Notes under the pieces: model-generated
Seen by the model: the letters and a program-made list of their open reading frames with translations, nothing else
Database searches by the model: none
What the model was told of the DNA's origin: nothing
Part shown: positions 1 to 64,000 of the stretch, one piece after another
Numbering within the stretch: the first letter of the stretch is position 1
Layout: every line of letters starts with the position of its first letter
Translations under genes and position numbers: made by a program
Source: Thermoplasmata archaeon
GTDB taxonomy: Archaea > Thermoplasmatota > Thermoplasmata > GCA-020350865
Direction: 5' to 3'
Assembly (NCBI GenBank): GCA_020348445.1
Contig: CP070751.1
Location: forward strand, 375,772 to 439,771
DNA: 64,000 bases

Positions 1-243
1 ACTGAAGACCAGATGGTCACCCTACACCGTGGCTGGAATCTTGTGGGTTATCCTTCTACAGGGAATATGAACAGAACAGAGGGACTGAACATTTTGACTT
101 TCCCAGATAATGTGAACGCGATCTGGACCTACGATGCATCCAGTCAGAGATGGGAGAGTATGGGCCCTGATGATGATTTTGAGGTGGGCAAGGGTTATTA
201 TGTCCATTCCAAGGATGATGTTATTTGGGAAGTGCCGCTATAA
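1..243 (+). CDS. 3' end of a secreted protein carrying the shared GWNL..P C-terminal module (5' truncated by window edge)
   Basis: Frame open from base 1 (TEDQMVTLHRGWNLVGYPS...KGYYVHSKDDVIWEVPL*); closely matches the C-termini of 3042-5138 and 25806-27404. Confidence 0.85.
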   Translation, partial: TEDQMVTLHRGWNLVGYPSTGNMNRTEGLNILTFPDNVNAIWTYDASSQRWESMGPDDDFEVGKGYYVHSKDDVIWEVPL

Positions 244-537
244 ATAATATATATAAAGTATTTTAAGTCAGTGCTAATATCTAACAACAATTATATAATT
301 CCAATGAAAATATTAAAAAAAAGTCAAAAAAAAAATATAATAATTATCTTATAATAAAAACCTAACAATAAATTTAAATATTTTGAAGACAATAAGCTTT
401 TGGAGATACAACTTAGGGTAAGCGATTATAGAGGGAGAAGAGAGTCACTTTAGGAATGAAACGGTTCATTGTTGTGAATCTTCCCTATTTTCGCATGCCT
501 TCGGGTTAGTTAAATCAAATAGATAGGAGGAAAAGAT

Positions 538-2985
538 ATGAGGAAATTGACCAAATTATTTGTGTGCGCGAACATTGTGATGATAACTGCTTTGGCTTTT
601 CTGGTGACAACATCTCCAAGGGCTAGTGCTGGAACTGTTGTGGGTGGCCCCATCGATAGTGACACAACTTGGGACATAGAAGGGAGCCCATATTGGATTG
701 TGGATGATGTAACTGTTGTCAATGGTGCGAACCTAACAATTGAAATCGGTGTGGATGTTTTATTCAATGGTTCTTTTGGCATATATGTAGAAGAGGGAGC
801 AATAATTTGGATTGTACAGGGCATATCTCAAAGAAATTATGCTCTATTTTCTTGGAATTCCGATTCGGGAGCACCATACCCGGGTCGATGGCATGGTATT
901 GAGTTCGAGGATTCGAGCTATGATTACTCTTCAATACGATACTCAGTGATTGAGTATGCTATCTATGGTGTGAAGTTGGAGAGAGCGTCCCCTTTGATCC
1001 GAAATTGCACAATCAGAAACTGCACTTATGGTATCTATTCCTATTACGGCTCCCCAACAATCGAGAACAACACTATTGAGAATTGCACGGAAGAAGGTAT
1101 ATTTATAAGAGGTAAGGATCCTTCTAGTGGGTTTGTAAATATCGAAAATAACATAGTTTATAATAACACAAATCGAGGTATTGTTCTATATCTTACTTCT
1201 AATGTCAGACTCAGAAATAATAGTATTTCTAATAGCAGTTATAATTTCGGTGTATGGGGTATTGCATTTCCGAACTTCAACCATGATATAGACGCAACAA
1301 ATACTGTGAATAAGAAACCCATATATTATTGGAGGAATCATGAGCATGACAATGAACCTATACCCTTCAACGCGGGTTATGTTGGCATCATAAATTCGAC
1401 GAATATCACAGCAGTAAATTTAACTCTAACTAATAATGGGCAGGGTGTTTTGGTTGTTCAATCGAATCATACAAATATAGATAATGTGACCGCATCATTT
1501 AATGAATTTGGTATGTATATGTTATTACCCTCTTACAGCACCGTAAATAACAGTAATGTTACATTTAATAAAAATACCGGCATAGATATTCAATCATCAT
1601 CAAACATCAATATAACTTATAATAATGTTACTTCGAATAATGAGGGCGGTATCTCTATCATTTCATCATCTAACTTAAATATAACTGATAATAATGTTTC
1701 TTTGAACATTGGTAGTGGTATTGGTATTGGGTCTTCATCAGATGTTCATTTAATAAACAACATTTTCACCTCGAACAACGGCAATGGCGTTTCAATTGGA
1801 TCATCATCTAATATTAAAATTCTGGATAACTCAATAATCTCAAACAACGTGGAGGGCATTAATCTCCAAGATTCAAATGATAACATAATAATTAACAATG
1901 ATGTGGAGTCAAATACATTTAATGGCATATACCTCTACCAATCAAGCAGGAACAACCTTTCATCTAACGAGATTATATTTAATTATGATGGAATACTTGT
2001 AAGGGACTCAGACTGGAATAATATAACAGGAAACAACATATCCTCAAACACCAAAGATGGCATCTTTTTTGATTACTTTTCTGATAGAAACAATATTACT
2101 AGTAATAATATTACTTCTAATGACAGATATGGTATATTTATCTGCTGGCTGTCAGATTGGAACAACATTGAAGATAATAATATCTCCTATAACTTTGATG
2201 ATGGTCTCTTAATATTAGACTCTGATTGGAACAATATTACGGGTAACGATATTTTATCAAACAACGGTCATGGTATATTTTTTTGTTATTCATCAAATAA
2301 CATGATTTTGAATTCCTATGTTTCTAACAATGATAACGGTATAAGGTTCCTTTCTTCTGACGATAGTACCGTGTCAAATTGCGAAATGTTGAGCAATAAC
2401 TATGGCATTTATGTTAAGTCTTCATCTAACATCGAAATAACCAAGACAAATATCTCGAATAATAACAATGGTATTCGTTTGGAATCCACGTCAAATATTA
2501 ACACCTCGTTGTGTAATATATCATTGAACAATTATTATGGTGTCAGAGCAGAAGCTGCCGATTGTGTCCTTTACAACGATATAATTGGGTGGAATGGACA
2601 TATTGGTGTTAAATGCGCTGGAAATAGTGATCTAACTATTAAAGACAACATTGTAGTATATAATGAAATTGCAGGCATTAATTGCTCAGGAAGTGCCCCA
2701 ACCATTACCTACAACGATATAGAAAACAATACATGGTATGGTATAGGAAGCAAAGACGGGAGCAACCCGACCATTAACTACAATAATATTTGCAATAATG
2801 GAGGAGGGTCCTCTGGGCCCGGGTATGGAGTTATCAATACTTATTCCTCAATAACGATAGATGCGGAGAATAATTGGTGGAACGCTGCTAGTGGACCATA
2901 CCATCCGGTTGATAATCCCGGTGGTACAGGCGATAAAGTTTCAAGTTATGTAGATTTTGATCCATATTCAAATGCGAGATTTTAA
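538..2985 (+). CDS. Secreted right-handed parallel beta-helix (NosD/CASH-type) repeat protein
   Basis: GGAGG RBS upstream; N-terminal signal peptide; many NNxIxxNxxxGIxL repeats; ends in IDAENNWW..SGP..VDFDP cap motif; many N-x-S/T sequons. Confidence 0.85.
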   Translation: MRKLTKLFVCANIVMITALAFLVTTSPRASAGTVVGGPIDSDTTWDIEGSPYWIVDDVTVVNGANLTIEIGVDVLFNGSFGIYVEEGAIIWIVQGISQRNYALFSWNSDSGAPYPGRWHGIEFEDSSYDYSSIRYSVIEYAIYGVKLERASPLIRNCTIRNCTYGIYSYYGSPTIENNTIENCTEEGIFIRGKDPSSGFVNIENNIVYNNTNRGIVLYLTSNVRLRNNSISNSSYNFGVWGIAFPNFNHDIDATNTVNKKPIYYWRNHEHDNEPIPFNAGYVGIINSTNITAVNLTLTNNGQGVLVVQSNHTNIDNVTASFNEFGMYMLLPSYSTVNNSNVTFNKNTGIDIQSSSNINITYNNVTSNNEGGISIISSSNLNITDNNVSLNIGSGIGIGSSSDVHLINNIFTSNNGNGVSIGSSSNIKILDNSIISNNVEGINLQDSNDNIIINNDVESNTFNGIYLYQSSRNNLSSNEIIFNYDGILVRDSDWNNITGNNISSNTKDGIFFDYFSDRNNITSNNITSNDRYGIFICWLSDWNNIEDNNISYNFDDGLLILDSDWNNITGNDILSNNGHGIFFCYSSNNMILNSYVSNNDNGIRFLSSDDSTVSNCEMLSNNYGIYVKSSSNIEITKTNISNNNNGIRLESTSNINTSLCNISLNNYYGVRAEAADCVLYNDIIGWNGHIGVKCAGNSDLTIKDNIVVYNEIAGINCSGSAPTITYNDIENNTWYGIGSKDGSNPTINYNNICNNGGGSSGPGYGVINTYSSITIDAENNWWNAASGPYHPVDNPGGTGDKVSSYVDFDPYSNARF

Positions 2986-3041
2986 TGGAGTTTCAATAAA
3001 TTATAATACGAACTTATATACTTAAAAGGAAATATATATGC

Positions 3042-5138
3042 GTGATGTTAGAAATGAGGAAGTTACTTTCAATCATGGTGATAGTTGTATTTGTAGTCAT
3101 GATTACCAATTCAAATAACAATACTTTGAGCATTAGAGCTGAGACCTTTACTTCAAATATAATTATCGAAAATAATCTATCAGTTCAAGTCCAACCCTCG
3201 ATCACTGTTGATGAGTTTGATAATGTCTACGTTGTCTGGCGTGACTATAGAAATGATCCAAGTCTTCCATCCAATGGTCGCGGTGATATATATTTTGCTA
3301 GATCTATTGATGACGGTTTATCTTTTAACATTTCTCAGAAAGTTAGTGATGACCCAGGAGATGCACAACAAAATATACCTTCTGTTGCAATAGATTCCAA
3401 TGGGGTAATCCACGTTGTATGGGAAGATTGGCGGAACGATGCCGATGGGAGATGGGTGGGTAGCGATGGTGGAATTGATGGTTTGAACAACAGTGATATT
3501 TATTATGCGAATTCATCTGATGGTGGCATAACATGGAGTACAAGTAAAATGATAAACGATGACGGTGGCACAACAGATCAAGGTAGCCCTGATATTACAA
3601 TTGATAACAATGATATGATTCATATAGTATGGGAAGATAGGAGAAGGGTTGACAATTTCGATATCTATTATGCAAATACTACGGATGGAGGAAGAACCTT
3701 TAATGTAAATAAAAAAATCAATGATGTAGATAGTGCTTCGAGAGATCCTGCTATTGATGTTGATCATATGAATAATTTACATATAGTTTGGACAGACTAT
3801 AGAAACACAGGGGTTACAGGTCCAGATATTTATTATGCGAATTCAACAGACAGTGGAATAACTTTTAGTACAAACATTAGGGTAAGTGATGATATAACTA
3901 ACACATATCAATTCTGGCCAGATATAGCGGTTGGTGGTGGCATTATTGGGATTGTGTGGGAAGATCAAAGAGAAACCAGTGTGTATTATGCGAATTCAAC
4001 TGATGATGGAATTACTTTCAGTTCGAATAAAAGGGTCAATGATGTTATTGGTGCATCCAACTGGGATGCGGCAATTGCCATAAATAAAGATGGATATATT
4101 TGCGTAGCTTGGGAAGGTAAGGATAATGATATTTATTTTGCAAATTCTACAGATGGGGGTGCAACATTCAGCCCAGCTCAGAGGGTAAATGATGATATTG
4201 GTTCTAATTTTCAACGTTTAGCTTCAATAGCTCTAAAAAAAAGAACATCTTATATCGTATGGCAGGATAACAGAAACGGTAACTATGATATCTATTTTTC
4301 CCGCTCAAATTATCCTCCATCTATAACTACACCAATTTCTCTACCTAATAATTCCATTATAACGAATGATACGATGACACTGGTGGTCACCTCAGTCACC
4401 GATCTAGACAACGATACAGTCTATTACAATTTCACAATTTCAGATCAACCTGATGCCGAAAGCGGCACTATTTACTATAGTGGTTGGATAAAATCAACGT
4501 CTTGGAAACCTCCCCCACTGCCCGACGGTAAATGGTATTGGCACACATATACATCAGATATGTGGAATACAACTGCTCCGAATTGGGTCTGGAATTTTAC
4601 AATCAATACCACTCTAAGTTATAGCATCCAGCTTTATGAGGGTTGGAACCTGATCTCGATTCCCATTATTCAGATTGATACAAAATTGGAAAGTGTACTT
4701 GATTCTATAAACGGTTCCTACGATGCCATCCAATGGTATAACGCTGGAGATAACTCCGATAATTGGAAACACCACCAAATATCAAAACCATCTGAATTGA
4801 ATGATTTAGGGATTATCGACCATATAATGGGCTTTTGGGTACATGTAACTCAACCTGGCGGAGTTTTATTACGATGTTCTGGGATAATACCGAATGAAAA
4901 TCAGAGTATAACCTTAAAAACAGGTTGGAATCTTGTAGGATACCCCTCATTGAGCAATAAAAGTAGAACCTTGGCCTTAAACAATCTTACCTTTGACACC
5001 GATATAGATGCGATCTGGACATACAATGCCTCTAACCAAAAATGGGAAAAGATAGGTGAGTTCGATTACTTTGAAAAGGGGAGAGGTTATTATATTCATT
5101 CCAAGGACGATGTAATTTGGGAAGTGCCGTTTCAATAA
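3042..5138 (+). CDS. Secreted BNR/Asp-box (exo-sialidase-like) beta-propeller protein with shared GWNL..P C-terminal module
   Basis: Signal peptide; about six repeats of DIYYANSxDGGxTFSxxxxVNDD with VxVWEDxR; Ig-like spacer; C-terminal module from ~4618. Confidence 0.8.
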   Translation: MMLEMRKLLSIMVIVVFVVMITNSNNNTLSIRAETFTSNIIIENNLSVQVQPSITVDEFDNVYVVWRDYRNDPSLPSNGRGDIYFARSIDDGLSFNISQKVSDDPGDAQQNIPSVAIDSNGVIHVVWEDWRNDADGRWVGSDGGIDGLNNSDIYYANSSDGGITWSTSKMINDDGGTTDQGSPDITIDNNDMIHIVWEDRRRVDNFDIYYANTTDGGRTFNVNKKINDVDSASRDPAIDVDHMNNLHIVWTDYRNTGVTGPDIYYANSTDSGITFSTNIRVSDDITNTYQFWPDIAVGGGIIGIVWEDQRETSVYYANSTDDGITFSSNKRVNDVIGASNWDAAIAINKDGYICVAWEGKDNDIYFANSTDGGATFSPAQRVNDDIGSNFQRLASIALKKRTSYIVWQDNRNGNYDIYFSRSNYPPSITTPISLPNNSIITNDTMTLVVTSVTDLDNDTVYYNFTISDQPDAESGTIYYSGWIKSTSWKPPPLPDGKWYWHTYTSDMWNTTAPNWVWNFTINTTLSYSIQLYEGWNLISIPIIQIDTKLESVLDSINGSYDAIQWYNAGDNSDNWKHHQISKPSELNDLGIIDHIMGFWVHVTQPGGVLLRCSGIIPNENQSITLKTGWNLVGYPSLSNKSRTLALNNLTFDTDIDAIWTYNASNQKWEKIGEFDYFEKGRGYYIHSKDDVIWEVPFQ

Positions 5139-5230
5139 AGAACCATAGTAGATGCTATATACTATGAACGACTTTTTCTGCATGTCAAATCCCAATAACA
5201 ATATAAAGATGATTTCCAGGTGAACAATAA

Positions 5231-6055
5231 ATGAAAGCCATCATAATCTGCAAGCCAGACATCGCGTCCTGCAACATATTCGAGAATCTAAAATCATTAA
5301 GAAATTGGAAGGAGGAAGGTGAATTTCAGGGCAATCCCCTCCTTTTTTACGACGATTTTCTCATGGCCACCATAAATGATGAGCATATTTTCCATGACAA
5401 TGTCGATATCGAGCTTGGGAAGGTACTAAAACAAAAACCAGAGTGCATTATCTACGCATCCAGACATAGAAGCGAATCAGGGAAAAGGAGCCTTACTGTC
5501 CACCCCATTGGCAACTTCGGAAAGGCTGAATTCGGTGGAAAGGAGAAGACATTAATTCCCTCCTCCCCCCATCTGATGACCGAGGCATTGCGGATACTTA
5601 GAAAAAAAGCCAAGGACCTGGACTTCTCAGTATCTTTCGAAGCCACTCATCACGGACCTTTTCTTTCAACTCCAACATTCTTTATTGAAATCGGAAGTGA
5701 CGAGGAGACATGGCGCTATAAAGGAGCGGGAAGGGCCATTGCAGAGACTATTTTAGAGACCCAAACCAGGGAATATGAGGTTGGCATCGGAATAGGGGGA
5801 GGCCACTATTCCCCGCGAATGACAGATGTCGCAATAGAAAGGAAAATATCCTTTGGTCATATCGTACCCACCTATGCCCTCTCGAATCTGACCCCAGATA
5901 TGGCCAGGCAAGTGATATCTCAAACGCAAGATGTCAAGAAGGTGCACTTCCACAAAAAACATTTAAAAGGTGAGGAATACAGGAAGTGGAAGGAGTTCTT
6001 TTTGAAAATCGGAATCACTCCCGTTAAAAGTGCGGATTTGGAATTGCTAAAGTAA
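5231..6055 (+). CDS. dtdA: D-aminoacyl-tRNA deacylase (archaeal DTD2/GEK1 type)
   Basis: Motifs SRHRSESG..SLTVHPIGN, EATHHGP, FIEIGS, GIGGGHY, GHIVPTY. Confidence 0.93.
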   Translation: MKAIIICKPDIASCNIFENLKSLRNWKEEGEFQGNPLLFYDDFLMATINDEHIFHDNVDIELGKVLKQKPECIIYASRHRSESGKRSLTVHPIGNFGKAEFGGKEKTLIPSSPHLMTEALRILRKKAKDLDFSVSFEATHHGPFLSTPTFFIEIGSDEETWRYKGAGRAIAETILETQTREYEVGIGIGGGHYSPRMTDVAIERKISFGHIVPTYALSNLTPDMARQVISQTQDVKKVHFHKKHLKGEEYRKWKEFFLKIGITPVKSADLELLK

Positions 6056-6120
6056 TTATTGTTCATCCATCTGCTTGCGAAGATAATATATATCTTAACT
6101 CTTTTTGGAGAACGAGAAAA

Positions 6121-6984
6121 ATGGAAGAAGAAAGTGAACAGCAACCCAAAATTAGATCAGATGAGCCACCGCCTCCCAGAAACGGTTTCACACATCCGAT
6201 ATATCCCAAACAAACACCGGAATCCTCAACCCCTTCGCAACCTCTTTATTCCTGGGAGTTGTTACCATGGGAGGCAAGGGAGCATTTAAGGTCCAAAAAG
6301 GGGAGGAACCCAGTTTTTGTTATCATAGGAGTTTTTCTTATTATCATCTTCGCCTTGGAAATCCCCATAGCAGGATTGTTTTTTTATTACGGCTCAACAG
6401 ATGGTTTGGACTTTGGAGGGAATATTACACTTTCTGGAAATGTTCAGGGAGAAGACGGAACCAATCTATCAGGTGCGACAATATCCATCATCGGTACAAA
6501 TCTTACCACGACTTCCGATGAAAAGGGTAAATACACCTTAGAAAACGCCCCAAGAGGTATTTGGAGTGTAAGGGTCTTTCACGTTGGTTACAAGGAGGAA
6601 ACACGCAGGATACTCATACAACAAGGTTTTATAGATTCATTGGATTTCAAACTCGAAGAAGGTGTGGGAAACCGGAAACAAAACGACCTCTGGTATTTCT
6701 TCAGCCTGGCCATACTCATGCTGCTTTTCTCACCTTTCGTTGTGGCTGGTTCATATTACGCTTTTAAAAGAAGGCGTTTTGCTGTTGTCCTGGTGGGGGC
6801 AATTTTGGGTATTCTCACAATGACCCCCTCATTTGTTTTCGAGTTCTCGCTACTCGTTTTCATTCTGGGCTCTTTGGGTTTTATCTTAAGTATATCTGCT
6901 TTGATGATGATCGTTATGAATAGGAGGGCGTTTTTAGAAAGGGAGTATAAAATTATATCTGAAGAAGAGGACAAATCCATCTAA
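6121..6984 (+). CDS. Membrane protein with a carboxypeptidase-regulatory-like domain
   Basis: Pro-rich N-terminus, TM helix, LSGNVQGEDGTNLSGATISI...GKYTLENAPRG domain, then about three C-terminal TM helices. Confidence 0.75.
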   Translation: MEEESEQQPKIRSDEPPPPRNGFTHPIYPKQTPESSTPSQPLYSWELLPWEAREHLRSKKGRNPVFVIIGVFLIIIFALEIPIAGLFFYYGSTDGLDFGGNITLSGNVQGEDGTNLSGATISIIGTNLTTTSDEKGKYTLENAPRGIWSVRVFHVGYKEETRRILIQQGFIDSLDFKLEEGVGNRKQNDLWYFFSLAILMLLFSPFVVAGSYYAFKRRRFAVVLVGAILGILTMTPSFVFEFSLLVFILGSLGFILSISALMMIVMNRRAFLEREYKIISEEEDKSI

Positions 6985-7023
6985 TCCGAATGATTCCCCA
7001 AAAGAATGGAGAAACAGGTTTTT

Positions 7024-10000
7024 TTAATCAATGGTGCCTGAAGTTCCGCAATGCGGGCACTCAATCATCCGGGGTCCCGCCATTACCTCGACCATAAATG
7101 ATCTGCCGCAGGAGGGGCATTCTATCTCTTCTTGATCCACCTTGGGTTTTCCTTCATGTCTATCCGATACTTCCTCTTGCTCCTTTGTCTTGATCACTAT
7201 CGTTCCTACCTCAGGTGATGCCTCGCGTTCCTTTCTTTGTGCAGGCGCCCTTTGTGTCACTTTTTGAAATCCCAAATATGCTTCCTCATCACCCAGGACA
7301 GCAGGGGGTTTTCTTTGGGTGATAAACATGAAGATTATCCCGAAAACGATCAGGGCGGTTATTAAAATCCACCACCACCAAAATGGTTCCAAAGACCTTG
7401 ATTTATCAAGAGGATAGTAATCTTTACTGTCGGCGACACCATCGCCATCATCATCCCAATCTGCATTGTTGCCGATTCCATCAGAATCTGTATCCTCCCA
7501 CTCGTTGGGATCGTCAGGGAATTTGTCCTTATTATTTGAATTTAATACACCGTCACCGTCTCTGTCATCGTCTTGGTTGTCCCCCAGCCCATCAGAGTCG
7601 GAATCCCGCCATTCTGAGTTATCAAACGGAAATACATCACGTGAATCAGTTGTTCCGTCGTTGTCGTCATCTGAATCAGTATTGTCGCCGAAGCCATCTG
7701 AATCAGTGTCCCTCCATTCGAGGGCATCATTTGGGAATCTATCATATGTGTTTGCCACCCCATCCCCGTCCTTATCGTAATCTGTTTTATCTCCTATGCC
7801 ATCACCATCCAGATCAGAGGTTTCGCTTGCGTTGTACGGGAATGCATCGTTTGTGTTGAATACACCGTCCCCATCCGCATCCATATCCGAGTTGTCGCCA
7901 ATGCCATCGGAATCGGAATCAGAATATTCATCTGGATTCAGTGGGAATGCATCAGAAAAGTCCATTATGCCGTCACCATCATCATCCAGATCATCATTGT
8001 TACCCTGGCCGTCGGAATCAGAATCCATCCATTCATCATCATCCAATGGAAATTCATCATTTATGTCATATACTCCGTCACCATCGTCATCTAAATCCGC
8101 GTTATTACCAAGACCGTCGGAATCGGTATCCACCCATTCATTTGGATTGGCGGGAAAATCATCCTGTAAATCAGAGACTGCATCGTTGTCATCATCCAAA
8201 TCCATGTTGTCACCTATGCCGTCGCCATCATTGTCTTCCCATTCAGTGTTATCGTAAGGGAATGGATCATCTGGATTGTCCACACCATCGTTGTCTATGT
8301 CGGGATCTGCAAGATCGCCTATTCCATCGGAGTCAAAATCTGTGTTGTCCACGATAACTACAATGGAACCTTGTGCCACATGGCCTGCCAGATCAATTGC
8401 CCTGAACGTTAGTGTATGGCTTCCGTCAGTTTGGAATGTGGTGTCCCAAACAGTGTTATTATCAACCCAGCCCAGGCCATCCACACTGTACTCCACAGAA
8501 TCAATGAATAAATCAAAACCCCTGATGTCCATAACAACATTTCCTTTGACGTAATCCCCACTATGAGGCGAGATTATCGTCAATTGCGGCTGCGTGTTGT
8601 CGATGTTAAATGAAAAAGGTACAGTGGTCTGGGTATGGCTGGGTATTATGTCTTCGCAAGTTGCATATAGGTCATACGTACCGTCTGCGAAAGTAGTTGT
8701 ACCCATTAAAACTTCCCACAAGCCACTTACGCTGTTGTAACCTGTTGCATAATCGTTGCCAGATATCGTTATATACACGTTCGAGACTCCGATACCATCT
8801 GAAGCCGAAATCCCGAAAGTGTAGGTGCCCTGGAGGTACTCGTTGGCCACAGGTGATACGATAGATACAACAGGATAGTCGTTGTCCACTGTTATTGTAA
8901 CACTTTCTGTGACCACATGTCCTATATCGTCGTAAGCTCTGAATGTTATTGTGTAAACACCATATGATCGCGTTGTCGAATCCCATGTTCCAGTCCAACC
9001 CAAGATCTCAGAGCCTGAAAGCGCAGACCAGGCTCCGCTGTCTATTCGGAACTGAACCGTGGGAACAAAGATCCCGGAATCTGTGGAGTTCGCCTCCAAA
9101 GCCACGCTGGGCCCGTATAAAATCTGACTGTTTATTGGCGAGATGACAGACAGTGTGGGGGCGTTGTTGTCTATATAGAAATTGAACGAAATCGTAGTCT
9201 GGGTGTGAATTGGAATACCATCTTTTACTGTTGCGCTTAGGCCGTAAGTTCCATCCGTAATTGCCGTGGTATCTATTGTCACCTCCCATAAAAGGCTTGC
9301 GCTGTTGTACCCCATGACATAGTTGTCGGTATGTATCTGGATGTGCACCTCGGAAACATCCACATCATCAGAAGCCGATACCTTGAAGGTGTACGTACCC
9401 TGGACATATTCATTGGCCACTGGGGACACAACAGAGGCAGCAGGATCGTCGTTGTCCACTGTTACTGTGAGGCTGTCTGTGACCACATGACCGATTTCAT
9501 CGTAGGCTCTGACGGTTATTGTGTGGACACCGTTGGAGTACGCAGTGGAATCCCAGGAAGCAGGAAGTGTAATCCAATTACCACTGTCTATTCTGAACTG
9601 AACAATTAAAACAAAGTCTCCTTCATCTGTGGAATCCACATCCACAACCACATTCTCTCCGTACACAGTTTCCCCTTGCTGCGGTGAATTTATTGAAAGT
9701 GTTGGCTCGTTGTTGTCTATATAGAAATTGACAGAATCAGTAGTCTGAGTGTGACTCGAAATTCCATCCTTTGCAGTTGCAGTGATACTATATACACCAT
9801 CGAAAATCGTGGCGGTGTCCAATTCCATTTCCCACAAACCAGAAACACTGTTGTAACTTGTATTATAATCGTCGCCGTTTATGGTGATAGTGACATTTGT
9901 TATACCCACTTTATCAGAAGCCAGAATTTTGAAGGTGTAAACACCCTGAACAAATTCATTTTTAACAGGCGCAGAAATAGAAACAGTGGGATTATCATTG

Positions 10001-13000
10001 TCCACAGTCACAGTTATACTGTCAGAAACCAAATGCCCGATTTCATCATAGACCCTGAAGGTTATGGTGTGAACACTGTCTGAATGCATGGTTGAGTCCC
10101 ATGTTCCTGTCCATCCTTCGATCTCGGAGCCTGTTAGCGTGATCCATGCCCCACTGTCGATTTTGTATTGAACAACTAGAACAAAGGGCCCTTCGTCAAA
10201 TGAATCAGCATCAATTGAAACTGTGGAGCCGGTCACTGTTACACCGGCAAGAGGTGAATTGATAGATAATACAGGTTCTGTATTGTCCACGTTGAAATCC
10301 AAGGTTGATGTCACCTGGGTGTGACTTGGAATGCCGTCTTGGGCTGTGGCTGTAATTGAGTAATACCCATCTCCTAAAACTGTTGTGTCTATTTCCACCT
10401 CCCACAGACCAGTTACACTGTTGTAACCTGCTGTATAATCGGTACTGTTTATTGTGATATAGACATTTGTTACCCCCACATCATCTGATGCCAGGATCTT
10501 GAAGGTGTAAACACCCTGGACATATTCATTTGCTAGAGGCGCAGAAATAGAAACAGTGGGATTATCATTGTCCACAGTCACGGTTATACTATCCGTGACC
10601 AAATGTCCGATTTCATCATAGGCCCTGAAGGTTATGGTGTGAATCCCATTTGAATAAGCTGTTGAATCCCAGGATCCTGTCCATCCTATGATCTCAGAGC
10701 CTGTTAATGTGATCCATGCCTCGCTGTCGATTTTGTATTGAACAACGGGAACAAAAGGCCCTTCATCATATGAACTTGCATCTATTGAAACTGTGGAGCC
10801 GGTTACTGTTTCACCCGCAAGCGGTGAATTAATAGACAAAACAGGTTCTGTATTGTCCACGTTGAATTCTAAGGCCGATGTTGTCTGGGTGTGGATTGGA
10901 ATACCGTCTTCGGCTGTGGCTGAAATTGAGTAATACCCGTCTCCCATTGCTGTTGTGTCTATTTCCACCTCCCACAGACCACTTGCGCTGTTGTAACCTG
11001 TGGAATAATCATTTCCATTTACTGTGATATAAACATTTGTTATGCCCACATCATCGGAAGCTGATACCTTGAATGTGTAAGAACCGTAAATCCACTCGTT
11101 CCCAATGGGTGCCACTATTGTTACTCTGGGATCATCATTGTCCACAGTTATTGTAACTGTGTCAGAGACCATGTGAACCATGTCATCGTATGATCTTACG
11201 GTTATGCTATGTATCCCGTTAGAGACAGTTGTGGAATCCCACACATCAGACCAATCTAAAAGTTCGGAGCCAGATAAGGTCACCCATGCTCCTGAATCGA
11301 TTCTGTACTGGACAGTGGGAGAAAAGATACCCGGATCAACAGATTCGACGTCTATAAAAATGGTTGTTCCATAAACTGTTACGCCGTTTTCCGGGGAATA
11401 TATCGAAAGTGTAGGTGGTGTGTTATCCACGTAAAATCCTGTGGCTAGAGAGTCCTGTGCACTATTTTTCGCGTAATCCCAAGCCTCGGCACTTAAGGTG
11501 TGAAGACCATCTGATAATGTGGTGGTGTCGATTGCATATTCATAATAACCGCTTGACGGATTGAGAGCTGTTTTATACACTATACCATCCAGAGTGATAT
11601 TCACATACTCAAGTGCATAGTTATCTGTGGCATGAATCTGTATAGTATATGAACCTTCAATGTATTCTAAATCAGTGGGTGAGATTATAGAAATCGAAGG
11701 TGGTATCACATCATTAGATATGTAGACGTCACAGAAGTCGGTGTCTGTATTACCCATATCATCAGTAACTTTTGTTAGAACCCTTGTCATGCCCTCGGGA
11801 TGCAACGTGGTGTCCCAGGAGTAGGTGTATGTATTTCCACCTGCAAATGTCATTGTGTGATAAGTTGCCCCGTAATCAAAGGAAACCTCCACCAAATCCA
11901 CCAAAAAGTCATCCTGTGCAGTTGCTTGGATGATCAGTGTACCTCCAACTGTCTGCCCTTCCTTTGGATAATCCAAGGTTATGGTTGGCGCTATGTTGTC
12001 CGGTACAAGAAGAACATCTACTGAATAAGTATCTGATAGGATCAGAAGGTCCTGCCATGAGCCTGTGGTCCTTCCGTCGTCAGTGTAGTATCCCTGTAAA
12101 CTAAAGACCAGATCATAGGCTGAATTGGACTTCATAGCGATCTGATAGGAGCCATCGGCCTTAGTTTCCGTGCTGACAACGAGATTTCCAAGGGTGTCAT
12201 AGACCTGGACGACCACGTCCTCAAGGGAGTCGCCTGTTATGGAGTCGTTCACATATCCAAATACGAAGTTTCCTGTTTGGGTGAGATATTGATCCCAACT
12301 CTCTATGGTATCTCCGCCTGCGATGTTGATACCAGTATTTGAGTTCGTATCATTTAAAATAGCGTATCCCCAATATGTTGTTGAACTTCCCACTGAAATC
12401 CAATAATCGCCATCGATGGGTGCATCAAGTGCATATTCACCGTCTGGGCTAGTTATGCAATAATCCAGGGGATGGTTGGTTTGCGCAAACATAAAGTATT
12501 TACCTTGTGAATTGATGAAATCGATTACGAAGGTGTGAGGATCAAAGGGTAAAGATGCTGCAATGGAAAATGAAGAGCCCACGTTTAACATGGACTCATC
12601 AGAGAGATCATAATCCTCGTCACAATCAATAAACACTGTTTCGTAGTAACCAGATAGCAGATTGTCCACCACTAATGCATAATAGATGTCGAGCATGTCC
12701 CCATCCTGATTGAGGTTGATTGAAAGAGACGATTCTGAGATAGTGCCATAGTGTATCGCATTGGTCAATGAAATATCGTTTTTCGAGCTTAAAATTATAT
12801 CCAAGAAGGCGGTGATTTTAATGAATGTGCCCGAATCCTCAATATTTATGATTTGGTACATGGTGCCATTAAGATTGACTGTCCCGCTTGTCTCTGTTAA
12901 TCCGAGCACATCCCAGACACCATCGCTTGGATAATCGGTATCGAAATCAGCACAATCAAATATGGAGTCGCCGTCGATATCGCTTAGGAGTACATAGTAG

Positions 13001-16000
13001 GTATCCCCGGAAAGCGGAGGTACCTCGACCTTCCCGAAAAACCAGCTTTCAGTCAAGCCAACACTGGTGCCTGTGGGTTGTATCTCAAAGTACCTGCCTG
13101 AAGAATCGAGGCTCACCAAGGTGTATTGTATCTTCAATTGGCTGCCCTGAAATATGTCAGATGGTTGAAGGGCCATGGCATCCACTCCCACATCCTCGAA
13201 GTCGCCATCATCGTTTAAGTCGATGTACACCTCGTCAAATAGGCCATCTGAATCTAAATCAGAAACTACGGCATCCCGTAAATTCCCCTCCAAAAGTGCA
13301 CTACCTGAGAACCAATGGCTGATCGTTATGACCGTGTCATTTACATCATAATTTACACCATCGTTTACACCTACACCGTCACCTAGATTGTCGTACGATT
13401 GAACATGATATCTGTAGGTGCCGAGGACCACGAATTCTCCTCCCAGATCACGGATTACTTCATCGTTGTCCACTTGGCTTATTTGATCCCCTACATCTCC
13501 GGGAGGTTCGGCAAATATGTCGTCATCTGTGGTAATTTCCATGTAATAGTTATAGAGTCCTTTGGATTTAAAATCAGATAATGCGAATTTCATACCGTCG
13601 ATATTCACAATTCCATCACCATCAACATCTATGGTGAAAGCACCAACATACCACTCAACGCTCAATATCCGAGCATCGTACGAATCCACGATCCCTGGAT
13701 TGTTTCTGAACTCCACACTAAATAACAACGAATCGCCCAGGGTGATGTTGGAGGATGCTGTAATTAGTTCGTCGTTAAGATTATTGGTATCGTCATAATA
13801 GTCCACGATACCGTCCATAAGGGTACCTTCGTCAGTTTCCCTGAATGTGGCGTCGTTTATTGACATGTCCATTGTATCGTAAAGTCCGTCTGAGTTCACA
13901 TCAGTCAGGAAGTAAAGCACTTTGTCATCCTGGATTCCATCGTCATCCTCATCATCGGCATCTATTTCAAATGAGCCATGGTACCACTCGTAAATCAGTA
14001 TCTGCACGTCATTCTCATCTGACTCTGGTGTTGAATCGAAGTTAACTTTGAAAAGCAATGAATCTCCCAATGTCATGCTCGCGTTTTCAGTTACCCGCTC
14101 ATCGTTGTTGTTGTCGTCTGGATTTTGGTAATTTACGATGTCATCTGATAAGGATCCAGAGCCGGTCTCTCCAAAATCCTTATCCTCTATGGAGATGTCC
14201 AAGGTTTCATATATCCCGTTGGAGTCGGTATCTGACAAGACAAAATAAACCTCGTCATCTGCTGCGCCATCGTCGTCTGCATCTATTGTAAATGCTCCTT
14301 CATACCACATACTGCTTCCGATCCTGATATCGTCAGAATCCTGATTGGGGGCGTCGTCGAACTCCACCAAGAATGTATATATATCTCCTAATTTGACGTA
14401 TGCTGATGCTGTTATTTGCTCATCGTTGGTGTTGTCCGATTCATCAAAATCCACATAATTATCGTTTAAATCCCCCTCTCCATAGGTCTCATCCCCTATG
14501 GAGATTTCCAGAACCTCGTACAAACCATCAGAATCTGTATCCACGAGCACAAAATGAACATTGTCATCTGCCAATCCATCATCGTCGCAATCGATTTGAA
14601 GATCCCCTTCATACCATTCTAAGCTTGTGATTCTCGCATCATCAGAATCCAGGTTCGGGCCCGAATCAAATTCACAAGAAAACAAGAAATAAATCCCCAA
14701 TGTGATGTTCGTTGTTGCTGTGATTTGCTCATCATTTGAATTATCGCTTGTTGAAAAATCTACTATGAAATTACCAAGATCCCCTTCCCCGTAAACCTCA
14801 TCACCCATCGATATATCCATGGCCTCGTATATTCCATCTGAATTCGTGTCCGTAAGGACATAGTAGACGTTGTCCGCTTCCACAATGCCGTCTCCATTTC
14901 CATCGATTGTGAAGGTTCCCAAATACCACTCGTTGCTTTTAATTCTCGCATCTTTGGAATCTGTTGGAGGGGCAGCGTCAAAATCAACTGAGAACTCCAG
15001 CAGATCTCCCAAATTAAGGAATTCGGAGGCTGTTATGCGCTCATCATCACCTGTTGTCACATTGTCGTTATCCAGAGTTCCCTGACCATAGGTCGCATCC
15101 AATGATAAGTCCATTGTGTCATATGTACCATTGGAATCTGTGTCCGTCAAAACAAAATAAACCTTATCATCTGCAGCACCGTCGTTGTCTGCGTCGATTG
15201 TGAAGCTGCCTTCGAACCATTCTAGACCCTGAATCTGAGCATCGTTTGTGTCCACATTGGGTGCTGAGTCAAATTCACAGGTGAAATTATAAAAATCACC
15301 CAATTTGATGTTCCTGGAAGTTGTTATTTGCTCGTCATTTATATTGGCAGTTTCGCCAAAATCCACATAATTGTCATTTAAGTCACCCTCGCCATAATCT
15401 TTATCCCCGATTGAAATGTCCATGACCTCATACAATCCTTCAGAATCTGTATCTGAAAGAACAAAATATACATCGTCATCGGCGAGCCCGTCCCCGTCGG
15501 CATCGATTGTGAATGCTCCTTCATACCACTGGTTGCTTGTTATTCTGGCATCCACGCCATCCAGATTCGGGGAGCCATCGAAGGCAACAGTAAATTGGTA
15601 ATGATCACCCAGGATGATTTTTACAGATGAAGTCAAGCGTTCATCGTCCATGTTGTCACTTTCGCTGAAATCCACGGTGGAATTGCTGATCCCTCCCTCT
15701 CCATAAACCTGATCGCCCATTGATATGTCCATAGCCTCGTACATTCCATCTGAATCTGTGTCCGAAAGGACATAATAGACGTTGTTTGCCTCCACTGTTC
15801 CATCACCATTGCCATCTATTGTGAATGTGCCCAGGTACCACTCGTTGCTTGTTATTCTGGCATCATCGGAATCCAAAACCGGTGAGAAATCAAAATCCAT
15901 CTCAAATTCAAAGGAATCGCCAATTGTTACGAATCCAGAGGCTGTTATTTGCTCATCATCAACTGTCGTCACAATATCGTCGTCTAAGGTTCCCTGACCA

Positions 16001-18828
16001 TATGTCATATCAAATGATATGTCCATGGTGTCATAGGTGCCGTTGGAATTGGTATCTGACAAAACAAAATAAACTATATCATCTGCCGCGCCGTCGTCAT
16101 CTGCATCGATTGTGAAAGTCCCTTCATACCACTCTTTGCTCGTGATTTGAGCATCGTTTGTATCTACATTCGGTGCTGCGTCAAATCCCACTGTAAACAG
16201 ATAATAGTCACCTAAAGTGATATCTGTCTGGGTTGTTATGCGCTCATCGTTTGTGTTGCCTGTGGCTCCGAAATCAACAGAATTGTCGTTAACATCACCC
16301 TCATCATATTCTTCGTCTCCAATTGAAATGTCCATGGCTTCATAAAGTCCATCGGAGTCTGTATCAGAGAGGACATAATAAACATCATCATCTACAAAAC
16401 CGTCACCGTCTGCATCCAATGCGAAAGTTCCTTTGTACCATTCGGTGCTCATAATACTGGCATCGTCCGAATCCACATTGGGCCCCCTGTCAAAATCCAC
16501 GAGAAACTGGTAATAGTCCCCTAATGTGATATTTGTGAAGGCCGTAATAAGCTCATCATCAGTGTTGCCTGTGGTTCCGAAGTCAACTATAAAATTGCCG
16601 ACATTCCCCTCTCCATAAACCTCATCACCAATGGAAATGTCCATGGCATCGTAGACCCCGTCTGAATTGGTGTCGGAAAGAACAAAGTAAACATTCTGCG
16701 TCTCCACAGTCCCGTCTCCGTCCCCATCTATTGTGAAGTTTCCTTTGTACCACTCATTACTTTGAATTCTGGCATCGTTCGTATCTACTGTGGGTGAGGA
16801 ATCAAATTCAACTGAAAACTCCAATGAATCACCAAGTGTAAGAAAATCCGAGGCTGTTATTCCCTCATCATTTCCCGTGGTAACGTTGCCGTCGTCCAAA
16901 TCCCCCTGGCCATAGGTGGAGTCCAAAGATAGATTCATTGTATCATATACACCGTCTGAGTCCATGTCAGATAAAACAAAGTAAATTACATCGTCTGGGA
17001 GACCGTCATCGTCGGCATCTATTTCGAAGGTGCCGTTGTACCATTCCTTGATCTGAAGTGTGGCATCAGGATTTGTGGAATTTGGGTTGTTAATAAAATT
17101 TACTATAAAAAGATAGGTATCAAGTGTTGCATTCATTCCAGACATGTCTATTTGCTCATCATTGTCTGTTGAGGTAGCATCATCGTCCAAGGTCCCTTCT
17201 CCAAAGACATCATCGTCAGTGGATAGATCTATTGTGTCGTAGATGCCGTCCGAATCAGAATCTGAAAGCGTATAATTCACGTACTCTGAGCTTCCGATGA
17301 TGCCATCTCCATTTACATCGATGTTAAAGGAGCCTGTATACCATTGGGTGGAGTTAATCCATGCATCTTGGGATGTTGCAGATGGATCTGATGTGAAATT
17401 AACTGTGAAGTTGTAGATACCCAAAATCACGACTTCCTCGTCAGTAATACCCTCGTCATTACCTGGACCCAGGAACTGGTCGCTTCGATCCCCGTCTACA
17501 AAACTCGAAGGATCCTCATAAGAGAGGTTCATTATATCGTAAACCCCAGTCGTTGTATTGTCAGTTAATACAAAGTATATCACATCATCGTAAACTCCAT
17601 CGCCGTCATCATCCCCCTCGATTGTAAACCATCCTACATACCATGTATTAGATTTGCTCCCAGGAGCACCATTAGGCTGTATTCCAGTACTGGTTGTATC
17701 TGTGGAATTTATGGAAATTATAATGGATCCCGAGGGGGATGTTAACGTTGCCGTGGCAACGCTGGTTTGGTTCGTGGGGTATATAAGGCCGTTGGGTTTT
17801 GTGTTGTTTGCCTGGGTATCTGAGGTTTGAGGGGATATAGATGCAGTTGTGCCCGAAGGAGGTGTATTTATATCCTGAGTATCTGACCTCTGGGGATTTA
17901 CAGTTGCAGAACCTGATGGCGCCGAATTTGTAGCAATGGTATCGTTGGTCTGGGGAGTTATGCCCGCAGAGCCTGAGGGCTGCGAATTTGTATCAGAAGT
18001 GTCTGCGGTCTGAGGTGAAATCGAAGCAGTCGAGCCAGATGGATCGGTATTTGTGGGCGTGGTGTTTGAATCCTGAGAATTTATGGTTGCAGTTCCTGAG
18101 GGTGCGGAATTTGTCTCAGTTGTATCCCCGGTCTGGGGATTTATCCCCGAGGCTCCTGTAGGTTGCGAGGCCACTCCAGTTGAATCTGCAGATTGGGGTG
18201 TAATGGATGCAGAGGAACCTAGAGGCTGGGTATTTGTATCGGTGCTGTCTGAGTTTTGAGATGAAATGGTTGCGGTGCTTCCAGAAGGTGGGAGATTGGT
18301 TGCCGTGCTCTCTGTGCTCTGGACGTCGGTTGCGGCGGAGCCAGAAGGCTGGGTCGTCGTCATTAGCGAGTCATTTACCTGGGGGTTGGATAAGGTTATG
18401 CCTGTAAGTGGAGTGTTGAGGGCAATGGAATTGTCGTTTTGATAGTTGTTCGAAATACCCAGATTTGATGGCTTAGTGTTTTGGGCTTCCGAATTGCTGA
18501 AAATTGGTGCTGAATCAGTAACACCTGTTGGTTGCGACAATATGGAGGTGGATGTAGTCCAAGTTCTCTCTGTCTCCATTAGCAAATCGCTTTGGATCGT
18601 GGTAATTACGTTGGGTGTGTCAACATCTATGTAGTTGTATAACTCCACCCTGGCTTGACCCACAGGATAGCCATTGGAATTGTATACTGTTCCTGTGATT
18701 TCGCCCCCTTTTGCGGCGCTTGCTGTTGGTGCAATAGCCATCAACACCACAAGAATTATCGCTCCTATCAGAGAGCCTTTCTTCCCTATTCTAGCAAAAG
18801 CTTCATTCATACCATGATAATTCGCCAT
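7024..18828 (-). CDS. Giant (3934 aa) membrane-anchored surface protein: split carboxypeptidase-regulatory-like domain with 2-kaa insert, second such domain, 13 Ig-like domains, TSP3 repeats, TM helix, cytoplasmic Zn ribbon
   Basis: Single uninterrupted ORF; GGTGA RBS; signal peptide ending ASA; WWWWILITALIVFGIIFMFI TM; CPSC...CPHC tail. Confidence 0.9.
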   Translation of the reverse strand: MANYHGMNEAFARIGKKGSLIGAIILVVLMAIAPTASAAKGGEITGTVYNSNGYPVGQARVELYNYIDVDTPNVITTIQSDLLMETERTWTTSTSILSQPTGVTDSAPIFSNSEAQNTKPSNLGISNNYQNDNSIALNTPLTGITLSNPQVNDSLMTTTQPSGSAATDVQSTESTATNLPPSGSTATISSQNSDSTDTNTQPLGSSASITPQSADSTGVASQPTGASGINPQTGDTTETNSAPSGTATINSQDSNTTPTNTDPSGSTASISPQTADTSDTNSQPSGSAGITPQTNDTIATNSAPSGSATVNPQRSDTQDINTPPSGTTASISPQTSDTQANNTKPNGLIYPTNQTSVATATLTSPSGSIIISINSTDTTSTGIQPNGAPGSKSNTWYVGWFTIEGDDDGDGVYDDVIYFVLTDNTTTGVYDIMNLSYEDPSSFVDGDRSDQFLGPGNDEGITDEEVVILGIYNFTVNFTSDPSATSQDAWINSTQWYTGSFNIDVNGDGIIGSSEYVNYTLSDSDSDGIYDTIDLSTDDDVFGEGTLDDDATSTDNDEQIDMSGMNATLDTYLFIVNFINNPNSTNPDATLQIKEWYNGTFEIDADDDGLPDDVIYFVLSDMDSDGVYDTMNLSLDSTYGQGDLDDGNVTTGNDEGITASDFLTLGDSLEFSVEFDSSPTVDTNDARIQSNEWYKGNFTIDGDGDGTVETQNVYFVLSDTNSDGVYDAMDISIGDEVYGEGNVGNFIVDFGTTGNTDDELITAFTNITLGDYYQFLVDFDRGPNVDSDDASIMSTEWYKGTFALDADGDGFVDDDVYYVLSDTDSDGLYEAMDISIGDEEYDEGDVNDNSVDFGATGNTNDERITTQTDITLGDYYLFTVGFDAAPNVDTNDAQITSKEWYEGTFTIDADDDGAADDIVYFVLSDTNSNGTYDTMDISFDMTYGQGTLDDDIVTTVDDEQITASGFVTIGDSFEFEMDFDFSPVLDSDDARITSNEWYLGTFTIDGNGDGTVEANNVYYVLSDTDSDGMYEAMDISMGDQVYGEGGISNSTVDFSESDNMDDERLTSSVKIILGDHYQFTVAFDGSPNLDGVDARITSNQWYEGAFTIDADGDGLADDDVYFVLSDTDSEGLYEVMDISIGDKDYGEGDLNDNYVDFGETANINDEQITTSRNIKLGDFYNFTCEFDSAPNVDTNDAQIQGLEWFEGSFTIDADNDGAADDKVYFVLTDTDSNGTYDTMDLSLDATYGQGTLDNDNVTTGDDERITASEFLNLGDLLEFSVDFDAAPPTDSKDARIKSNEWYLGTFTIDGNGDGIVEADNVYYVLTDTNSDGIYEAMDISMGDEVYGEGDLGNFIVDFSTSDNSNDEQITATTNITLGIYFLFSCEFDSGPNLDSDDARITSLEWYEGDLQIDCDDDGLADDNVHFVLVDTDSDGLYEVLEISIGDETYGEGDLNDNYVDFDESDNTNDEQITASAYVKLGDIYTFLVEFDDAPNQDSDDIRIGSSMWYEGAFTIDADDDGAADDEVYFVLSDTDSNGIYETLDISIEDKDFGETGSGSLSDDIVNYQNPDDNNNDERVTENASMTLGDSLLFKVNFDSTPESDENDVQILIYEWYHGSFEIDADDEDDDGIQDDKVLYFLTDVNSDGLYDTMDMSINDATFRETDEGTLMDGIVDYYDDTNNLNDELITASSNITLGDSLLFSVEFRNNPGIVDSYDARILSVEWYVGAFTIDVDGDGIVNIDGMKFALSDFKSKGLYNYYMEITTDDDIFAEPPGDVGDQISQVDNDEVIRDLGGEFVVLGTYRYHVQSYDNLGDGVGVNDGVNYDVNDTVITISHWFSGSALLEGNLRDAVVSDLDSDGLFDEVYIDLNDDGDFEDVGVDAMALQPSDIFQGSQLKIQYTLVSLDSSGRYFEIQPTGTSVGLTESWFFGKVEVPPLSGDTYYVLLSDIDGDSIFDCADFDTDYPSDGVWDVLGLTETSGTVNLNGTMYQIINIEDSGTFIKITAFLDIILSSKNDISLTNAIHYGTISESSLSINLNQDGDMLDIYYALVVDNLLSGYYETVFIDCDEDYDLSDESMLNVGSSFSIAASLPFDPHTFVIDFINSQGKYFMFAQTNHPLDYCITSPDGEYALDAPIDGDYWISVGSSTTYWGYAILNDTNSNTGINIAGGDTIESWDQYLTQTGNFVFGYVNDSITGDSLEDVVVQVYDTLGNLVVSTETKADGSYQIAMKSNSAYDLVFSLQGYYTDDGRTTGSWQDLLILSDTYSVDVLLVPDNIAPTITLDYPKEGQTVGGTLIIQATAQDDFLVDLVEVSFDYGATYHTMTFAGGNTYTYSWDTTLHPEGMTRVLTKVTDDMGNTDTDFCDVYISNDVIPPSISIISPTDLEYIEGSYTIQIHATDNYALEYVNITLDGIVYKTALNPSSGYYEYAIDTTTLSDGLHTLSAEAWDYAKNSAQDSLATGFYVDNTPPTLSIYSPENGVTVYGTTIFIDVESVDPGIFSPTVQYRIDSGAWVTLSGSELLDWSDVWDSTTVSNGIHSITVRSYDDMVHMVSDTVTITVDNDDPRVTIVAPIGNEWIYGSYTFKVSASDDVGITNVYITVNGNDYSTGYNSASGLWEVEIDTTAMGDGYYSISATAEDGIPIHTQTTSALEFNVDNTEPVLSINSPLAGETVTGSTVSIDASSYDEGPFVPVVQYKIDSEAWITLTGSEIIGWTGSWDSTAYSNGIHTITFRAYDEIGHLVTDSITVTVDNDNPTVSISAPLANEYVQGVYTFKILASDDVGVTNVYITINSTDYTAGYNSVTGLWEVEIDTTVLGDGYYSITATAQDGIPSHTQVTSTLDFNVDNTEPVLSINSPLAGVTVTGSTVSIDADSFDEGPFVLVVQYKIDSGAWITLTGSEIEGWTGTWDSTMHSDSVHTITFRVYDEIGHLVSDSITVTVDNDNPTVSISAPVKNEFVQGVYTFKILASDKVGITNVTITINGDDYNTSYNSVSGLWEMELDTATIFDGVYSITATAKDGISSHTQTTDSVNFYIDNNEPTLSINSPQQGETVYGENVVVDVDSTDEGDFVLIVQFRIDSGNWITLPASWDSTAYSNGVHTITVRAYDEIGHVVTDSLTVTVDNDDPAASVVSPVANEYVQGTYTFKVSASDDVDVSEVHIQIHTDNYVMGYNSASLLWEVTIDTTAITDGTYGLSATVKDGIPIHTQTTISFNFYIDNNAPTLSVISPINSQILYGPSVALEANSTDSGIFVPTVQFRIDSGAWSALSGSEILGWTGTWDSTTRSYGVYTITFRAYDDIGHVVTESVTITVDNDYPVVSIVSPVANEYLQGTYTFGISASDGIGVSNVYITISGNDYATGYNSVSGLWEVLMGTTTFADGTYDLYATCEDIIPSHTQTTVPFSFNIDNTQPQLTIISPHSGDYVKGNVVMDIRGFDLFIDSVEYSVDGLGWVDNNTVWDTTFQTDGSHTLTFRAIDLAGHVAQGSIVVIVDNTDFDSDGIGDLADPDIDNDGVDNPDDPFPYDNTEWEDNDGDGIGDNMDLDDDNDAVSDLQDDFPANPNEWVDTDSDGLGNNADLDDDGDGVYDINDEFPLDDDEWMDSDSDGQGNNDDLDDDGDGIMDFSDAFPLNPDEYSDSDSDGIGDNSDMDADGDGVFNTNDAFPYNASETSDLDGDGIGDKTDYDKDGDGVANTYDRFPNDALEWRDTDSDGFGDNTDSDDDNDGTTDSRDVFPFDNSEWRDSDSDGLGDNQDDDRDGDGVLNSNNKDKFPDDPNEWEDTDSDGIGNNADWDDDGDGVADSKDYYPLDKSRSLEPFWWWWILITALIVFGIIFMFITQRKPPAVLGDEEAYLGFQKVTQRAPAQRKEREASPEVGTIVIKTKEQEEVSDRHEGKPKVDQEEIECPSCGRSFMVEVMAGPRMIECPHCGTSGTID
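7400..8345 (-). repeat. Thrombospondin type-3-like Ca-binding repeats (~33 aa, about ten copies)
   Basis: DxDxDGxGDNxDxDDDxDGVxDxxDxFPxDxxEWxD pattern. Confidence 0.85.
8345..12000 (-). repeat. 13 tandem bacterial Ig-like domains alternating A/B in a ~570-bp two-domain unit
   Basis: DNxxPxxxIxSP starts; near-identical DNA 570 bp apart (gcagaaatagaaacagtgggattatcattgtccacagtca at 9971 and 10541). Confidence 0.85.
12475..17643 (-). repeat. 17 tandem ~100-aa acidic repeats (WYxGxFxIDxDxDG...VYFVLSDxDSDGxY...GEG...DExIT...LGD..F...FD..P..D..DAxI)
   Basis: Each unit starts W(Y/F)xG; units 3-11 form three copies of a triplet; units 15-17 are degenerate. Confidence 0.9.
17644..18627 (-). repeat. 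About 16 Ser/Thr-rich ~20-aa segments ending P-x-G
   Basis: Examples STASISPQTADTSDTNSQPSG and SAGITPQTNDTIATNSAPSG; triplet periodicity. Confidence 0.85.
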
Positions 18829-19059
18829 AATATCACCAGTTTTTCCTATTAATTTCTAACAGTTTGGCGAGTCCTATCTTATGACCCATATGTTGTACCT
18901 AAACTCCGTCCCGTTTCTGGATAGAGAGGGTGATTTGTCCAGAAAATCGCTTTTTTTCCCATATTCTATCCAGTATCCTTCGATAGAGGGTAACACATAA
19001 GGATTTGTATATATATATTTTTATACTCGATTATCCAAAATGTATGAATTATTACATTC

Positions 19060-19482
19060 TCAAATATCGAACAGGACCTGGACCGTATATCCATCGCTTT
19101 TTTCGATCTTAAGAATATGGTGTGTTACAGCCTTCATCTCCGTATGATATGCATGTTTATCCTTGTTGTAATTCTCCCCTTTGGCACTGCCTCTCAAAAG
19201 CCAACTCCCCTCTTTTTCTTCTATTTCTATTTCGAACTTAGAAAACAACACGTTCTTGACAGTGTGGATGAACAAAAGCTCCGAAAGCCAGTCCACGAGC
19301 AACTGCTCCAAGTCTCTGGATTGGATATGGATCTGGTACTCCCCTATTTCCTCCACCTCTTCTATATTGGTAATGATGCTGAACATTCCATAGGCTGCAT
19401 TTTCAAAGGCCTCTGAAAGATCCTTGCCATTCGCCCTGATTCCCACATCCGCGGTGTGCTCTAGAATCTCGTATTTCTTCAT
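19060..19482 (-). CDS. Archease
   Basis: YEILEHTADVGIRA N-terminus and EMKAVTHH...VQVLFDI C-terminus. Confidence 0.95.
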   Translation of the reverse strand: MKKYEILEHTADVGIRANGKDLSEAFENAAYGMFSIITNIEEVEEIGEYQIHIQSRDLEQLLVDWLSELLFIHTVKNVLFSKFEIEIEEKEGSWLLRGSAKGENYNKDKHAYHTEMKAVTHHILKIEKSDGYTVQVLFDI

Positions 19483-19842
19483 TACTTTGCATAATTATTT
19501 TCTATTTAATAAACTCTTGCTTTTGTTAATGGTAATATTGTTCCCTCCTCTCTTGCCCTTCCTTTTTTACCCCCACCTCCCTTATCCCCTCCTCCCTTAC
19601 CCCCTCCATCGTGGCCTCTTCCATTTTCTAAATGGTATATTCATAGTCCACTTTGCCCTTAGGTTATGCGATAAAGTGTCGATATCTTAAGCCTAAGGGC
19701 TCCCACCCAAAAATATGTCAGATTAAGATGTTTACTAAAAGAATATTCATTCATTATCGCCAAATTTATATTTTATAACCGCATAACCAGAAATTAGCAT
19801 CAGAAGGAAAGGAATTTACAAAACAACAAAAGGAGATTCTCG

Positions 19843-20649
19843 ATGAACATAGGAATAATTGGATGTGGTGCCATCGGCTCCACCCTGGCCAAGGCTGCCG
19901 AGGATATGGAAGAGGTATCTGAAATATACCTCTTTGACAAGTCCCATGTTTGCTCCCGCGTGCTGGAAGATAAACTCTCCAAGGTAATATCCATATTGAC
20001 ATTCGAGGAGTTGGTAGCAAAATCGGATTTTATCATAGAGGCGGCGTCACAGGAGGCTGTTTCCCTCTTTTGTAAGAAAATCCTGGAAAAAGGAAAGGAT
20101 TTGATGATAATGAGCGTGGGGGCCCTTGTGGATGATGACCTAAGAGAGGATCTTAAAACCACTGCAAAGAAACATGATTGCAAGATATTCCTTCCAACAG
20201 GGGCGCTCTCCGGTGTGGATGGCCTTGCCTCGGCAGCAGTTTTTGGAATCGAAGAGGTGATTCTCACCACAAGAAAACCACCCTCGGCATTTTCAGATGT
20301 GGAATTTATAAAAAAAGAGGGTATTGACTTGGAGAATCTTTCATCCCCGAAAATCCTCTTTGAGGGAACAGCAAAAGAGGCGGTGAAACTCTTTCCCAAG
20401 AACGTCAATGTCGCAGCAACTGTGAGCCTGGCAGGCATGGGTTTTGAGAGGACCAAGGTGAAGATCATAGCTGATCCTTCAACAGAACAGAACCATCATC
20501 AGATAACAGTCAAGGGAGAGTTCGGCTCCATGAATTCCGAGGTTGACAACCTTCCTTTTGAGAGGAACCCAAAGACCAGTAAAATTGCCGCTGCCTCGGC
20601 AATTGCTGCTATGAAGAAAATTGTGAGCACCTACTGGGTAGGTGTTTGA
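19843..20649 (+). CDS. nadX: L-aspartate dehydrogenase
   Basis: IGIIGCGAIG Rossmann motif, IEAASQ, PTGALSGVD, FPKNVNVAAT, NPKTSKIAA. Confidence 0.93.
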   Translation: MNIGIIGCGAIGSTLAKAAEDMEEVSEIYLFDKSHVCSRVLEDKLSKVISILTFEELVAKSDFIIEAASQEAVSLFCKKILEKGKDLMIMSVGALVDDDLREDLKTTAKKHDCKIFLPTGALSGVDGLASAAVFGIEEVILTTRKPPSAFSDVEFIKKEGIDLENLSSPKILFEGTAKEAVKLFPKNVNVAATVSLAGMGFERTKVKIIADPSTEQNHHQITVKGEFGSMNSEVDNLPFERNPKTSKIAAASAIAAMKKIVSTYWVGV

Positions 20650-20667
20650 AACTACGACTTTTTGAGA

Positions 20668-20949
20668 TTATTCTTGGTTTTCCATCTGCTTTGCCAAAAG
20701 AGCCCTTGTTTCCCTGGCCAGTTTTGTGTCGTTTTTTTCAAGCTCTGCATCAAGTTCTTCTATTGAAATCTTCGTATCAAGAAAAACTATGTGATAGCTT
20801 GGTATGTTCTCGACCTGTAAAATCGCAACCTTTGTATCGTCTGTTACCTCAACACCCTTTTGCTGGGCCTGAAAATGCACAAAGGGCATGATTTCCCTTG
20901 TTACTGACGATACCTTTGTTATTGCGACCAACCTTGCTATGTAGGACAT
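20668..20949 (-). CDS. DUF749 family protein (MTH1880-like)
   Basis: PFVHFQA...VAILQVEN..SYHIVFLD...SIEEL pattern; directly downstream of hdrB, as in methanogens. Confidence 0.7.
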   Translation of the reverse strand: MSYIARLVAITKVSSVTREIMPFVHFQAQQKGVEVTDDTKVAILQVENIPSYHIVFLDTKISIEELDAELEKNDTKLARETRALLAKQMENQE

Positions 20950-20978
20950 AGAATTACCCTGTTAAAAATAAAAAAAGA

Positions 20979-21833
20979 TCAGGAGGGGAGGTTAACTGGC
21001 GTTGCATGCATATCAAAGCCCAGTTTCTTTTCGTCCACTCCCAATGCCAATCCATAAAGCTGCGAAAGGTGCAAAACAGGTATGGAATACTCTTCTCCAA
21101 GGTCCTTTTGGCCCCTGTCGTACTGAAGATGGCAAAATGGACAGGGATTGACGATGGTGTTTGCTCCAGCTGCTTTGATATTTTCCAGCTTCTGCTTTGT
21201 CATACCCATTGCCAGCTCTGGCACCCTGGCCCTGACTCCACCACCTGCACCGCAGCAGAGGTTCTTGTCCATGTAATCCACGCTTTCGGCTCCCACTGCC
21301 TCAACGAGCTTGTCCAATATCGTGGGTCTTTCTGGATCCTCGATACCCTTTAACTTGTGGGGTTTTAGAAAGTGGCAGCCGTAGTGCACAGCGATCTTCA
21401 ACTTGTCCTGCTTGTTCTTGACCTTCTCTGCGATCTTCTCGACACCCACCTCGTTCATGAGGACATCAACAAAGTGCTTGACATTTGTCTTTCCCCCGTA
21501 CTTCATGCCTATTTCTGCAAGGTTCTTGTTGATCTCTTCCCTCTTCTTATCGTCGTGAAGTAGATGTGCGGCCTCGAACAAGGAGCCGTAGCAACCGTTG
21601 CATATCACAAGGATATCGTTTCCCCCCTTCTCGGCCAGTGCCAGGTTCCTTGCAGCTATTGTAAGCCATGTATTCTGATCAAAGGAGCGGGTAACTCCAG
21701 GTGCTGGGCAGCATGATGCACCTTCCAGCTCGGCAAATTCTACACCAAGTTCCTTTAATATCTCCCTTGTGGCGCTCTCGACTCCAGGATATCTATTGGG
21801 TGCAACGCAGCCCAGAAACAATGCATATCCCAT
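20979..21833 (-). CDS. hdrB: Heterodisulfide reductase subunit B
   Basis: YALFLGC..PNRYPG, CCPAPG, CNGCYGSL, HYGCH, CCGAGGG, CPFCHLQYD; ATG 21833 follows GGAGGTG (track start 21842 is a GTG). Confidence 0.95.
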   Translation of the reverse strand: MGYALFLGCVAPNRYPGVESATREILKELGVEFAELEGASCCPAPGVTRSFDQNTWLTIAARNLALAEKGGNDILVICNGCYGSLFEAAHLLHDDKKREEINKNLAEIGMKYGGKTNVKHFVDVLMNEVGVEKIAEKVKNKQDKLKIAVHYGCHFLKPHKLKGIEDPERPTILDKLVEAVGAESVDYMDKNLCCGAGGGVRARVPELAMGMTKQKLENIKAAGANTIVNPCPFCHLQYDRGQKDLGEEYSIPVLHLSQLYGLALGVDEKKLGFDMHATPVNLPS

Positions 21834-21834
21834 C

Positions 21835-22356
21835 TTAGGCACCTCCTATGAGCTTGTCGAACTTCGTTTTCTTAATGAGCTTCTGCACCTCTTCTAGGGC
21901 CTTTGGGTCCGATAGCGTTGTTGGGGGTGCTTCGCTCAGACCAACAGCCTTTCTCTTCTCCCTGTACTCCTTGCTCAGAGGGACCAGATGTCCTGTCTTT
22001 ACAAGGTAGCCTGCACCCTTTTTGTGTGTCTCTCCCATGAAACCTTCTGCTACAGCCATGTTCCTCAAGGTCAGGATTATATCAGGAATCTCCACTCCCC
22101 TTGGGCATCTTTCATGACACGTGTAACATGTTGTGCAGAACCAGAGATCGTCTGTTGGCAGGATATCGTCTTTAAAGCCCAACTGTGCCCTTCTGATAAC
22201 CTTTCTCACTCTGAAAGCCGTGAGCCTACCCGAGGGACAGCTTCCCGTGCATGTTCCGCATTGAAAACAGAGGTTCAGTGTGTCTGCTCCCTTAGCAATC
22301 ACCGCATTGGTAAATTCAGGGTTCGGTGTTTTTGGTTTCTTATCAGATTCAGCCAT
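21835..22356 (-). CDS. hdrC: Heterodisulfide reductase subunit C
   Basis: Two [4Fe-4S] motifs, CFQCGTCTGSCP and CTTCYTCHERCP; abuts hdrB. Confidence 0.95.
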   Translation of the reverse strand: MAESDKKPKTPNPEFTNAVIAKGADTLNLCFQCGTCTGSCPSGRLTAFRVRKVIRRAQLGFKDDILPTDDLWFCTTCYTCHERCPRGVEIPDIILTLRNMAVAEGFMGETHKKGAGYLVKTGHLVPLSKEYREKRKAVGLSEAPPTTLSDPKALEEVQKLIKKTKFDKLIGGA

Positions 22357-22674
22357 AAATCGTCACCAAAATCCCATAAAAACATTCTCCTATATATAAA
22401 TTCGCAAGTTTTTTGGTCAGTATTACCATTTAGGGTAATACTATAGATTATTTATACTCGATTGCCCCTTTTTATCCTGGGATTTGGCAACATTTGCCAT
22501 TCACGAAAGTTTCAAGTACGCAGAAGGCATTTTACTGAGTGTATTAAGACACAAAGATGTCAGATATGGCCCCACAAAAAAGTGTATGGGAATAATTGAG
22601 ATTTAAATGCACATATCCCTGTATTAAGGGACAATCACCGGGGCTTTGATAATATGAAACGGGAGGCAAGATTG

Positions 22675-23118
22675 ATGACAGAAGAATTAAAGACTTTAGA
22701 GGGATTGCGCGAGAAAGTGGAATCTTTTTTGCGCAACAAAGAACTGAGCTATGAGGTAAGACCTGAAGGGGATTTTTGGCTCCGCCAGGGCTCCACACTT
22801 GTTGTGATTTCGCCTAACCAGTGGGAAGAGCGGACCTTGGTTAGACTGGCGTCGCCTGTAGCAATTAACGTAACGGACGTTTCCCCTGAGCTCACCAAGT
22901 ATCTGGTTGAGATGAACCATCAACTCCTTTTCGGCAAGTTCGCCTTGGATACCGAGGGAAAGACCATATGGTACGAACATGTACTTCTGGGTGATTTCCT
23001 AAACGAGGAGGAGCTTTTCGTTGGATTGGCTGCAGTGGCACTCACAGCCGACGATTTCGATGAAAAGGTATCTGAGATGGCAGGGGGAAAGAGGGTTTCA
23101 GACCTAAAGAAAAAGTGA
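22675..23118 (+). CDS. YbjN / type III secretion chaperone-like domain protein
   Basis: LVEMNHQLLFGKFAL...IWYEHVLLGDFL.EEEL...VALTADDFDE pattern; GGGAGG precedes ATG 22675 (track start 22654). Confidence 0.7.
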   Translation: MTEELKTLEGLREKVESFLRNKELSYEVRPEGDFWLRQGSTLVVISPNQWEERTLVRLASPVAINVTDVSPELTKYLVEMNHQLLFGKFALDTEGKTIWYEHVLLGDFLNEEELFVGLAAVALTADDFDEKVSEMAGGKRVSDLKKK

Positions 23119-23331
23119 TTCACAATCTGAGGAAAAATTGTGCAGGCAGATACCAAAATTCGAACATTGGCAGTTGGAATGCGAGGCTTTGATTATGCCT
23201 TATTCCCAAAATCAGGCCAATTATTGAAGATCCATTTTAAGAACCCTGTTAATTGGGAATTCGGATTTACGGGAAGAAATAGAAGTAATTAACAATAAAG
23301 TTATATTGATACACTGGAAAAGGTGATTGTT

Positions 23332-24753
23332 ATGGTATACGGCGGCTACAAATATCTTGAATTTGACTACGAGCCAGATTCTGAATCTGACATCGTAGTC
23401 TGGCACTGGGTTTCTGGTTCAATGCCCATCGAGAAGCTCTCGGAGGCCCTGGCAGCAGAATCTTCTGTAGGTACATGGACAGAGCTAAAGACTGTGAACA
23501 TGGAGGTATTTGAAAAGCTCAGGGCCAAGGTGTTCAGGATAGAGAAGGTATCTGAAAATTCGGGTTTTGTGTGGCTCGCTTATCCTTTAGATCATTTTGA
23601 TACAAAGAATATTCTTCAGATACTGGCCTCGATCCGTGGTAACGTATATGGACTTAGCGAACTTGAGGCCCTAAAATTTCTTGACATCACATTTCCCAGA
23701 AAACTCCAGAGGACTTTTTCGGGACCGAGGTACGGGCTCGAAGGTGTGAGAAACAGGCTGGGTACGAACGTTTCGCGAAGACCTCATATGGGCACAATAG
23801 TCAAGCCCAAGGTAGGGCTTGCTCCAAAGGAGTGGGCAGACGTTGCCTATCAGGCTTTTATCGGTGGGGTTGATTTTGTAAAGGACGACGAGAACCTGGT
23901 GGACCAGGAGTTCTGTCCCTGGGAGGAAAGAGTTCACGCTGTTTTAGAGGTAATAGACAGGGTAAAGGACGAGACCGGAAGGACTGTTATTTATTCACCA
24001 AATATCACTGATAGATATTCCAGAATGCTAGAGCGCATGGACAAATTAAAAGAAATTGGGTGGGACGTGGCAATGCTGGATGTCTATATGATAGGCTATG
24101 CCGCCTTGATGGAGATGGTTGAGGAACTGCACAAAAACGGATTCATAATCCATGCCCACAGGGCAGGGCACACTGCAGAGACTAGGGGAAAGTTCGGATG
24201 CGAGTACAGTGTTTTTGCCAAGATATGGAGGCTCATTGGAGTGGACCAGCTTCACACAGGAACTGGAGTTGGAAAGATGGAGGGCGCGCCTCTTACAATC
24301 AACCTATATGGAAAAATTTGCAGGGACAAGAATATCCCAGAGGCTTTGCATCTTCTTTCCCTTGGGTTTGATTGGGACGATACAATCAATCCTCTGATGC
24401 CAGTTGCCTCGGGGGGTCTTGATGCAGGCAAGGTTGATGCATTAGTCGAGATATATGGTAAAGATGTTGTGATTCAGGCAGGAGGCGGAATTCACGGTCA
24501 CCCTGATGGCACCGTGGCGGGAGCCCGGTCCTTGAGATGCGCAGTGGAGGGTGTTATGGAAGGAAAAAGCTCGAAGGAGAAGGCTGAAGAATGCAAGGAA
24601 CTGAAGGTTGCCCTGGACAAGTGGGGATATGTGGAGCCAGAGGAAATAAGAAAGGTTTTTGCCCAGGTCGAGGAAAAAAAGGATGAACTTGATAAGATAC
24701 TACTTAAACAGGGATATGAGATGTTTGATATAGTGGGGGAATTAATCAGTTAA
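23332..24753 (+). CDS. rbcL: Ribulose-1,5-bisphosphate carboxylase, form III-type large subunit
   Basis: AAESSVGTW, KPKVG, GGVDFVKDDEN, HAHRAGH, LHTGT.VGKMEG, PVASGG, AGGGIHGHP; GGTGA RBS before ATG 23332. Confidence 0.92.
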   Translation: MVYGGYKYLEFDYEPDSESDIVVWHWVSGSMPIEKLSEALAAESSVGTWTELKTVNMEVFEKLRAKVFRIEKVSENSGFVWLAYPLDHFDTKNILQILASIRGNVYGLSELEALKFLDITFPRKLQRTFSGPRYGLEGVRNRLGTNVSRRPHMGTIVKPKVGLAPKEWADVAYQAFIGGVDFVKDDENLVDQEFCPWEERVHAVLEVIDRVKDETGRTVIYSPNITDRYSRMLERMDKLKEIGWDVAMLDVYMIGYAALMEMVEELHKNGFIIHAHRAGHTAETRGKFGCEYSVFAKIWRLIGVDQLHTGTGVGKMEGAPLTINLYGKICRDKNIPEALHLLSLGFDWDDTINPLMPVASGGLDAGKVDALVEIYGKDVVIQAGGGIHGHPDGTVAGARSLRCAVEGVMEGKSSKEKAEECKELKVALDKWGYVEPEEIRKVFAQVEEKKDELDKILLKQGYEMFDIVGELIS

Positions 24754-24790
24754 AACAAACCTTAATAATTGGCATTTAAAATGAGATTTA

Positions 24791-25597
24791 TTATGATATC
24801 CATCCTGATGATCTTGATAATATTATTTTTGGCAAATAATTTTGGTCTAAAACGATAGTTTGTTTAACCCTTCCCCCATAAGCTGCAAGAGGTCCATAAG
24901 TTTCCTCATATTCAAAATTTTGGACAATCAAGTACACATTTGACAAATTCATCTGAGCAAATGTCGTGTTTATAGTAATGATTTCTAGACTATTATTTAT
25001 AAAAATAGCACATTTATAAAAGACCACATCACTTGGATCCTCAGAAATATCAATCAAATATATATCTTCATTGATATAAACTGAATAGGAGTGATTATAG
25101 TAGGTTATTGAAATTTCTGAATATTCTTTTGCTTCTACTTTATAATTTAAATTCACTCTTACAGAAATAAGGGGGTCATTTTTTAATTTTTCAATTTTAT
25201 TTTTGTAAAAATCCAAAGCCTCTTTATCAAATACCCTCGGCCAGACATAGGCGGTAGGTTCTGTAGAAGGACTATCTATCGGTCTAGAATCATATTGATA
25301 GCGGGAAGTATTTAAAATTGTAGCTAAATCCAACTCCTCAGTTATTTTAATCGCCTCCTTTTCACCGTCGTTCGAATATTTTCTTTTAATATTGATCTCA
25401 TAATGATGGCTAAAAACATATGATAAACATCCTAGAACAATTATAACTACTAGTAATAAAGCGATTATTATTATTTTTTTTCTATTTAGCTCATCATTAA
25501 TTTTTGTGGGCATTTCTTTCATATAATAGATTATTCCTATGATTGCTAAAATGATAAGAAAAATAAAAAATATCGGGAATATGCAGATTAAGAACAT
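24791..25597 (-). CDS. Hypothetical membrane protein (two N-terminal TM helices, extracellular domain)
   Basis: 268-aa ORF with two hydrophobic stretches; visibly AT-rich. Confidence 0.65.
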   Translation of the reverse strand: MFLICIFPIFFIFLIILAIIGIIYYMKEMPTKINDELNRKKIIIIALLLVVIIVLGCLSYVFSHHYEINIKRKYSNDGEKEAIKITEELDLATILNTSRYQYDSRPIDSPSTEPTAYVWPRVFDKEALDFYKNKIEKLKNDPLISVRVNLNYKVEAKEYSEISITYYNHSYSVYINEDIYLIDISEDPSDVVFYKCAIFINNSLEIITINTTFAQMNLSNVYLIVQNFEYEETYGPLAAYGGRVKQTIVLDQNYLPKIILSRSSGWIS

Positions 25598-25808
25598 TTT
25601 ATCACTCAGTCAATGATTGTAAATTCCATTAGTTTTCTTTGCATACCGCCTCCTCAGTAAACGTATTTCTAAAAGGGTATATAAACTTATATAGGGGGTG
25701 AGGAGTGACTTTTCATAGGATATTAAAGAATCGAGAAACCCACCAAGTCCCCCCATTACAGAACAAAATCGCAATTTATTTATCTGATTATATCAATAAT
25801 ATATATTG

Positions 25809-27404
25809 ATGAGAAGGAAGGGAGCTGTAATCTGGCTTAGCCTGGTCATAATCTTTACCTCTATCGTAATAGTCATTGAGATCGCTCCAATCATAGAAAG
25901 TGCAGATACGTACTATGTTGACGATGAGCTAGGTGAGGGACCCGGCAATCCCCCTGAGGATTTTACCAGCATCCAGGATGCGATAAATTTCTCCAATAAT
26001 CTAGATACAGTATTTGTCTATAACGGAACCTATTATGAGAATATTGTCGTGGATAAGCAAATAAACTTGACAGGGGAGGATAAGAATAGTACTATAATTG
26101 ACGGACGTGGGAACAAAGAGGTGGTTAGATTAGAAGGAGGATGGGCCAATATCAAAGGATTTACAATCACAAACAGTAGCTCAGAAGATATTTGGGACCC
26201 AGAAGCTGGAGTGTATGTAATATCTCATTATAACACAATTTCTGACAACAATATAATTTTTAACGATGAACATGGTGTCTATCTAGATTCTTCAAATTAT
26301 AACACAATTTCTAATAATAATATCTCCTCAAACCATGAAGGAATCTTCTTAATGACAAGCAATGATAACACGATAATAAATAACTTTATTTTATCTGATA
26401 TTTTTGGAGTTAGGATATGGGAATCCCTACGAAATAACGTTTCTTTCAATGCTTTGACAAATATTAGTTGGGCCATATATTTGGCTGAATCTAGTACCTA
26501 TAATACTATTTTCCATAACAACATATGGGACAATGGTCATGGCATTCGTATTGTCAGTTCATCCAATGAAAACACAATTTCATACAACAACATATTCAAT
26601 AATAGAAGAAGTGGTATCAATATGTCTAGTTCAGATAACAATATTTTTCATCACAACAATTTTGTAAATAATCTTAAACATATTGGATTGTATGGAGGAA
26701 TCGGCAACGTCTGGGACGATGGAAATGGTGAGGGTAATTATTGGGACGACTACAGTGGTTTAGATGATGGGAGCGGGGGAAGAACCAAAGGTGATGGAAT
26801 AGGCGACACCGAAATCCCGCATCCGTATGTTGATCAAGGAAGTGGATACTATCAACTGGATAACTATCCCTTTATGAATCCTATAGGAAATTACCTCTTT
26901 CTTCATCAGGGTTGGAACCTCATCTCTATCCCAAAAATTCAATCAGATACTAACCTGGATACGGTTTTATCCTCTATTTCCGGATCTTACGATTCACTGC
27001 AATGGTATAATGCAAGCGATCCTTATGATCCATGGAAACACCACCATATATCAAAACCACCGCATTTGAATGATTTAGAGGGTATTGACCATTTAATGGG
27101 GTACTGGATTCATGTGACCCAGCCTAATGGGAGTATATTCGAATATTATGGAACAGAGCCAACCCAAAATCAGACCATCACCCTCTATCCTGGCTGGAAC
27201 ATGGTTGGATATCCTTCCCTCACAAGGTATAACAGAACAGAGGGGTTGAACAACATAACCTATGATACAGATGTTGATGCAATAATAAGTTACAATTCTG
27301 CGATACAGAAATGGGAGAAGATGGATGAGACTAATCATTTCAGGATTGGAAAAGGGTATTATATTCACTCAAAGGGAAAGATAGAGTGGGTGGTCCCCCT
27401 CTAA
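25809..27404 (+). CDS. Secreted NosD/CASH beta-helix protein with shared GWNL..P C-terminal module
   Basis: Signal peptide, YYVDD...DFTSIQDAIN...VFVYNGTYYENI start, beta-helix repeats, GNYWDDY cap; C-terminal module from ~26889. Confidence 0.85.
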   Translation: MRRKGAVIWLSLVIIFTSIVIVIEIAPIIESADTYYVDDELGEGPGNPPEDFTSIQDAINFSNNLDTVFVYNGTYYENIVVDKQINLTGEDKNSTIIDGRGNKEVVRLEGGWANIKGFTITNSSSEDIWDPEAGVYVISHYNTISDNNIIFNDEHGVYLDSSNYNTISNNNISSNHEGIFLMTSNDNTIINNFILSDIFGVRIWESLRNNVSFNALTNISWAIYLAESSTYNTIFHNNIWDNGHGIRIVSSSNENTISYNNIFNNRRSGINMSSSDNNIFHHNNFVNNLKHIGLYGGIGNVWDDGNGEGNYWDDYSGLDDGSGGRTKGDGIGDTEIPHPYVDQGSGYYQLDNYPFMNPIGNYLFLHQGWNLISIPKIQSDTNLDTVLSSISGSYDSLQWYNASDPYDPWKHHHISKPPHLNDLEGIDHLMGYWIHVTQPNGSIFEYYGTEPTQNQTITLYPGWNMVGYPSLTRYNRTEGLNNITYDTDVDAIISYNSAIQKWEKMDETNHFRIGKGYYIHSKGKIEWVVPL

Positions 27405-27416
27405 TTCTGGCAAAGA

Positions 27417-27424
27417 TTTTATAT
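27417..27424 (+). promoter_or_regulatory. Candidate archaeal TATA box for 27555-31976
   Basis: TTTTATAT preceded by purine-rich CAAAGA; about 26 nt upstream of a G-starting stem (27451). Confidence 0.35.
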
Positions 27425-27554
27425 GGCTCGAATCGCATATATTCCTTTAAGGGAGCCAGATTCTTCGAGGAAGAAGAACTCCAGTGAAAGATTCCATTAT
27501 GGCTTTGAAATCGAAAGGGCTCCCATGACGCGAATTCGGAGGGGGGTTTAGAAA

Positions 27555-30500
27555 GTGCGAAGGAAAATCTCGAGCATTTTTATAAGTGCAGTGCTTGTGA
27601 TGAATATTCTTGGTGTTATTGCTCAGAATGTGGGGGAATCGAGTTTAAGCTTAAATGGAAATCTGACTGGTGAAGATACGGCCCCTACTCCTGAAAATGT
27701 CGATGATCCAAGTCCTTTTTCGGGTGGAACAGGTGGTCTTGCAGATTCTCCATGGCCGATGTTCCGGGGGAATGTCAGGCATACGGGACTCAGTCCATAC
27801 GATACGAGCGCAAACAACGGAAAATTGAAATGGAGCTATAAGGCCAGTGCTGATATATATTCGTCTCCAGCAATTGGTACCGATGGAACAATCTATGTCG
27901 GGTCCGTGGACAATAATCTCTATGCAATCAACCCAAATGGTACTGAGAAATGGATTTTCACAACAAACGGTGAGGTGATGTCATCACCTGCAATTGCCTC
28001 TGATGGTACAATTTATGTTGGCTCTTGGGATAAAAAACTATATGCAATCAATCCAGATGGAACTGAGAAATGGAACTTCACAGCAAGAGGCTATATAGAA
28101 TCATCTCCTGCAATCGGCTCTGACGGAACAATTTATTTTGGTTCAGGTCATATGGATGATAGGTTGTATGCACTCAATCCGGATGGTACTCTGAAATGGG
28201 ATTTCTACACTTATGTTACAATAACGTCATCACCTGCGATTGGACCAGATGGAACGATCTATGTCGGTTCTTTCAATCGCAGACTGCATGCTATTAATCC
28301 GGATGGATCTGAGAAATGGAATTATGCCACTTATAACTATATTCAGTCATCCCCTGCAATCGGATCTGATGGAATGATTTATTTTGGTTCTCGGGACGAT
28401 AAGATTTATGCGTTAAACCCAAACGGTACTCAAAAATGGAGTTACAAGACTGGAAATGACATAACTTCATCACCCGCTATTGATCCCAATGGAACTATCT
28501 ATGTGGGCTCCTACGATGGTAAGCTGTATGCAATAAATCCTAATGGCACTGAAAAATGGAGTTTTACGACACGTGATGATATCCGTCGGTCATCCCCTGC
28601 AATCGGTTCTGATGGTACCATTTTTATCGGTTCTCTTGACAATAATCTATATGCAATAAATTCAGATGGCACAGAGAAATGGAATTTCACAACTGGACAT
28701 GTTTTTGATTCATCACCTGCGATTGGTTCTGATGGAACAATTTATGTGGGTTCTGCAGATGATAACCTGTACGCCATTGGACCACCTCTTCCCAATCTCG
28801 AAGTTAATGTCACCTCACATTTTTCAGAGCTGAATTCAGCCGCACAATCTGCAATCACAGTTCATGTTACTGATGGCACAAACCCAGTTCAAGGTGCAAC
28901 CGTAACTTTATCTTCAGATAATGGGGGAATGTTCAGCCCACTAAGTGGCATTACCGATAGTAACGGCAATTTTAAAAGTATATTCAATGCACCCACCATT
29001 ACGATACAAACAATTTGTAGAATTACAGCTCAAGCAACTAAATCTGGATATGAGAGCGCTTCTGATTATGTTGATATCACTTTAAATCCAATACCATGGC
29101 CGATGTTCCGTCATCATCTCAACCATACTGGTGTTAGCCCGTATGATACGAGTGAAAATCCCGGTAAACTGAAATGGAATTTCTCAACTGGTGCTGGGAT
29201 TAAATCATCACCTGCAATTGGCTTTGATGGTACTATTTACGTAGGTTCTTATGATAAAAATCTATATGCAATCTATCCAAATGGCACAGAAAAATGGAAT
29301 TTTAAAACTGGATCAAGGATATCTTCATCACCAATAATCGGCTCTGATGGAACTATTTACATAGGCTCTGAGGATAAAAACGTTTATGCAATCAATCCAG
29401 ATGGTACCGAGAAATGGAATTATACCACAGGTATGAAGATTGTAGATTTATCTGCCACAATAGGTTCCGATGGAACAATCTATATTGGCTCTTTTGACAA
29501 CAAACTCCATGCAATTAACTCAGATGGCACTCCAAAATGGAGTTACGCAACTGAAGAAAATATACATTCAAAACCAGCAATCGGTACTGATGGAACCATT
29601 TATTTAACTTCAATTGACAATAATCTGTACGCAATCAATCAGGGTAGTACTGAGAAATGGAGTTTCAAAACTCATTCTTATATATATTCATCACCCACAA
29701 TCGGAACTGATGGGACGATTTATGTAGGTTCTGCTGATAGAAAATTTTATGCGATAAATCCAAATGGCACCGAAAAATGGAATTTCGAAACTGGTGGTAT
29801 GGTATATTCAACAGCAGCGATAGATGCCGACGGTACATTATATGTAGGTTCTCATGATAATAAATTATATGCAATCAATCCAGATGGCACTGAGAAATGG
29901 AATTTCACAACTGGTGATGGCATTTGGTTGTCATCACCTGCAATCAGCTCTGAAGGTACGATTTATATCGGCTCCTACGATAATAAATTATATGCAATTA
30001 ATTCTGATGGTACTGAGAGATGGAGCTTTACTACTGGTGACGATGTATGGTCATCACCAGCCATTGGCTCAGATGGCACAATTTATATAGGTTCCCACGA
30101 CGGTAATTTATATGCCATTGGAAAGCCACAAATCCAACCACCAGTAGCAGATGCAGGCCCCGACCAAACCGTAAACGAAGGCGACATTGTCCAATTCGAC
30201 GGCTCAGGCTCCTACGATCCCGATGGCGAGCCTGGAGCATGGATTTTCAAGGCTGACAACCCGTCACCTACATGGGGTTGTGCGGCTGCGACTTTGAATG
30301 GCGAAATATACTATATGGGGGGAATTCCCTGCTATCCCATCGTTAATCCGTCCTCAGTCTTCATGAAATACAATCCTGCAACTGATTCTTGGTTCAGTCT
30401 GCCAGACCTTCCCGCCCCGAGGGCCTATCTTGGCGCGACAGCGGCAAACAACAAGATCTATGCCATTGGGGGTAGTGATGGAGCCAACAGCACAGACTCT

Positions 30501-31976
30501 GTTTTCGAATTCGACCCCTTAACCGATACTTGGATATTAAAATCACCCATACCTGTCCCCATGGAGGCTTTTGGTATCGCTACCGTGAAAGACCGAATAT
30601 ATATAATTGGCGGCATTAGCACCTTGCTCTCTGGGACTCCCTGCGATAATGTTTTCGAGTACGATCCTGCCAATGACAGCTGGATTGCGAAACCAGATAT
30701 GCCATTTATAAGAGCACACCATGCATGTGCCGTCCTTGAAGATAAGATCTACGCAATTGGAGGAGATATGTATGGATCAACTGATGCAGTCGAAATGTAC
30801 GACCCAGTTTTAGAAACGTGGACAAGTAAAGCCAGTATGAACAACGCTCGTTCGGGTCTGTCTGCCGAGGCCCTGCAAGGAAAAATATACGCTTTTGGCG
30901 GAACCGGAAAATGGGGTTTGGCCGCGAATGTGAACGAGATGTACGATCCGGCAACAGACAACTGGACCTTAAAACCCTCAATGTTGGAATCGAGGGTGTA
31001 CTTTGGTTCTGGAGTTGTGGGGAATTGCATATATGCCATGGGAGGAAGTTACGGCCCCCTTATTGTCGATGTTCCAAACAGCACCGAGGAATACTGTGTA
31101 GGGGATGGGCTTGTATATGAATGGGACTTTGATGCCTCTGTGGACTCTGACGGAGATGGAGATAATATCAATGATAAAGATGCAACAGGCCCAAATCCAA
31201 CACATGTATATGGAGATGATGGGAAATATATAGTAACCCTGAAGGTAACAGATCATCAGAATCTATCAGATACGGACATCTGTAATATAACTGTAAAAAA
31301 TGTTGATCCAAATGTCTATATAAAATCAGCAATCATGGAAGTTGAAATCGGCCTTAGAGTTGCAGGTAGAAAGTATAACAATGTCAGTATGGCATTATAT
31401 GAGGAAGGCAACCAGATTGGGTATGTCTCAATAGAACGCCTACCAGGCTCACCTGACGAGCAGATGGCCTGGATTCCTTGCATCCTGGACAAGACAAAAT
31501 CCTATTCTGCAACTGTGACTTACGAACCCGAGGATCCACCGAATGTAGGAGGGAATCCGGTTTGGATTTACATCAAGTTTAAGAATGGGAGCATCAGGAG
31601 AATACACCATACATTCAACGTCCAGCAATCCAAGAAACGAGACAGCGACCACTGGAATCATGTCGAACCTTGGGAAGTGGATTTGAATGGTCATCTAATT
31701 GGATGTCCATTTGAGGTTACTTCTCATATCACTGATCCAGGAAGTGACGATGAAATCCTTTCTTTTACCTATGGGTCTCAGATAAAGACAGTTACTTACC
31801 TTAACAATCCCCCGAATCCAGACCCTTTTCCTTCACCAGAAATAAATCCGATGGACATAACGGACACTACAACTCTGATTTATGAGGGGCCAGGAACCTT
31901 AATTTTAACTGTGAAGGACGATGACAATCTCAGGCTTGGACTGGGTCAGGGTATGGATTCTATCGGTTTGGTATAA
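27555..31976 (+). CDS. Secreted protein: two PQQ-like beta-propellers, Ig-like spacer, PKD domain with inserted Kelch propeller, shared C-terminal module B
   Basis: About sixteen 40-aa SSPAIGxDGTIYVGSxDxxLYAINPDGTEKW repeats; six Kelch repeats (KIYAIGG...YDP); PPVADAGPDQ...YEWDF PKD. Confidence 0.88.
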   Translation: MRRKISSIFISAVLVMNILGVIAQNVGESSLSLNGNLTGEDTAPTPENVDDPSPFSGGTGGLADSPWPMFRGNVRHTGLSPYDTSANNGKLKWSYKASADIYSSPAIGTDGTIYVGSVDNNLYAINPNGTEKWIFTTNGEVMSSPAIASDGTIYVGSWDKKLYAINPDGTEKWNFTARGYIESSPAIGSDGTIYFGSGHMDDRLYALNPDGTLKWDFYTYVTITSSPAIGPDGTIYVGSFNRRLHAINPDGSEKWNYATYNYIQSSPAIGSDGMIYFGSRDDKIYALNPNGTQKWSYKTGNDITSSPAIDPNGTIYVGSYDGKLYAINPNGTEKWSFTTRDDIRRSSPAIGSDGTIFIGSLDNNLYAINSDGTEKWNFTTGHVFDSSPAIGSDGTIYVGSADDNLYAIGPPLPNLEVNVTSHFSELNSAAQSAITVHVTDGTNPVQGATVTLSSDNGGMFSPLSGITDSNGNFKSIFNAPTITIQTICRITAQATKSGYESASDYVDITLNPIPWPMFRHHLNHTGVSPYDTSENPGKLKWNFSTGAGIKSSPAIGFDGTIYVGSYDKNLYAIYPNGTEKWNFKTGSRISSSPIIGSDGTIYIGSEDKNVYAINPDGTEKWNYTTGMKIVDLSATIGSDGTIYIGSFDNKLHAINSDGTPKWSYATEENIHSKPAIGTDGTIYLTSIDNNLYAINQGSTEKWSFKTHSYIYSSPTIGTDGTIYVGSADRKFYAINPNGTEKWNFETGGMVYSTAAIDADGTLYVGSHDNKLYAINPDGTEKWNFTTGDGIWLSSPAISSEGTIYIGSYDNKLYAINSDGTERWSFTTGDDVWSSPAIGSDGTIYIGSHDGNLYAIGKPQIQPPVADAGPDQTVNEGDIVQFDGSGSYDPDGEPGAWIFKADNPSPTWGCAAATLNGEIYYMGGIPCYPIVNPSSVFMKYNPATDSWFSLPDLPAPRAYLGATAANNKIYAIGGSDGANSTDSVFEFDPLTDTWILKSPIPVPMEAFGIATVKDRIYIIGGISTLLSGTPCDNVFEYDPANDSWIAKPDMPFIRAHHACAVLEDKIYAIGGDMYGSTDAVEMYDPVLETWTSKASMNNARSGLSAEALQGKIYAFGGTGKWGLAANVNEMYDPATDNWTLKPSMLESRVYFGSGVVGNCIYAMGGSYGPLIVDVPNSTEEYCVGDGLVYEWDFDASVDSDGDGDNINDKDATGPNPTHVYGDDGKYIVTLKVTDHQNLSDTDICNITVKNVDPNVYIKSAIMEVEIGLRVAGRKYNNVSMALYEEGNQIGYVSIERLPGSPDEQMAWIPCILDKTKSYSATVTYEPEDPPNVGGNPVWIYIKFKNGSIRRIHHTFNVQQSKKRDSDHWNHVEPWEVDLNGHLIGCPFEVTSHITDPGSDDEILSFTYGSQIKTVTYLNNPPNPDPFPSPEINPMDITDTTTLIYEGPGTLILTVKDDDNLRLGLGQGMDSIGLV

Positions 31977-32227
31977 AACCCATATTAAAGATGGTGATGG
32001 AGAATCCATATTTAACATGTCCATTTTCACACCAAAGATGGTCCAAAACGCTTTAATATAATAATATATTAACGTAAATTATATATAACCGATATATCAA
32101 TTATGTACTGGCCTTACCTGGGAGGGAGAGCCAGAATATGGTGTTATTAAAAGTGGGCGATTGTACATGAATCCAGTGAGTTTACACAGTAATGACCATG
32201 ACTTTTTCGAGGAGGGGGAATTGGCGA

Positions 32228-35200
32228 ATGACAAGTAGTGAATACAGTGCCAAACTGAAGAAGATATGCTCTGTCATTATAGTTACCAATTTGTTTTTGA
32301 CTTTGTTTGTAACAATTGGATTGTGGAATTCACCCAATGTAAGGGCAGATTCCTTAAGCCACACAGTTGGGAACCTCGATATCATCGGCATGACAGATTA
32401 CGGAAGAATCGGAACACGATCGATATTATGGAATAATATTGAGCAGACTGCCGCTGTCTCAACTGATAGACCTTATCACGGTCTAGTGCTTGACCACAGT
32501 CTCTACGATCACAGTGGTGGAGACTATGGGATAGCTGATTGGTGGGATTCATACCAGAATCCAATTTATCCCGATTTTAGGTCATTAGATGCCGATCAAA
32601 GCATCATATTCGAGGAAAACTCCCCCAGTCTTCAAAAGAGCATATGCTCGTTCACCCAGGTGGATGCAAATGGAGAAATCGGAGTTGGATATGACGTTCG
32701 CGTTCATCAGACAGTTTGGACCCTTGAGAACAAGAATTGGGCCATTGTTGAATGGGAAATAGAGAATCTCATGGGTTCAGACCTCACCCAGGTCCATGTG
32801 GGTATGGAGGTATTTTCTTCGGCTTCTGGTGGGTCAAATTGGTTTGGTGTGGCCGGAGATGAGGCCGATGATCTAGACTACTGGGATGACACAAACAAGG
32901 TATATTATCTACAGGATAACTTCCTGACCACAATTGGCTATTGCTCGGCAGATATTTCAAATCCATTGGATCATTACTATGGCGATGAGACCAACTTTTT
33001 TAACGAAGATAAGAGCGCCTACACGGCATTGACATCGGCAGATACCCTTGCACAAAATGATCCTCAATTTAATTACGGAACAGATCCGATATATTCCCTG
33101 GTCAGTTGGAATAACAAGGTTATCCCAGCCTATCAAACTCTGGTCTTTCCCATGGTGATTGCCTGCGGTTATGATTCCTCATTCATGCTCAATGCCATAA
33201 ATGAGGCACGGGATTTTTGGGACTCCACAAGGTTGAAGATCACGGAAATTCAGGACTCACCTGATATCGATGAAAAAATAGAAATATACAACAGCGGAAG
33301 CAGAGATATAAACCTCGCAGGATATTATCTTTCACCGGATGGAGGAACAACAAAATGGTATCTGGATTCACTTGGTACGATACCAAGTGGTGGTTATGCC
33401 GTTTATACTCCTTTCGGAGGGGATGACCTTGACGATGAGGGAGATATTCTAACCCTCTTTACCGATGGTAACTTCTACCTGGATAGGATAGGTTACGGAA
33501 CCATGGGTACGACTCCCGACCCTCTTCTTGGCGAGTCAACAGCCAGACATTGGGAAGGTACAAAATACTCCAGGATTTGGAACAGAGAAACCACCCCCAC
33601 CTTCGGGTCTCAGAACACGGTTTTGGGCTCTGAGACAGATCCAAAGGTCGTGCTAAACGAGGTCTTGTTCAATCCAGGTACGTATGAGGCCTTCATAGAA
33701 TTGAAGTACATTGGATTGGGTGTGGATGTAAATCTCAATGGTTGGCAGGTGGTGATTGACGTACCTTATACAATTGGAGATATCACATTAAATCCCACGT
33801 ATCAGTATTATATAATCAATGAACCCATTGCTCCGGGACTGTTTGGCACCATTACTCCATCGGGGGATAATGTATACCTCTATGACGACACTGGAGTTTT
33901 GATGGACATGGTTGGATGGAGTTCGGCCCATCAACCAGACACAAGTGTGATGAGGGTGCCTGAAGGAGAGGGCACCTACGATGGATACGACGATCCCAGC
34001 TCCATTTCTGCTGGTTGGCAGTTTGATCAATACCCAACAATGGCATTGGTGAACATAGATCCTGATCAAGAAAAAGCTGGAGACCTTGGATCAATGATAA
34101 TATTTAATTTAACAATCACCAATGTAGGGCCAACAGCCGATGTTGTGGATGTTAATTATAGTTCACTGGTAGATGGCCTACCTGGTTGGTGGGAGATAGA
34201 GCTGTTTTATGGTGGCGGGGGCTGGATCCCGTTGGCTGATACAGATGGCGATGGCCTTTTAGATGTTGGTTCATTGGACCCGTTCTCCTCGATTATCATA
34301 GTGGTGAGGGTGACTGTGCCCTCAGAGTTGCCCATAGGCGGTGTATGCGTGATAACTTTGGATGTCACTTCATCGATAAATCCTTGGGCATTCGATACTG
34401 CGGTTCTACAAGCAGGAGCCTATCCACATATAGAAGCCTATAAATCTGTCAATTACGAGTATATGTATCTGTATGGTGGTAGGCTAGTGGGTTTCGTTCC
34501 CGACGAGGCTACACTGACCATAACCCTTGAAGGCAAAGGGGGAGTCCCTGGTGCCTTAATCTCACAGGATGTTATCTTTTGCATGGACAGCTCAAGCAGT
34601 ATGCTATCCAGTGATCCGAGCAGAGAACGAATAGCAGGAGCAAAATACTACGTGGACCTGTTATCATATCCTGCAAGGGCTGGTGTGGTGGACTTTGATG
34701 ACACCTCCAGATTGGTAATTGGTTTGACTGACGATTATGATGCAGTAAAAGCCGCCCTAAACTCCATAAATGATGATGGGATGACTGATATGAGTAGGGG
34801 ATTGATACTTTCAATCAATGAGCTGATCAATAATGGCAATTACAATTACAATCGAATCATAATACTACTTACTGATGGAAGCAATAATTACCCAATTCAG
34901 GACGATGCGACATTGGCGGAAGCTCAAAGGGCCGCAGATAATGGAATAATAATATACACCATCGGTTTGGGCGATAATGCTGATGAGGCTCTGCTTCAGC
35001 AGGTAGCCAGCATAACAGGTGGCAAATATTATTGGAGCCCAACTCCCGATAACCTGCAGGATATATTTGGAATCATTGCAGAGGAAACCATCAGCATTGC
35101 AGGTGAGGACCCTGATCCCGATGATCTGATTCCTTTACTCACTGACGTACTACCACCATACATCGACTATATTCCTGGAAGCTTCATAAACCCGTACACA

Positions 35201-37684
35201 GGGGAGCCGATGGAGCCAAGCAGGATCACCATCGATGGTTTTGGTAACACGATCCTGGAGTGGAATATTACCAAAATCGCCATTGGAGCCAAATGGGGAG
35301 TTTCCTTCAATATCACGGCAAGTGAAATTGGATTAAAAGAGACCAACTTATACGGAGTTTCTGCCATCAATTACGATCGATACACAGATGTGAACACCAC
35401 AGTACCAACAATTGACTTTCTTCCAAGAGTATGGATCAATGTGTTGCCCATTCCGCCGACACCACCAATTCTATACAACAATTTAACAGAAGACAAAGAG
35501 GATGTCTGGTTGAATTGGACAGAGCCTCTAACGTCCACACATCATTATTTGATATACAGGGCCGAGGACAAACAGGGTTTTGATTTTTCCACTCCCTGGA
35601 AAAACACATCAAATGATATAAACCCGATATCAGGTATTAAGGACCCATTGAACCGAAACTGGTTGGATGATAATGCAGCATTACCCACATCAGCTCCACA
35701 GTACTACTACTGTGTAAGAAGTGTGGAAGCCTCGGGTAACATCAGTACCACCAGCAATACAGTAGGCAAGTGGACCAAGGCTTTTTCTGAGGGTGTGGGC
35801 ACGTTTTCTCTGCCCCTTGAGCCATTTGAAATCAAAGAGGTTGACTGGTATTGCGATGACATTCCAAATGTGGAATATATTAAATGGGTGGATCCTGCAA
35901 CACAGACCTGGATAACCCATTACAAATCCGATGCCCTGGGTATAAATGATACCCAAGTGGTTGTGGGAGAAGGTTATGAGATAAAAGTGGATACACAGAC
36001 TTACTACACGTTCACGGGCAGGCCTGGTTGCTCCATAAGATATGACGAAGGATGTCTACCTGCTCCAACTGGTTTTTCCTTGAGCTTGGGACCCATGGCC
36101 AATACCATGCGCTCCTCAAATTTTGGTTCACGTTCAACTTGGTCCATGTGTGTTGCACTAGGTGATGTGGATTCAGATGGCAACCTCGATGCTGTTGTGG
36201 GGAATTTCTTTGAGCAGAATGTCGTGTATCTAGGAGATGGTAACGGCAAGTTCAGTGCATTTTCTTACTTTGGTGAAGCATTTGAGGCAACGGCCAGTAT
36301 TGCCCTGGGGGATGTGGATTCAGACAACGACCTTGACATAGTAACTGGAAACCAGTACATGGGATATGGCGGTCAGAATGTTGTTTTCCTAGGTGATGGT
36401 GACGGAACCTTTGACACAACTTCCTATAATTTCGGAACAGGATCGGACTCCACAGGAAGCATCGCCCTTGGCTATATCGATTCCGACAGCAATCTGGACA
36501 TCGTTTGCGGGAACCAGTTCAATGGTGTCGACTGCCAGAATGTGGTTTACCTGGGAGATGGAGACGGCACTTTTGATACGACATCATATAATTTCGGTTC
36601 AGGCTTTGATTTCACCACCTGTGTAGCCCTCGGATACGTGGATTCTGATGCGATCCTCGATATCGTGGTTGGAAATTATGCAGAACAGAACGTGGTCTAT
36701 ATCGGGGACGGCGACGGCAGTTTCGATACCACATCATATAATTTCGGGATAGGAGATGATCCCACGTCCAGCATTGCCCTTGGATATGTGAATTCAGATT
36801 CTTATCTTGATATAGCTGTGGGAAACAGATATGATGGTGTGAATGGACAGAATGTCGTATACCTGGGTGACGGGGACGGCACCTTCGACACCACATCCCA
36901 TAATTTTGGAAATGGCACAGATATAACTTCAAGCGTTGCCCTGGGCGATATGAACCAAGACGACATCCTTGATATCTTTGTTGGAAACGAGTACGATTGG
37001 ATTGATGATGGACAGAATTTTGTTTATTTTGGAAATGGCGACGGTACAGTAGACACCTATTTCGAATTCGGCACTGGAATAGATAACACAATGGATTTGG
37101 CTGTGGACGATATCAACAACGATGACAGGCTTGACATAGTCTGCGCAGACAGTAATGATGCAAATGCAGTTTATTACACTACAATCTCTTACACTGTCAA
37201 TCTAAGCTGGGATCCTGTTTCCTCCCCGGCCTTTGACAGGTATGTGATATACAGGGCAGGAACCAGGGACGGCCTGAATATCATTTCCCTACCCGTTCTT
37301 GCTACAACCACGAGTACCCGATTTTCCGACCTGGTGGATCTATGTGACGGGACCGAATTTTATTACATGGTTGCCGCCCTTAAATCAAGCGAGATAGTGG
37401 GTTACAACTCAACCTACAGCATTGGAATATGGTTTTGCGAATTTTCCAAGGGATATGAATCCCTAGGATTGCCCCTGGAGCCATTGGTAGTAAAAAATGT
37501 GGACTCATACTGTGATGACATACCAAACATGGTTGGTATGAACTACTATCTTTACAGTGAGTCGCGATGGGGATGGCATTCAACGAGAATGCCCAAGGGA
37601 GCATATGATCCTTTTGTGGTCATGTCAGAGGGTTATCAGCTCTCCACAGAAGATGATGCCAGGTTCGCTTTTATTGGGATATAG
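32228..37684 (+). CDS. Large secreted protein: lamin-tail-like domains, VWA, FN3-like domains, FG-GAP propeller, two GxxxxxLP C-terminal-type modules
   Basis: KITEIQ...IEIYN and VVLNEV...IELK domains; VWA DVIFCMDSSSS with intact DxSxS; seven ALGDVDSDxxLDIVxGN repeats; ATG 32228 after GAGGAGGGG (track start 32192). Confidence 0.85.
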   Translation: MTSSEYSAKLKKICSVIIVTNLFLTLFVTIGLWNSPNVRADSLSHTVGNLDIIGMTDYGRIGTRSILWNNIEQTAAVSTDRPYHGLVLDHSLYDHSGGDYGIADWWDSYQNPIYPDFRSLDADQSIIFEENSPSLQKSICSFTQVDANGEIGVGYDVRVHQTVWTLENKNWAIVEWEIENLMGSDLTQVHVGMEVFSSASGGSNWFGVAGDEADDLDYWDDTNKVYYLQDNFLTTIGYCSADISNPLDHYYGDETNFFNEDKSAYTALTSADTLAQNDPQFNYGTDPIYSLVSWNNKVIPAYQTLVFPMVIACGYDSSFMLNAINEARDFWDSTRLKITEIQDSPDIDEKIEIYNSGSRDINLAGYYLSPDGGTTKWYLDSLGTIPSGGYAVYTPFGGDDLDDEGDILTLFTDGNFYLDRIGYGTMGTTPDPLLGESTARHWEGTKYSRIWNRETTPTFGSQNTVLGSETDPKVVLNEVLFNPGTYEAFIELKYIGLGVDVNLNGWQVVIDVPYTIGDITLNPTYQYYIINEPIAPGLFGTITPSGDNVYLYDDTGVLMDMVGWSSAHQPDTSVMRVPEGEGTYDGYDDPSSISAGWQFDQYPTMALVNIDPDQEKAGDLGSMIIFNLTITNVGPTADVVDVNYSSLVDGLPGWWEIELFYGGGGWIPLADTDGDGLLDVGSLDPFSSIIIVVRVTVPSELPIGGVCVITLDVTSSINPWAFDTAVLQAGAYPHIEAYKSVNYEYMYLYGGRLVGFVPDEATLTITLEGKGGVPGALISQDVIFCMDSSSSMLSSDPSRERIAGAKYYVDLLSYPARAGVVDFDDTSRLVIGLTDDYDAVKAALNSINDDGMTDMSRGLILSINELINNGNYNYNRIIILLTDGSNNYPIQDDATLAEAQRAADNGIIIYTIGLGDNADEALLQQVASITGGKYYWSPTPDNLQDIFGIIAEETISIAGEDPDPDDLIPLLTDVLPPYIDYIPGSFINPYTGEPMEPSRITIDGFGNTILEWNITKIAIGAKWGVSFNITASEIGLKETNLYGVSAINYDRYTDVNTTVPTIDFLPRVWINVLPIPPTPPILYNNLTEDKEDVWLNWTEPLTSTHHYLIYRAEDKQGFDFSTPWKNTSNDINPISGIKDPLNRNWLDDNAALPTSAPQYYYCVRSVEASGNISTTSNTVGKWTKAFSEGVGTFSLPLEPFEIKEVDWYCDDIPNVEYIKWVDPATQTWITHYKSDALGINDTQVVVGEGYEIKVDTQTYYTFTGRPGCSIRYDEGCLPAPTGFSLSLGPMANTMRSSNFGSRSTWSMCVALGDVDSDGNLDAVVGNFFEQNVVYLGDGNGKFSAFSYFGEAFEATASIALGDVDSDNDLDIVTGNQYMGYGGQNVVFLGDGDGTFDTTSYNFGTGSDSTGSIALGYIDSDSNLDIVCGNQFNGVDCQNVVYLGDGDGTFDTTSYNFGSGFDFTTCVALGYVDSDAILDIVVGNYAEQNVVYIGDGDGSFDTTSYNFGIGDDPTSSIALGYVNSDSYLDIAVGNRYDGVNGQNVVYLGDGDGTFDTTSHNFGNGTDITSSVALGDMNQDDILDIFVGNEYDWIDDGQNFVYFGNGDGTVDTYFEFGTGIDNTMDLAVDDINNDDRLDIVCADSNDANAVYYTTISYTVNLSWDPVSSPAFDRYVIYRAGTRDGLNIISLPVLATTTSTRFSDLVDLCDGTEFYYMVAALKSSEIVGYNSTYSIGIWFCEFSKGYESLGLPLEPLVVKNVDSYCDDIPNMVGMNYYLYSESRWGWHSTRMPKGAYDPFVVMSEGYQLSTEDDARFAFIGI

Positions 37685-37753
37685 AAGTGATGTACGGTAT
37701 AATAGGTATCGGCATCTCTTTTGAACACTTATTATTAAAATATATCCTAATTT

Positions 37754-40700
37754 CTATTCAGGTGGGGGTGGAGGAGGTGGTGGTAAATCATTCTTTTTTC
37801 CTTCTTCTGGTTGATCAGATTCAGGAGTTTCAGGTGTCTCAGAAGGCTCAGGGGTATCCTCAGATGGCCCCTCGGGTAATCCCTCCTCAGAGGGTGTTGG
37901 AGTTGTGGCCGGAGGCTCAGAAGGTTCATCTGGCTCCTTTGATATTTCAGAGGATGGTTCTTCATCTATTTCTGGGGAAGGGGGCTCCTCCGAGGGGATT
38001 TCTTTTTCAGGCTCCAATTCAGTTTTTTCTTCCTCTGGCAGTTCTTTAATTGTTTTCATCTTTGTGATAGTGAGCAATAAAAATATTATAATAATGAGGA
38101 GAATAATGATTATCAAAAGCAGAATCGGTATTAACAGATCAGGCTCCTCTGTTTCTTCTTTTTCAGTAACATCCGGGTCTAGAGGATCCAGGTCTATCAC
38201 ATCCGGGATTCCATCACCATCATCATCTGTATCTTTATTGTCTCCTATGCTGTCACCATCTGTATCTTTGCTTTCCTCTGGATCAAATGGGAAATCATCC
38301 TCGGTATCTAAAACGCCATCATTGTCGTCATCTGTATCTGCATTGTCGCCTATACCATCATCATCCGAATCCTTGGTCTCATTTGGATCTTTGGGAAAAT
38401 CATCCTCGGTATCTAAAACGCCATCATTATCGTCATCAGTATCGAATTCATCGAATTCGCCGTCTCCATCAGTGTCCTCTAAAATCGTGATTGTGATTAC
38501 ATCAGTTGCCGTGTCACCCTCGTCGTCTGTGACCGTCACAGTTACAGTGTATGAGCCGGGATCGTCATAGGTGTGCGTCGGAGATGGTTCAGAAGAGGTG
38601 TCACCGTCGCCGAAGTCCCATAACCACACCAAATCATTGGGAGGAGTCTCGTAGTCGGTACCATCCGCTAGGAAAGTTATACTAAAGGAATCCTGCGTGC
38701 CACCTTGTGTTAGAATAGTCACCTCGGGATCCTTATTCTTCAATTCAAAAACATTATTTTTTACCTTCCAATCGCTCCAATCAACACCATCAGAAAACCG
38801 CACCTGGAAATCGTAATCACCAATACCCATTTCCGTAATTGGAGCGAAAGTGATTTGCCATTCCTCGTTTATATATTTTAGACCTTTAAGAATGCTGCTA
38901 TTGCTTAGCCAATCTCCTGTTTGTCCTCTGTATTGAAACTCCACTGTAAAGTGGGATTCTGTACTGGGGGCAAAATCCACATCCTGGCCATTGGCCGTGA
39001 TTGTTATCTCCTCCCCGCGATACCCCTCCTCCTCAGAAACATCAAGGTCCGTTACCTCTGGTTTTACATTTAGAACTTTTAGTAAATTGTTAGCTGTTGT
39101 CCAATCACTTTCATCCTCTTCATCATCTTCGAACTTTATCCTAAAGGAGTAATTGCCCACAGTAAACGTTTTCAATTTGGGTGGCGTAAATTCGATTTTC
39201 CATTTACCTCCTGAGTAGTAGATATCAAAGTAAGAATCATCGGTATCCCAACCTGTACCATCGTTCCACTCGAGGATTGTTTCCAGATCACGCTCATGGG
39301 TTTCCACATCATATCCGTTCGCTATTAACAGTATGGTTCCTCCTCTCTTAACTGTGTCAATGTTCTCATCTTCCAATTCCAGGGCAATGGCTGATGGAGG
39401 ATTGTTCAGGACATCCACTTTATTGTCGTTACCTGGCCAGGCCGTTGTCCAGGCTCCACCATCGCTGTAACCACCTGCGCTGTTTTTTACCTTAACACGG
39501 AAGGCGTATTCACCATCTTTTTCAGTTTCTGTGGGTGTAAATTCAATTATCCAATAACCTGTATCATCGTATAGATTGGAGTTTGTATCCGCGTAATAAA
39601 TGCTTATAAGATTAGAATCTTTAAACTTGGTCCAAGCAGTCTGACCTGGTTTTAAAAACTCGCCTTCCACCGTCATATTGGGCTCGTATTCCAGTTGATC
39701 TATTGTATTGAGTACTATATATAGAGACTGGGTTCTGTATATCTGCTGTGAATCAAAGAGTATGCTTTGAATCTCAGGCTCTGGCACCTGTACCTCAACG
39801 GCCCGGGCTATGGCAATCCACGAGGGACCGACACTCTCTTCACCATCTGCATCCTCCACCTTTGCCCTGAAATCGTAGCGCCCCAGTTGCATGTCGATCC
39901 CAGGTTCGAATTTGATACGCCATCTTCCGCTCGGGGGAGTCCCGATATATTCCTTAGTAGTTACGTAACCGACTGACCATCCCTGCGGGGTGCTTTCGTT
40001 GTACTGCCATTGCACAGTAACTGTCAGTTGGTTTTCAGAAGTCTCGTAGTCACTTGCGTTCAAATAGATGTATATGAACTCCACTCCTTTTTTCACAGTT
40101 GATGCCGAGACGCCGATATCTTCCAGTTGCGGCGCGTTGTTCTGAACCTCAACCAACGCGGTTTCAATGTGTTCGTCGTACCCGCCATCACTGTCCGTGA
40201 TTCTCACCTTGAACTTGTACCAGCCCAAAGGTGCATTCTCATCAGGATTGAAGCTGGCGTAAAAGATGCCGTTGGATTCTTCTACTGTCCCGATATATGT
40301 TTGCTCCCAGACGGTGCCTCCACTGGAGGTGTTGTAATAGAACTCCACGCCACTTTTATTTAAAATGCTCTCTTCCAAATCGGTGCCATTGGCAAAGAGC
40401 CAAATCGAATCACCCCTGATTACCTCGACTTCGCCGGTTTTTAGGTCAATGACATTGGGGTGATTGTTGAGTAGATCAACCAGGTTATCCTGCTGGTACC
40501 AATCGCCCCAGTCCAAGTCTGGATCCCTGAATCTTACCCTGAAATCCACAAGGCCGTGATGGGGATCGGGCCTTGCAGCCGGAGGCTCGAATTTGAATCT
40601 CCAATGGCTGTTCGTGGAATCCCAAACACTCTCTGTGATATAATTGCCAGACCATTGGCTGCTGTCGTTGAGCCTGTATTCACACTGTGCCTCCCATGTG

Positions 40701-43174
40701 CCATCCTCACCGTTGTCCTCTACATCGTTTCCGTCAGCGTATATGTATGCAGATTCACCTCTGTATAGTGATGCCTGACCCTCACCAACCCAGATGGTTA
40801 CAGGGGGATTGTTCAGAACATCCACCATATCAAGGACTTCAAACCAGTTGCTGAAAGCAGGATATGTATCATTGAACCTCACACGGAAGTCGTATATTCC
40901 CAAATCAGCACCATTGGGCGGTGAGAACTCAATTTTCCAGGTTCCATTTTCTCCTGGCTCAGTCTCCTCGTAATATTTAGTTCCAAAATAATTACCAGGG
41001 GTCGTTTCATTTATCCAACCACTCAAATTCAATTTATAAGAGAAATGGGGAGTCAACTTTGCATCGTCGGTATCTTTGGCATCCTCACCCTCTGCCTCGA
41101 TAATTATCGTCTTTCCCCTGTATACATTTCCAGTTGGACCAACTTCGGTTCGAAGGGCCTCGACTATTGGTTTCTCATTGAGGGTCAACACTATAAATTG
41201 AGATATCCACATGTTGGCCATCTTAGTTCCATATCTCCCGGCTTCAGATGCTTCCACTATATGGGGGGTATAGAATGTCCTCCCAGAGGCGGTCTGGATG
41301 AATTCAGTTAAATTAAGGAATTTTACCCTGCCGTCGGAATCGGTTATAAAAGGCTGTCCCGTGGGCTGCCGTGCGCCAAAATAATCGGTGACATAAACCT
41401 CGGCACCAGCCACAGGAGTGGTGTCAAATTCCTGGACTTTGATATGACTGTAAAACTGAGCCTCAAATCGTGAATCTGTGAAGGTCTCAATATGAATCGA
41501 GGTATTATCATCCCAAGTAACGTTGACGAATGTAACATAATTTTCAGGGCGAGTAGGAAACGTATCTTCCTCTACCAGGTAGACTTGAAACGGCACTGGA
41601 TCTGATATAGATGATAAATTATATGTGCTGTTGCAATCGATTACATCTACAGAACCGCGACAATAGAGATTCCAGTTATTTTTATCCATCTGGTTATTTT
41701 CTAGGGATACATTACATACTCTTGAGCTGCCCGAGAGATATATTCCTGCCACTACACCATCTGCCAATGTCCGAACGTTTTCGATAAACCAGTTTTCAGC
41801 AGCATATATTTCATAGCTATTCATGATACCCAAACCGCAGTCCTGGAAGGATGGATCCCCATTATAGGGATAACCATCTCCATTGTTCTCAAACCTGTTT
41901 CTTGTTATATTGAAATCATTTCCAACAACATACAATCCCATATCGTCATTATTTTTAAAGGTGTTGTTGAAAATTAATCCACCATAAGGGGCCATTTGCA
42001 CGCCACAACCGATAGCACCATTATTTTCAAAATGGTTGTTTATCACATCGACTTCACCCGCAGTAAAGATGGCACCTATACCCACATTATCATTGACAAA
42101 ATTATTATTAAAAATAAAATCGATACAACCTATGGCAATAAAATAAGTTTGAGTAATGTTCCCCCCGCCCTGACATATGTAATTATTTCTCATCTCAAAG
42201 CCATTTATACTACGGAAATATGTAAAATCTGTAGAGCCGTTGAGCTCGTTACGTAGAACTTTGATATCAACCCCATTTTCGATATATAGACTGTACTCAG
42301 CATTGGCTGTGATATTATTATCCTGAATTGTAATATAGGAGGATTCCCAAACGCCCAATCCACCACTTATATCCTCTATACCATTGTTTACAAGGGTGTT
42401 GTTATGCACATTAATATATGATGAAGAATTGATTTCTATTCCCCAAGAGCAATTGTAGATGGTATTATCTGGTCCTATATTAAGCGTCTGTAATGAAGTT
42501 CTAAAGGTATTATCCACCAAGATCCCAGTTGCGTTGGGACAGTCGTGAATAGTATTATTCTCGATGGTTATGGAGCTATTGAGAGTGGGATCATATATTA
42601 TTATCCCACCTTCACATTGGGTGATTTCATTACTTAGAATTAATGCATCTCCTCCGATCCACAATCCTCCCTCCTCGGGAAGTGATTCATTATAGGCCCA
42701 ACCACAGTTCATCAATGTGCTGTTTCTCATCTCCAAGTAGCCGTTATCATACGTTAGTGAAGTTGCTGGCATTACTTTAATCCCGAAATTTCCAGTCCCA
42801 TTATTTGTAATAACAGAAGGATCGCCATCGACGTCCTCGATTATCAATATACCCCCGCCTAATATACTCACACCACCTTCAACAGTGATGTTATATGCAC
42901 CATCAAAGGGGCAGTTCATAATCAAGGTCACATTTTGAAGTGTTAATGTCCAGGTATCCTTAATAACTAGATTCCCATTTACTATTATCATGGTGTTGGT
43001 CCAAAGTGGTGTCGTAGAACCATCGACAATCCAATCCCCGGAAGTTTCCCAATGGTCAACAACCCAAACTGGATCACCTGTGCCCTTCACATTCTCAATT
43101 GGTACCATATCCAATATAGCTAGCACACTAAAAATCATCAAGGCAGTAAAGCCTATAGATGTTATTTTTTTCAT
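37754..43174 (-). CDS. Large membrane-anchored surface protein: beta-helix, ~7 Ig-like repeats, PKD, TSP3 repeats, TM helix, Pro/Glu-rich tail
   Basis: Signal peptide; WDFGDG...PTHTY..PGSYTVTVTVTD PKD; DxDxDG repeats; LLIPILLLIIIILLIIIIFLLL TM; ends PPPPPPPE. Confidence 0.88.
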   Translation of the reverse strand: MKKITSIGFTALMIFSVLAILDMVPIENVKGTGDPVWVVDHWETSGDWIVDGSTTPLWTNTMIIVNGNLVIKDTWTLTLQNVTLIMNCPFDGAYNITVEGGVSILGGGILIIEDVDGDPSVITNNGTGNFGIKVMPATSLTYDNGYLEMRNSTLMNCGWAYNESLPEEGGLWIGGDALILSNEITQCEGGIIIYDPTLNSSITIENNTIHDCPNATGILVDNTFRTSLQTLNIGPDNTIYNCSWGIEINSSSYINVHNNTLVNNGIEDISGGLGVWESSYITIQDNNITANAEYSLYIENGVDIKVLRNELNGSTDFTYFRSINGFEMRNNYICQGGGNITQTYFIAIGCIDFIFNNNFVNDNVGIGAIFTAGEVDVINNHFENNGAIGCGVQMAPYGGLIFNNTFKNNDDMGLYVVGNDFNITRNRFENNGDGYPYNGDPSFQDCGLGIMNSYEIYAAENWFIENVRTLADGVVAGIYLSGSSRVCNVSLENNQMDKNNWNLYCRGSVDVIDCNSTYNLSSISDPVPFQVYLVEEDTFPTRPENYVTFVNVTWDDNTSIHIETFTDSRFEAQFYSHIKVQEFDTTPVAGAEVYVTDYFGARQPTGQPFITDSDGRVKFLNLTEFIQTASGRTFYTPHIVEASEAGRYGTKMANMWISQFIVLTLNEKPIVEALRTEVGPTGNVYRGKTIIIEAEGEDAKDTDDAKLTPHFSYKLNLSGWINETTPGNYFGTKYYEETEPGENGTWKIEFSPPNGADLGIYDFRVRFNDTYPAFSNWFEVLDMVDVLNNPPVTIWVGEGQASLYRGESAYIYADGNDVEDNGEDGTWEAQCEYRLNDSSQWSGNYITESVWDSTNSHWRFKFEPPAARPDPHHGLVDFRVRFRDPDLDWGDWYQQDNLVDLLNNHPNVIDLKTGEVEVIRGDSIWLFANGTDLEESILNKSGVEFYYNTSSGGTVWEQTYIGTVEESNGIFYASFNPDENAPLGWYKFKVRITDSDGGYDEHIETALVEVQNNAPQLEDIGVSASTVKKGVEFIYIYLNASDYETSENQLTVTVQWQYNESTPQGWSVGYVTTKEYIGTPPSGRWRIKFEPGIDMQLGRYDFRAKVEDADGEESVGPSWIAIARAVEVQVPEPEIQSILFDSQQIYRTQSLYIVLNTIDQLEYEPNMTVEGEFLKPGQTAWTKFKDSNLISIYYADTNSNLYDDTGYWIIEFTPTETEKDGEYAFRVKVKNSAGGYSDGGAWTTAWPGNDNKVDVLNNPPSAIALELEDENIDTVKRGGTILLIANGYDVETHERDLETILEWNDGTGWDTDDSYFDIYYSGGKWKIEFTPPKLKTFTVGNYSFRIKFEDDEEDESDWTTANNLLKVLNVKPEVTDLDVSEEEGYRGEEITITANGQDVDFAPSTESHFTVEFQYRGQTGDWLSNSSILKGLKYINEEWQITFAPITEMGIGDYDFQVRFSDGVDWSDWKVKNNVFELKNKDPEVTILTQGGTQDSFSITFLADGTDYETPPNDLVWLWDFGDGDTSSEPSPTHTYDDPGSYTVTVTVTDDEGDTATDVITITILEDTDGDGEFDEFDTDDDNDGVLDTEDDFPKDPNETKDSDDDGIGDNADTDDDNDGVLDTEDDFPFDPEESKDTDGDSIGDNKDTDDDGDGIPDVIDLDPLDPDVTEKEETEEPDLLIPILLLIIIILLIIIIFLLLTITKMKTIKELPEEEKTELEPEKEIPSEEPPSPEIDEEPSSEISKEPDEPSEPPATTPTPSEEGLPEGPSEDTPEPSETPETPESDQPEEGKKNDLPPPPPPPPE

Positions 43175-43317
43175 ATTGCTTACCCCCTCGCCTAGGGCAT
43201 TCCTTTAAATAGGGTCTGTTTACCCAATTTAATAATGTACATTTTTTCATATATATATATTATTCCTGGTAATTACCATAGATAACCATATTTAAAAAAT
43301 ATTATACGTGAATTTGT

Positions 43318-46300
43318 CTAATATTGCTTCATTCTTGGATCATCGTAGTAAGCCTGCACATGATAAGGCCCTTTTTCTTTTTCCTTTTTATTTCTTGAGG
43401 CCAAAACCACAGCCGCGATAATAACAATCAATACAATTATCACAATCAGTATCAAAAACCAAAGCCACGGATTTTCCTCAACCGAAGATGTATCCAAGGG
43501 TATAGGTCCGGTGTCACCATCCCCATCATCCTTCGCCTTCTCAATAACCACAATGGTTTCAACAGGCTCTGACCAGGCTCCACTATCGTCCATGACCTTG
43601 AAGGTGATGACATGGGTTCCCACATCAAGATCAGAGGTGCTAAAAGACCTTTCCTGGTTGAGTTGTCCATCCATATCAGATTCCCATAAATATTCCACTA
43701 TCCGGCCGTCATCATCTTCACCATGACCAATAAATGTCACGATCTCTCCCTTCTTAGCTTTTGTTGGGGAGACCTCGTCTATAAAGGCTTTTGGTATCAC
43801 ATTTTGTGGCTCGTTTACCGTCAATTCATCCTCAACACCCTCTGACCATTCACCTTTATCGTCCCTTACATAGAAGGTGATTGTATGCTCCCCTATAGAA
43901 AGGGATGCTGTGGAAAAGTAACTTCTGGAGCTTAGTTCACCATCTTTATCAGATTCCCATCTATAACCCAGGATATCCCCGTCATCTGTTCCGTATCCGG
44001 TAAATGTGACGAACTCTCCTGCCAAGGCAGGATTCGGTGATATGGACTCGATGTGGGCCTGGGGGATCTGATTGATATCAAGTGTGTCAGATTCTTCCTC
44101 TGACCAAACGCCATCATCATCCCTGACCTTGAAATAGATTATATGCGATCCAGCTGATAGACTGGATGTGCTGAACGATGCTGAGCTGCTTATAAATCCA
44201 TTGATGCTCGATCGCCAGTTGTATGCTGTGATGTCCCTGTCATCGGATCCCTCTCCTGAGAATGTTATGGTATCTCCCAGGTTAGCTGTTTTAGGTGTTA
44301 TATAATTGATATCAGCCTCAGGAATTTGATTGATACGAAGATAAGTAAAGTTGTAGTCAGACCACACACCTTCATCGTCCCTTACGCAGAAGGATATAAT
44401 ATGTTCTCCCCAGGAAAGTGCCGATAAGTTAAAATCGGGCTGATTGGAAAGCCATCCATCCCTATCTGATCTCCAGTCGTAGCCTGCGATGTTCCCATCG
44501 TCTGTTCCGTGGCCTACAAAGTGAACAGGGCTGCCGTAGGTTGCGGGATTTGGAGATATGGAATCTATTATGGCAATGGGTTTCTGATTGCCCGGAAGCA
44601 CCGTGATGGTGGCCTTTGATTCCAGGCTTTCGAGCATGGTCTCATCCCTGACTTTCAGGGATGCGTTGAAAATACCAGGGGAAGAATACGCATGATATAC
44701 AATGGGGGTCGATACCCAATCAGAATTGGTTCCATCGCCGAAATCGAAGAAGTACTGTAATGCCCCCTCTCCAGTGGACAAAGAGCCATCGAATTCCAGG
44801 ACATCCCCGATTTTGACCGTGTCATCCGAGACTTCAAGAACCGCAATTGGTGGGATACCAATTGTCCCATATATGAAATTGTAACCTCCAAAGGAGCCTA
44901 AGATCTCATTGCCTATTAGCACATCCACATCTGCAACATGAAGTAACTTTATAGTTGCAGTAACCTCGGCCCTCTGCCAGATTTCTTGATAATCCCCAGT
45001 AGTATGTTCATAAACGAAAATTCCCAATTCGCCAAATATCAAAAGCTCGTCTCCTCCCACTGGAATGTTCGCGCTCGCAAAGCACTCGTCTATGAAGGTT
45101 ATATAATCCCCTGTGCTCCATTCCCGTGTGTAAACAGTGGTTTCGTCGCCACTGTTGTTGCCGATTACCTCCAAGAGGCCTGTGAATGCCCCTTTTGTGA
45201 TCATCTCCAGCTTGCCGTCGTTATCCACATCCCTTACATCCAATGCATAATTCTCTGAATCGATTGGGATCGTGTCAGTTTCAATGAATGTGGCTCCGTT
45301 GTATTCGAACAACCTCAGAAGATTTGTCCCAATATCTGAATCGTAATCCTCGCAAATTATCTCTTTATGCCCGTCATCATCCACATCTCCAACTGCCACA
45401 CCCATGATCCAATTGTAAAAGAAACCGCTTTCCCAGACCACAGAATATCCCGGATCATTGAACTGAATCACCCGCATTTGCCCAACAAAAGGGTCATTGT
45501 TTGGCTCGTCAAAACCTGTTCCCGCCAGTACGATCTCTGGGATATCATCCTCGTCTATATCACCCACTTCAATACAAAAGGTACTGCCTGTTTCCACACG
45601 GAGTTGGCTCTCTAAAACATAATCTGGATCAGAGTACCCCACGATATAGAGATCACAAGCATAGTTTCCCCCTCTGAAGATGAAGTTACTTGTCCAGAAC
45701 ATACTTGTATTTCCTTCCACAACAATTATCTCCTCTTCACCATCATCGTCTACATCTGCAACAGCGAGATGGGTGATGGTCTTGGTCGAAACCTTGATTG
45801 AATTCTCAATTACCAAGGTATCGCCAATAAGATTGGTGACAAGGACACTTCCGTTTCCCATTCCCATATAAATCTCGTTCACACCATCTTCATCCAAATC
45901 CGCGGAACTGATACTTTCTACGGCCCCTACATTAACGCTCTGGGACATGATAAAGTAAGTATCACCGTCATATGAATGCACATAGAACTTGTAATTTGTG
46001 CCGCAGAGAACCTCTTCTGTAGCTCCATCCAAATCAATATCTCCGCTTCCCATACCGTATACGAATGAGTCCAGGCCAAGGCTCTTGAAAACTTCCTGGT
46101 ACTGACCTGGGAAGTAATGAAAAACAGAGATATTATTCCAGCTGCCAATTATGATAGAATCGAATTCGGCGTCGTCGATTCTCGCCACTGTAAGTGCGTA
46201 TGTCGCCTCACCATCGCTTACCCATTGGGATATGTACGCAAAACTGAAGTAACTATAGACATGAATCTCTCCAAAGTAGAGGCCGATTACTATCTCCAGA

Positions 46301-47310
46301 TCAGCATCCAAATCGGTATTACCTATATCCATTCCAATTATCCACTCCCCAAAATCATCACTCTGCCATTCCAGGGAACCGGAACCATGGGTGTAGCCAA
46401 AGACATAGAACCTACCTCCGAACTGGCCGCTGGGTCTGGGATTGGGGGGAATGGGATTTACAGGGGGATCATTTTGGAGGATCTCGTTCTCGTACGATGC
46501 AAACACGATCTCTTTAGCCCCGTCATCATCCACATCTCCCACCTCTACATTGAACAATCCTAGGTATCCCAGTGTGGTGGGTAAAGCAAAAGTCCATTCT
46601 TCAATATATGAAGAGCCATCCCAGGAGTAAATGAAGATATTATCATCCAGGATTTCTGTATAACTGGCTCCTGCTATTATCTCTATTGCCCCGTCCTCAT
46701 CAACATCGTCGGTTGTGAGGCCGTACAAATCATTACCAAGATCAGGGCTGGTCCATTCCAGAACGTAAGTTGTTCCATTGTGACCGTAAATATTCATGAA
46801 TCCCTCCTGATCTCCCACGATGATTTCCATTGTTCCATCTAAATCAACATCATCAAGGGAAAGGCCGTAGGCAAAGGTACCAATATCGACCTTCCATTCT
46901 TCAATGTAACCTGTGTCTGATTTGCCGGTGACGTAAACAAGACCCTCGTAGTTGCTGAATACGATTTCCTGCTCTCCGTCGTTATCCACATCCGCGGATT
47001 TTATTGAGTTCATATAACCGATTATGGATCCAAATCCGTCAAACCATTTCAAATCCAAATCGAGCTCTTCCCCTGCTCTGGTTGATCTTGCAGAAGGTTT
47101 AAACTCGGCAGGATTGGCATGCTCAACTATCGGAATGTCTTGATCGGGATCGGGTTGTAAAGATGGATTTTCAAACGTGAAATCATAGGATGCAATCTGT
47201 TGGCTGAAAAGGAACATCCCTGGATATAATGGAGAAAGGACCATCAAGGCTAGGGCAATTGGTAATGCCACATTCTTGATATTATTCAAATTAATATTTT
47301 CTTTGTTCAT
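43318..47310 (-). CDS. Membrane-anchored FG-GAP/VCBS repeat protein with PKD and four PKD-like domains
   Basis: Many DVDxDGxxEII repeats; FDFGDG PKD; four PxAxIxxISP...YxWxSDxDG repeats; C-terminal TM; ATG 47310 after GGTGG (track start 47325). Confidence 0.85.
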   Translation of the reverse strand: MNKENINLNNIKNVALPIALALMVLSPLYPGMFLFSQQIASYDFTFENPSLQPDPDQDIPIVEHANPAEFKPSARSTRAGEELDLDLKWFDGFGSIIGYMNSIKSADVDNDGEQEIVFSNYEGLVYVTGKSDTGYIEEWKVDIGTFAYGLSLDDVDLDGTMEIIVGDQEGFMNIYGHNGTTYVLEWTSPDLGNDLYGLTTDDVDEDGAIEIIAGASYTEILDDNIFIYSWDGSSYIEEWTFALPTTLGYLGLFNVEVGDVDDDGAKEIVFASYENEILQNDPPVNPIPPNPRPSGQFGGRFYVFGYTHGSGSLEWQSDDFGEWIIGMDIGNTDLDADLEIVIGLYFGEIHVYSYFSFAYISQWVSDGEATYALTVARIDDAEFDSIIIGSWNNISVFHYFPGQYQEVFKSLGLDSFVYGMGSGDIDLDGATEEVLCGTNYKFYVHSYDGDTYFIMSQSVNVGAVESISSADLDEDGVNEIYMGMGNGSVLVTNLIGDTLVIENSIKVSTKTITHLAVADVDDDGEEEIIVVEGNTSMFWTSNFIFRGGNYACDLYIVGYSDPDYVLESQLRVETGSTFCIEVGDIDEDDIPEIVLAGTGFDEPNNDPFVGQMRVIQFNDPGYSVVWESGFFYNWIMGVAVGDVDDDGHKEIICEDYDSDIGTNLLRLFEYNGATFIETDTIPIDSENYALDVRDVDNDGKLEMITKGAFTGLLEVIGNNSGDETTVYTREWSTGDYITFIDECFASANIPVGGDELLIFGELGIFVYEHTTGDYQEIWQRAEVTATIKLLHVADVDVLIGNEILGSFGGYNFIYGTIGIPPIAVLEVSDDTVKIGDVLEFDGSLSTGEGALQYFFDFGDGTNSDWVSTPIVYHAYSSPGIFNASLKVRDETMLESLESKATITVLPGNQKPIAIIDSISPNPATYGSPVHFVGHGTDDGNIAGYDWRSDRDGWLSNQPDFNLSALSWGEHIISFCVRDDEGVWSDYNFTYLRINQIPEADINYITPKTANLGDTITFSGEGSDDRDITAYNWRSSINGFISSSASFSTSSLSAGSHIIYFKVRDDDGVWSEEESDTLDINQIPQAHIESISPNPALAGEFVTFTGYGTDDGDILGYRWESDKDGELSSRSYFSTASLSIGEHTITFYVRDDKGEWSEGVEDELTVNEPQNVIPKAFIDEVSPTKAKKGEIVTFIGHGEDDDGRIVEYLWESDMDGQLNQERSFSTSDLDVGTHVITFKVMDDSGAWSEPVETIVVIEKAKDDGDGDTGPIPLDTSSVEENPWLWFLILIVIIVLIVIIAAVVLASRNKKEKEKGPYHVQAYYDDPRMKQY

Positions 47311-47450
47311 TATATCCACCGTCACGAATTTATAAAGAGCAACTTCCTAGGTTTCGCCCTTCAATTAACTTAATGTACTTAATTGTATAAAGGTTTATAG
47401 GAAGTGCAATGTGGCTCTTCGAAAATTATAGAAAAAAAACGGAAAAACTT

Positions 47451-47532
47451 GACCCCCAACTCCCCTCAGGAGGAAAAATTTTCGGGTCAGATAGCCGCGT
47501 TTGTGCGAGGAAGGGTCGGGAAATTGGGGGCC
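47451..47532 (-). other. GC-rich stem-loop, 15-bp stem that pairs continuously only on the minus strand (uses G-U pairs)
   Basis: Minus strand GGCCCCCAAUUUCCC (47532-47518) pairs with GGGGAGUUGGGGGUC (47465-47451). Confidence 0.5.
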
Positions 47533-47729
47533 AGTTAGCGTAATTTATTATGATTTCATATTTTCTATTTCTTTTTTCTATTGGTACCCACGGGATTTGC
47601 AGTGGGAAAGATTCGGGTTTGGATAAGGTCCTGAATGCTCTCAAGTTGATCCTCGATTCTTCCTAGTCGACAGTTCATACAGTTACAGCCCTTAAGTGGT
47701 TCTGAATTGTTTTTCGTCGTAGTCTCACC

Positions 47730-47894
47730 TCATAACGCCTCTATACCAGTTGGCTGTTGTTTTGAGTAGACTCCCATGGTCCTTACCCTGCCCATGAATC
47801 GGGATAGTTTATCCCAGATTATGGTGTCCTCTGGGATGTCCTCTACGATTGGGAGTAGGCCGTTCCATCTGATTATCATTTTACCATCTTTCAT
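47730..47894 (-). CDS. Small hypothetical ORF (54 aa), followed in the same frame after its TGA by 54 more open codons to TAG at 47565
   Basis: MKDGKMIIRWNGLLPIVEDIPEDTIIWDKLSRFMGRVRTMGVYSKQQPTGIEAL*; AAGGTAAGG upstream; below the ORF-track cutoff. Confidence 0.4.
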   Translation of the reverse strand: MKDGKMIIRWNGLLPIVEDIPEDTIIWDKLSRFMGRVRTMGVYSKQQPTGIEAL

Positions 47895-48013
47895 GTTCCT
47901 TACCTTCTACCCGAAACTTTGTCTTTGTTAATATGAAAGGGTAACCATACATTAAAACTTGTTGTAAATAATATGCAAAGATAGGGGAAGATAGGAGCAG
48001 AATGCCCACAAAA

Positions 48014-51000
48014 TCATAGGATTTCTTTGCCTTTTTCTGTCAAAACTAGGTATTTGAATCTACCGCTTTTCCTCTCCATTATCAGGCCTTTGTCCACAAG
48101 TTCCCTTATTCTTTTTCTTGCCGTTGTCCTTGAGATTCTAAACCCGTCACCCACATGCTTGTAAGATGGGCTTTCACCCACCATATTTCGCTTGTTCACG
48201 AACTCCAGAAGATCGAGAAGATCTGCTGATAATCTTTCCTCGAGTTTCTTCTCTAAAACAGAGGATTCTTTTTCGAGGAGGCTCAATTCTTGGGGATTCA
48301 ATGTACCCGGATCAAGGGAGATGATCAAGGTGGCCTTACGATCATAGAATATCTCGTTCAGATGCTGGACAAAATTCAAAGCCTCTTTGAAGCTGTTTTG
48401 GGTAACCAGATAATCGAAGCGATCAAGAAGCACGAAGGTGGTTCTGTCTATGTTATCATCGATTATCTTCTCTAAAAGAGGAAACTCTGGTTTGACGGAG
48501 GCCTTGTCCTTGGGATTCTTTGTCATCCAGAAGATGGGAATATTCAAATCGATTTCCCTTTTTATCTTCTCGGGGTGCTCCCTTGTGATTATGAGCCCCT
48601 TGAAGTGATTCTTGTAAAGCTCGAAAACCACATCTTTTCCCCTTTCAAGCTCCTTTTCCTTTATCAGATAGGTCGAGCCTTTTTTGATCTTGTATTTCAT
48701 CAACTCTTCCCTTGCGATCTCCTCTCTCTTTCTTTCCGAGATATCTGTTATCACAGCCAGAACACCCCTAAAGACCCCGTCCTTCATCTGGGGCGAAGCA
48801 GAGATCAGAACCGGAAGCTCTGTTCTGTTTTTCTTGAGTAAAACGGCCTCGAACCTGTCCTGCTCTCCCCTGAGGTTTTCTGCAAAACAGTCCCTCATAC
48901 GTCTGTGAAAATCAGTAGCCAGTATGTCCTCCCAGTGATTACCTATGAGTTTCGCGCTTTTGTACCCAAGCACCTTTTCCACCTTGGGATTTATGAAGCT
49001 AACTGTACCTTCTTCATCCAGGATCATGATGCCCTCTGCCATGGACTGCACAATGGATTCGTTGAACTCCTTTAGCTCTCTTACCTCCTCCTCGGCCTTC
49101 TTTCTCTGTGTGATGTCATGGGATATGATTTGAACTCCTATGACATTGCCACTGGCATCTCTCATGGGATGGTAATGCGACCTATACCATCCTATTCCAG
49201 TGGGAAGCTCCACAATATCTTCATGTTCTTCACTTCCCAGGGACTCAGCTACCCGACGAATCCTCTTCAGGCTGGTATCTGCAAGATCCCGTTGGAACAT
49301 ATCACTTATGTGCTTTCCTAAAAAGTCGTCGGGTACACCTCCAAGCCCCTCTGCTGCATTGTGATTCATGGCAAGGATAAAACCTTCTGGACTAAAGTAG
49401 GTGATAATATCACCTGATTGGTCGAGCAACATCCTGTATTTTTGTTCACTTTCTCGCAGTGCCTCCTCGGACCGAATTCGTTCAAATGCATTTGTAAATA
49501 TTTCTGAGACCATGTGCAAAATCGATATGATATCGTCAGGCCAGCTTCTTTTTTTTCGAATGGAATCGAAGCCAACAAATCCGTACAAGGAACTCTCAAT
49601 CACGATGGGAACAGCTAAAAGTGATTTGATTTTTGTCTTCTTAAGAAATTTTTTATAGTAACTGGCATCTTTTGGAAGCTCCTCGACATTTGGGACGTCC
49701 ATGGGAAACAGTTTTTTTAACCTATCTATTCCCCATGAGAAGGATTCCACATCCAGGTTCTGCAGCTGATCCTTAAGGGATTTTATACCATCAGCACACC
49801 ACTCGTGGGTATTGCTGAATTTCTTGCCCTCATCATGCAATAGAAAAACAAAACTGCGATCCACATCTGCAAAACTTCCAATTTCTTTTAAGGCCATGTT
49901 AATTCCGTCGTCGATTTCCTCGGTTTTTAAGTATATGAAATGAGTGGAGAAAGTTGTGATAAGCTCCTCGAAGGCCAATCTATACCTTAGATCTTCTGTG
50001 GCCTTCTTGCGGTCTGTAATGTCCCTTGTTGTTGCAATGAAACCCTTTGGTTTTCCAAAGGCATCCTTGATTACAGCTGCACTCAGCTCACCTGTATAGG
50101 TGGTTCCATCCTTTCTTAGCATTGTGTATTCGGCATTTTTTAAAACTCCTTGTTTTATGGTTTTTCGTAGATTTTTAAGTGCTCTGTTTTTGTCCTCTTC
50201 TGCAATGAAATCAAAGGCATTTTTACCAATCACTTCCTTGGCTTTTTTAAAACCAGAGAGTTCAAGTGTTTCGTCTGATACAAAGGTAATCTGTCCTTCC
50301 AAGTCTGTAACTGTTATGGGATCTGGTGATGTTTTGATCAGTGACCTGTACATTTCCTCGCTCTCTTTTAATGCCTCCTCCACTTTCTTTCTCTCAGTAA
50401 TATCGCGAACAATACCCTGGATAACTTTCTTTTCGCCTATCTCAAAAAGGCTTGACGAAACCTCGGCAGGAAAGATATCACCATTTTTCTTCTTAAAATT
50501 GATTTCAAAGTTCACAAATCCTTTCTTTGATATTGTTTTGAAGGCCTTCTCTGATTTTTTTAACTCACTGGGTGGATGTAGTTTTGGTATTTTGAGTTTT
50601 AAAATCTCCTTTCTCGAATATCCAAAAATATCTAAAACCCTCTGGTTGGCATCGACAATGTTGCCTTTTACATCATGTAAAATGATGGCATCGTTGGATT
50701 GATGAAAGAGATTGCTGAATTTTTCCTCACTTTCTTTGAGCTTCTCCTCGGCTATCCTACGTTCAGAAAGGTTCCTTGAAATGCCTAAAAATGCCTTTGG
50801 TTCTCCCTTTTCGTCATAGACCAAGGATGCATTGAACTCAACTGGTATTAAACTTCCATCCTTTTTCACAAAATTGAACTCCACATTATTGACCTTCCCT
50901 TTTTCAATCATCTCACCAACATTTTCCATTATCCGGGGTTGATCCTCCTGAGCCATCAAATCAAAGGCACTCATACCAATAAGTTCCTCAGGACTATCAT

Positions 51001-51961
51001 AACCCATATCCTTGGCACCCTTGGGGTTGGTCATAATTATGTTTGTATCCAAATCTGTGAGAACTATTCCGTCGGGGGAGGTTTCCACAAGTGTGCGGTA
51101 AAGTTCCTCCCTTTCCAAAAGGGCTTTTTCAGCCTCTTTTCGCTCTGTTATATCCCTTGCAGTTGCCACAATGCTTTGAACTTTTCCTTCTTCCTTTTTT
51201 AATGATACCTGCACCTCCACAGGAATTATTTTGCCGTTTTTATGAATAAGCTCTATTTCGTACAATTTTGGTACCTTTTTTCCAGCCATCCTATCCTTGA
51301 ATATTTTTGCAGAGACCTTTTTGGACTTAGGTGTTAGAAAGTCATAAAAACTGTCAGCTGTTAAAATCTCCTCCTTTGTATAGCCTGTAAAATCCTTTAT
51401 ATTACCACCTATAAAGGATGGATTCATTTTGGTGTCGTACTCAACTATCACATCCCTGCTTACAGATAGCAACTCCCCTAGTCTTCTTTCATATCCTTTT
51501 ATCTCTTCCTCAAGCTTTTTCTCTCTTGTGATGTTTCTTGAGTACTCAACCACACTTTTAACTTCCCCTTTGTCGTCGTATATGGGGTAAAAATAGATTT
51601 CCCAATAGAGCTCGTTTTTATGATGATCCTCTGTTGAAAAAATCGTATGCTCGGGTTTTCCAGTCTCGAATACGTCTTTTGTGGGACAATCCTTGCATCT
51701 GGTTTTCTTGTCGCGAAAAGCCTTGTGACATTTTTTTCCTATTATTTCTTTTGGCCCCTTGTACCCATAGAAGTGTGCAAGGCTTTGATTTATATATATG
51801 ATATTATAGTTTTTGTCAATAACAGTGATCCCATCAGTTATTGCATTGAATACAGATTCAAGAAACTCCTTTGTCTCTGGCTCCTTCATTTTCGTATCCT
51901 TTTCCTTCTTCGATACCTTTTTTTTACCCTGCCCCACGGACTTTTTGGTCTTTGCCATCAT
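48014..51961 (-). CDS. Multi-sensor protein: 7 PAS + GAF + DUF835 + C-terminal winged HTH
   Basis: Repeated PAS-PAC units ending RDITERK; GAF (FSNTHEWCADG, SLLAVPI, GFVGFD); GLIITREHP...VLLDRFDYL DUF835 pattern; SRTTARKRIRELVDKGLI wHTH; no histidine kinase motifs. Confidence 0.85.
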   Translation of the reverse strand: MMAKTKKSVGQGKKKVSKKEKDTKMKEPETKEFLESVFNAITDGITVIDKNYNIIYINQSLAHFYGYKGPKEIIGKKCHKAFRDKKTRCKDCPTKDVFETGKPEHTIFSTEDHHKNELYWEIYFYPIYDDKGEVKSVVEYSRNITREKKLEEEIKGYERRLGELLSVSRDVIVEYDTKMNPSFIGGNIKDFTGYTKEEILTADSFYDFLTPKSKKVSAKIFKDRMAGKKVPKLYEIELIHKNGKIIPVEVQVSLKKEEGKVQSIVATARDITERKEAEKALLEREELYRTLVETSPDGIVLTDLDTNIIMTNPKGAKDMGYDSPEELIGMSAFDLMAQEDQPRIMENVGEMIEKGKVNNVEFNFVKKDGSLIPVEFNASLVYDEKGEPKAFLGISRNLSERRIAEEKLKESEEKFSNLFHQSNDAIILHDVKGNIVDANQRVLDIFGYSRKEILKLKIPKLHPPSELKKSEKAFKTISKKGFVNFEINFKKKNGDIFPAEVSSSLFEIGEKKVIQGIVRDITERKKVEEALKESEEMYRSLIKTSPDPITVTDLEGQITFVSDETLELSGFKKAKEVIGKNAFDFIAEEDKNRALKNLRKTIKQGVLKNAEYTMLRKDGTTYTGELSAAVIKDAFGKPKGFIATTRDITDRKKATEDLRYRLAFEELITTFSTHFIYLKTEEIDDGINMALKEIGSFADVDRSFVFLLHDEGKKFSNTHEWCADGIKSLKDQLQNLDVESFSWGIDRLKKLFPMDVPNVEELPKDASYYKKFLKKTKIKSLLAVPIVIESSLYGFVGFDSIRKKRSWPDDIISILHMVSEIFTNAFERIRSEEALRESEQKYRMLLDQSGDIITYFSPEGFILAMNHNAAEGLGGVPDDFLGKHISDMFQRDLADTSLKRIRRVAESLGSEEHEDIVELPTGIGWYRSHYHPMRDASGNVIGVQIISHDITQRKKAEEEVRELKEFNESIVQSMAEGIMILDEEGTVSFINPKVEKVLGYKSAKLIGNHWEDILATDFHRRMRDCFAENLRGEQDRFEAVLLKKNRTELPVLISASPQMKDGVFRGVLAVITDISERKREEIAREELMKYKIKKGSTYLIKEKELERGKDVVFELYKNHFKGLIITREHPEKIKREIDLNIPIFWMTKNPKDKASVKPEFPLLEKIIDDNIDRTTFVLLDRFDYLVTQNSFKEALNFVQHLNEIFYDRKATLIISLDPGTLNPQELSLLEKESSVLEKKLEERLSADLLDLLEFVNKRNMVGESPSYKHVGDGFRISRTTARKRIRELVDKGLIMERKSGRFKYLVLTEKGKEIL

Positions 51962-52185
51962 ATTCCCCCCAGATGATTCCTATTTATATATGGTTAGATA
52001 TGGTTAACCATATACTTACACTGTCTGGCTCTTTGAATTTTAATGATAGGGTTAGGTAATATTGCACCTCTCATATATATCTTTATGGTTTTAGGATCAA
52101 AAGGAGTTTATCATGACCCCTTTTTTGCCAGTGGAAAACCTTGGTTTTGGGCCCCATATCACCAAAAATACGGGATTTTGCACTA

Positions 52186-54528
52186 TCATGCAATATAAAC
52201 TATCACTATATTGATACCACTGTCATCATCTTCAACAGATAGGGTTAATGACCCAGGTCCCTCATATGTTAGGATCGTTGTATCATAAATGTCCCTTGGA
52301 TTTACATCTGGGGAAGGATATGGATCAGGAGTTGGTGGATTATTTAGGTATTCCACAGAGGCAGCCTGGGAACCATAGGTGTAGGTAAGTGCCTCGTCGT
52401 CGCTTCCAGGATCTGTGATATGGGAGGTCACTTCAAAGGAATGCCCTACAAAATATGCGTTCAAATCCACCTCCCAGGGCTCCACATGATTTGGATGGTC
52501 GCTGTCCCTTTTCTTGGACTGCTGCGTGTTGAAGGTATGATGTATCCTCTCCTCGGAGCCGTCCTCAAACCTTAGTATGATCCAAACTGGGTTTCCTGCG
52601 TTGTTTTGCTTGTCTTTACCGTTGTTTGGCTGGTCACCTTCGATCTCGTCGCCAACATCTGGATAAGGATCGTAGGTCACGATGGCGGAATAGCTCTTTG
52701 ACAGATCAAGGGTTGTGGGAAGTAGGGGATCCTCATAGGTAGGATTGTCATCTGGGCTGCCTGGCCATCTTTCCACTTCGAGATAGCCTGCATGATTTTC
52801 GTCCGCATAAAGTGTCAGGCCCACATTGCTCCATTTTGAGCCCGCCACTCTCAATCCGATTTTTACATCCATTGTTACCGACTCGATTTCCACTGTTGGA
52901 TCGACATTTAGGACCGTTATATTGCATGTGTCTGTATCAGATAATCCCTGTTCGTCTGTTACAGTCAAGGTCACTATGAAAATCCCGTCATCACCATATA
53001 TATGGGTGGATCTGGGCCCTGTTGCGTCAATATCATCTTGTGGGTCTCCATCTCCATTGGAATCAATTTCTGCATCAAAATCCCATTCATAGGCTCCTAT
53101 GGGGCCATCAGGATCGTAACTTCCTGTTCCATCGAACTTTACCTCATCCCCTTCATATACAATCTGATTTTCACCAGCATGGGCAATTGGGGGTTTGTAC
53201 CTATTCTCTAAAACATAAAGATAATTATCATGGCAACCAAATATCACCTCTGCGAGGCCGTCCTGCTCTATATCTGCTATGCACGGCTGGCCCCATATAT
53301 GACCCGTGGTCTCAAAGGTCCATTCTATGGCTCCATCCAGGGTGCTCAGACAGTACAGATTTGGATATGCACCGCATATGACCTCGATTACACCATCCCC
53401 GTCTATATCTGCCGTGACCAAAGGCGCCTGTGACCATGTGGAATTTGGTAAGACTGTTTCCCAGAGTATGGCTCCATTTGTACCCTTGTAGGCCACAATG
53501 GTGTGGTCATTTGAGTCCCCACCTATAATATCCTCAAGGCCGTCAGAATCAATGTCCAATAATGTTGGCGAGGTATAGAAATAGGTGTGAGCGCTGCTTC
53601 GCCAAAGCTCTGAGCCGTTGTGGTAAAGCACCACTGCATCCCCCGAAGAGCCATTCCCACCGATGGTAAAGACTATGATCTCGTCAAAGGTATCGCCGTT
53701 AACATCTGCTAAAACAGGTGTGGCTTCCACCCCATATCCCACATCCTGCTCCCATTCAAGGGCTCCTGTTTTAGCATTATATGATCTTATAATTGCATGA
53801 TTGTCTATGACAATCAATTCAAGCTCTCCATCCTTGTCAAGATCGCCTATGGGTGAGGATGCCCTAACAAAATGCTCGAATTCAAAAGAGCGCCATAAAA
53901 TACTCCCGTCAGGGCCGTTGAGGGCATAAAAATACTCATCCTGGCTACCTAAAAGAACATCGTTAATCCCATCATCATTTATGTCCAAAAGGAGGGGTGA
54001 AGACTGAAAGCCCCTGAAAATCCCTCCTGATACATTGCTCTCAAACCGCCATATTTTGCTACCGTCCTCACCATTGAGCACATACAGATTTGGATCCCCA
54101 GTGTTGTCGAAATAACCCCCGAACACGATCTCGTTTTTTCCGTCTCCATCAACGTCCCCTATACTGGGCGAGTTAACGATATCCCCAAGTGCTGAGAAGT
54201 TCCAGAGTTCGCTTCCAAATCTGTCAAGGGCATAGAGATGATCATCGTTCGAGCCAAAGACAACCTCATACTCACCGTCGTTGTTGATGTCCCCAACAGT
54301 GGGTGGTGATTTAACGGCAGCGCCTGTTAAAAAGGACCATTTCACGGCTGGCTCCACGATATTGCTGGTAAGGGGTGAGTTTCCCGTGCGTTTATCATCG
54401 TACCTGTACATCAACCAGTCATCATCATTTGCGACTCCGCTTGTGGCCGAAACCAGGGTGGATAATATCAGAATTATCGATAAATATATTACTACATGGT
54501 TTTGTGTGGACTTTTCCATTACTTTCAT
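52186..54528 (-). CDS. Secreted FG-GAP/PQQ-like propeller protein with PKD and shared C-terminal module B
   Basis: WLMYRYDDKRTG, GDxxxDGxxE repeats, PPIAHAGENQ...YEWDF PKD; ATG 54528 after GGGAGGGAGG (track start 54594). Confidence 0.85.
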   Translation of the reverse strand: MKVMEKSTQNHVVIYLSIILILSTLVSATSGVANDDDWLMYRYDDKRTGNSPLTSNIVEPAVKWSFLTGAAVKSPPTVGDINNDGEYEVVFGSNDDHLYALDRFGSELWNFSALGDIVNSPSIGDVDGDGKNEIVFGGYFDNTGDPNLYVLNGEDGSKIWRFESNVSGGIFRGFQSSPLLLDINDDGINDVLLGSQDEYFYALNGPDGSILWRSFEFEHFVRASSPIGDLDKDGELELIVIDNHAIIRSYNAKTGALEWEQDVGYGVEATPVLADVNGDTFDEIIVFTIGGNGSSGDAVVLYHNGSELWRSSAHTYFYTSPTLLDIDSDGLEDIIGGDSNDHTIVAYKGTNGAILWETVLPNSTWSQAPLVTADIDGDGVIEVICGAYPNLYCLSTLDGAIEWTFETTGHIWGQPCIADIEQDGLAEVIFGCHDNYLYVLENRYKPPIAHAGENQIVYEGDEVKFDGTGSYDPDGPIGAYEWDFDAEIDSNGDGDPQDDIDATGPRSTHIYGDDGIFIVTLTVTDEQGLSDTDTCNITVLNVDPTVEIESVTMDVKIGLRVAGSKWSNVGLTLYADENHAGYLEVERWPGSPDDNPTYEDPLLPTTLDLSKSYSAIVTYDPYPDVGDEIEGDQPNNGKDKQNNAGNPVWIILRFEDGSEERIHHTFNTQQSKKRDSDHPNHVEPWEVDLNAYFVGHSFEVTSHITDPGSDDEALTYTYGSQAASVEYLNNPPTPDPYPSPDVNPRDIYDTTILTYEGPGSLTLSVEDDDSGINIVIVYIA

Positions 54529-54684
54529 GGAGTCCTCCCTCCCTAATTTGTTGATTTTCCTTGTATTTACGGAAAATATATGGTTTTTTGGCATATAAAA
54601 CGGTTTTGGAAAACTGCAGCCTTTTTAAAGAATTGTTCATGTTTTGTTCATATTACCCGAATTTGAACGTTATTACCTCGAAAT

Positions 54685-54924
54685 TCAATCTGCAGCCACC
54701 AATGTGGTTGTACCTATCACACCCTTTACCCCTCTTATGTTCTTCATGATGATATCTCTGAGTTTTGTGGTGTCCCTCTCCTCTATTACTATCACCATAT
54801 CGTACTCCCCGTAAACAAAATGTATGCTCTGTATTCCCTCGATATCCTTTAGTTTGCTGTATGCTTCGTCCTCTTCGCCCACAGCTATCTTTACCAAAAC
54901 AAAATTTGAGGATTTACCGTTCAT
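54685..54924 (-). CDS. Lrp/AsnC ligand-binding-domain-only protein
   Basis: FVLVK...IHFVYGEYDMV...IRGVKGVIGTTTLV; no HTH. Confidence 0.85.
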   Translation of the reverse strand: MNGKSSNFVLVKIAVGEEDEAYSKLKDIEGIQSIHFVYGEYDMVIVIEERDTTKLRDIIMKNIRGVKGVIGTTTLVAAD

Positions 54925-55017
54925 GGAATGTCACCTTGCACAAATAGGCCTTAAGGTATAAAAGACTTGTCGGTTTTTTTTAATCCGATTATAAAAGATA
55001 TGTCTTATAAATGGATC

Positions 55018-55407
55018 CTATGAGGCTGCAACTAGGGTCTGCACATCCACTACACCATGGATTTCCCAGATCCTCCTCATCAATGCCTGTTTGTTTAGCT
55101 TGTTTCTCTCCCTGACTATCAGCACCAGATCATATTCTCCGTAAACCTTGTGGAAACCGTTGATACCCTGGATTTCCTTGAGCTCGGCCATGCTTTTTTC
55201 CATGGTGCCGGGAAGTAGTTTAACCAAAATGAATGACGCCGAATGTTCTTGCGGTCTGTAGGAAGGCGGGGGTGCCACGATTTTCGGTCTTAGGGTGCCT
55301 TCGGCAAATACTGGAGTTATATCAGAATTGTCTTTGTCATGTTTCAAGGTATCACCTACCTTAATTATTGTAGAATAATTATAAATCCGTTTTGAACCAA
55401 AAATCAA
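55018..55407 (-). CDS. Lrp/AsnC ligand-binding-domain protein with N-terminal extension (start uncertain)
   Basis: FILVK...FHKVYGEYDLV...IHGVVDVQTLV. Confidence 0.7.
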   Translation of the reverse strand: MIFGSKRIYNYSTIIKVGDTLKHDKDNSDITPVFAEGTLRPKIVAPPPSYRPQEHSASFILVKLLPGTMEKSMAELKEIQGINGFHKVYGEYDLVLIVRERNKLNKQALMRRIWEIHGVVDVQTLVAAS

Positions 55408-55409
55408 GG

Positions 55410-56015
55410 CTAAAAATCAACATTCATAATCATATTCAATAACAATTTATGGACTCTCGTATCATTGGTTAGCTCAGGGTGAAAAGCAGCAGCAATAAGG
55501 TTATCTTGCCTTGCCAAAACAATCTTATCCTCAAAGGTGGCCAGGGTCTCGCATTCAGACCAAATCTTCTCTATTGCAGGTGCGCGGATGAACACAGCCT
55601 TATAGGGTGAATCAAAACCCTTGATTTCGAGTTTCGTCTCAAAGGATTCACGTTGTCTTCCAAAAGCGTTTCGTGCGACCTTCATATCCATTAAGCCAAG
55701 GAGGTTTGTATCTGTTTTATTTACCTCCAAATCCCCCTCCTTTGCCAGAAGTATACAACCTGCACATGTACCCATAATGGGCATTTTCGCAAAGGCCTTG
55801 TCTTTGATCATCTGAGATAATCCTGATTTTTCAATGAGCCTGGATATGGTAGTGCTCTCTCCCCCGGGAATGATCAGGCCTTGCACTTCCTTCAATTCCC
55901 TCTTACCCTTCACCTGAATTGCTTCTCCTTTAACATCCATCTCTAAAAAGGCTCTTTTTACGGCCTCTATATGCTCTGATACCGCCCCCTGAAGGGCAAT
56001 TACTCCCACCTTCAT
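55410..56015 (-). CDS. pdxT: Pyridoxal 5'-phosphate synthase glutaminase subunit
   Basis: VIALQGAVSEH, IPGGESTTI, GTCAG, RNAFGRQRESFE, FIRAP, FHPEL. Confidence 0.95.
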   Translation of the reverse strand: MKVGVIALQGAVSEHIEAVKRAFLEMDVKGEAIQVKGKRELKEVQGLIIPGGESTTISRLIEKSGLSQMIKDKAFAKMPIMGTCAGCILLAKEGDLEVNKTDTNLLGLMDMKVARNAFGRQRESFETKLEIKGFDSPYKAVFIRAPAIEKIWSECETLATFEDKIVLARQDNLIAAAFHPELTNDTRVHKLLLNMIMNVDF

Positions 56016-56045
56016 TTATTCACCATATGTATCTAAAAGAACACT

Positions 56046-57080
56046 TTAGGCTTTCTTCTCAAGATATATTAATATATCTTTGGGTTTCAGTTTAATTGCA
56101 TCCATGTCCTTTGCATCAAGGAGCTTTTTATCCCTATAAACTCCCATGACCACTATGCCCTTCAGTTCTTTTGGTCCCTTCCCGATTTCCCCTTCTGTTA
56201 CCACTCTTTGGCTGGATCTTACACCGCGCTGTGCTGTGAGCATGTCCTGAAATAAAAGCGCTAGATGCTCGTTTTGGGTTGCCGCGGCCATGAGATGTCC
56301 TCCTGCAATTGAGGGCGAGATTATGATATCGGCGCCGCTTCTCGTAAGGAGTTTGAAATTCTCCTCTTGATTTGCCCTAGCAATTATCTTGATGTTCTTG
56401 TTCATGTCCCGTGCTGTGAGGCTTATCAGGACATTGGCATCATCTCTTGGGAAGGTAATTATGATGTGTCTTGCCTTTGTTACCGCGGCCTTTGTGAGCA
56501 TGGCCTCCTTGGAAGCGTCGCCTAAAAAGCCCATAAATCCATCCTCGGCAGCTTCGCTAATTGCCTCCTGATTGTTATCTATTACTATTATCTGCTCCTT
56601 TTGATAGTTCTTTGCCACAAGCTCCTTTGCCGTGGCCTTTCCCGTGTTTCCATAGCCTGCGATGATCACGTGGTTCTCCAACTCCTTCTGAAGCTTCTTC
56701 ATGCGCCTTTCCTCCATAAACTGCTGTAATACCAATTGATAGGCAGTGCCTATAAAAACGATCCAGATAATGGCCCTCATTGGTGTTGCTACAAATGAAT
56801 CAAATAGCATTGCAAAAGTACTGTTGGGATGGATGTCCCCGTACCCTGTTGTGGTAATGGTGATGGCTGTAAAGTATATGACATCCACGGCATCCACCTC
56901 ACCGTCTCTTGTGTCCTCCAATCCCTCCCTATCCAACCAAAAAGCCAAGGCTATGATGCATAGTAGAATGAATATGAACAGCATTCTGTAAAGCAGGGTT
57001 TTTAATGGTGAGGTTTTATCCTTGACAAACAGTATCTTTCCTCTCAGACGCAACACCGTGTGCAGGTTATGATTTAACAT
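56046..57080 (-). CDS. Two-TM potassium channel with RCK domain (MthK/Kch-like)
   Basis: Canonical filter TITTTGYGDI; HVIIAGYGNTG Rossmann-like RCK domain. Confidence 0.9.
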   Translation of the reverse strand: MLNHNLHTVLRLRGKILFVKDKTSPLKTLLYRMLFIFILLCIIALAFWLDREGLEDTRDGEVDAVDVIYFTAITITTTGYGDIHPNSTFAMLFDSFVATPMRAIIWIVFIGTAYQLVLQQFMEERRMKKLQKELENHVIIAGYGNTGKATAKELVAKNYQKEQIIVIDNNQEAISEAAEDGFMGFLGDASKEAMLTKAAVTKARHIIITFPRDDANVLISLTARDMNKNIKIIARANQEENFKLLTRSGADIIISPSIAGGHLMAAATQNEHLALLFQDMLTAQRGVRSSQRVVTEGEIGKGPKELKGIVVMGVYRDKKLLDAKDMDAIKLKPKDILIYLEKKA

Positions 57081-57167
57081 GTTTTAAATGTTTTTAATGC
57101 AAAGGAGTAACTTGAAAAAGCCATAAATTTTTAATACCCACTAGCAGTTGTCGTAACGGGCTTTGGG

Positions 57168-58235
57168 ATGCAGGACAATATCTTAAAAAGAAGGGTAGCT
57201 GTACTGATAGTAGCCATAATTGCCCTTCTGGTTTTGAGCCCCATAGGGTATATGATAATAAGAGGGACGGTCGAGGACAAACCAGCGTCGTTTATCGAGG
57301 CATTTTTCTGGACAGTGGCAACGATAACAACCATGGGTGCTCCAAGCGAGCTGGTTCTTGCAAGTGAGGTGGGCAGGGTCTACACAGTGATCGTGGTTTT
57401 CTCGGGAATCGCAATATTCTTCATAGGCTTTCCATTCTTCATCATAGGGCCCTGGCTTGAGGAGCAGGTGAAAAAGGCAACGTCCCCGGAGCGCATCCCC
57501 CTGCCTGAAAAGGATCATGTTATTGTATGTGGATACACTGAAATGGGCGAGGAGGTAATAGACGATCTAGAGCTGCACAACGTCCCCTATATACTAATTG
57601 ACCAGGACAAGAGCCTTGGAGACAAACTCGTTAGAAGCAAGACCCCCTTTATAATAGGCGATGCCAGGGATGCAGATGTTCTAAAGAGGGCAAATATCGA
57701 ATCATCCTTTTGTGTCGTGACTGCGGAAAACGACTCCAAGAATCCCATAATATGCCTTACAGCCAAAAGCATAAAACCCGATCTCAGAATCATAGCCAGC
57801 GTTGACGACGAGGAGCATGAGGAGGTTCTCATACGTGCAGGTGCCACAAAGGTTGTATCACCCAGGGCTTCCTCGGGAGTATTGCTGGCAAATATGGCAC
57901 TCTCCCGCTTCGATGTTGATATCAAGGGCAAGATCGCACTTTTGGAGAAGATGCATATCTGGCAGTATCCAATAAGCCATGACTCTGCATTAAAGGACAA
58001 GACCCTAAACGAGGCAGGCATCAGAAAGAAGACTGGGGCAACTGTAATCGGACTTTGGAAGAATAAGACACTGATCATAAATCCCTCCGCCAACGAAATC
58101 TTACCCGAGGGCTCAATACTTGTAACTATAGGTACCCCAGAGCAGCTCTCCAAAATCGGTGAGATCATGGTAACTGAGGAATCAAAGGCCAAGAAAAAGA
58201 AGAAAGAAGGCAAAAAATCCGGAGGTTCAGAATAA
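57168..58235 (+). CDS. K-channel-like protein with RCK_N/RCK_C and a non-canonical filter
   Basis: TM1, pore helix FFWTVATITTMGAPSEL, TM2, HVIVCGY RCK, C-terminal TrkA_C. Confidence 0.85.
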   Translation: MQDNILKRRVAVLIVAIIALLVLSPIGYMIIRGTVEDKPASFIEAFFWTVATITTMGAPSELVLASEVGRVYTVIVVFSGIAIFFIGFPFFIIGPWLEEQVKKATSPERIPLPEKDHVIVCGYTEMGEEVIDDLELHNVPYILIDQDKSLGDKLVRSKTPFIIGDARDADVLKRANIESSFCVVTAENDSKNPIICLTAKSIKPDLRIIASVDDEEHEEVLIRAGATKVVSPRASSGVLLANMALSRFDVDIKGKIALLEKMHIWQYPISHDSALKDKTLNEAGIRKKTGATVIGLWKNKTLIINPSANEILPEGSILVTIGTPEQLSKIGEIMVTEESKAKKKKKEGKKSGGSE

Positions 58236-58897
58236 TGGTCAAAGTGATAGTTTGCGGCTACGGAACAGTGGGCAGGAAGGTGGTGGAGGAGCTGAGAAAG
58301 GCAAAGGTGGACTACTGTGTAATAGACCGTAATGGCGAGGTTTTCAAGGACGAGGTGTTCAAGTTCATAGTCGGTGACTCCATGAAAAAGAGGGTGCTTA
58401 AAGCCGCGGGAACAAGCTCAGCCGAGATGCTCATTGCCGCATGCGATACAGACGAGACAAATATATTTACAATCCTTGTAGCCAAGGGATTGAATCCAAA
58501 ATTGAGGATATTTGCCCTTGGTAAAAAAAGCGAGAGCATAAAGAAGCTGTACATGGCAGGAGCAGAGGCAGTGGTCTCAAGCTCGGCAGCCGGGGGAAGG
58601 GCTATTGCAAAGCATGCGATCATGCCCCATGTGGCAGAGTTCGTTGACAGGATAACTTTGACAAAGGATGTTCACATATCTGAACTTGTGATATCTTCAA
58701 AATCCAGGCTAGTCAATGTACAGTTGAAGAACTCCCGAATCAGGGAGAACACTGGTGTATCAATTTTGGCGATAAGAAGGGGAAAGGAGCTGATACCGAA
58801 TCCTCCAAGCAACACAGTGCTGCATGCCAAGGAGACCCTGATAGTAATTGGAAACCGGGAGCAGATAAAGTTACTTTCTCGGATAACTAAGGGTTAG
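58235..58897 (+). CDS. Soluble TrkA/KtrA-like RCK protein
   Basis: VIVCGYGTVG; TrkA_C with IRENTGVSILAIRRG; start overlaps the upstream stop. Confidence 0.88.
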   Translation: MVKVIVCGYGTVGRKVVEELRKAKVDYCVIDRNGEVFKDEVFKFIVGDSMKKRVLKAAGTSSAEMLIAACDTDETNIFTILVAKGLNPKLRIFALGKKSESIKKLYMAGAEAVVSSSAAGGRAIAKHAIMPHVAEFVDRITLTKDVHISELVISSKSRLVNVQLKNSRIRENTGVSILAIRRGKELIPNPPSNTVLHAKETLIVIGNREQIKLLSRITKG

Positions 58898-60027
58898 TGG
58901 GTGATGGTATCGATTACGATGTTATCGTTGTGGGAGCAGGCCCAGCTGGACTGGTTGCCGGGGAATATGCGGCCAGAACCGGAGCCAAGGTTGTTGTAAT
59001 AGACAGGAAAAGAGAAATCGGGGCCCCTGTGAGGTGTGGAGAAGGTCTTGGCACTCCAAGTTTTGACCTTCTGGGTCTTCAACCCTCTTCTGATTTTGTC
59101 TTGAATAAAGTGAACAAGGCGGTGTTATTCTCGCCTAAAGGAAGGACATTAAAAATCAGTTTTCCCTATAGGGAATTCTCCTTGTATAGTCTTGATAGAT
59201 GTGCTTTCGAAAAGACGTTGGCATCCCGTATGGAAGCACAGGGAGGAGAAACCCTATTAGACACACAAGCCACAGGGCTTTTAAGAAAAGAAGGGAAAAT
59301 CTTGGGTTTGAAGACTACAAAAGGAGGGATTTTGGGGAAGGTAATCATAGGAGCAGATGGTCTCGAGTCGAGAATTGGTAGGTGGTGCAAACTTGTTAAG
59401 AGACTCAAAATGAACGAGATTTATACTTGTGCCCAGTACACCCTTATTGATCTGGAGGGGATAGACGATCACTTCGAGATACATTTTGGCGCAAAATACG
59501 CACCCGGGGGTTATGCCTGGCTATTTCCCAAAGGAAACAGGGAAGTGAATCTTGGGTTGGGTGTTTTAGCGTCATACAACCAAAAACCTATAGAGCTTCT
59601 TAATAAATTCAAAAAAAAGAGGGCCGAAAAAGCTCATTTTACACGATTTGTTACAGGCTGTATACCCTCCACACTGCCCCCACCTAAAACTGTGAAGGAG
59701 AATATTCTTCTTGTCGGTGATGCTGCAAGGCAAACTAACGCGGTTTCAGGGGGCGGGATTGCAAATGCGATTTTAGCCGGAAAGATAGCAGGGAAGGTGG
59801 CAGGAGAGGTATCAGTGGGGAATAAACCCATTTCTAGTTTGGAGGAATACGAAACTTCTTGGAGAAGCCATCTGGAAAAGATCCTGATTAAAAAGTACAA
59901 GCAGAGAAGATTCCTTGAAAGCGACAAAAAAAACGAAAGGATGTTCAGCTTTATGAAGCTGGCTGCAACCCTCAAACCAATAATACCAAAAAGCGTGATA
60001 GTACGGTGGCTTACCCCTGACTTTTAA
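58897..60027 (+). CDS. Geranylgeranyl reductase family protein (digeranylgeranylglycerophospholipid reductase-like)
   Basis: YDVIVVGAGPAG, PVRCGEG, IGADG, APGGYAWLFPKG, LVGDAA...SGGGI. Confidence 0.9.
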   Translation: MGDGIDYDVIVVGAGPAGLVAGEYAARTGAKVVVIDRKREIGAPVRCGEGLGTPSFDLLGLQPSSDFVLNKVNKAVLFSPKGRTLKISFPYREFSLYSLDRCAFEKTLASRMEAQGGETLLDTQATGLLRKEGKILGLKTTKGGILGKVIIGADGLESRIGRWCKLVKRLKMNEIYTCAQYTLIDLEGIDDHFEIHFGAKYAPGGYAWLFPKGNREVNLGLGVLASYNQKPIELLNKFKKKRAEKAHFTRFVTGCIPSTLPPPKTVKENILLVGDAARQTNAVSGGGIANAILAGKIAGKVAGEVSVGNKPISSLEEYETSWRSHLEKILIKKYKQRRFLESDKKNERMFSFMKLAATLKPIIPKSVIVRWLTPDF

Positions 60028-60566
60028 AGGGCATTTATTGTTTTCATCTCTTTTAATATCAAACGGATCTCAGGGGTTTTTATTTTTAAGTCCGCTTCTT
60101 TTATGAATTCATAAAGGTCCTTTTCAGGGGACATCTTCTGGTATTCCACAGCAGTTATCGCCATCTCAAGTTTGTCGATTTCTCTTAGTATCTTTGCTTC
60201 CTTGCTCTCCCCCTTCTCATATTCCATCCACAGGTTGAGGATTTGTTCTTTATTGGATATATCCAGAAGTAGTTCTCTCAGACCTTCTTCTTCTTTTTCC
60301 CGCTTTTCCTCCCTTGTTATTCCGTCATGCGGAGTGATATCACCTGCCATAACCTCTGCAAGGTCATGGACAACTGCCATGCGAATTAGCTTGGAGGAAT
60401 CCACATCCAAAGTGTCCCCCAGCACCATTGCCATAAAGACTGTTCTGAAGGAGTGATCTGCAACTGACTCAGGCTCTGGGATTTTGTGCCTAAGCCAGCC
60501 TGATCTGAGCAATCTCTTGAGCTTTCCCACCCTAAAAAACAATTGAGTTTGCGCTCTTTCGTTCAT
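60024..60566 (-). CDS. HD-domain hydrolase (YfbR/HDDC2-like 5'-deoxynucleotidase family)
   Basis: LKRLLRSGW...ESVADHSFR, VHDLAE...GDITP, IDKLEM. Confidence 0.9.
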   Translation of the reverse strand: MNERAQTQLFFRVGKLKRLLRSGWLRHKIPEPESVADHSFRTVFMAMVLGDTLDVDSSKLIRMAVVHDLAEVMAGDITPHDGITREEKREKEEEGLRELLLDISNKEQILNLWMEYEKGESKEAKILREIDKLEMAITAVEYQKMSPEKDLYEFIKEADLKIKTPEIRLILKEMKTINAL

Positions 60567-60586
60567 ATCCTCACCTCATAAAGATG

Positions 60587-61231
60587 TTATTTTAATTTAG
60601 AAAGATGTTTTAAGAAATCATCTTTTAGCTCCTGGGGAAGGAAATTCAACTTCAAGTCCGAGATTCTTGAGAAGACAAGCATTTTACATAAAAACTCCAA
60701 GGTCTCTGTTTTAAGAAGGGCGTCATCCAGACTTTTTGCCCAGCAGATTGCCCCGTGGTTTGAGAGAATTATTATGTCGCTGTTCAATGCCTTTTCAGAG
60801 ACTGACTTGGCAAGTTCCATGCTCCCTGGATGATTGTACTCCACCCTGCCTATCTTCTCTATGTACGCCATTGACTCGGGAAAAAGCTTGGTATCCACTT
60901 CAAAATCTGTGCAGGATACAAGTGTTGTGAAAAACGGTTGTGAATGAAACACACAATTGGCTTCTTTTTGGATTTTGTATATCTCGGTATGCATTTTCAA
61001 CTCGATGGATGGTTTTCCTTTATCTTGTGGTTCTTCGTTCTCCAGATTCATTACCACAAAGTCATTTTCATTTAGTTTTTCAAGGTGTGCACCCGAGCCA
61101 GTGATCAAGTATGTTTGTTCATCCAGCCTGCAACTGATGTTGCCCGAGTGACCCCATATCAGATTCTTTGTTTCTGCCTCAGATCCGAATTCTACCATGC
61201 TCTTGATCAGCATCTTTTTATTTGGTACCAT
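60587..61231 (-). CDS. Class II aldolase/adducin family protein
   Basis: GHSGNISCR, ITGSG, PSIELKMH, HSQP, LSNHGA. Confidence 0.85.
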   Translation of the reverse strand: MVPNKKMLIKSMVEFGSEAETKNLIWGHSGNISCRLDEQTYLITGSGAHLEKLNENDFVVMNLENEEPQDKGKPSIELKMHTEIYKIQKEANCVFHSQPFFTTLVSCTDFEVDTKLFPESMAYIEKIGRVEYNHPGSMELAKSVSEKALNSDIIILSNHGAICWAKSLDDALLKTETLEFLCKMLVFSRISDLKLNFLPQELKDDFLKHLSKLK

Positions 61232-61312
61232 AAAAGGATAATCCCTATTACATATTATATTACTTTCTTAAGATGCACAAGATTATAAAAGAACCAAGAT
61301 TTTAAAACGACG

Positions 61313-62695
61313 TTACTCTACCTGATCTATAATGTCTGAATCACTACTGTGATAAATCGTGGTAACCTTTTGGTTGATATTTATCCTCAGGCGATCTTCA
61401 TTTATTATCCCTTGATATTTGGTTGGTAATGCGTCCATATAGTCCTGATATATTGAATAGAATTCACTTGCCTCGCCTGTGGTGTCCCAGGTGATTTTTA
61501 AAACAGACAGATAATCTGTGTCATTTTTATAATAGTAATATTTATCACCACCCCAACCTTCTGCCGCATCTGCTGCATCCGATTCTGAGATGTAATTAAC
61601 CAGCATAACATAGAGGGTGTATTCCCCCATTATTTCCTCGAATACAAGGTCCATACCCTGCACATTCTTGTCAAAACTCACACTCACAGGTTCTTCCCTC
61701 TGATGATATTTTTCAATGTGCATTATCTGCTCTGTGGAAACTGGTGGGTCATAGTACAGTTTGTTTACCTCATCCCATCCTCCGTCATCATATATTTCCT
61801 CTACAAATTCCTCACCATAGAGATAAGGAAAATACATAAGTCTTAAAACCATCTCTGGGATATAAACGCTAGAACCAACAATCTTTGATATTTCTTTATT
61901 ATACTCTCTTTTTTCGCTGGTAGATAGTGTATCTTTGTAAATATTCTCTGTCAAACTCGCATCTCCCTCGACAACTGCCTCCCTTGCAGCATCTTCTTCG
62001 CTGTCTGCTCCCTTCTCAAATGCCGTGAGATTGAAATGCTGATCCTGAAGTGCATGTGTGAACTCATGCGATAATATCACTCTGTCCATAATTGATGCAT
62101 GCCCTTCTACCAACCATACCTCTTTTTCCTCTGGTTTATAGAATCCAAGTATCTGGGACGAATATGCATCTAATATTATTTGAGTCAGGTTCTCTTCGTA
62201 ATCCAAAAGAAACAAGGCGTCCATAACAAGTCTCAATTCCTCCATCTCTTCATAGTCCTCGGGTTCAAGTGATTGGATGATGTCTTGTCTTAGTTCATCT
62301 TCGGTAAGGTACATTACCGGGACATCCTGAAGCACATCCAGTTCCCTGATCTTCGAGACATCATTGATCGTTACCATATCATTTTCGTCAGGGGGTTTAT
62401 ACAAAACTGTATATGCGTACACTGCCAACACCAACATAATAACCACAAAAGCAGTGGCAATTATCGGGAAAACCTTGCGCTTCTGCTTTGGAGGAGGCGG
62501 CTTTTCTGCTGGTTGTGGGAAATACTGGTGCTTTGCGACGGGTGGTTGTGGTTGGACTGCAGGTTGCTGAACTTGTGGAGGTAATGTATATACATTGCAT
62601 CGATAGCAGTACCATTGATTGTATTGGGGAATGTATGTAAGGGGACCATTGCAGTATTGACAGGCATTTAGTTGCATTTGTGGTGAATAATTCAT
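61313..62695 (-). CDS. Membrane-anchored zincin-like protein (Hvo_1808/DUF6782-like) with N-terminal Zn-ribbon-like and Pro/Gln-rich tail
   Basis: CQYC...CYRC, Pro/Gln run, TM helix, ILGFYKP, HEFTHALQDQHF, VVEGDA, FPYLYG, PVSTEQIMH; start likely ATG 62695 (track 62788). Confidence 0.75.
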   Translation of the reverse strand: MNYSPQMQLNACQYCNGPLTYIPQYNQWYCYRCNVYTLPPQVQQPAVQPQPPVAKHQYFPQPAEKPPPPKQKRKVFPIIATAFVVIMLVLAVYAYTVLYKPPDENDMVTINDVSKIRELDVLQDVPVMYLTEDELRQDIIQSLEPEDYEEMEELRLVMDALFLLDYEENLTQIILDAYSSQILGFYKPEEKEVWLVEGHASIMDRVILSHEFTHALQDQHFNLTAFEKGADSEEDAAREAVVEGDASLTENIYKDTLSTSEKREYNKEISKIVGSSVYIPEMVLRLMYFPYLYGEEFVEEIYDDGGWDEVNKLYYDPPVSTEQIMHIEKYHQREEPVSVSFDKNVQGMDLVFEEIMGEYTLYVMLVNYISESDAADAAEGWGGDKYYYYKNDTDYLSVLKITWDTTGEASEFYSIYQDYMDALPTKYQGIINEDRLRININQKVTTIYHSSDSDIIDQVE

Positions 62696-62876
62696 AATAT
62701 CATCATTTTTGGTATAATAAATTATGTATCGTTCCAATATTATATAAATGTATATCAACTTACTTATGCACGCATCCCATACGTTCATTTATGAAGTAAT
62801 ACAAAACAAATGAATAAGGCTATCGTCGAACTATACTTCGACAGTTTTATATACGCCATCATGTATTCACATCCAC

Positions 62877-63554
62877 ATGAAAATGGAACTCAAAGAGAAG
62901 ATTGCAGGGGAAATCTCCCTGTCTGAAGAGCCTGGTGTGACAATAAGGAAATGGAGAGAGGCCTTTGCCCTGAGCCAGCAGGAGCTTGCAGAGTATCTCG
63001 GTATTTCGCCGTCTGTGATATCGGACTACGAATCAGGAAGAAGAAAATCACCTGGTGTGGCAACAGTAAAAAGGATTGTGGATGCCCTAATTGAGCTCGA
63101 TGAAAAGGCTGGGGGCAGGATACTCAAACGGTACCAGTCAGAAAAACAGAACAAGGCGATTTTGAGTATGAAGGAGTTTCCGGTGCCTGTTCCCACCAAG
63201 AAGTTCGTATCGTCTATAAAAGGCAAGAACCTTTCAAAGGTTTCATTTGAAAGCGACGTTCATGGGTACACGGTAATAGACAGCCTGAGGGCCATAACAT
63301 CCCTGGATTCGTCTGATTACCTTAAAATCTACGGGTGGAGCAGTCAAAGGGCCCTGATATTCACTGGTGTCAAGTACGGAAGATCACCCATGGTAGCAAT
63401 CAGGGCGCACCCATTAAAACCGGCCATGGTAGTGTTTCATGAACCCGAGCGTGTGGACGACCTTGCTGTGAAGCTGGCGAACCTTGAGAGAATACCTCTT
63501 GTGGTTACTGATTTATCCATGCAGAAGCTGATTGAAAGGCTTGAGGCTCTATAA
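62877..63554 (+). CDS. Archaeal HTH transcriptional regulator (COG1709-type)
   Basis: IAGEISLS..PG.TIRKWR...SPSVISDYESGRRKSPG; RALIFTGVKYGRSPMVAIR...KP. Confidence 0.88.
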   Translation: MKMELKEKIAGEISLSEEPGVTIRKWREAFALSQQELAEYLGISPSVISDYESGRRKSPGVATVKRIVDALIELDEKAGGRILKRYQSEKQNKAILSMKEFPVPVPTKKFVSSIKGKNLSKVSFESDVHGYTVIDSLRAITSLDSSDYLKIYGWSSQRALIFTGVKYGRSPMVAIRAHPLKPAMVVFHEPERVDDLAVKLANLERIPLVVTDLSMQKLIERLEAL

Positions 63555-63572
63555 TTTTTCGAGGGTGAGTAA

Positions 63573-64000
63573 ATGGAAGTTGGTATAGTGAGTTATGGTG
63601 CGTACGTACCACGATACAGGATCAAACCCCATGAGATCGCAGCTGTATGGGGAGTTGACGGGGATGCCATGAGCAAGGGACTTGGAATTCAAAGCAAATC
63701 TGTTCCAGGTCCTGATGAGGATGTCATTACAATCGCTGTGGAGGCAGCACGAATCGCACTTTCAAGATGTAAAATAGATACAAAAGATATAGGATCCATT
63801 TATGTGGGTTCAGAGTCCCATCCCTACGCAGTCAAACCTTCTGCTACAATTGTTGCAGAGGCAATAGGTGCAACTCCTGATTTGACAGCAGCTGATTACG
63901 AGTTCGCGTGCAAGGCAGGAACAGCGGCAATTCAGACTTGCGCTGGGCTTGTTGGTTCCGGTTCAATTAAATATGGTGTGGCAATAGGTTCTGACACCTC
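63573..64000 (+). CDS. mvaS: Hydroxymethylglutaryl-CoA synthase, archaeal type (3' truncated by window edge; absent from ORF track)
   Basis: [18 protein letters not shown]...[11 protein letters not shown]...[11 protein letters not shown]...[10 protein letters not shown], including catalytic Glu and Cys; follows a GGGTGAG RBS. Confidence 0.92.

Follow-up and report, generated by a model that had tools for sequence, protein, structure and literature searches.

Stalks of the antigen I/II (AgI/II) type (SpaP, SspB, AspA and BspC) are built from one chain that runs out and back, in which alpha-helical A repeats wrap polyproline II (PPII) P repeats in antiparallel fashion. PMC3707005, citing Larson et al. 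2010, gives matched repeat numbers, the pairing of A3 with P1 in the crystal structure and a distal element at the turn. These Gram-positive proteins bear a V head domain at the tip and are anchored through LPXTG. In the RTX adhesins AhLap, FrhA and MpIBP, the first strand or strands of an Ig-like sandwich are followed by a passenger that buds out, after which the chain comes back to finish the sandwich (PMC12077191, PMC10865825). Bacterial fibronectin-binding proteins present a disordered repeat peptide that lends one short strand apiece to successive F1 modules, antiparallel and in register (PMC3105298, PMC2978626), and in archaeal threads an outside strand joins a domain's sheet by donor-strand complementation (PMC9715654).

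Here we analysed P0001, a putative archaeal surface protein of 3934 aa encoded by a single open reading frame (7024..18828, minus strand) of the window, by which we mean the whole 64,000-nucleotide stretch of DNA under study. As in AgI/II (PMC3707005), the modelled P0001 chain goes out and back, and two arrays of unequal unit size form an antiparallel stalk. Unlike AgI/II, P0001 is archaeal and headless, is modelled with ~100-aa beta-domains that hold 20-aa strand units and with a loop closed by a split sandwich, and has a putative C-terminal membrane span. None of the AgI/II hallmarks (Ala-rich A repeats, Pro-rich P repeats, V domain, LPXTG) appeared in the translation or among its Pfam and NCBIfam matches, and neither these libraries nor a profile search of PDB sequences related the two proteins; the likeness is one of design only. 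P0001 also resembles the RTX split domains in that a beta-sandwich is interrupted after its first strands and completed on the return, but an RTX passenger consists of one globular, ligand-binding domain of ~17-30 kDa whose termini lie side by side (PMC12077191), whereas that of P0001 is a two-array hairpin of 2052 residues, the largest such insert that we found described. RTX nonapeptides and a type I secretion signal had no Pfam match in P0001, which has a putative N-terminal signal peptide and the putative C-terminal span instead.

As in the tandem beta-zipper on fibronectin, the short units of P0001 add strands to successive small beta-domains in our models. The fibronectin zipper, however, joins two proteins (pathogen peptide and host modules), whereas the P0001 arrays belong to one chain and co-evolve in copy number. 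The modelled acceptor sheet is joined by an external strand, as in archaeal threads and chaperone-usher pili; those systems polymerize separate subunits with an incomplete acceptor fold, whereas P0001-type acceptors also occur donorless and the pairing is modelled within the chain. The first-pass annotation of this DNA knew of no described protein with such a nested, length-matched architecture. The principle does have a precedent in AgI/II (PMC3707005); for the beta-domain version we found none, and our searches of open-access papers returned no prior description of a hairpin stalk of this type.

We consider it probable that the distal 2150 residues of P0001 form one intramolecular hairpin rod on a membrane-anchored surface fibril. 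All tests that we ran favour this reading, and all were computational. On balance we also favour the broader proposal of a new stalk class, an intramolecular tandem beta-zipper in which a single chain matches its 20-residue units 1:1, in mirror order, with its ~100-residue domains, so that the arrays are forced to expand and contract jointly (here by three-unit blocks, of which there are 1, 3 and 6), and in which, in one clade, a sandwich whose halves lie more than 2000 residues apart locks the loop.

Layout of P0001 and the split domain at the base of the proposed rod

The features of P0001 are listed in Table 1. N-termini equivalent to its signal peptide were alike in all full-length relatives. 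The Ig-like stalk scored above Pfam thresholds with PF17957 (270.7 bits) and PF13750 (116.3 bits), while the thrombospondin-like region fell just short of its PF02412 cutoff (24.7 bits versus 25, over 5 stretches) and far short of an MtsC-like NCBIfam model (78.5 bits, cutoff 350). The orthologue P0004 is named 'thrombospondin type 3 repeat-containing protein' in its NCBI record. The putative membrane span is predicted from hydrophobicity alone, and the tail matched Zn_ribbon_4 below cutoff (17.4 bits).

Table 1 Features of P0001, with window coordinates
Feature	Position	Strand	Residues (aa)	Basis or remarks
Signal peptide	18715..18828	-	1-38	Hydrophobic core, A-S-A ahead of mature end; putative, by eye from translation
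Split CarboxypepD_reg-like beta-sandwich, N-half (strands 1+2)	18631..18714	-	39-66	PF13620, model, conservation
Conserved 36-residue segment	18523..18630	-	67-102	Opposite degenerate repeats; conserved alignment columns
Short array	17668..18522	-	103-387	14 units of 20/21 aa, P-x-G ends
Junction (hairpin tip)	17644..17667	-	388-395	8 aa; A-P-x-S-x-S-G/N-T preceding W-Y conserved
Long array	13315..17643	-	396-1838	14 strong acidic repeats, 97-113 aa; HMM 61-119 bits
Degenerate long repeats, indices 15-17 (n = 3)	12475..13314	-	1839-2118	HMM 6-18 bits, orthologue conservation
Split CarboxypepD_reg-like domain, C-half	12271..12474	-	2119-2186	Conserved motif T..DG.Y.L then DG.YW
Intact CarboxypepD_reg domain	11998..12270	-	2187-2277 (start ~2187/2188)	PF13620, 35.2 bits
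Ig-like stalk	8350..11997	-	2278-3493	Big_7 in 13 stretches, plus Big_3_3 matches
Thrombospondin type-3-like Asp-rich repeats	7402..8349	-	3494-3809	PF02412, 24.7 bits
Membrane anchor, cytoplasmic tail and stop codon	7024..7401	-		Putative span ~3816-3837; tail ~97 aa, terminal CxxC...CxxC zinc ribbon

The first-pass annotation had held that the first half of a carboxypeptidase-regulatory-like domain finds its second half only beyond a giant insert, with an intact copy directly behind it, and this was borne out. The N-half motif occupies aa 42-66 (nt 18631-18705), one base from the earlier figure; the second half begins exactly where claimed (nt 12474), with its motif at aa 2119-2146; and the intact copy follows at once. 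The matching strands of the two halves lie 2052 residues apart. Against PF13620 (profile of ~82 positions, gathering threshold 32.3 bits), the N piece aligned below cutoff to positions 2-23 (16.1 bits, E 0.014), N pieces covering positions 2-23 or 1-25. The C pieces of two orthologues aligned, also below cutoff, to positions 29-56 and 29-58 (12.5 and 12.8 bits), and P0001's own C piece had no Pfam match at E ≤ 10. Coverage by the N and C pieces is complementary, each alone being below threshold; the isolated intact copy aligned to positions 2-63 and passed the cutoff. An HMM of the adjoining intact domain was also aligned with the joined halves, giving consecutive positions 3-29 and 37-58 at 2-10 bits, and was discarded as too weak.

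Such sub-threshold scores would suit a protein without any hairpin, its N-terminal strands vestigial and its short array a disordered spacer of mucin type, in which case the repeat numbers would reflect ancestry and chance and the models would be over-confident. Yet all full-length relatives conserve the two halves: the N-half is kept in 14 relatives and is almost invariant even where overall identity drops to 30%, and the C-half motif was found in every relative whose sequence extends that far. Docking the two pieces as separate chains (aa 39-102 with aa 1929-2190) also argues for assembly, with ipSAE values of 0.76, 0.74 and 0.82 against 0.00 for the best of three controls; among solved complexes 58 of 80 attain the ipSAE mark applied, and among mismatched pairs 2 of 110 (approximate counts, with self-built alignments). 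The runs shared at least 56% of contacts, and partner pLDDT was at least 63. The tightest contacts were between strands (aa 61-66 with 2142-2146 and aa 44-47 with 2132-2134), strand B paired with the Y-W-I-S-V strand, and the N-terminal piece up to aa 86, in the conserved segment, contacted degenerate repeats 16-17. At the level of the model, the two pieces thus form a single sandwich whose strands pair as expected, although likeness may account for part of this result, the sandwich fold being known.

Two arrays that match in number and register

The insert measures 2052 aa (aa 67-2118), close to the ~2050 first estimated, and its first part has the predicted 328 aa (aa 67-394). That part holds 36 conserved residues, the short units and the 8-aa junction; the units number 14, not ~16. 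Likewise, the long repeats come to 17 as claimed, but just 14 are strong (aa 396-1838) and three are degenerate (aa 1839-2118). Each strong repeat carries two DxDxDG-like loops, at which Ca may bind, judging from the motif. The junction motif recurs in clade A, in clade B (P0063) and in clade C, and P0007 has it again at a further, internal position.

A period of three, first noticed by eye in both arrays, is real. DNA identity among long repeats 3/6/9, 4/7/10 and 5/8/11 was 66-74% within types versus 57-67% between types (indices 3-11). In the short units, the pattern is weaker by DNA identity (73% for 5/8, 66% for 6/10, 63% for 4/7 and 60% for 3/6) and clear from the lengths of the units. 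Starting at the junction, each array consists of 2 + 3k + 3 units (2 + 3x3 + 3 in P0001), with blocks of (21,20,20) residues, in one case (21,21,20), in the short array and (97,104,103) in the long one. If the flanks of two and three units are taken as fixed, the phases of the arrays match in mirror order only, not in parallel. An order of duplication sought from repeat identities within P0001 was inconsistent, all blocks being ~70% alike.

The long repeat appears to be a new ~100-aa acidic domain family without a Pfam model. Neither Pfam nor NCBIfam matched the long array (aa 396-2118), the best match of a repeat profile to PDB sequences had an E of 0.63, and Foldseek searches of the PDB with the models returned nothing at E ≤ 0.001 (the models are multi-domain, and a single-domain query might find more). 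The best VIA-align match was a TPP II segment (3lxu; Z 6.6-7.0, rmsd 2.8-3.3 A, 98-102 residues); the remaining rows, from multi-domain queries, were generic sandwiches at Z 5 or lower. ESM Atlas searches by features and by shape gave no convincing relative.

To compare copy numbers, we set short units against strong long repeats in each relative; some were counted by hand, and the relatives are not independent. As the first-pass annotation predicted, the two numbers were mostly equal. Within the clade with the split domain, we counted 8/8 in P0004, P0005, P0014 and L011, 9/9 in P0017, 14/14 in P0001 and 23/23 in P0002, each member adding three degenerate long repeats. The clade of small proteins without a split domain had 4/4 (P0045), 5/5 (P0036 and P0063) and 9/9 (P0020, P0058 and P0059), and further relatives had 8/8 (P0018), ~8/8 (P0019), ~6/6 (P0021), ~5/5 (P0023) and ~5.5/6 (P0024). 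P0006-P0010 carry double short arrays (8 + ~3) and double long arrays (3 + 8); the region between the arrays of P0006, P0007 and P0009 had no Pfam match. The orthologue on CP070739.1 was left out of the counts, having a scaffold gap inside the array.

The exceptions were P0015 (~8 short units versus 14 long repeats), P0044 (~10 versus 2, with other domains) and the bacterial P0012 and P0027, which have 6 and 5 long repeats and no short array. Since its contig measures 363 kb, the P0015 count is probably real and not an assembly artefact; the protein looks like an intermediate, an apparently uncompensated recent expansion, in which the fitness cost of a mismatch is directly testable. Across 13 distinct states, among them the exceptions, Spearman's rho between short and long copy number was 0.70, and it rose to 0.93 on leaving out P0044.

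Register was matched as well as number. The block number k is the same in both arrays of P0004 (k = 1), P0001 (k = 3) and P0002 (k = 6), in each of which 21-aa short units and 97-aa long repeats share indices 3, 6, 9 and so on from the junction. The two arrays agree in their orthology maps: in each, index 4 of P0004 corresponds to index 10 of P0001, and index 10 of P0001 to index 19 of P0002, the short unit in the latter case being a three-way tie at 67%. The final three units correspond to the final three across orthologues. Two arrays that lie apart in the gene thus keep equal number and register across species.

The correlation by itself would be expected if the base were split as described and the short array were just long enough to span the rod, binding nothing unit by unit. 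The composition of the short array (38% Ser+Thr, 6 N-glycosylation sequons; the long array has 24% Asp+Glu and 2.4% Lys+Arg) resembles a glycosylated linker, and long repeats are able to exist without a short array. A tether, however, needs only a minimum length, and 20 extended residues are longer than one ~100-aa domain, which leaves exact 1:1 numbers and a register of types unexpected; moreover, equal numbers (4/4, 5/5 and 9/9) are kept in the clade that lacks the split domain and hence any loop to close. Together with the ordering of the short units in the models below, this makes a mere tether unlikely.

Few lineages are available for these comparisons: the family has 48 representatives among 1.8 billion proteins and occurs in 3 of 401 genomes of the class. 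A genome scan recovered the two known congeners and one N-half-only match in a Bryobacterales genome, and a metagenome scan with the N-terminal alignment gave one 3-kb contig, too short for counting. Rarity and the copy-number exceptions would both favour chance and ancestry as the source of the equal numbers, but these recur in at least three clades carrying different end domains, and the equal blocks (k = 1, 3 and 6) are likewise hard to reconcile with a disordered spacer.

Predicted pairing of short units with long repeats

We predicted hairpins with AF2, choosing alignments of natural junction-centred fragments, which keep any true covariation; pairing was deduced from pLDDT, from DSSP strands and from the residues at which structural alignments begin and end. 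Folding of the junction region, like homologue copy numbers and docking of the half-domains, was among the tests that the first-pass annotation proposed, and AF2 closed the hairpin in both constructs. The whole hairpin of P0063 (aa 12-610; 5 short units, 4 long repeats and 1 terminal repeat) reached pLDDT 89.8 and pTM 0.76, with strands in every short unit at pLDDT 76-94. A shortened P0001 hairpin (aa 226-796; 8 short units, 4 long repeats) reached pTM 0.70. Its aa 226-320 were disordered (pLDDT < 50), and the ordered short part was aa ~325-395 alone. This stretch holds the three units nearest the junction (3, 2 and 1), which have pLDDT 80-95 and each contain two strands of 3 residues. The long repeat has ~8 strands in these models. 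The fourth long repeat had no bound unit; binding may need the following repeat too, or the model may be unsure at repeat 4.

Structural alignments of single-domain size spanned 86..205, 66..303, 45..402, 25..504 and 5..590 in the whole hairpin, and 137-149..271, 126-129..370 and 104-110..468 in the shortened one. Each aligned range comprises one short unit and the long repeat of the same index, and so short unit n is paired with long repeat n in the models. The tether reading does not anticipate short units ordered at pLDDT above 90. Nor would a vestigial N-terminus with a disordered spacer lead one to expect a shortened construct that orders units as the pairing model predicts, or complex-model controls at 0.00, and we regard that explanation as very improbable.

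Copy-number matching and complex models are blind to whether pairing occurs in cis or in trans, and the complex run used two separate chains. The short array could accordingly bind a neighbour's long array, with the N-half completing a neighbour's C-half, so that donor-strand exchange would produce dimers or networks at the surface; inter-subunit donor-strand complementation is known in archaeal threads (PMC9715654). The 8-residue junction and the confidently closed single-chain models (pTM 0.76 and 0.70) speak against such exchange, as do the protein's C-terminal membrane anchoring and the entropy that favours pairing in cis, and we think it quite unlikely.

Two details of the original proposal need narrowing. 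One short segment per long repeat holds for the 14 strong repeats, but the three degenerate ones face only the 36-residue segment and the N-half. Strand complementation in the strict sense is the less likely form of pairing. Because long repeats exist without a short array (P0012 and P0027) and repeat 4 is modelled unbound, a short unit more probably contributes two small strands at the edge of a domain that folds by itself than completes an obligatory fold. The long repeat itself is probably autonomous, given those same two proteins, and pairing is not universal. The core of the proposal (split base, out-and-back hairpin, mirror-order pairing and joint expansion) came through every computational test that we ran.

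A proposed self-splinted rod and its possible uses

Under the hairpin model, signal-peptide cleavage would leave the first two strands of the CarboxypepD_reg-like sandwich at the extreme N-terminus. The chain would go outward through the 36 conserved residues and fourteen 20/21-residue Ser/Thr-rich units, turn over 8 residues and return as 14 + 3 acidic domains of ~100 residues, the end of the insert leading into the remaining strands of the base sandwich and closing the loop. On its way back, long repeat n from the junction would grip short unit n, each unit giving two 3-residue strands, and the resulting intramolecular tandem beta-zipper would brace the string of domains into a rod. Because every unit would have a dedicated partner, the arrays could lengthen stably only in matched steps, the step in the P0001 lineage being a three-unit block. 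The rod would stand on the intact CarboxypepD_reg domain, 13 Ig-like domains, the TSP3-like region and the membrane anchor, and probably forms the outer end of a fibril that acts like an adhesin or as a spacer. Architecture, conservation, copy-number matching and pairing at model level are computed results; physical binding, rigidity, Ca binding and a cellular role are inferred.

If true, self-splinting by a second array would be a third way of stiffening a surface fibril, beside Ca-stiffened linkers and alpha/PPII hairpins. Small members of the family are tractable for expression and structure determination (P0045, 638 aa; P0063, 819 aa). Relatives carry MAM domains or beta-propellers within the rod or at its end, and because these are placed in or at the tip, the rod may be a general display scaffold.

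Layout of P0001 and its proposed split base domain

P0001, the giant protein under study, is a single ORF of 3934 codons (window 7024-18828, minus strand) from a genome assembled as one 5.16-Mb contig. The coordinates and counts of the first-pass annotation were correct within one base.

Layout of P0001
Feature	Position (aa)
Signal peptide	1-38
N piece, 28 residues, like the first two CarboxypepD_reg sandwich strands	39-66
Conserved segment, 36 residues	67-102
Short array: 14 units rich in Ser/Thr, 20 or 21 residues long, with a terminal P-x-G	103-387
Junction, 8 residues	388-395
Long array: 14 strong acidic repeats of 97-113 residues, two DxDxDG-like loops each	396-1838
Three degenerate long repeats	1839-2118
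C piece, like later strands of the split CarboxypepD_reg-like sandwich	2119-2186
Intact CarboxypepD_reg domain	2187-2277
C-terminal of intact domain: 13 Big_7 Ig-like domains, TSP3-like region, membrane span, cytoplasmic tail with zinc ribbon	

The annotation's small domain split by a 2050-aa insert held up. Against Pfam PF13620 (cutoff 32.3 bits), the N piece matched profile positions 2-23 (16.1 bits) and the C pieces of two orthologues matched positions 29-56 and 29-58 (12.5 and 12.8 bits), complementary stretches that all score under the cutoff. A PF13620 scan of P0001's own C piece gave no match, and its intact neighbour domain scored 35.2 bits. Both pieces are kept in all relatives whose sequence extends that far. 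In complex predictions of P0001 aa 39-102 with aa 1929-2190, using an orthologue alignment for each, the N-part and C-part gave ipSAE values of 0.76, 0.74 and 0.82, and the highest-scoring of the three controls reached 0.00; the runs had at least 56% of contacts in common and partner pLDDT of at least 63. Of 80 solved complexes, 58 attain the mark applied to such models, as do 2 out of 110 mismatched pairs, counts that are only rough because self-made alignments were used, and likeness may account for part of the pass, since the sandwich fold was already known. In the sharpest contacts, one strand pairs with another: aa 61-66 lie against aa 2142-2146, and aa 44-47 against aa 2132-2134. At model level this supports the proposed docking of the half-domains. 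In the same model, N-terminal residues up to aa 86 rest on degenerate repeats 16-17; the sequence directly before the C piece is part of the last long repeat. Completion of the half-domain by such neighbouring residues would be the less likely reading.

Copy number and register of the two arrays

The family is rare: a set of 1.8 billion proteins yields 48 representatives at 50% identity, and of 401 genomes sampled from the class, 3 carry it, each belonging to the same genus. Relatives carry the names Thermoplasmata archaeon and Methanomassiliicoccales archaeon, and the module was also found in a Chloroflexota protein. An iterated HMM served to count the long repeats; short units were recognised from their length and their P-x-G endings. 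Within the split-domain clade, short units and strong long repeats numbered 8/8 (P0004, P0005, P0014 and locus L011), 9/9 (P0017, 31% identical), 14/14 (P0001) and 23/23 (P0002), with three more degenerate repeats in each member. A small clade without the split domain, whose short array directly follows the signal peptide, had 4/4 (P0045), 5/5 (P0036, P0063) and 9/9 (P0020, P0058, P0059), terminal repeat included. Clades with another N-terminal domain had 8/8 (P0018) and about 8/8 (P0019). A BNR-like propeller separates the two arrays in P0021 (about 6/6) as well as in P0023 (about 5/5), and P0024 (about 5.5/6) has an FG-GAP-like insert.

The equal numbers expected of homologues extend from 4/4 up to 23/23, with exceptions. 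P0015, on a 363-kb contig, has about 8 short units against 14 long repeats; 11 of the latter (aa 298-1388) share up to 96% mutual identity, indicating recent expansion. The first ~300 residues of P0018 are nearly identical to those of P0015, yet P0018 has 5 + 3 long repeats, and the P0015 mismatch looks like a recent one-sided, uncompensated expansion, or else an error. In P0044, some 10 short units accompany 2 long repeats and further domains. P0012 and P0027 have long repeats and no short array. Short and long counts gave a Spearman rho of 0.70 over 13 distinct states including exceptions (0.93 without P0044), in a sample whose relatives are not independent and several of whose counts were made by hand. 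Because of these exceptions, the long repeat is probably a complete fold to which the short unit adds, without completing it.

Counted from the junction, short-unit lengths run as 2 units, k x (21,20,20), including one (21,21,20), then 3 units; long-repeat lengths run as 2 repeats, k x (97,104,103), then 3 repeats. The number of three-unit blocks, k, is 1 in P0004, 3 in P0001 and 6 in P0002, identical in both arrays, and 97-residue repeats share indices with 21-residue units. Because the unperiodic flanks are 2 (junction side) and 3 (far end) in both arrays, the phases stay together in mirror order only. The period of three noticed over the same indices is confirmed. Orthologue best-match maps are parallel in both arrays: P0004 index 4 maps to P0001 index 10, and this to P0002 index 19 (for the short unit, a three-way tie at 67%), with the final three units mapping onto the final three. 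At a DNA identity of about 70%, the three-unit blocks are old.

At locus L010 (CP070739.1, Methanomassiliicoccales archaeon bin396, a record labelled 'chromosome'), a 100-N scaffold gap within the long array (locus 14161-14260) cuts the orthologue, so the partial protein of 1425 aa annotated there reflects the assembly. L012 (Bryobacterales bacterium MAG) matched the N-half alone at locus 10001-10150 (40% identity, E 3e-5).

Structure models of the proposed hairpin and known systems

For AF2, alignments comprised natural, contiguous, junction-centred fragments from relatives. The whole hairpin of P0063 (12-610) was modelled at mean pLDDT 89.8 and pTM 0.76, with all five short units at pLDDT 76-94 and short strands in each. 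A shortened P0001 hairpin (226-796; eight short units, four long repeats) reached pTM 0.70; residues 226-320 were unstructured (pLDDT < 50), the three units nearest the junction (residues ~325-395) came out at pLDDT 80-95, with two 3-residue strands in each, and long repeat 4 was left without a partner unit. In these models, the number of ordered units, counted from the junction, tracks the available long repeats. VIA-align rows of single-domain size, read from their spans, each comprised one short unit and the same-index long repeat (residues of the P0063 model: 86..205, 66..303, 45..402, 25..504, 5..590; of the P0001 model: 137-149..271, 126-129..370, 104-110..468, and 467..571 for repeat 4 by itself). 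An Atlas shape search likewise aligned about 200 residues, spread over residues 1 to 586-588. The pairing of short segment n with long repeat n is suggested by the model rows, apart from repeat 4; of the proposed strand complementation, the predicted ordering of short units as strands stands, and the need to complete the long repeat probably does not.

Sequence comparison and structure prediction support the hairpin interpretation of P0001. The less likely rivals are a short array that acts only as a tether, a zipper formed in trans, and the absence of any hairpin. Under the hairpin interpretation, one chain would zip its two arrays together as an intramolecular tandem beta-zipper, with the split sandwich closing the base, and this hairpin would make up the distal rod of a membrane-anchored fibril; relatives mount MAM domains and propellers on the rod. 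The rod may also be rigid, bind Ca and serve in adhesion.

The AgI/II stalk, in which A3 pairs with P1, alpha-helix against PPII helix (PMC3707005), has the same design principle as the proposed P0001 rod. A passenger buds from a split Ig-like domain in RTX adhesins (PMC12077191), and fibronectin-binding peptides zip onto F1 modules with one strand per domain (PMC3105298), both as proposed for P0001. P0001 is outside all three families. No relative of the long repeat was found in Pfam, NCBIfam or PDB, and no earlier description of this architecture in open-access papers; within that scope the claimed novelty would hold for the architecture, though not for its design principle. The rod is grouped with the hairpin stalks, with a fair chance that it merits a separate class.

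Double arrays, end domains and gene surroundings

Both kinds of array are doubled in P0006-P0010: the short arrays count 8 and about 3 units, the long arrays 3 and 8 strong repeats, with equal totals. A second junction motif and the second short array, which covers aa ~906-969 of P0007, lie mid-insert. Their layout (P0007 aa 274-2560) is short(8), long(3 + 3 degenerate), ~130 aa, short(3), long(8 + 3 degenerate). These counts suggest that the outer short array partners the second long array and that the inner pair is a tip extension. MAM domains sit inside two long repeats in these proteins; in P0007 they are InhA-like (PF20773, 55.9 bits; aa 1181-1487 and 1689-1982), each within a single repeat of which ~75 aa precede and ~58 aa follow the inserted domain, a second tier of domain-in-domain nesting.

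In P0015, P0021, P0023, P0027, P0044, P0060, P0022 and P0012 the long array is succeeded by a conserved ~70-aa domain at the C-terminus, whose end reads ..IEQTQIR.. and then Q-Q-I or something close to it. Most of those with an intact N-terminus also have an N-terminal membrane span and a sandwich-like domain ending ..EVFW. These two end domains may come together at the base of the hairpin, like the split domain of P0001.

The P0001 cytoplasmic tail (~97 aa; window 7024-7401, minus strand) contains a zinc ribbon of the CxxC...CxxC kind (Zn_ribbon_4, 17.4 bits), uncommon in surface fibrils, which hints at a connection with something intracellular. A convergent gene 40 bases from the giant gene's end (window 6121-6984, plus strand) has a product of 287 aa that contains a single CarboxypepD_reg domain (51.5 bits). 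Upstream, window 538-5138 (plus strand; G+C 0.35 versus 0.44 in the giant gene) encodes an 815-aa right-handed beta-helix/NosD-like protein and a 698-aa BNR-like protein, both probably surface proteins too.
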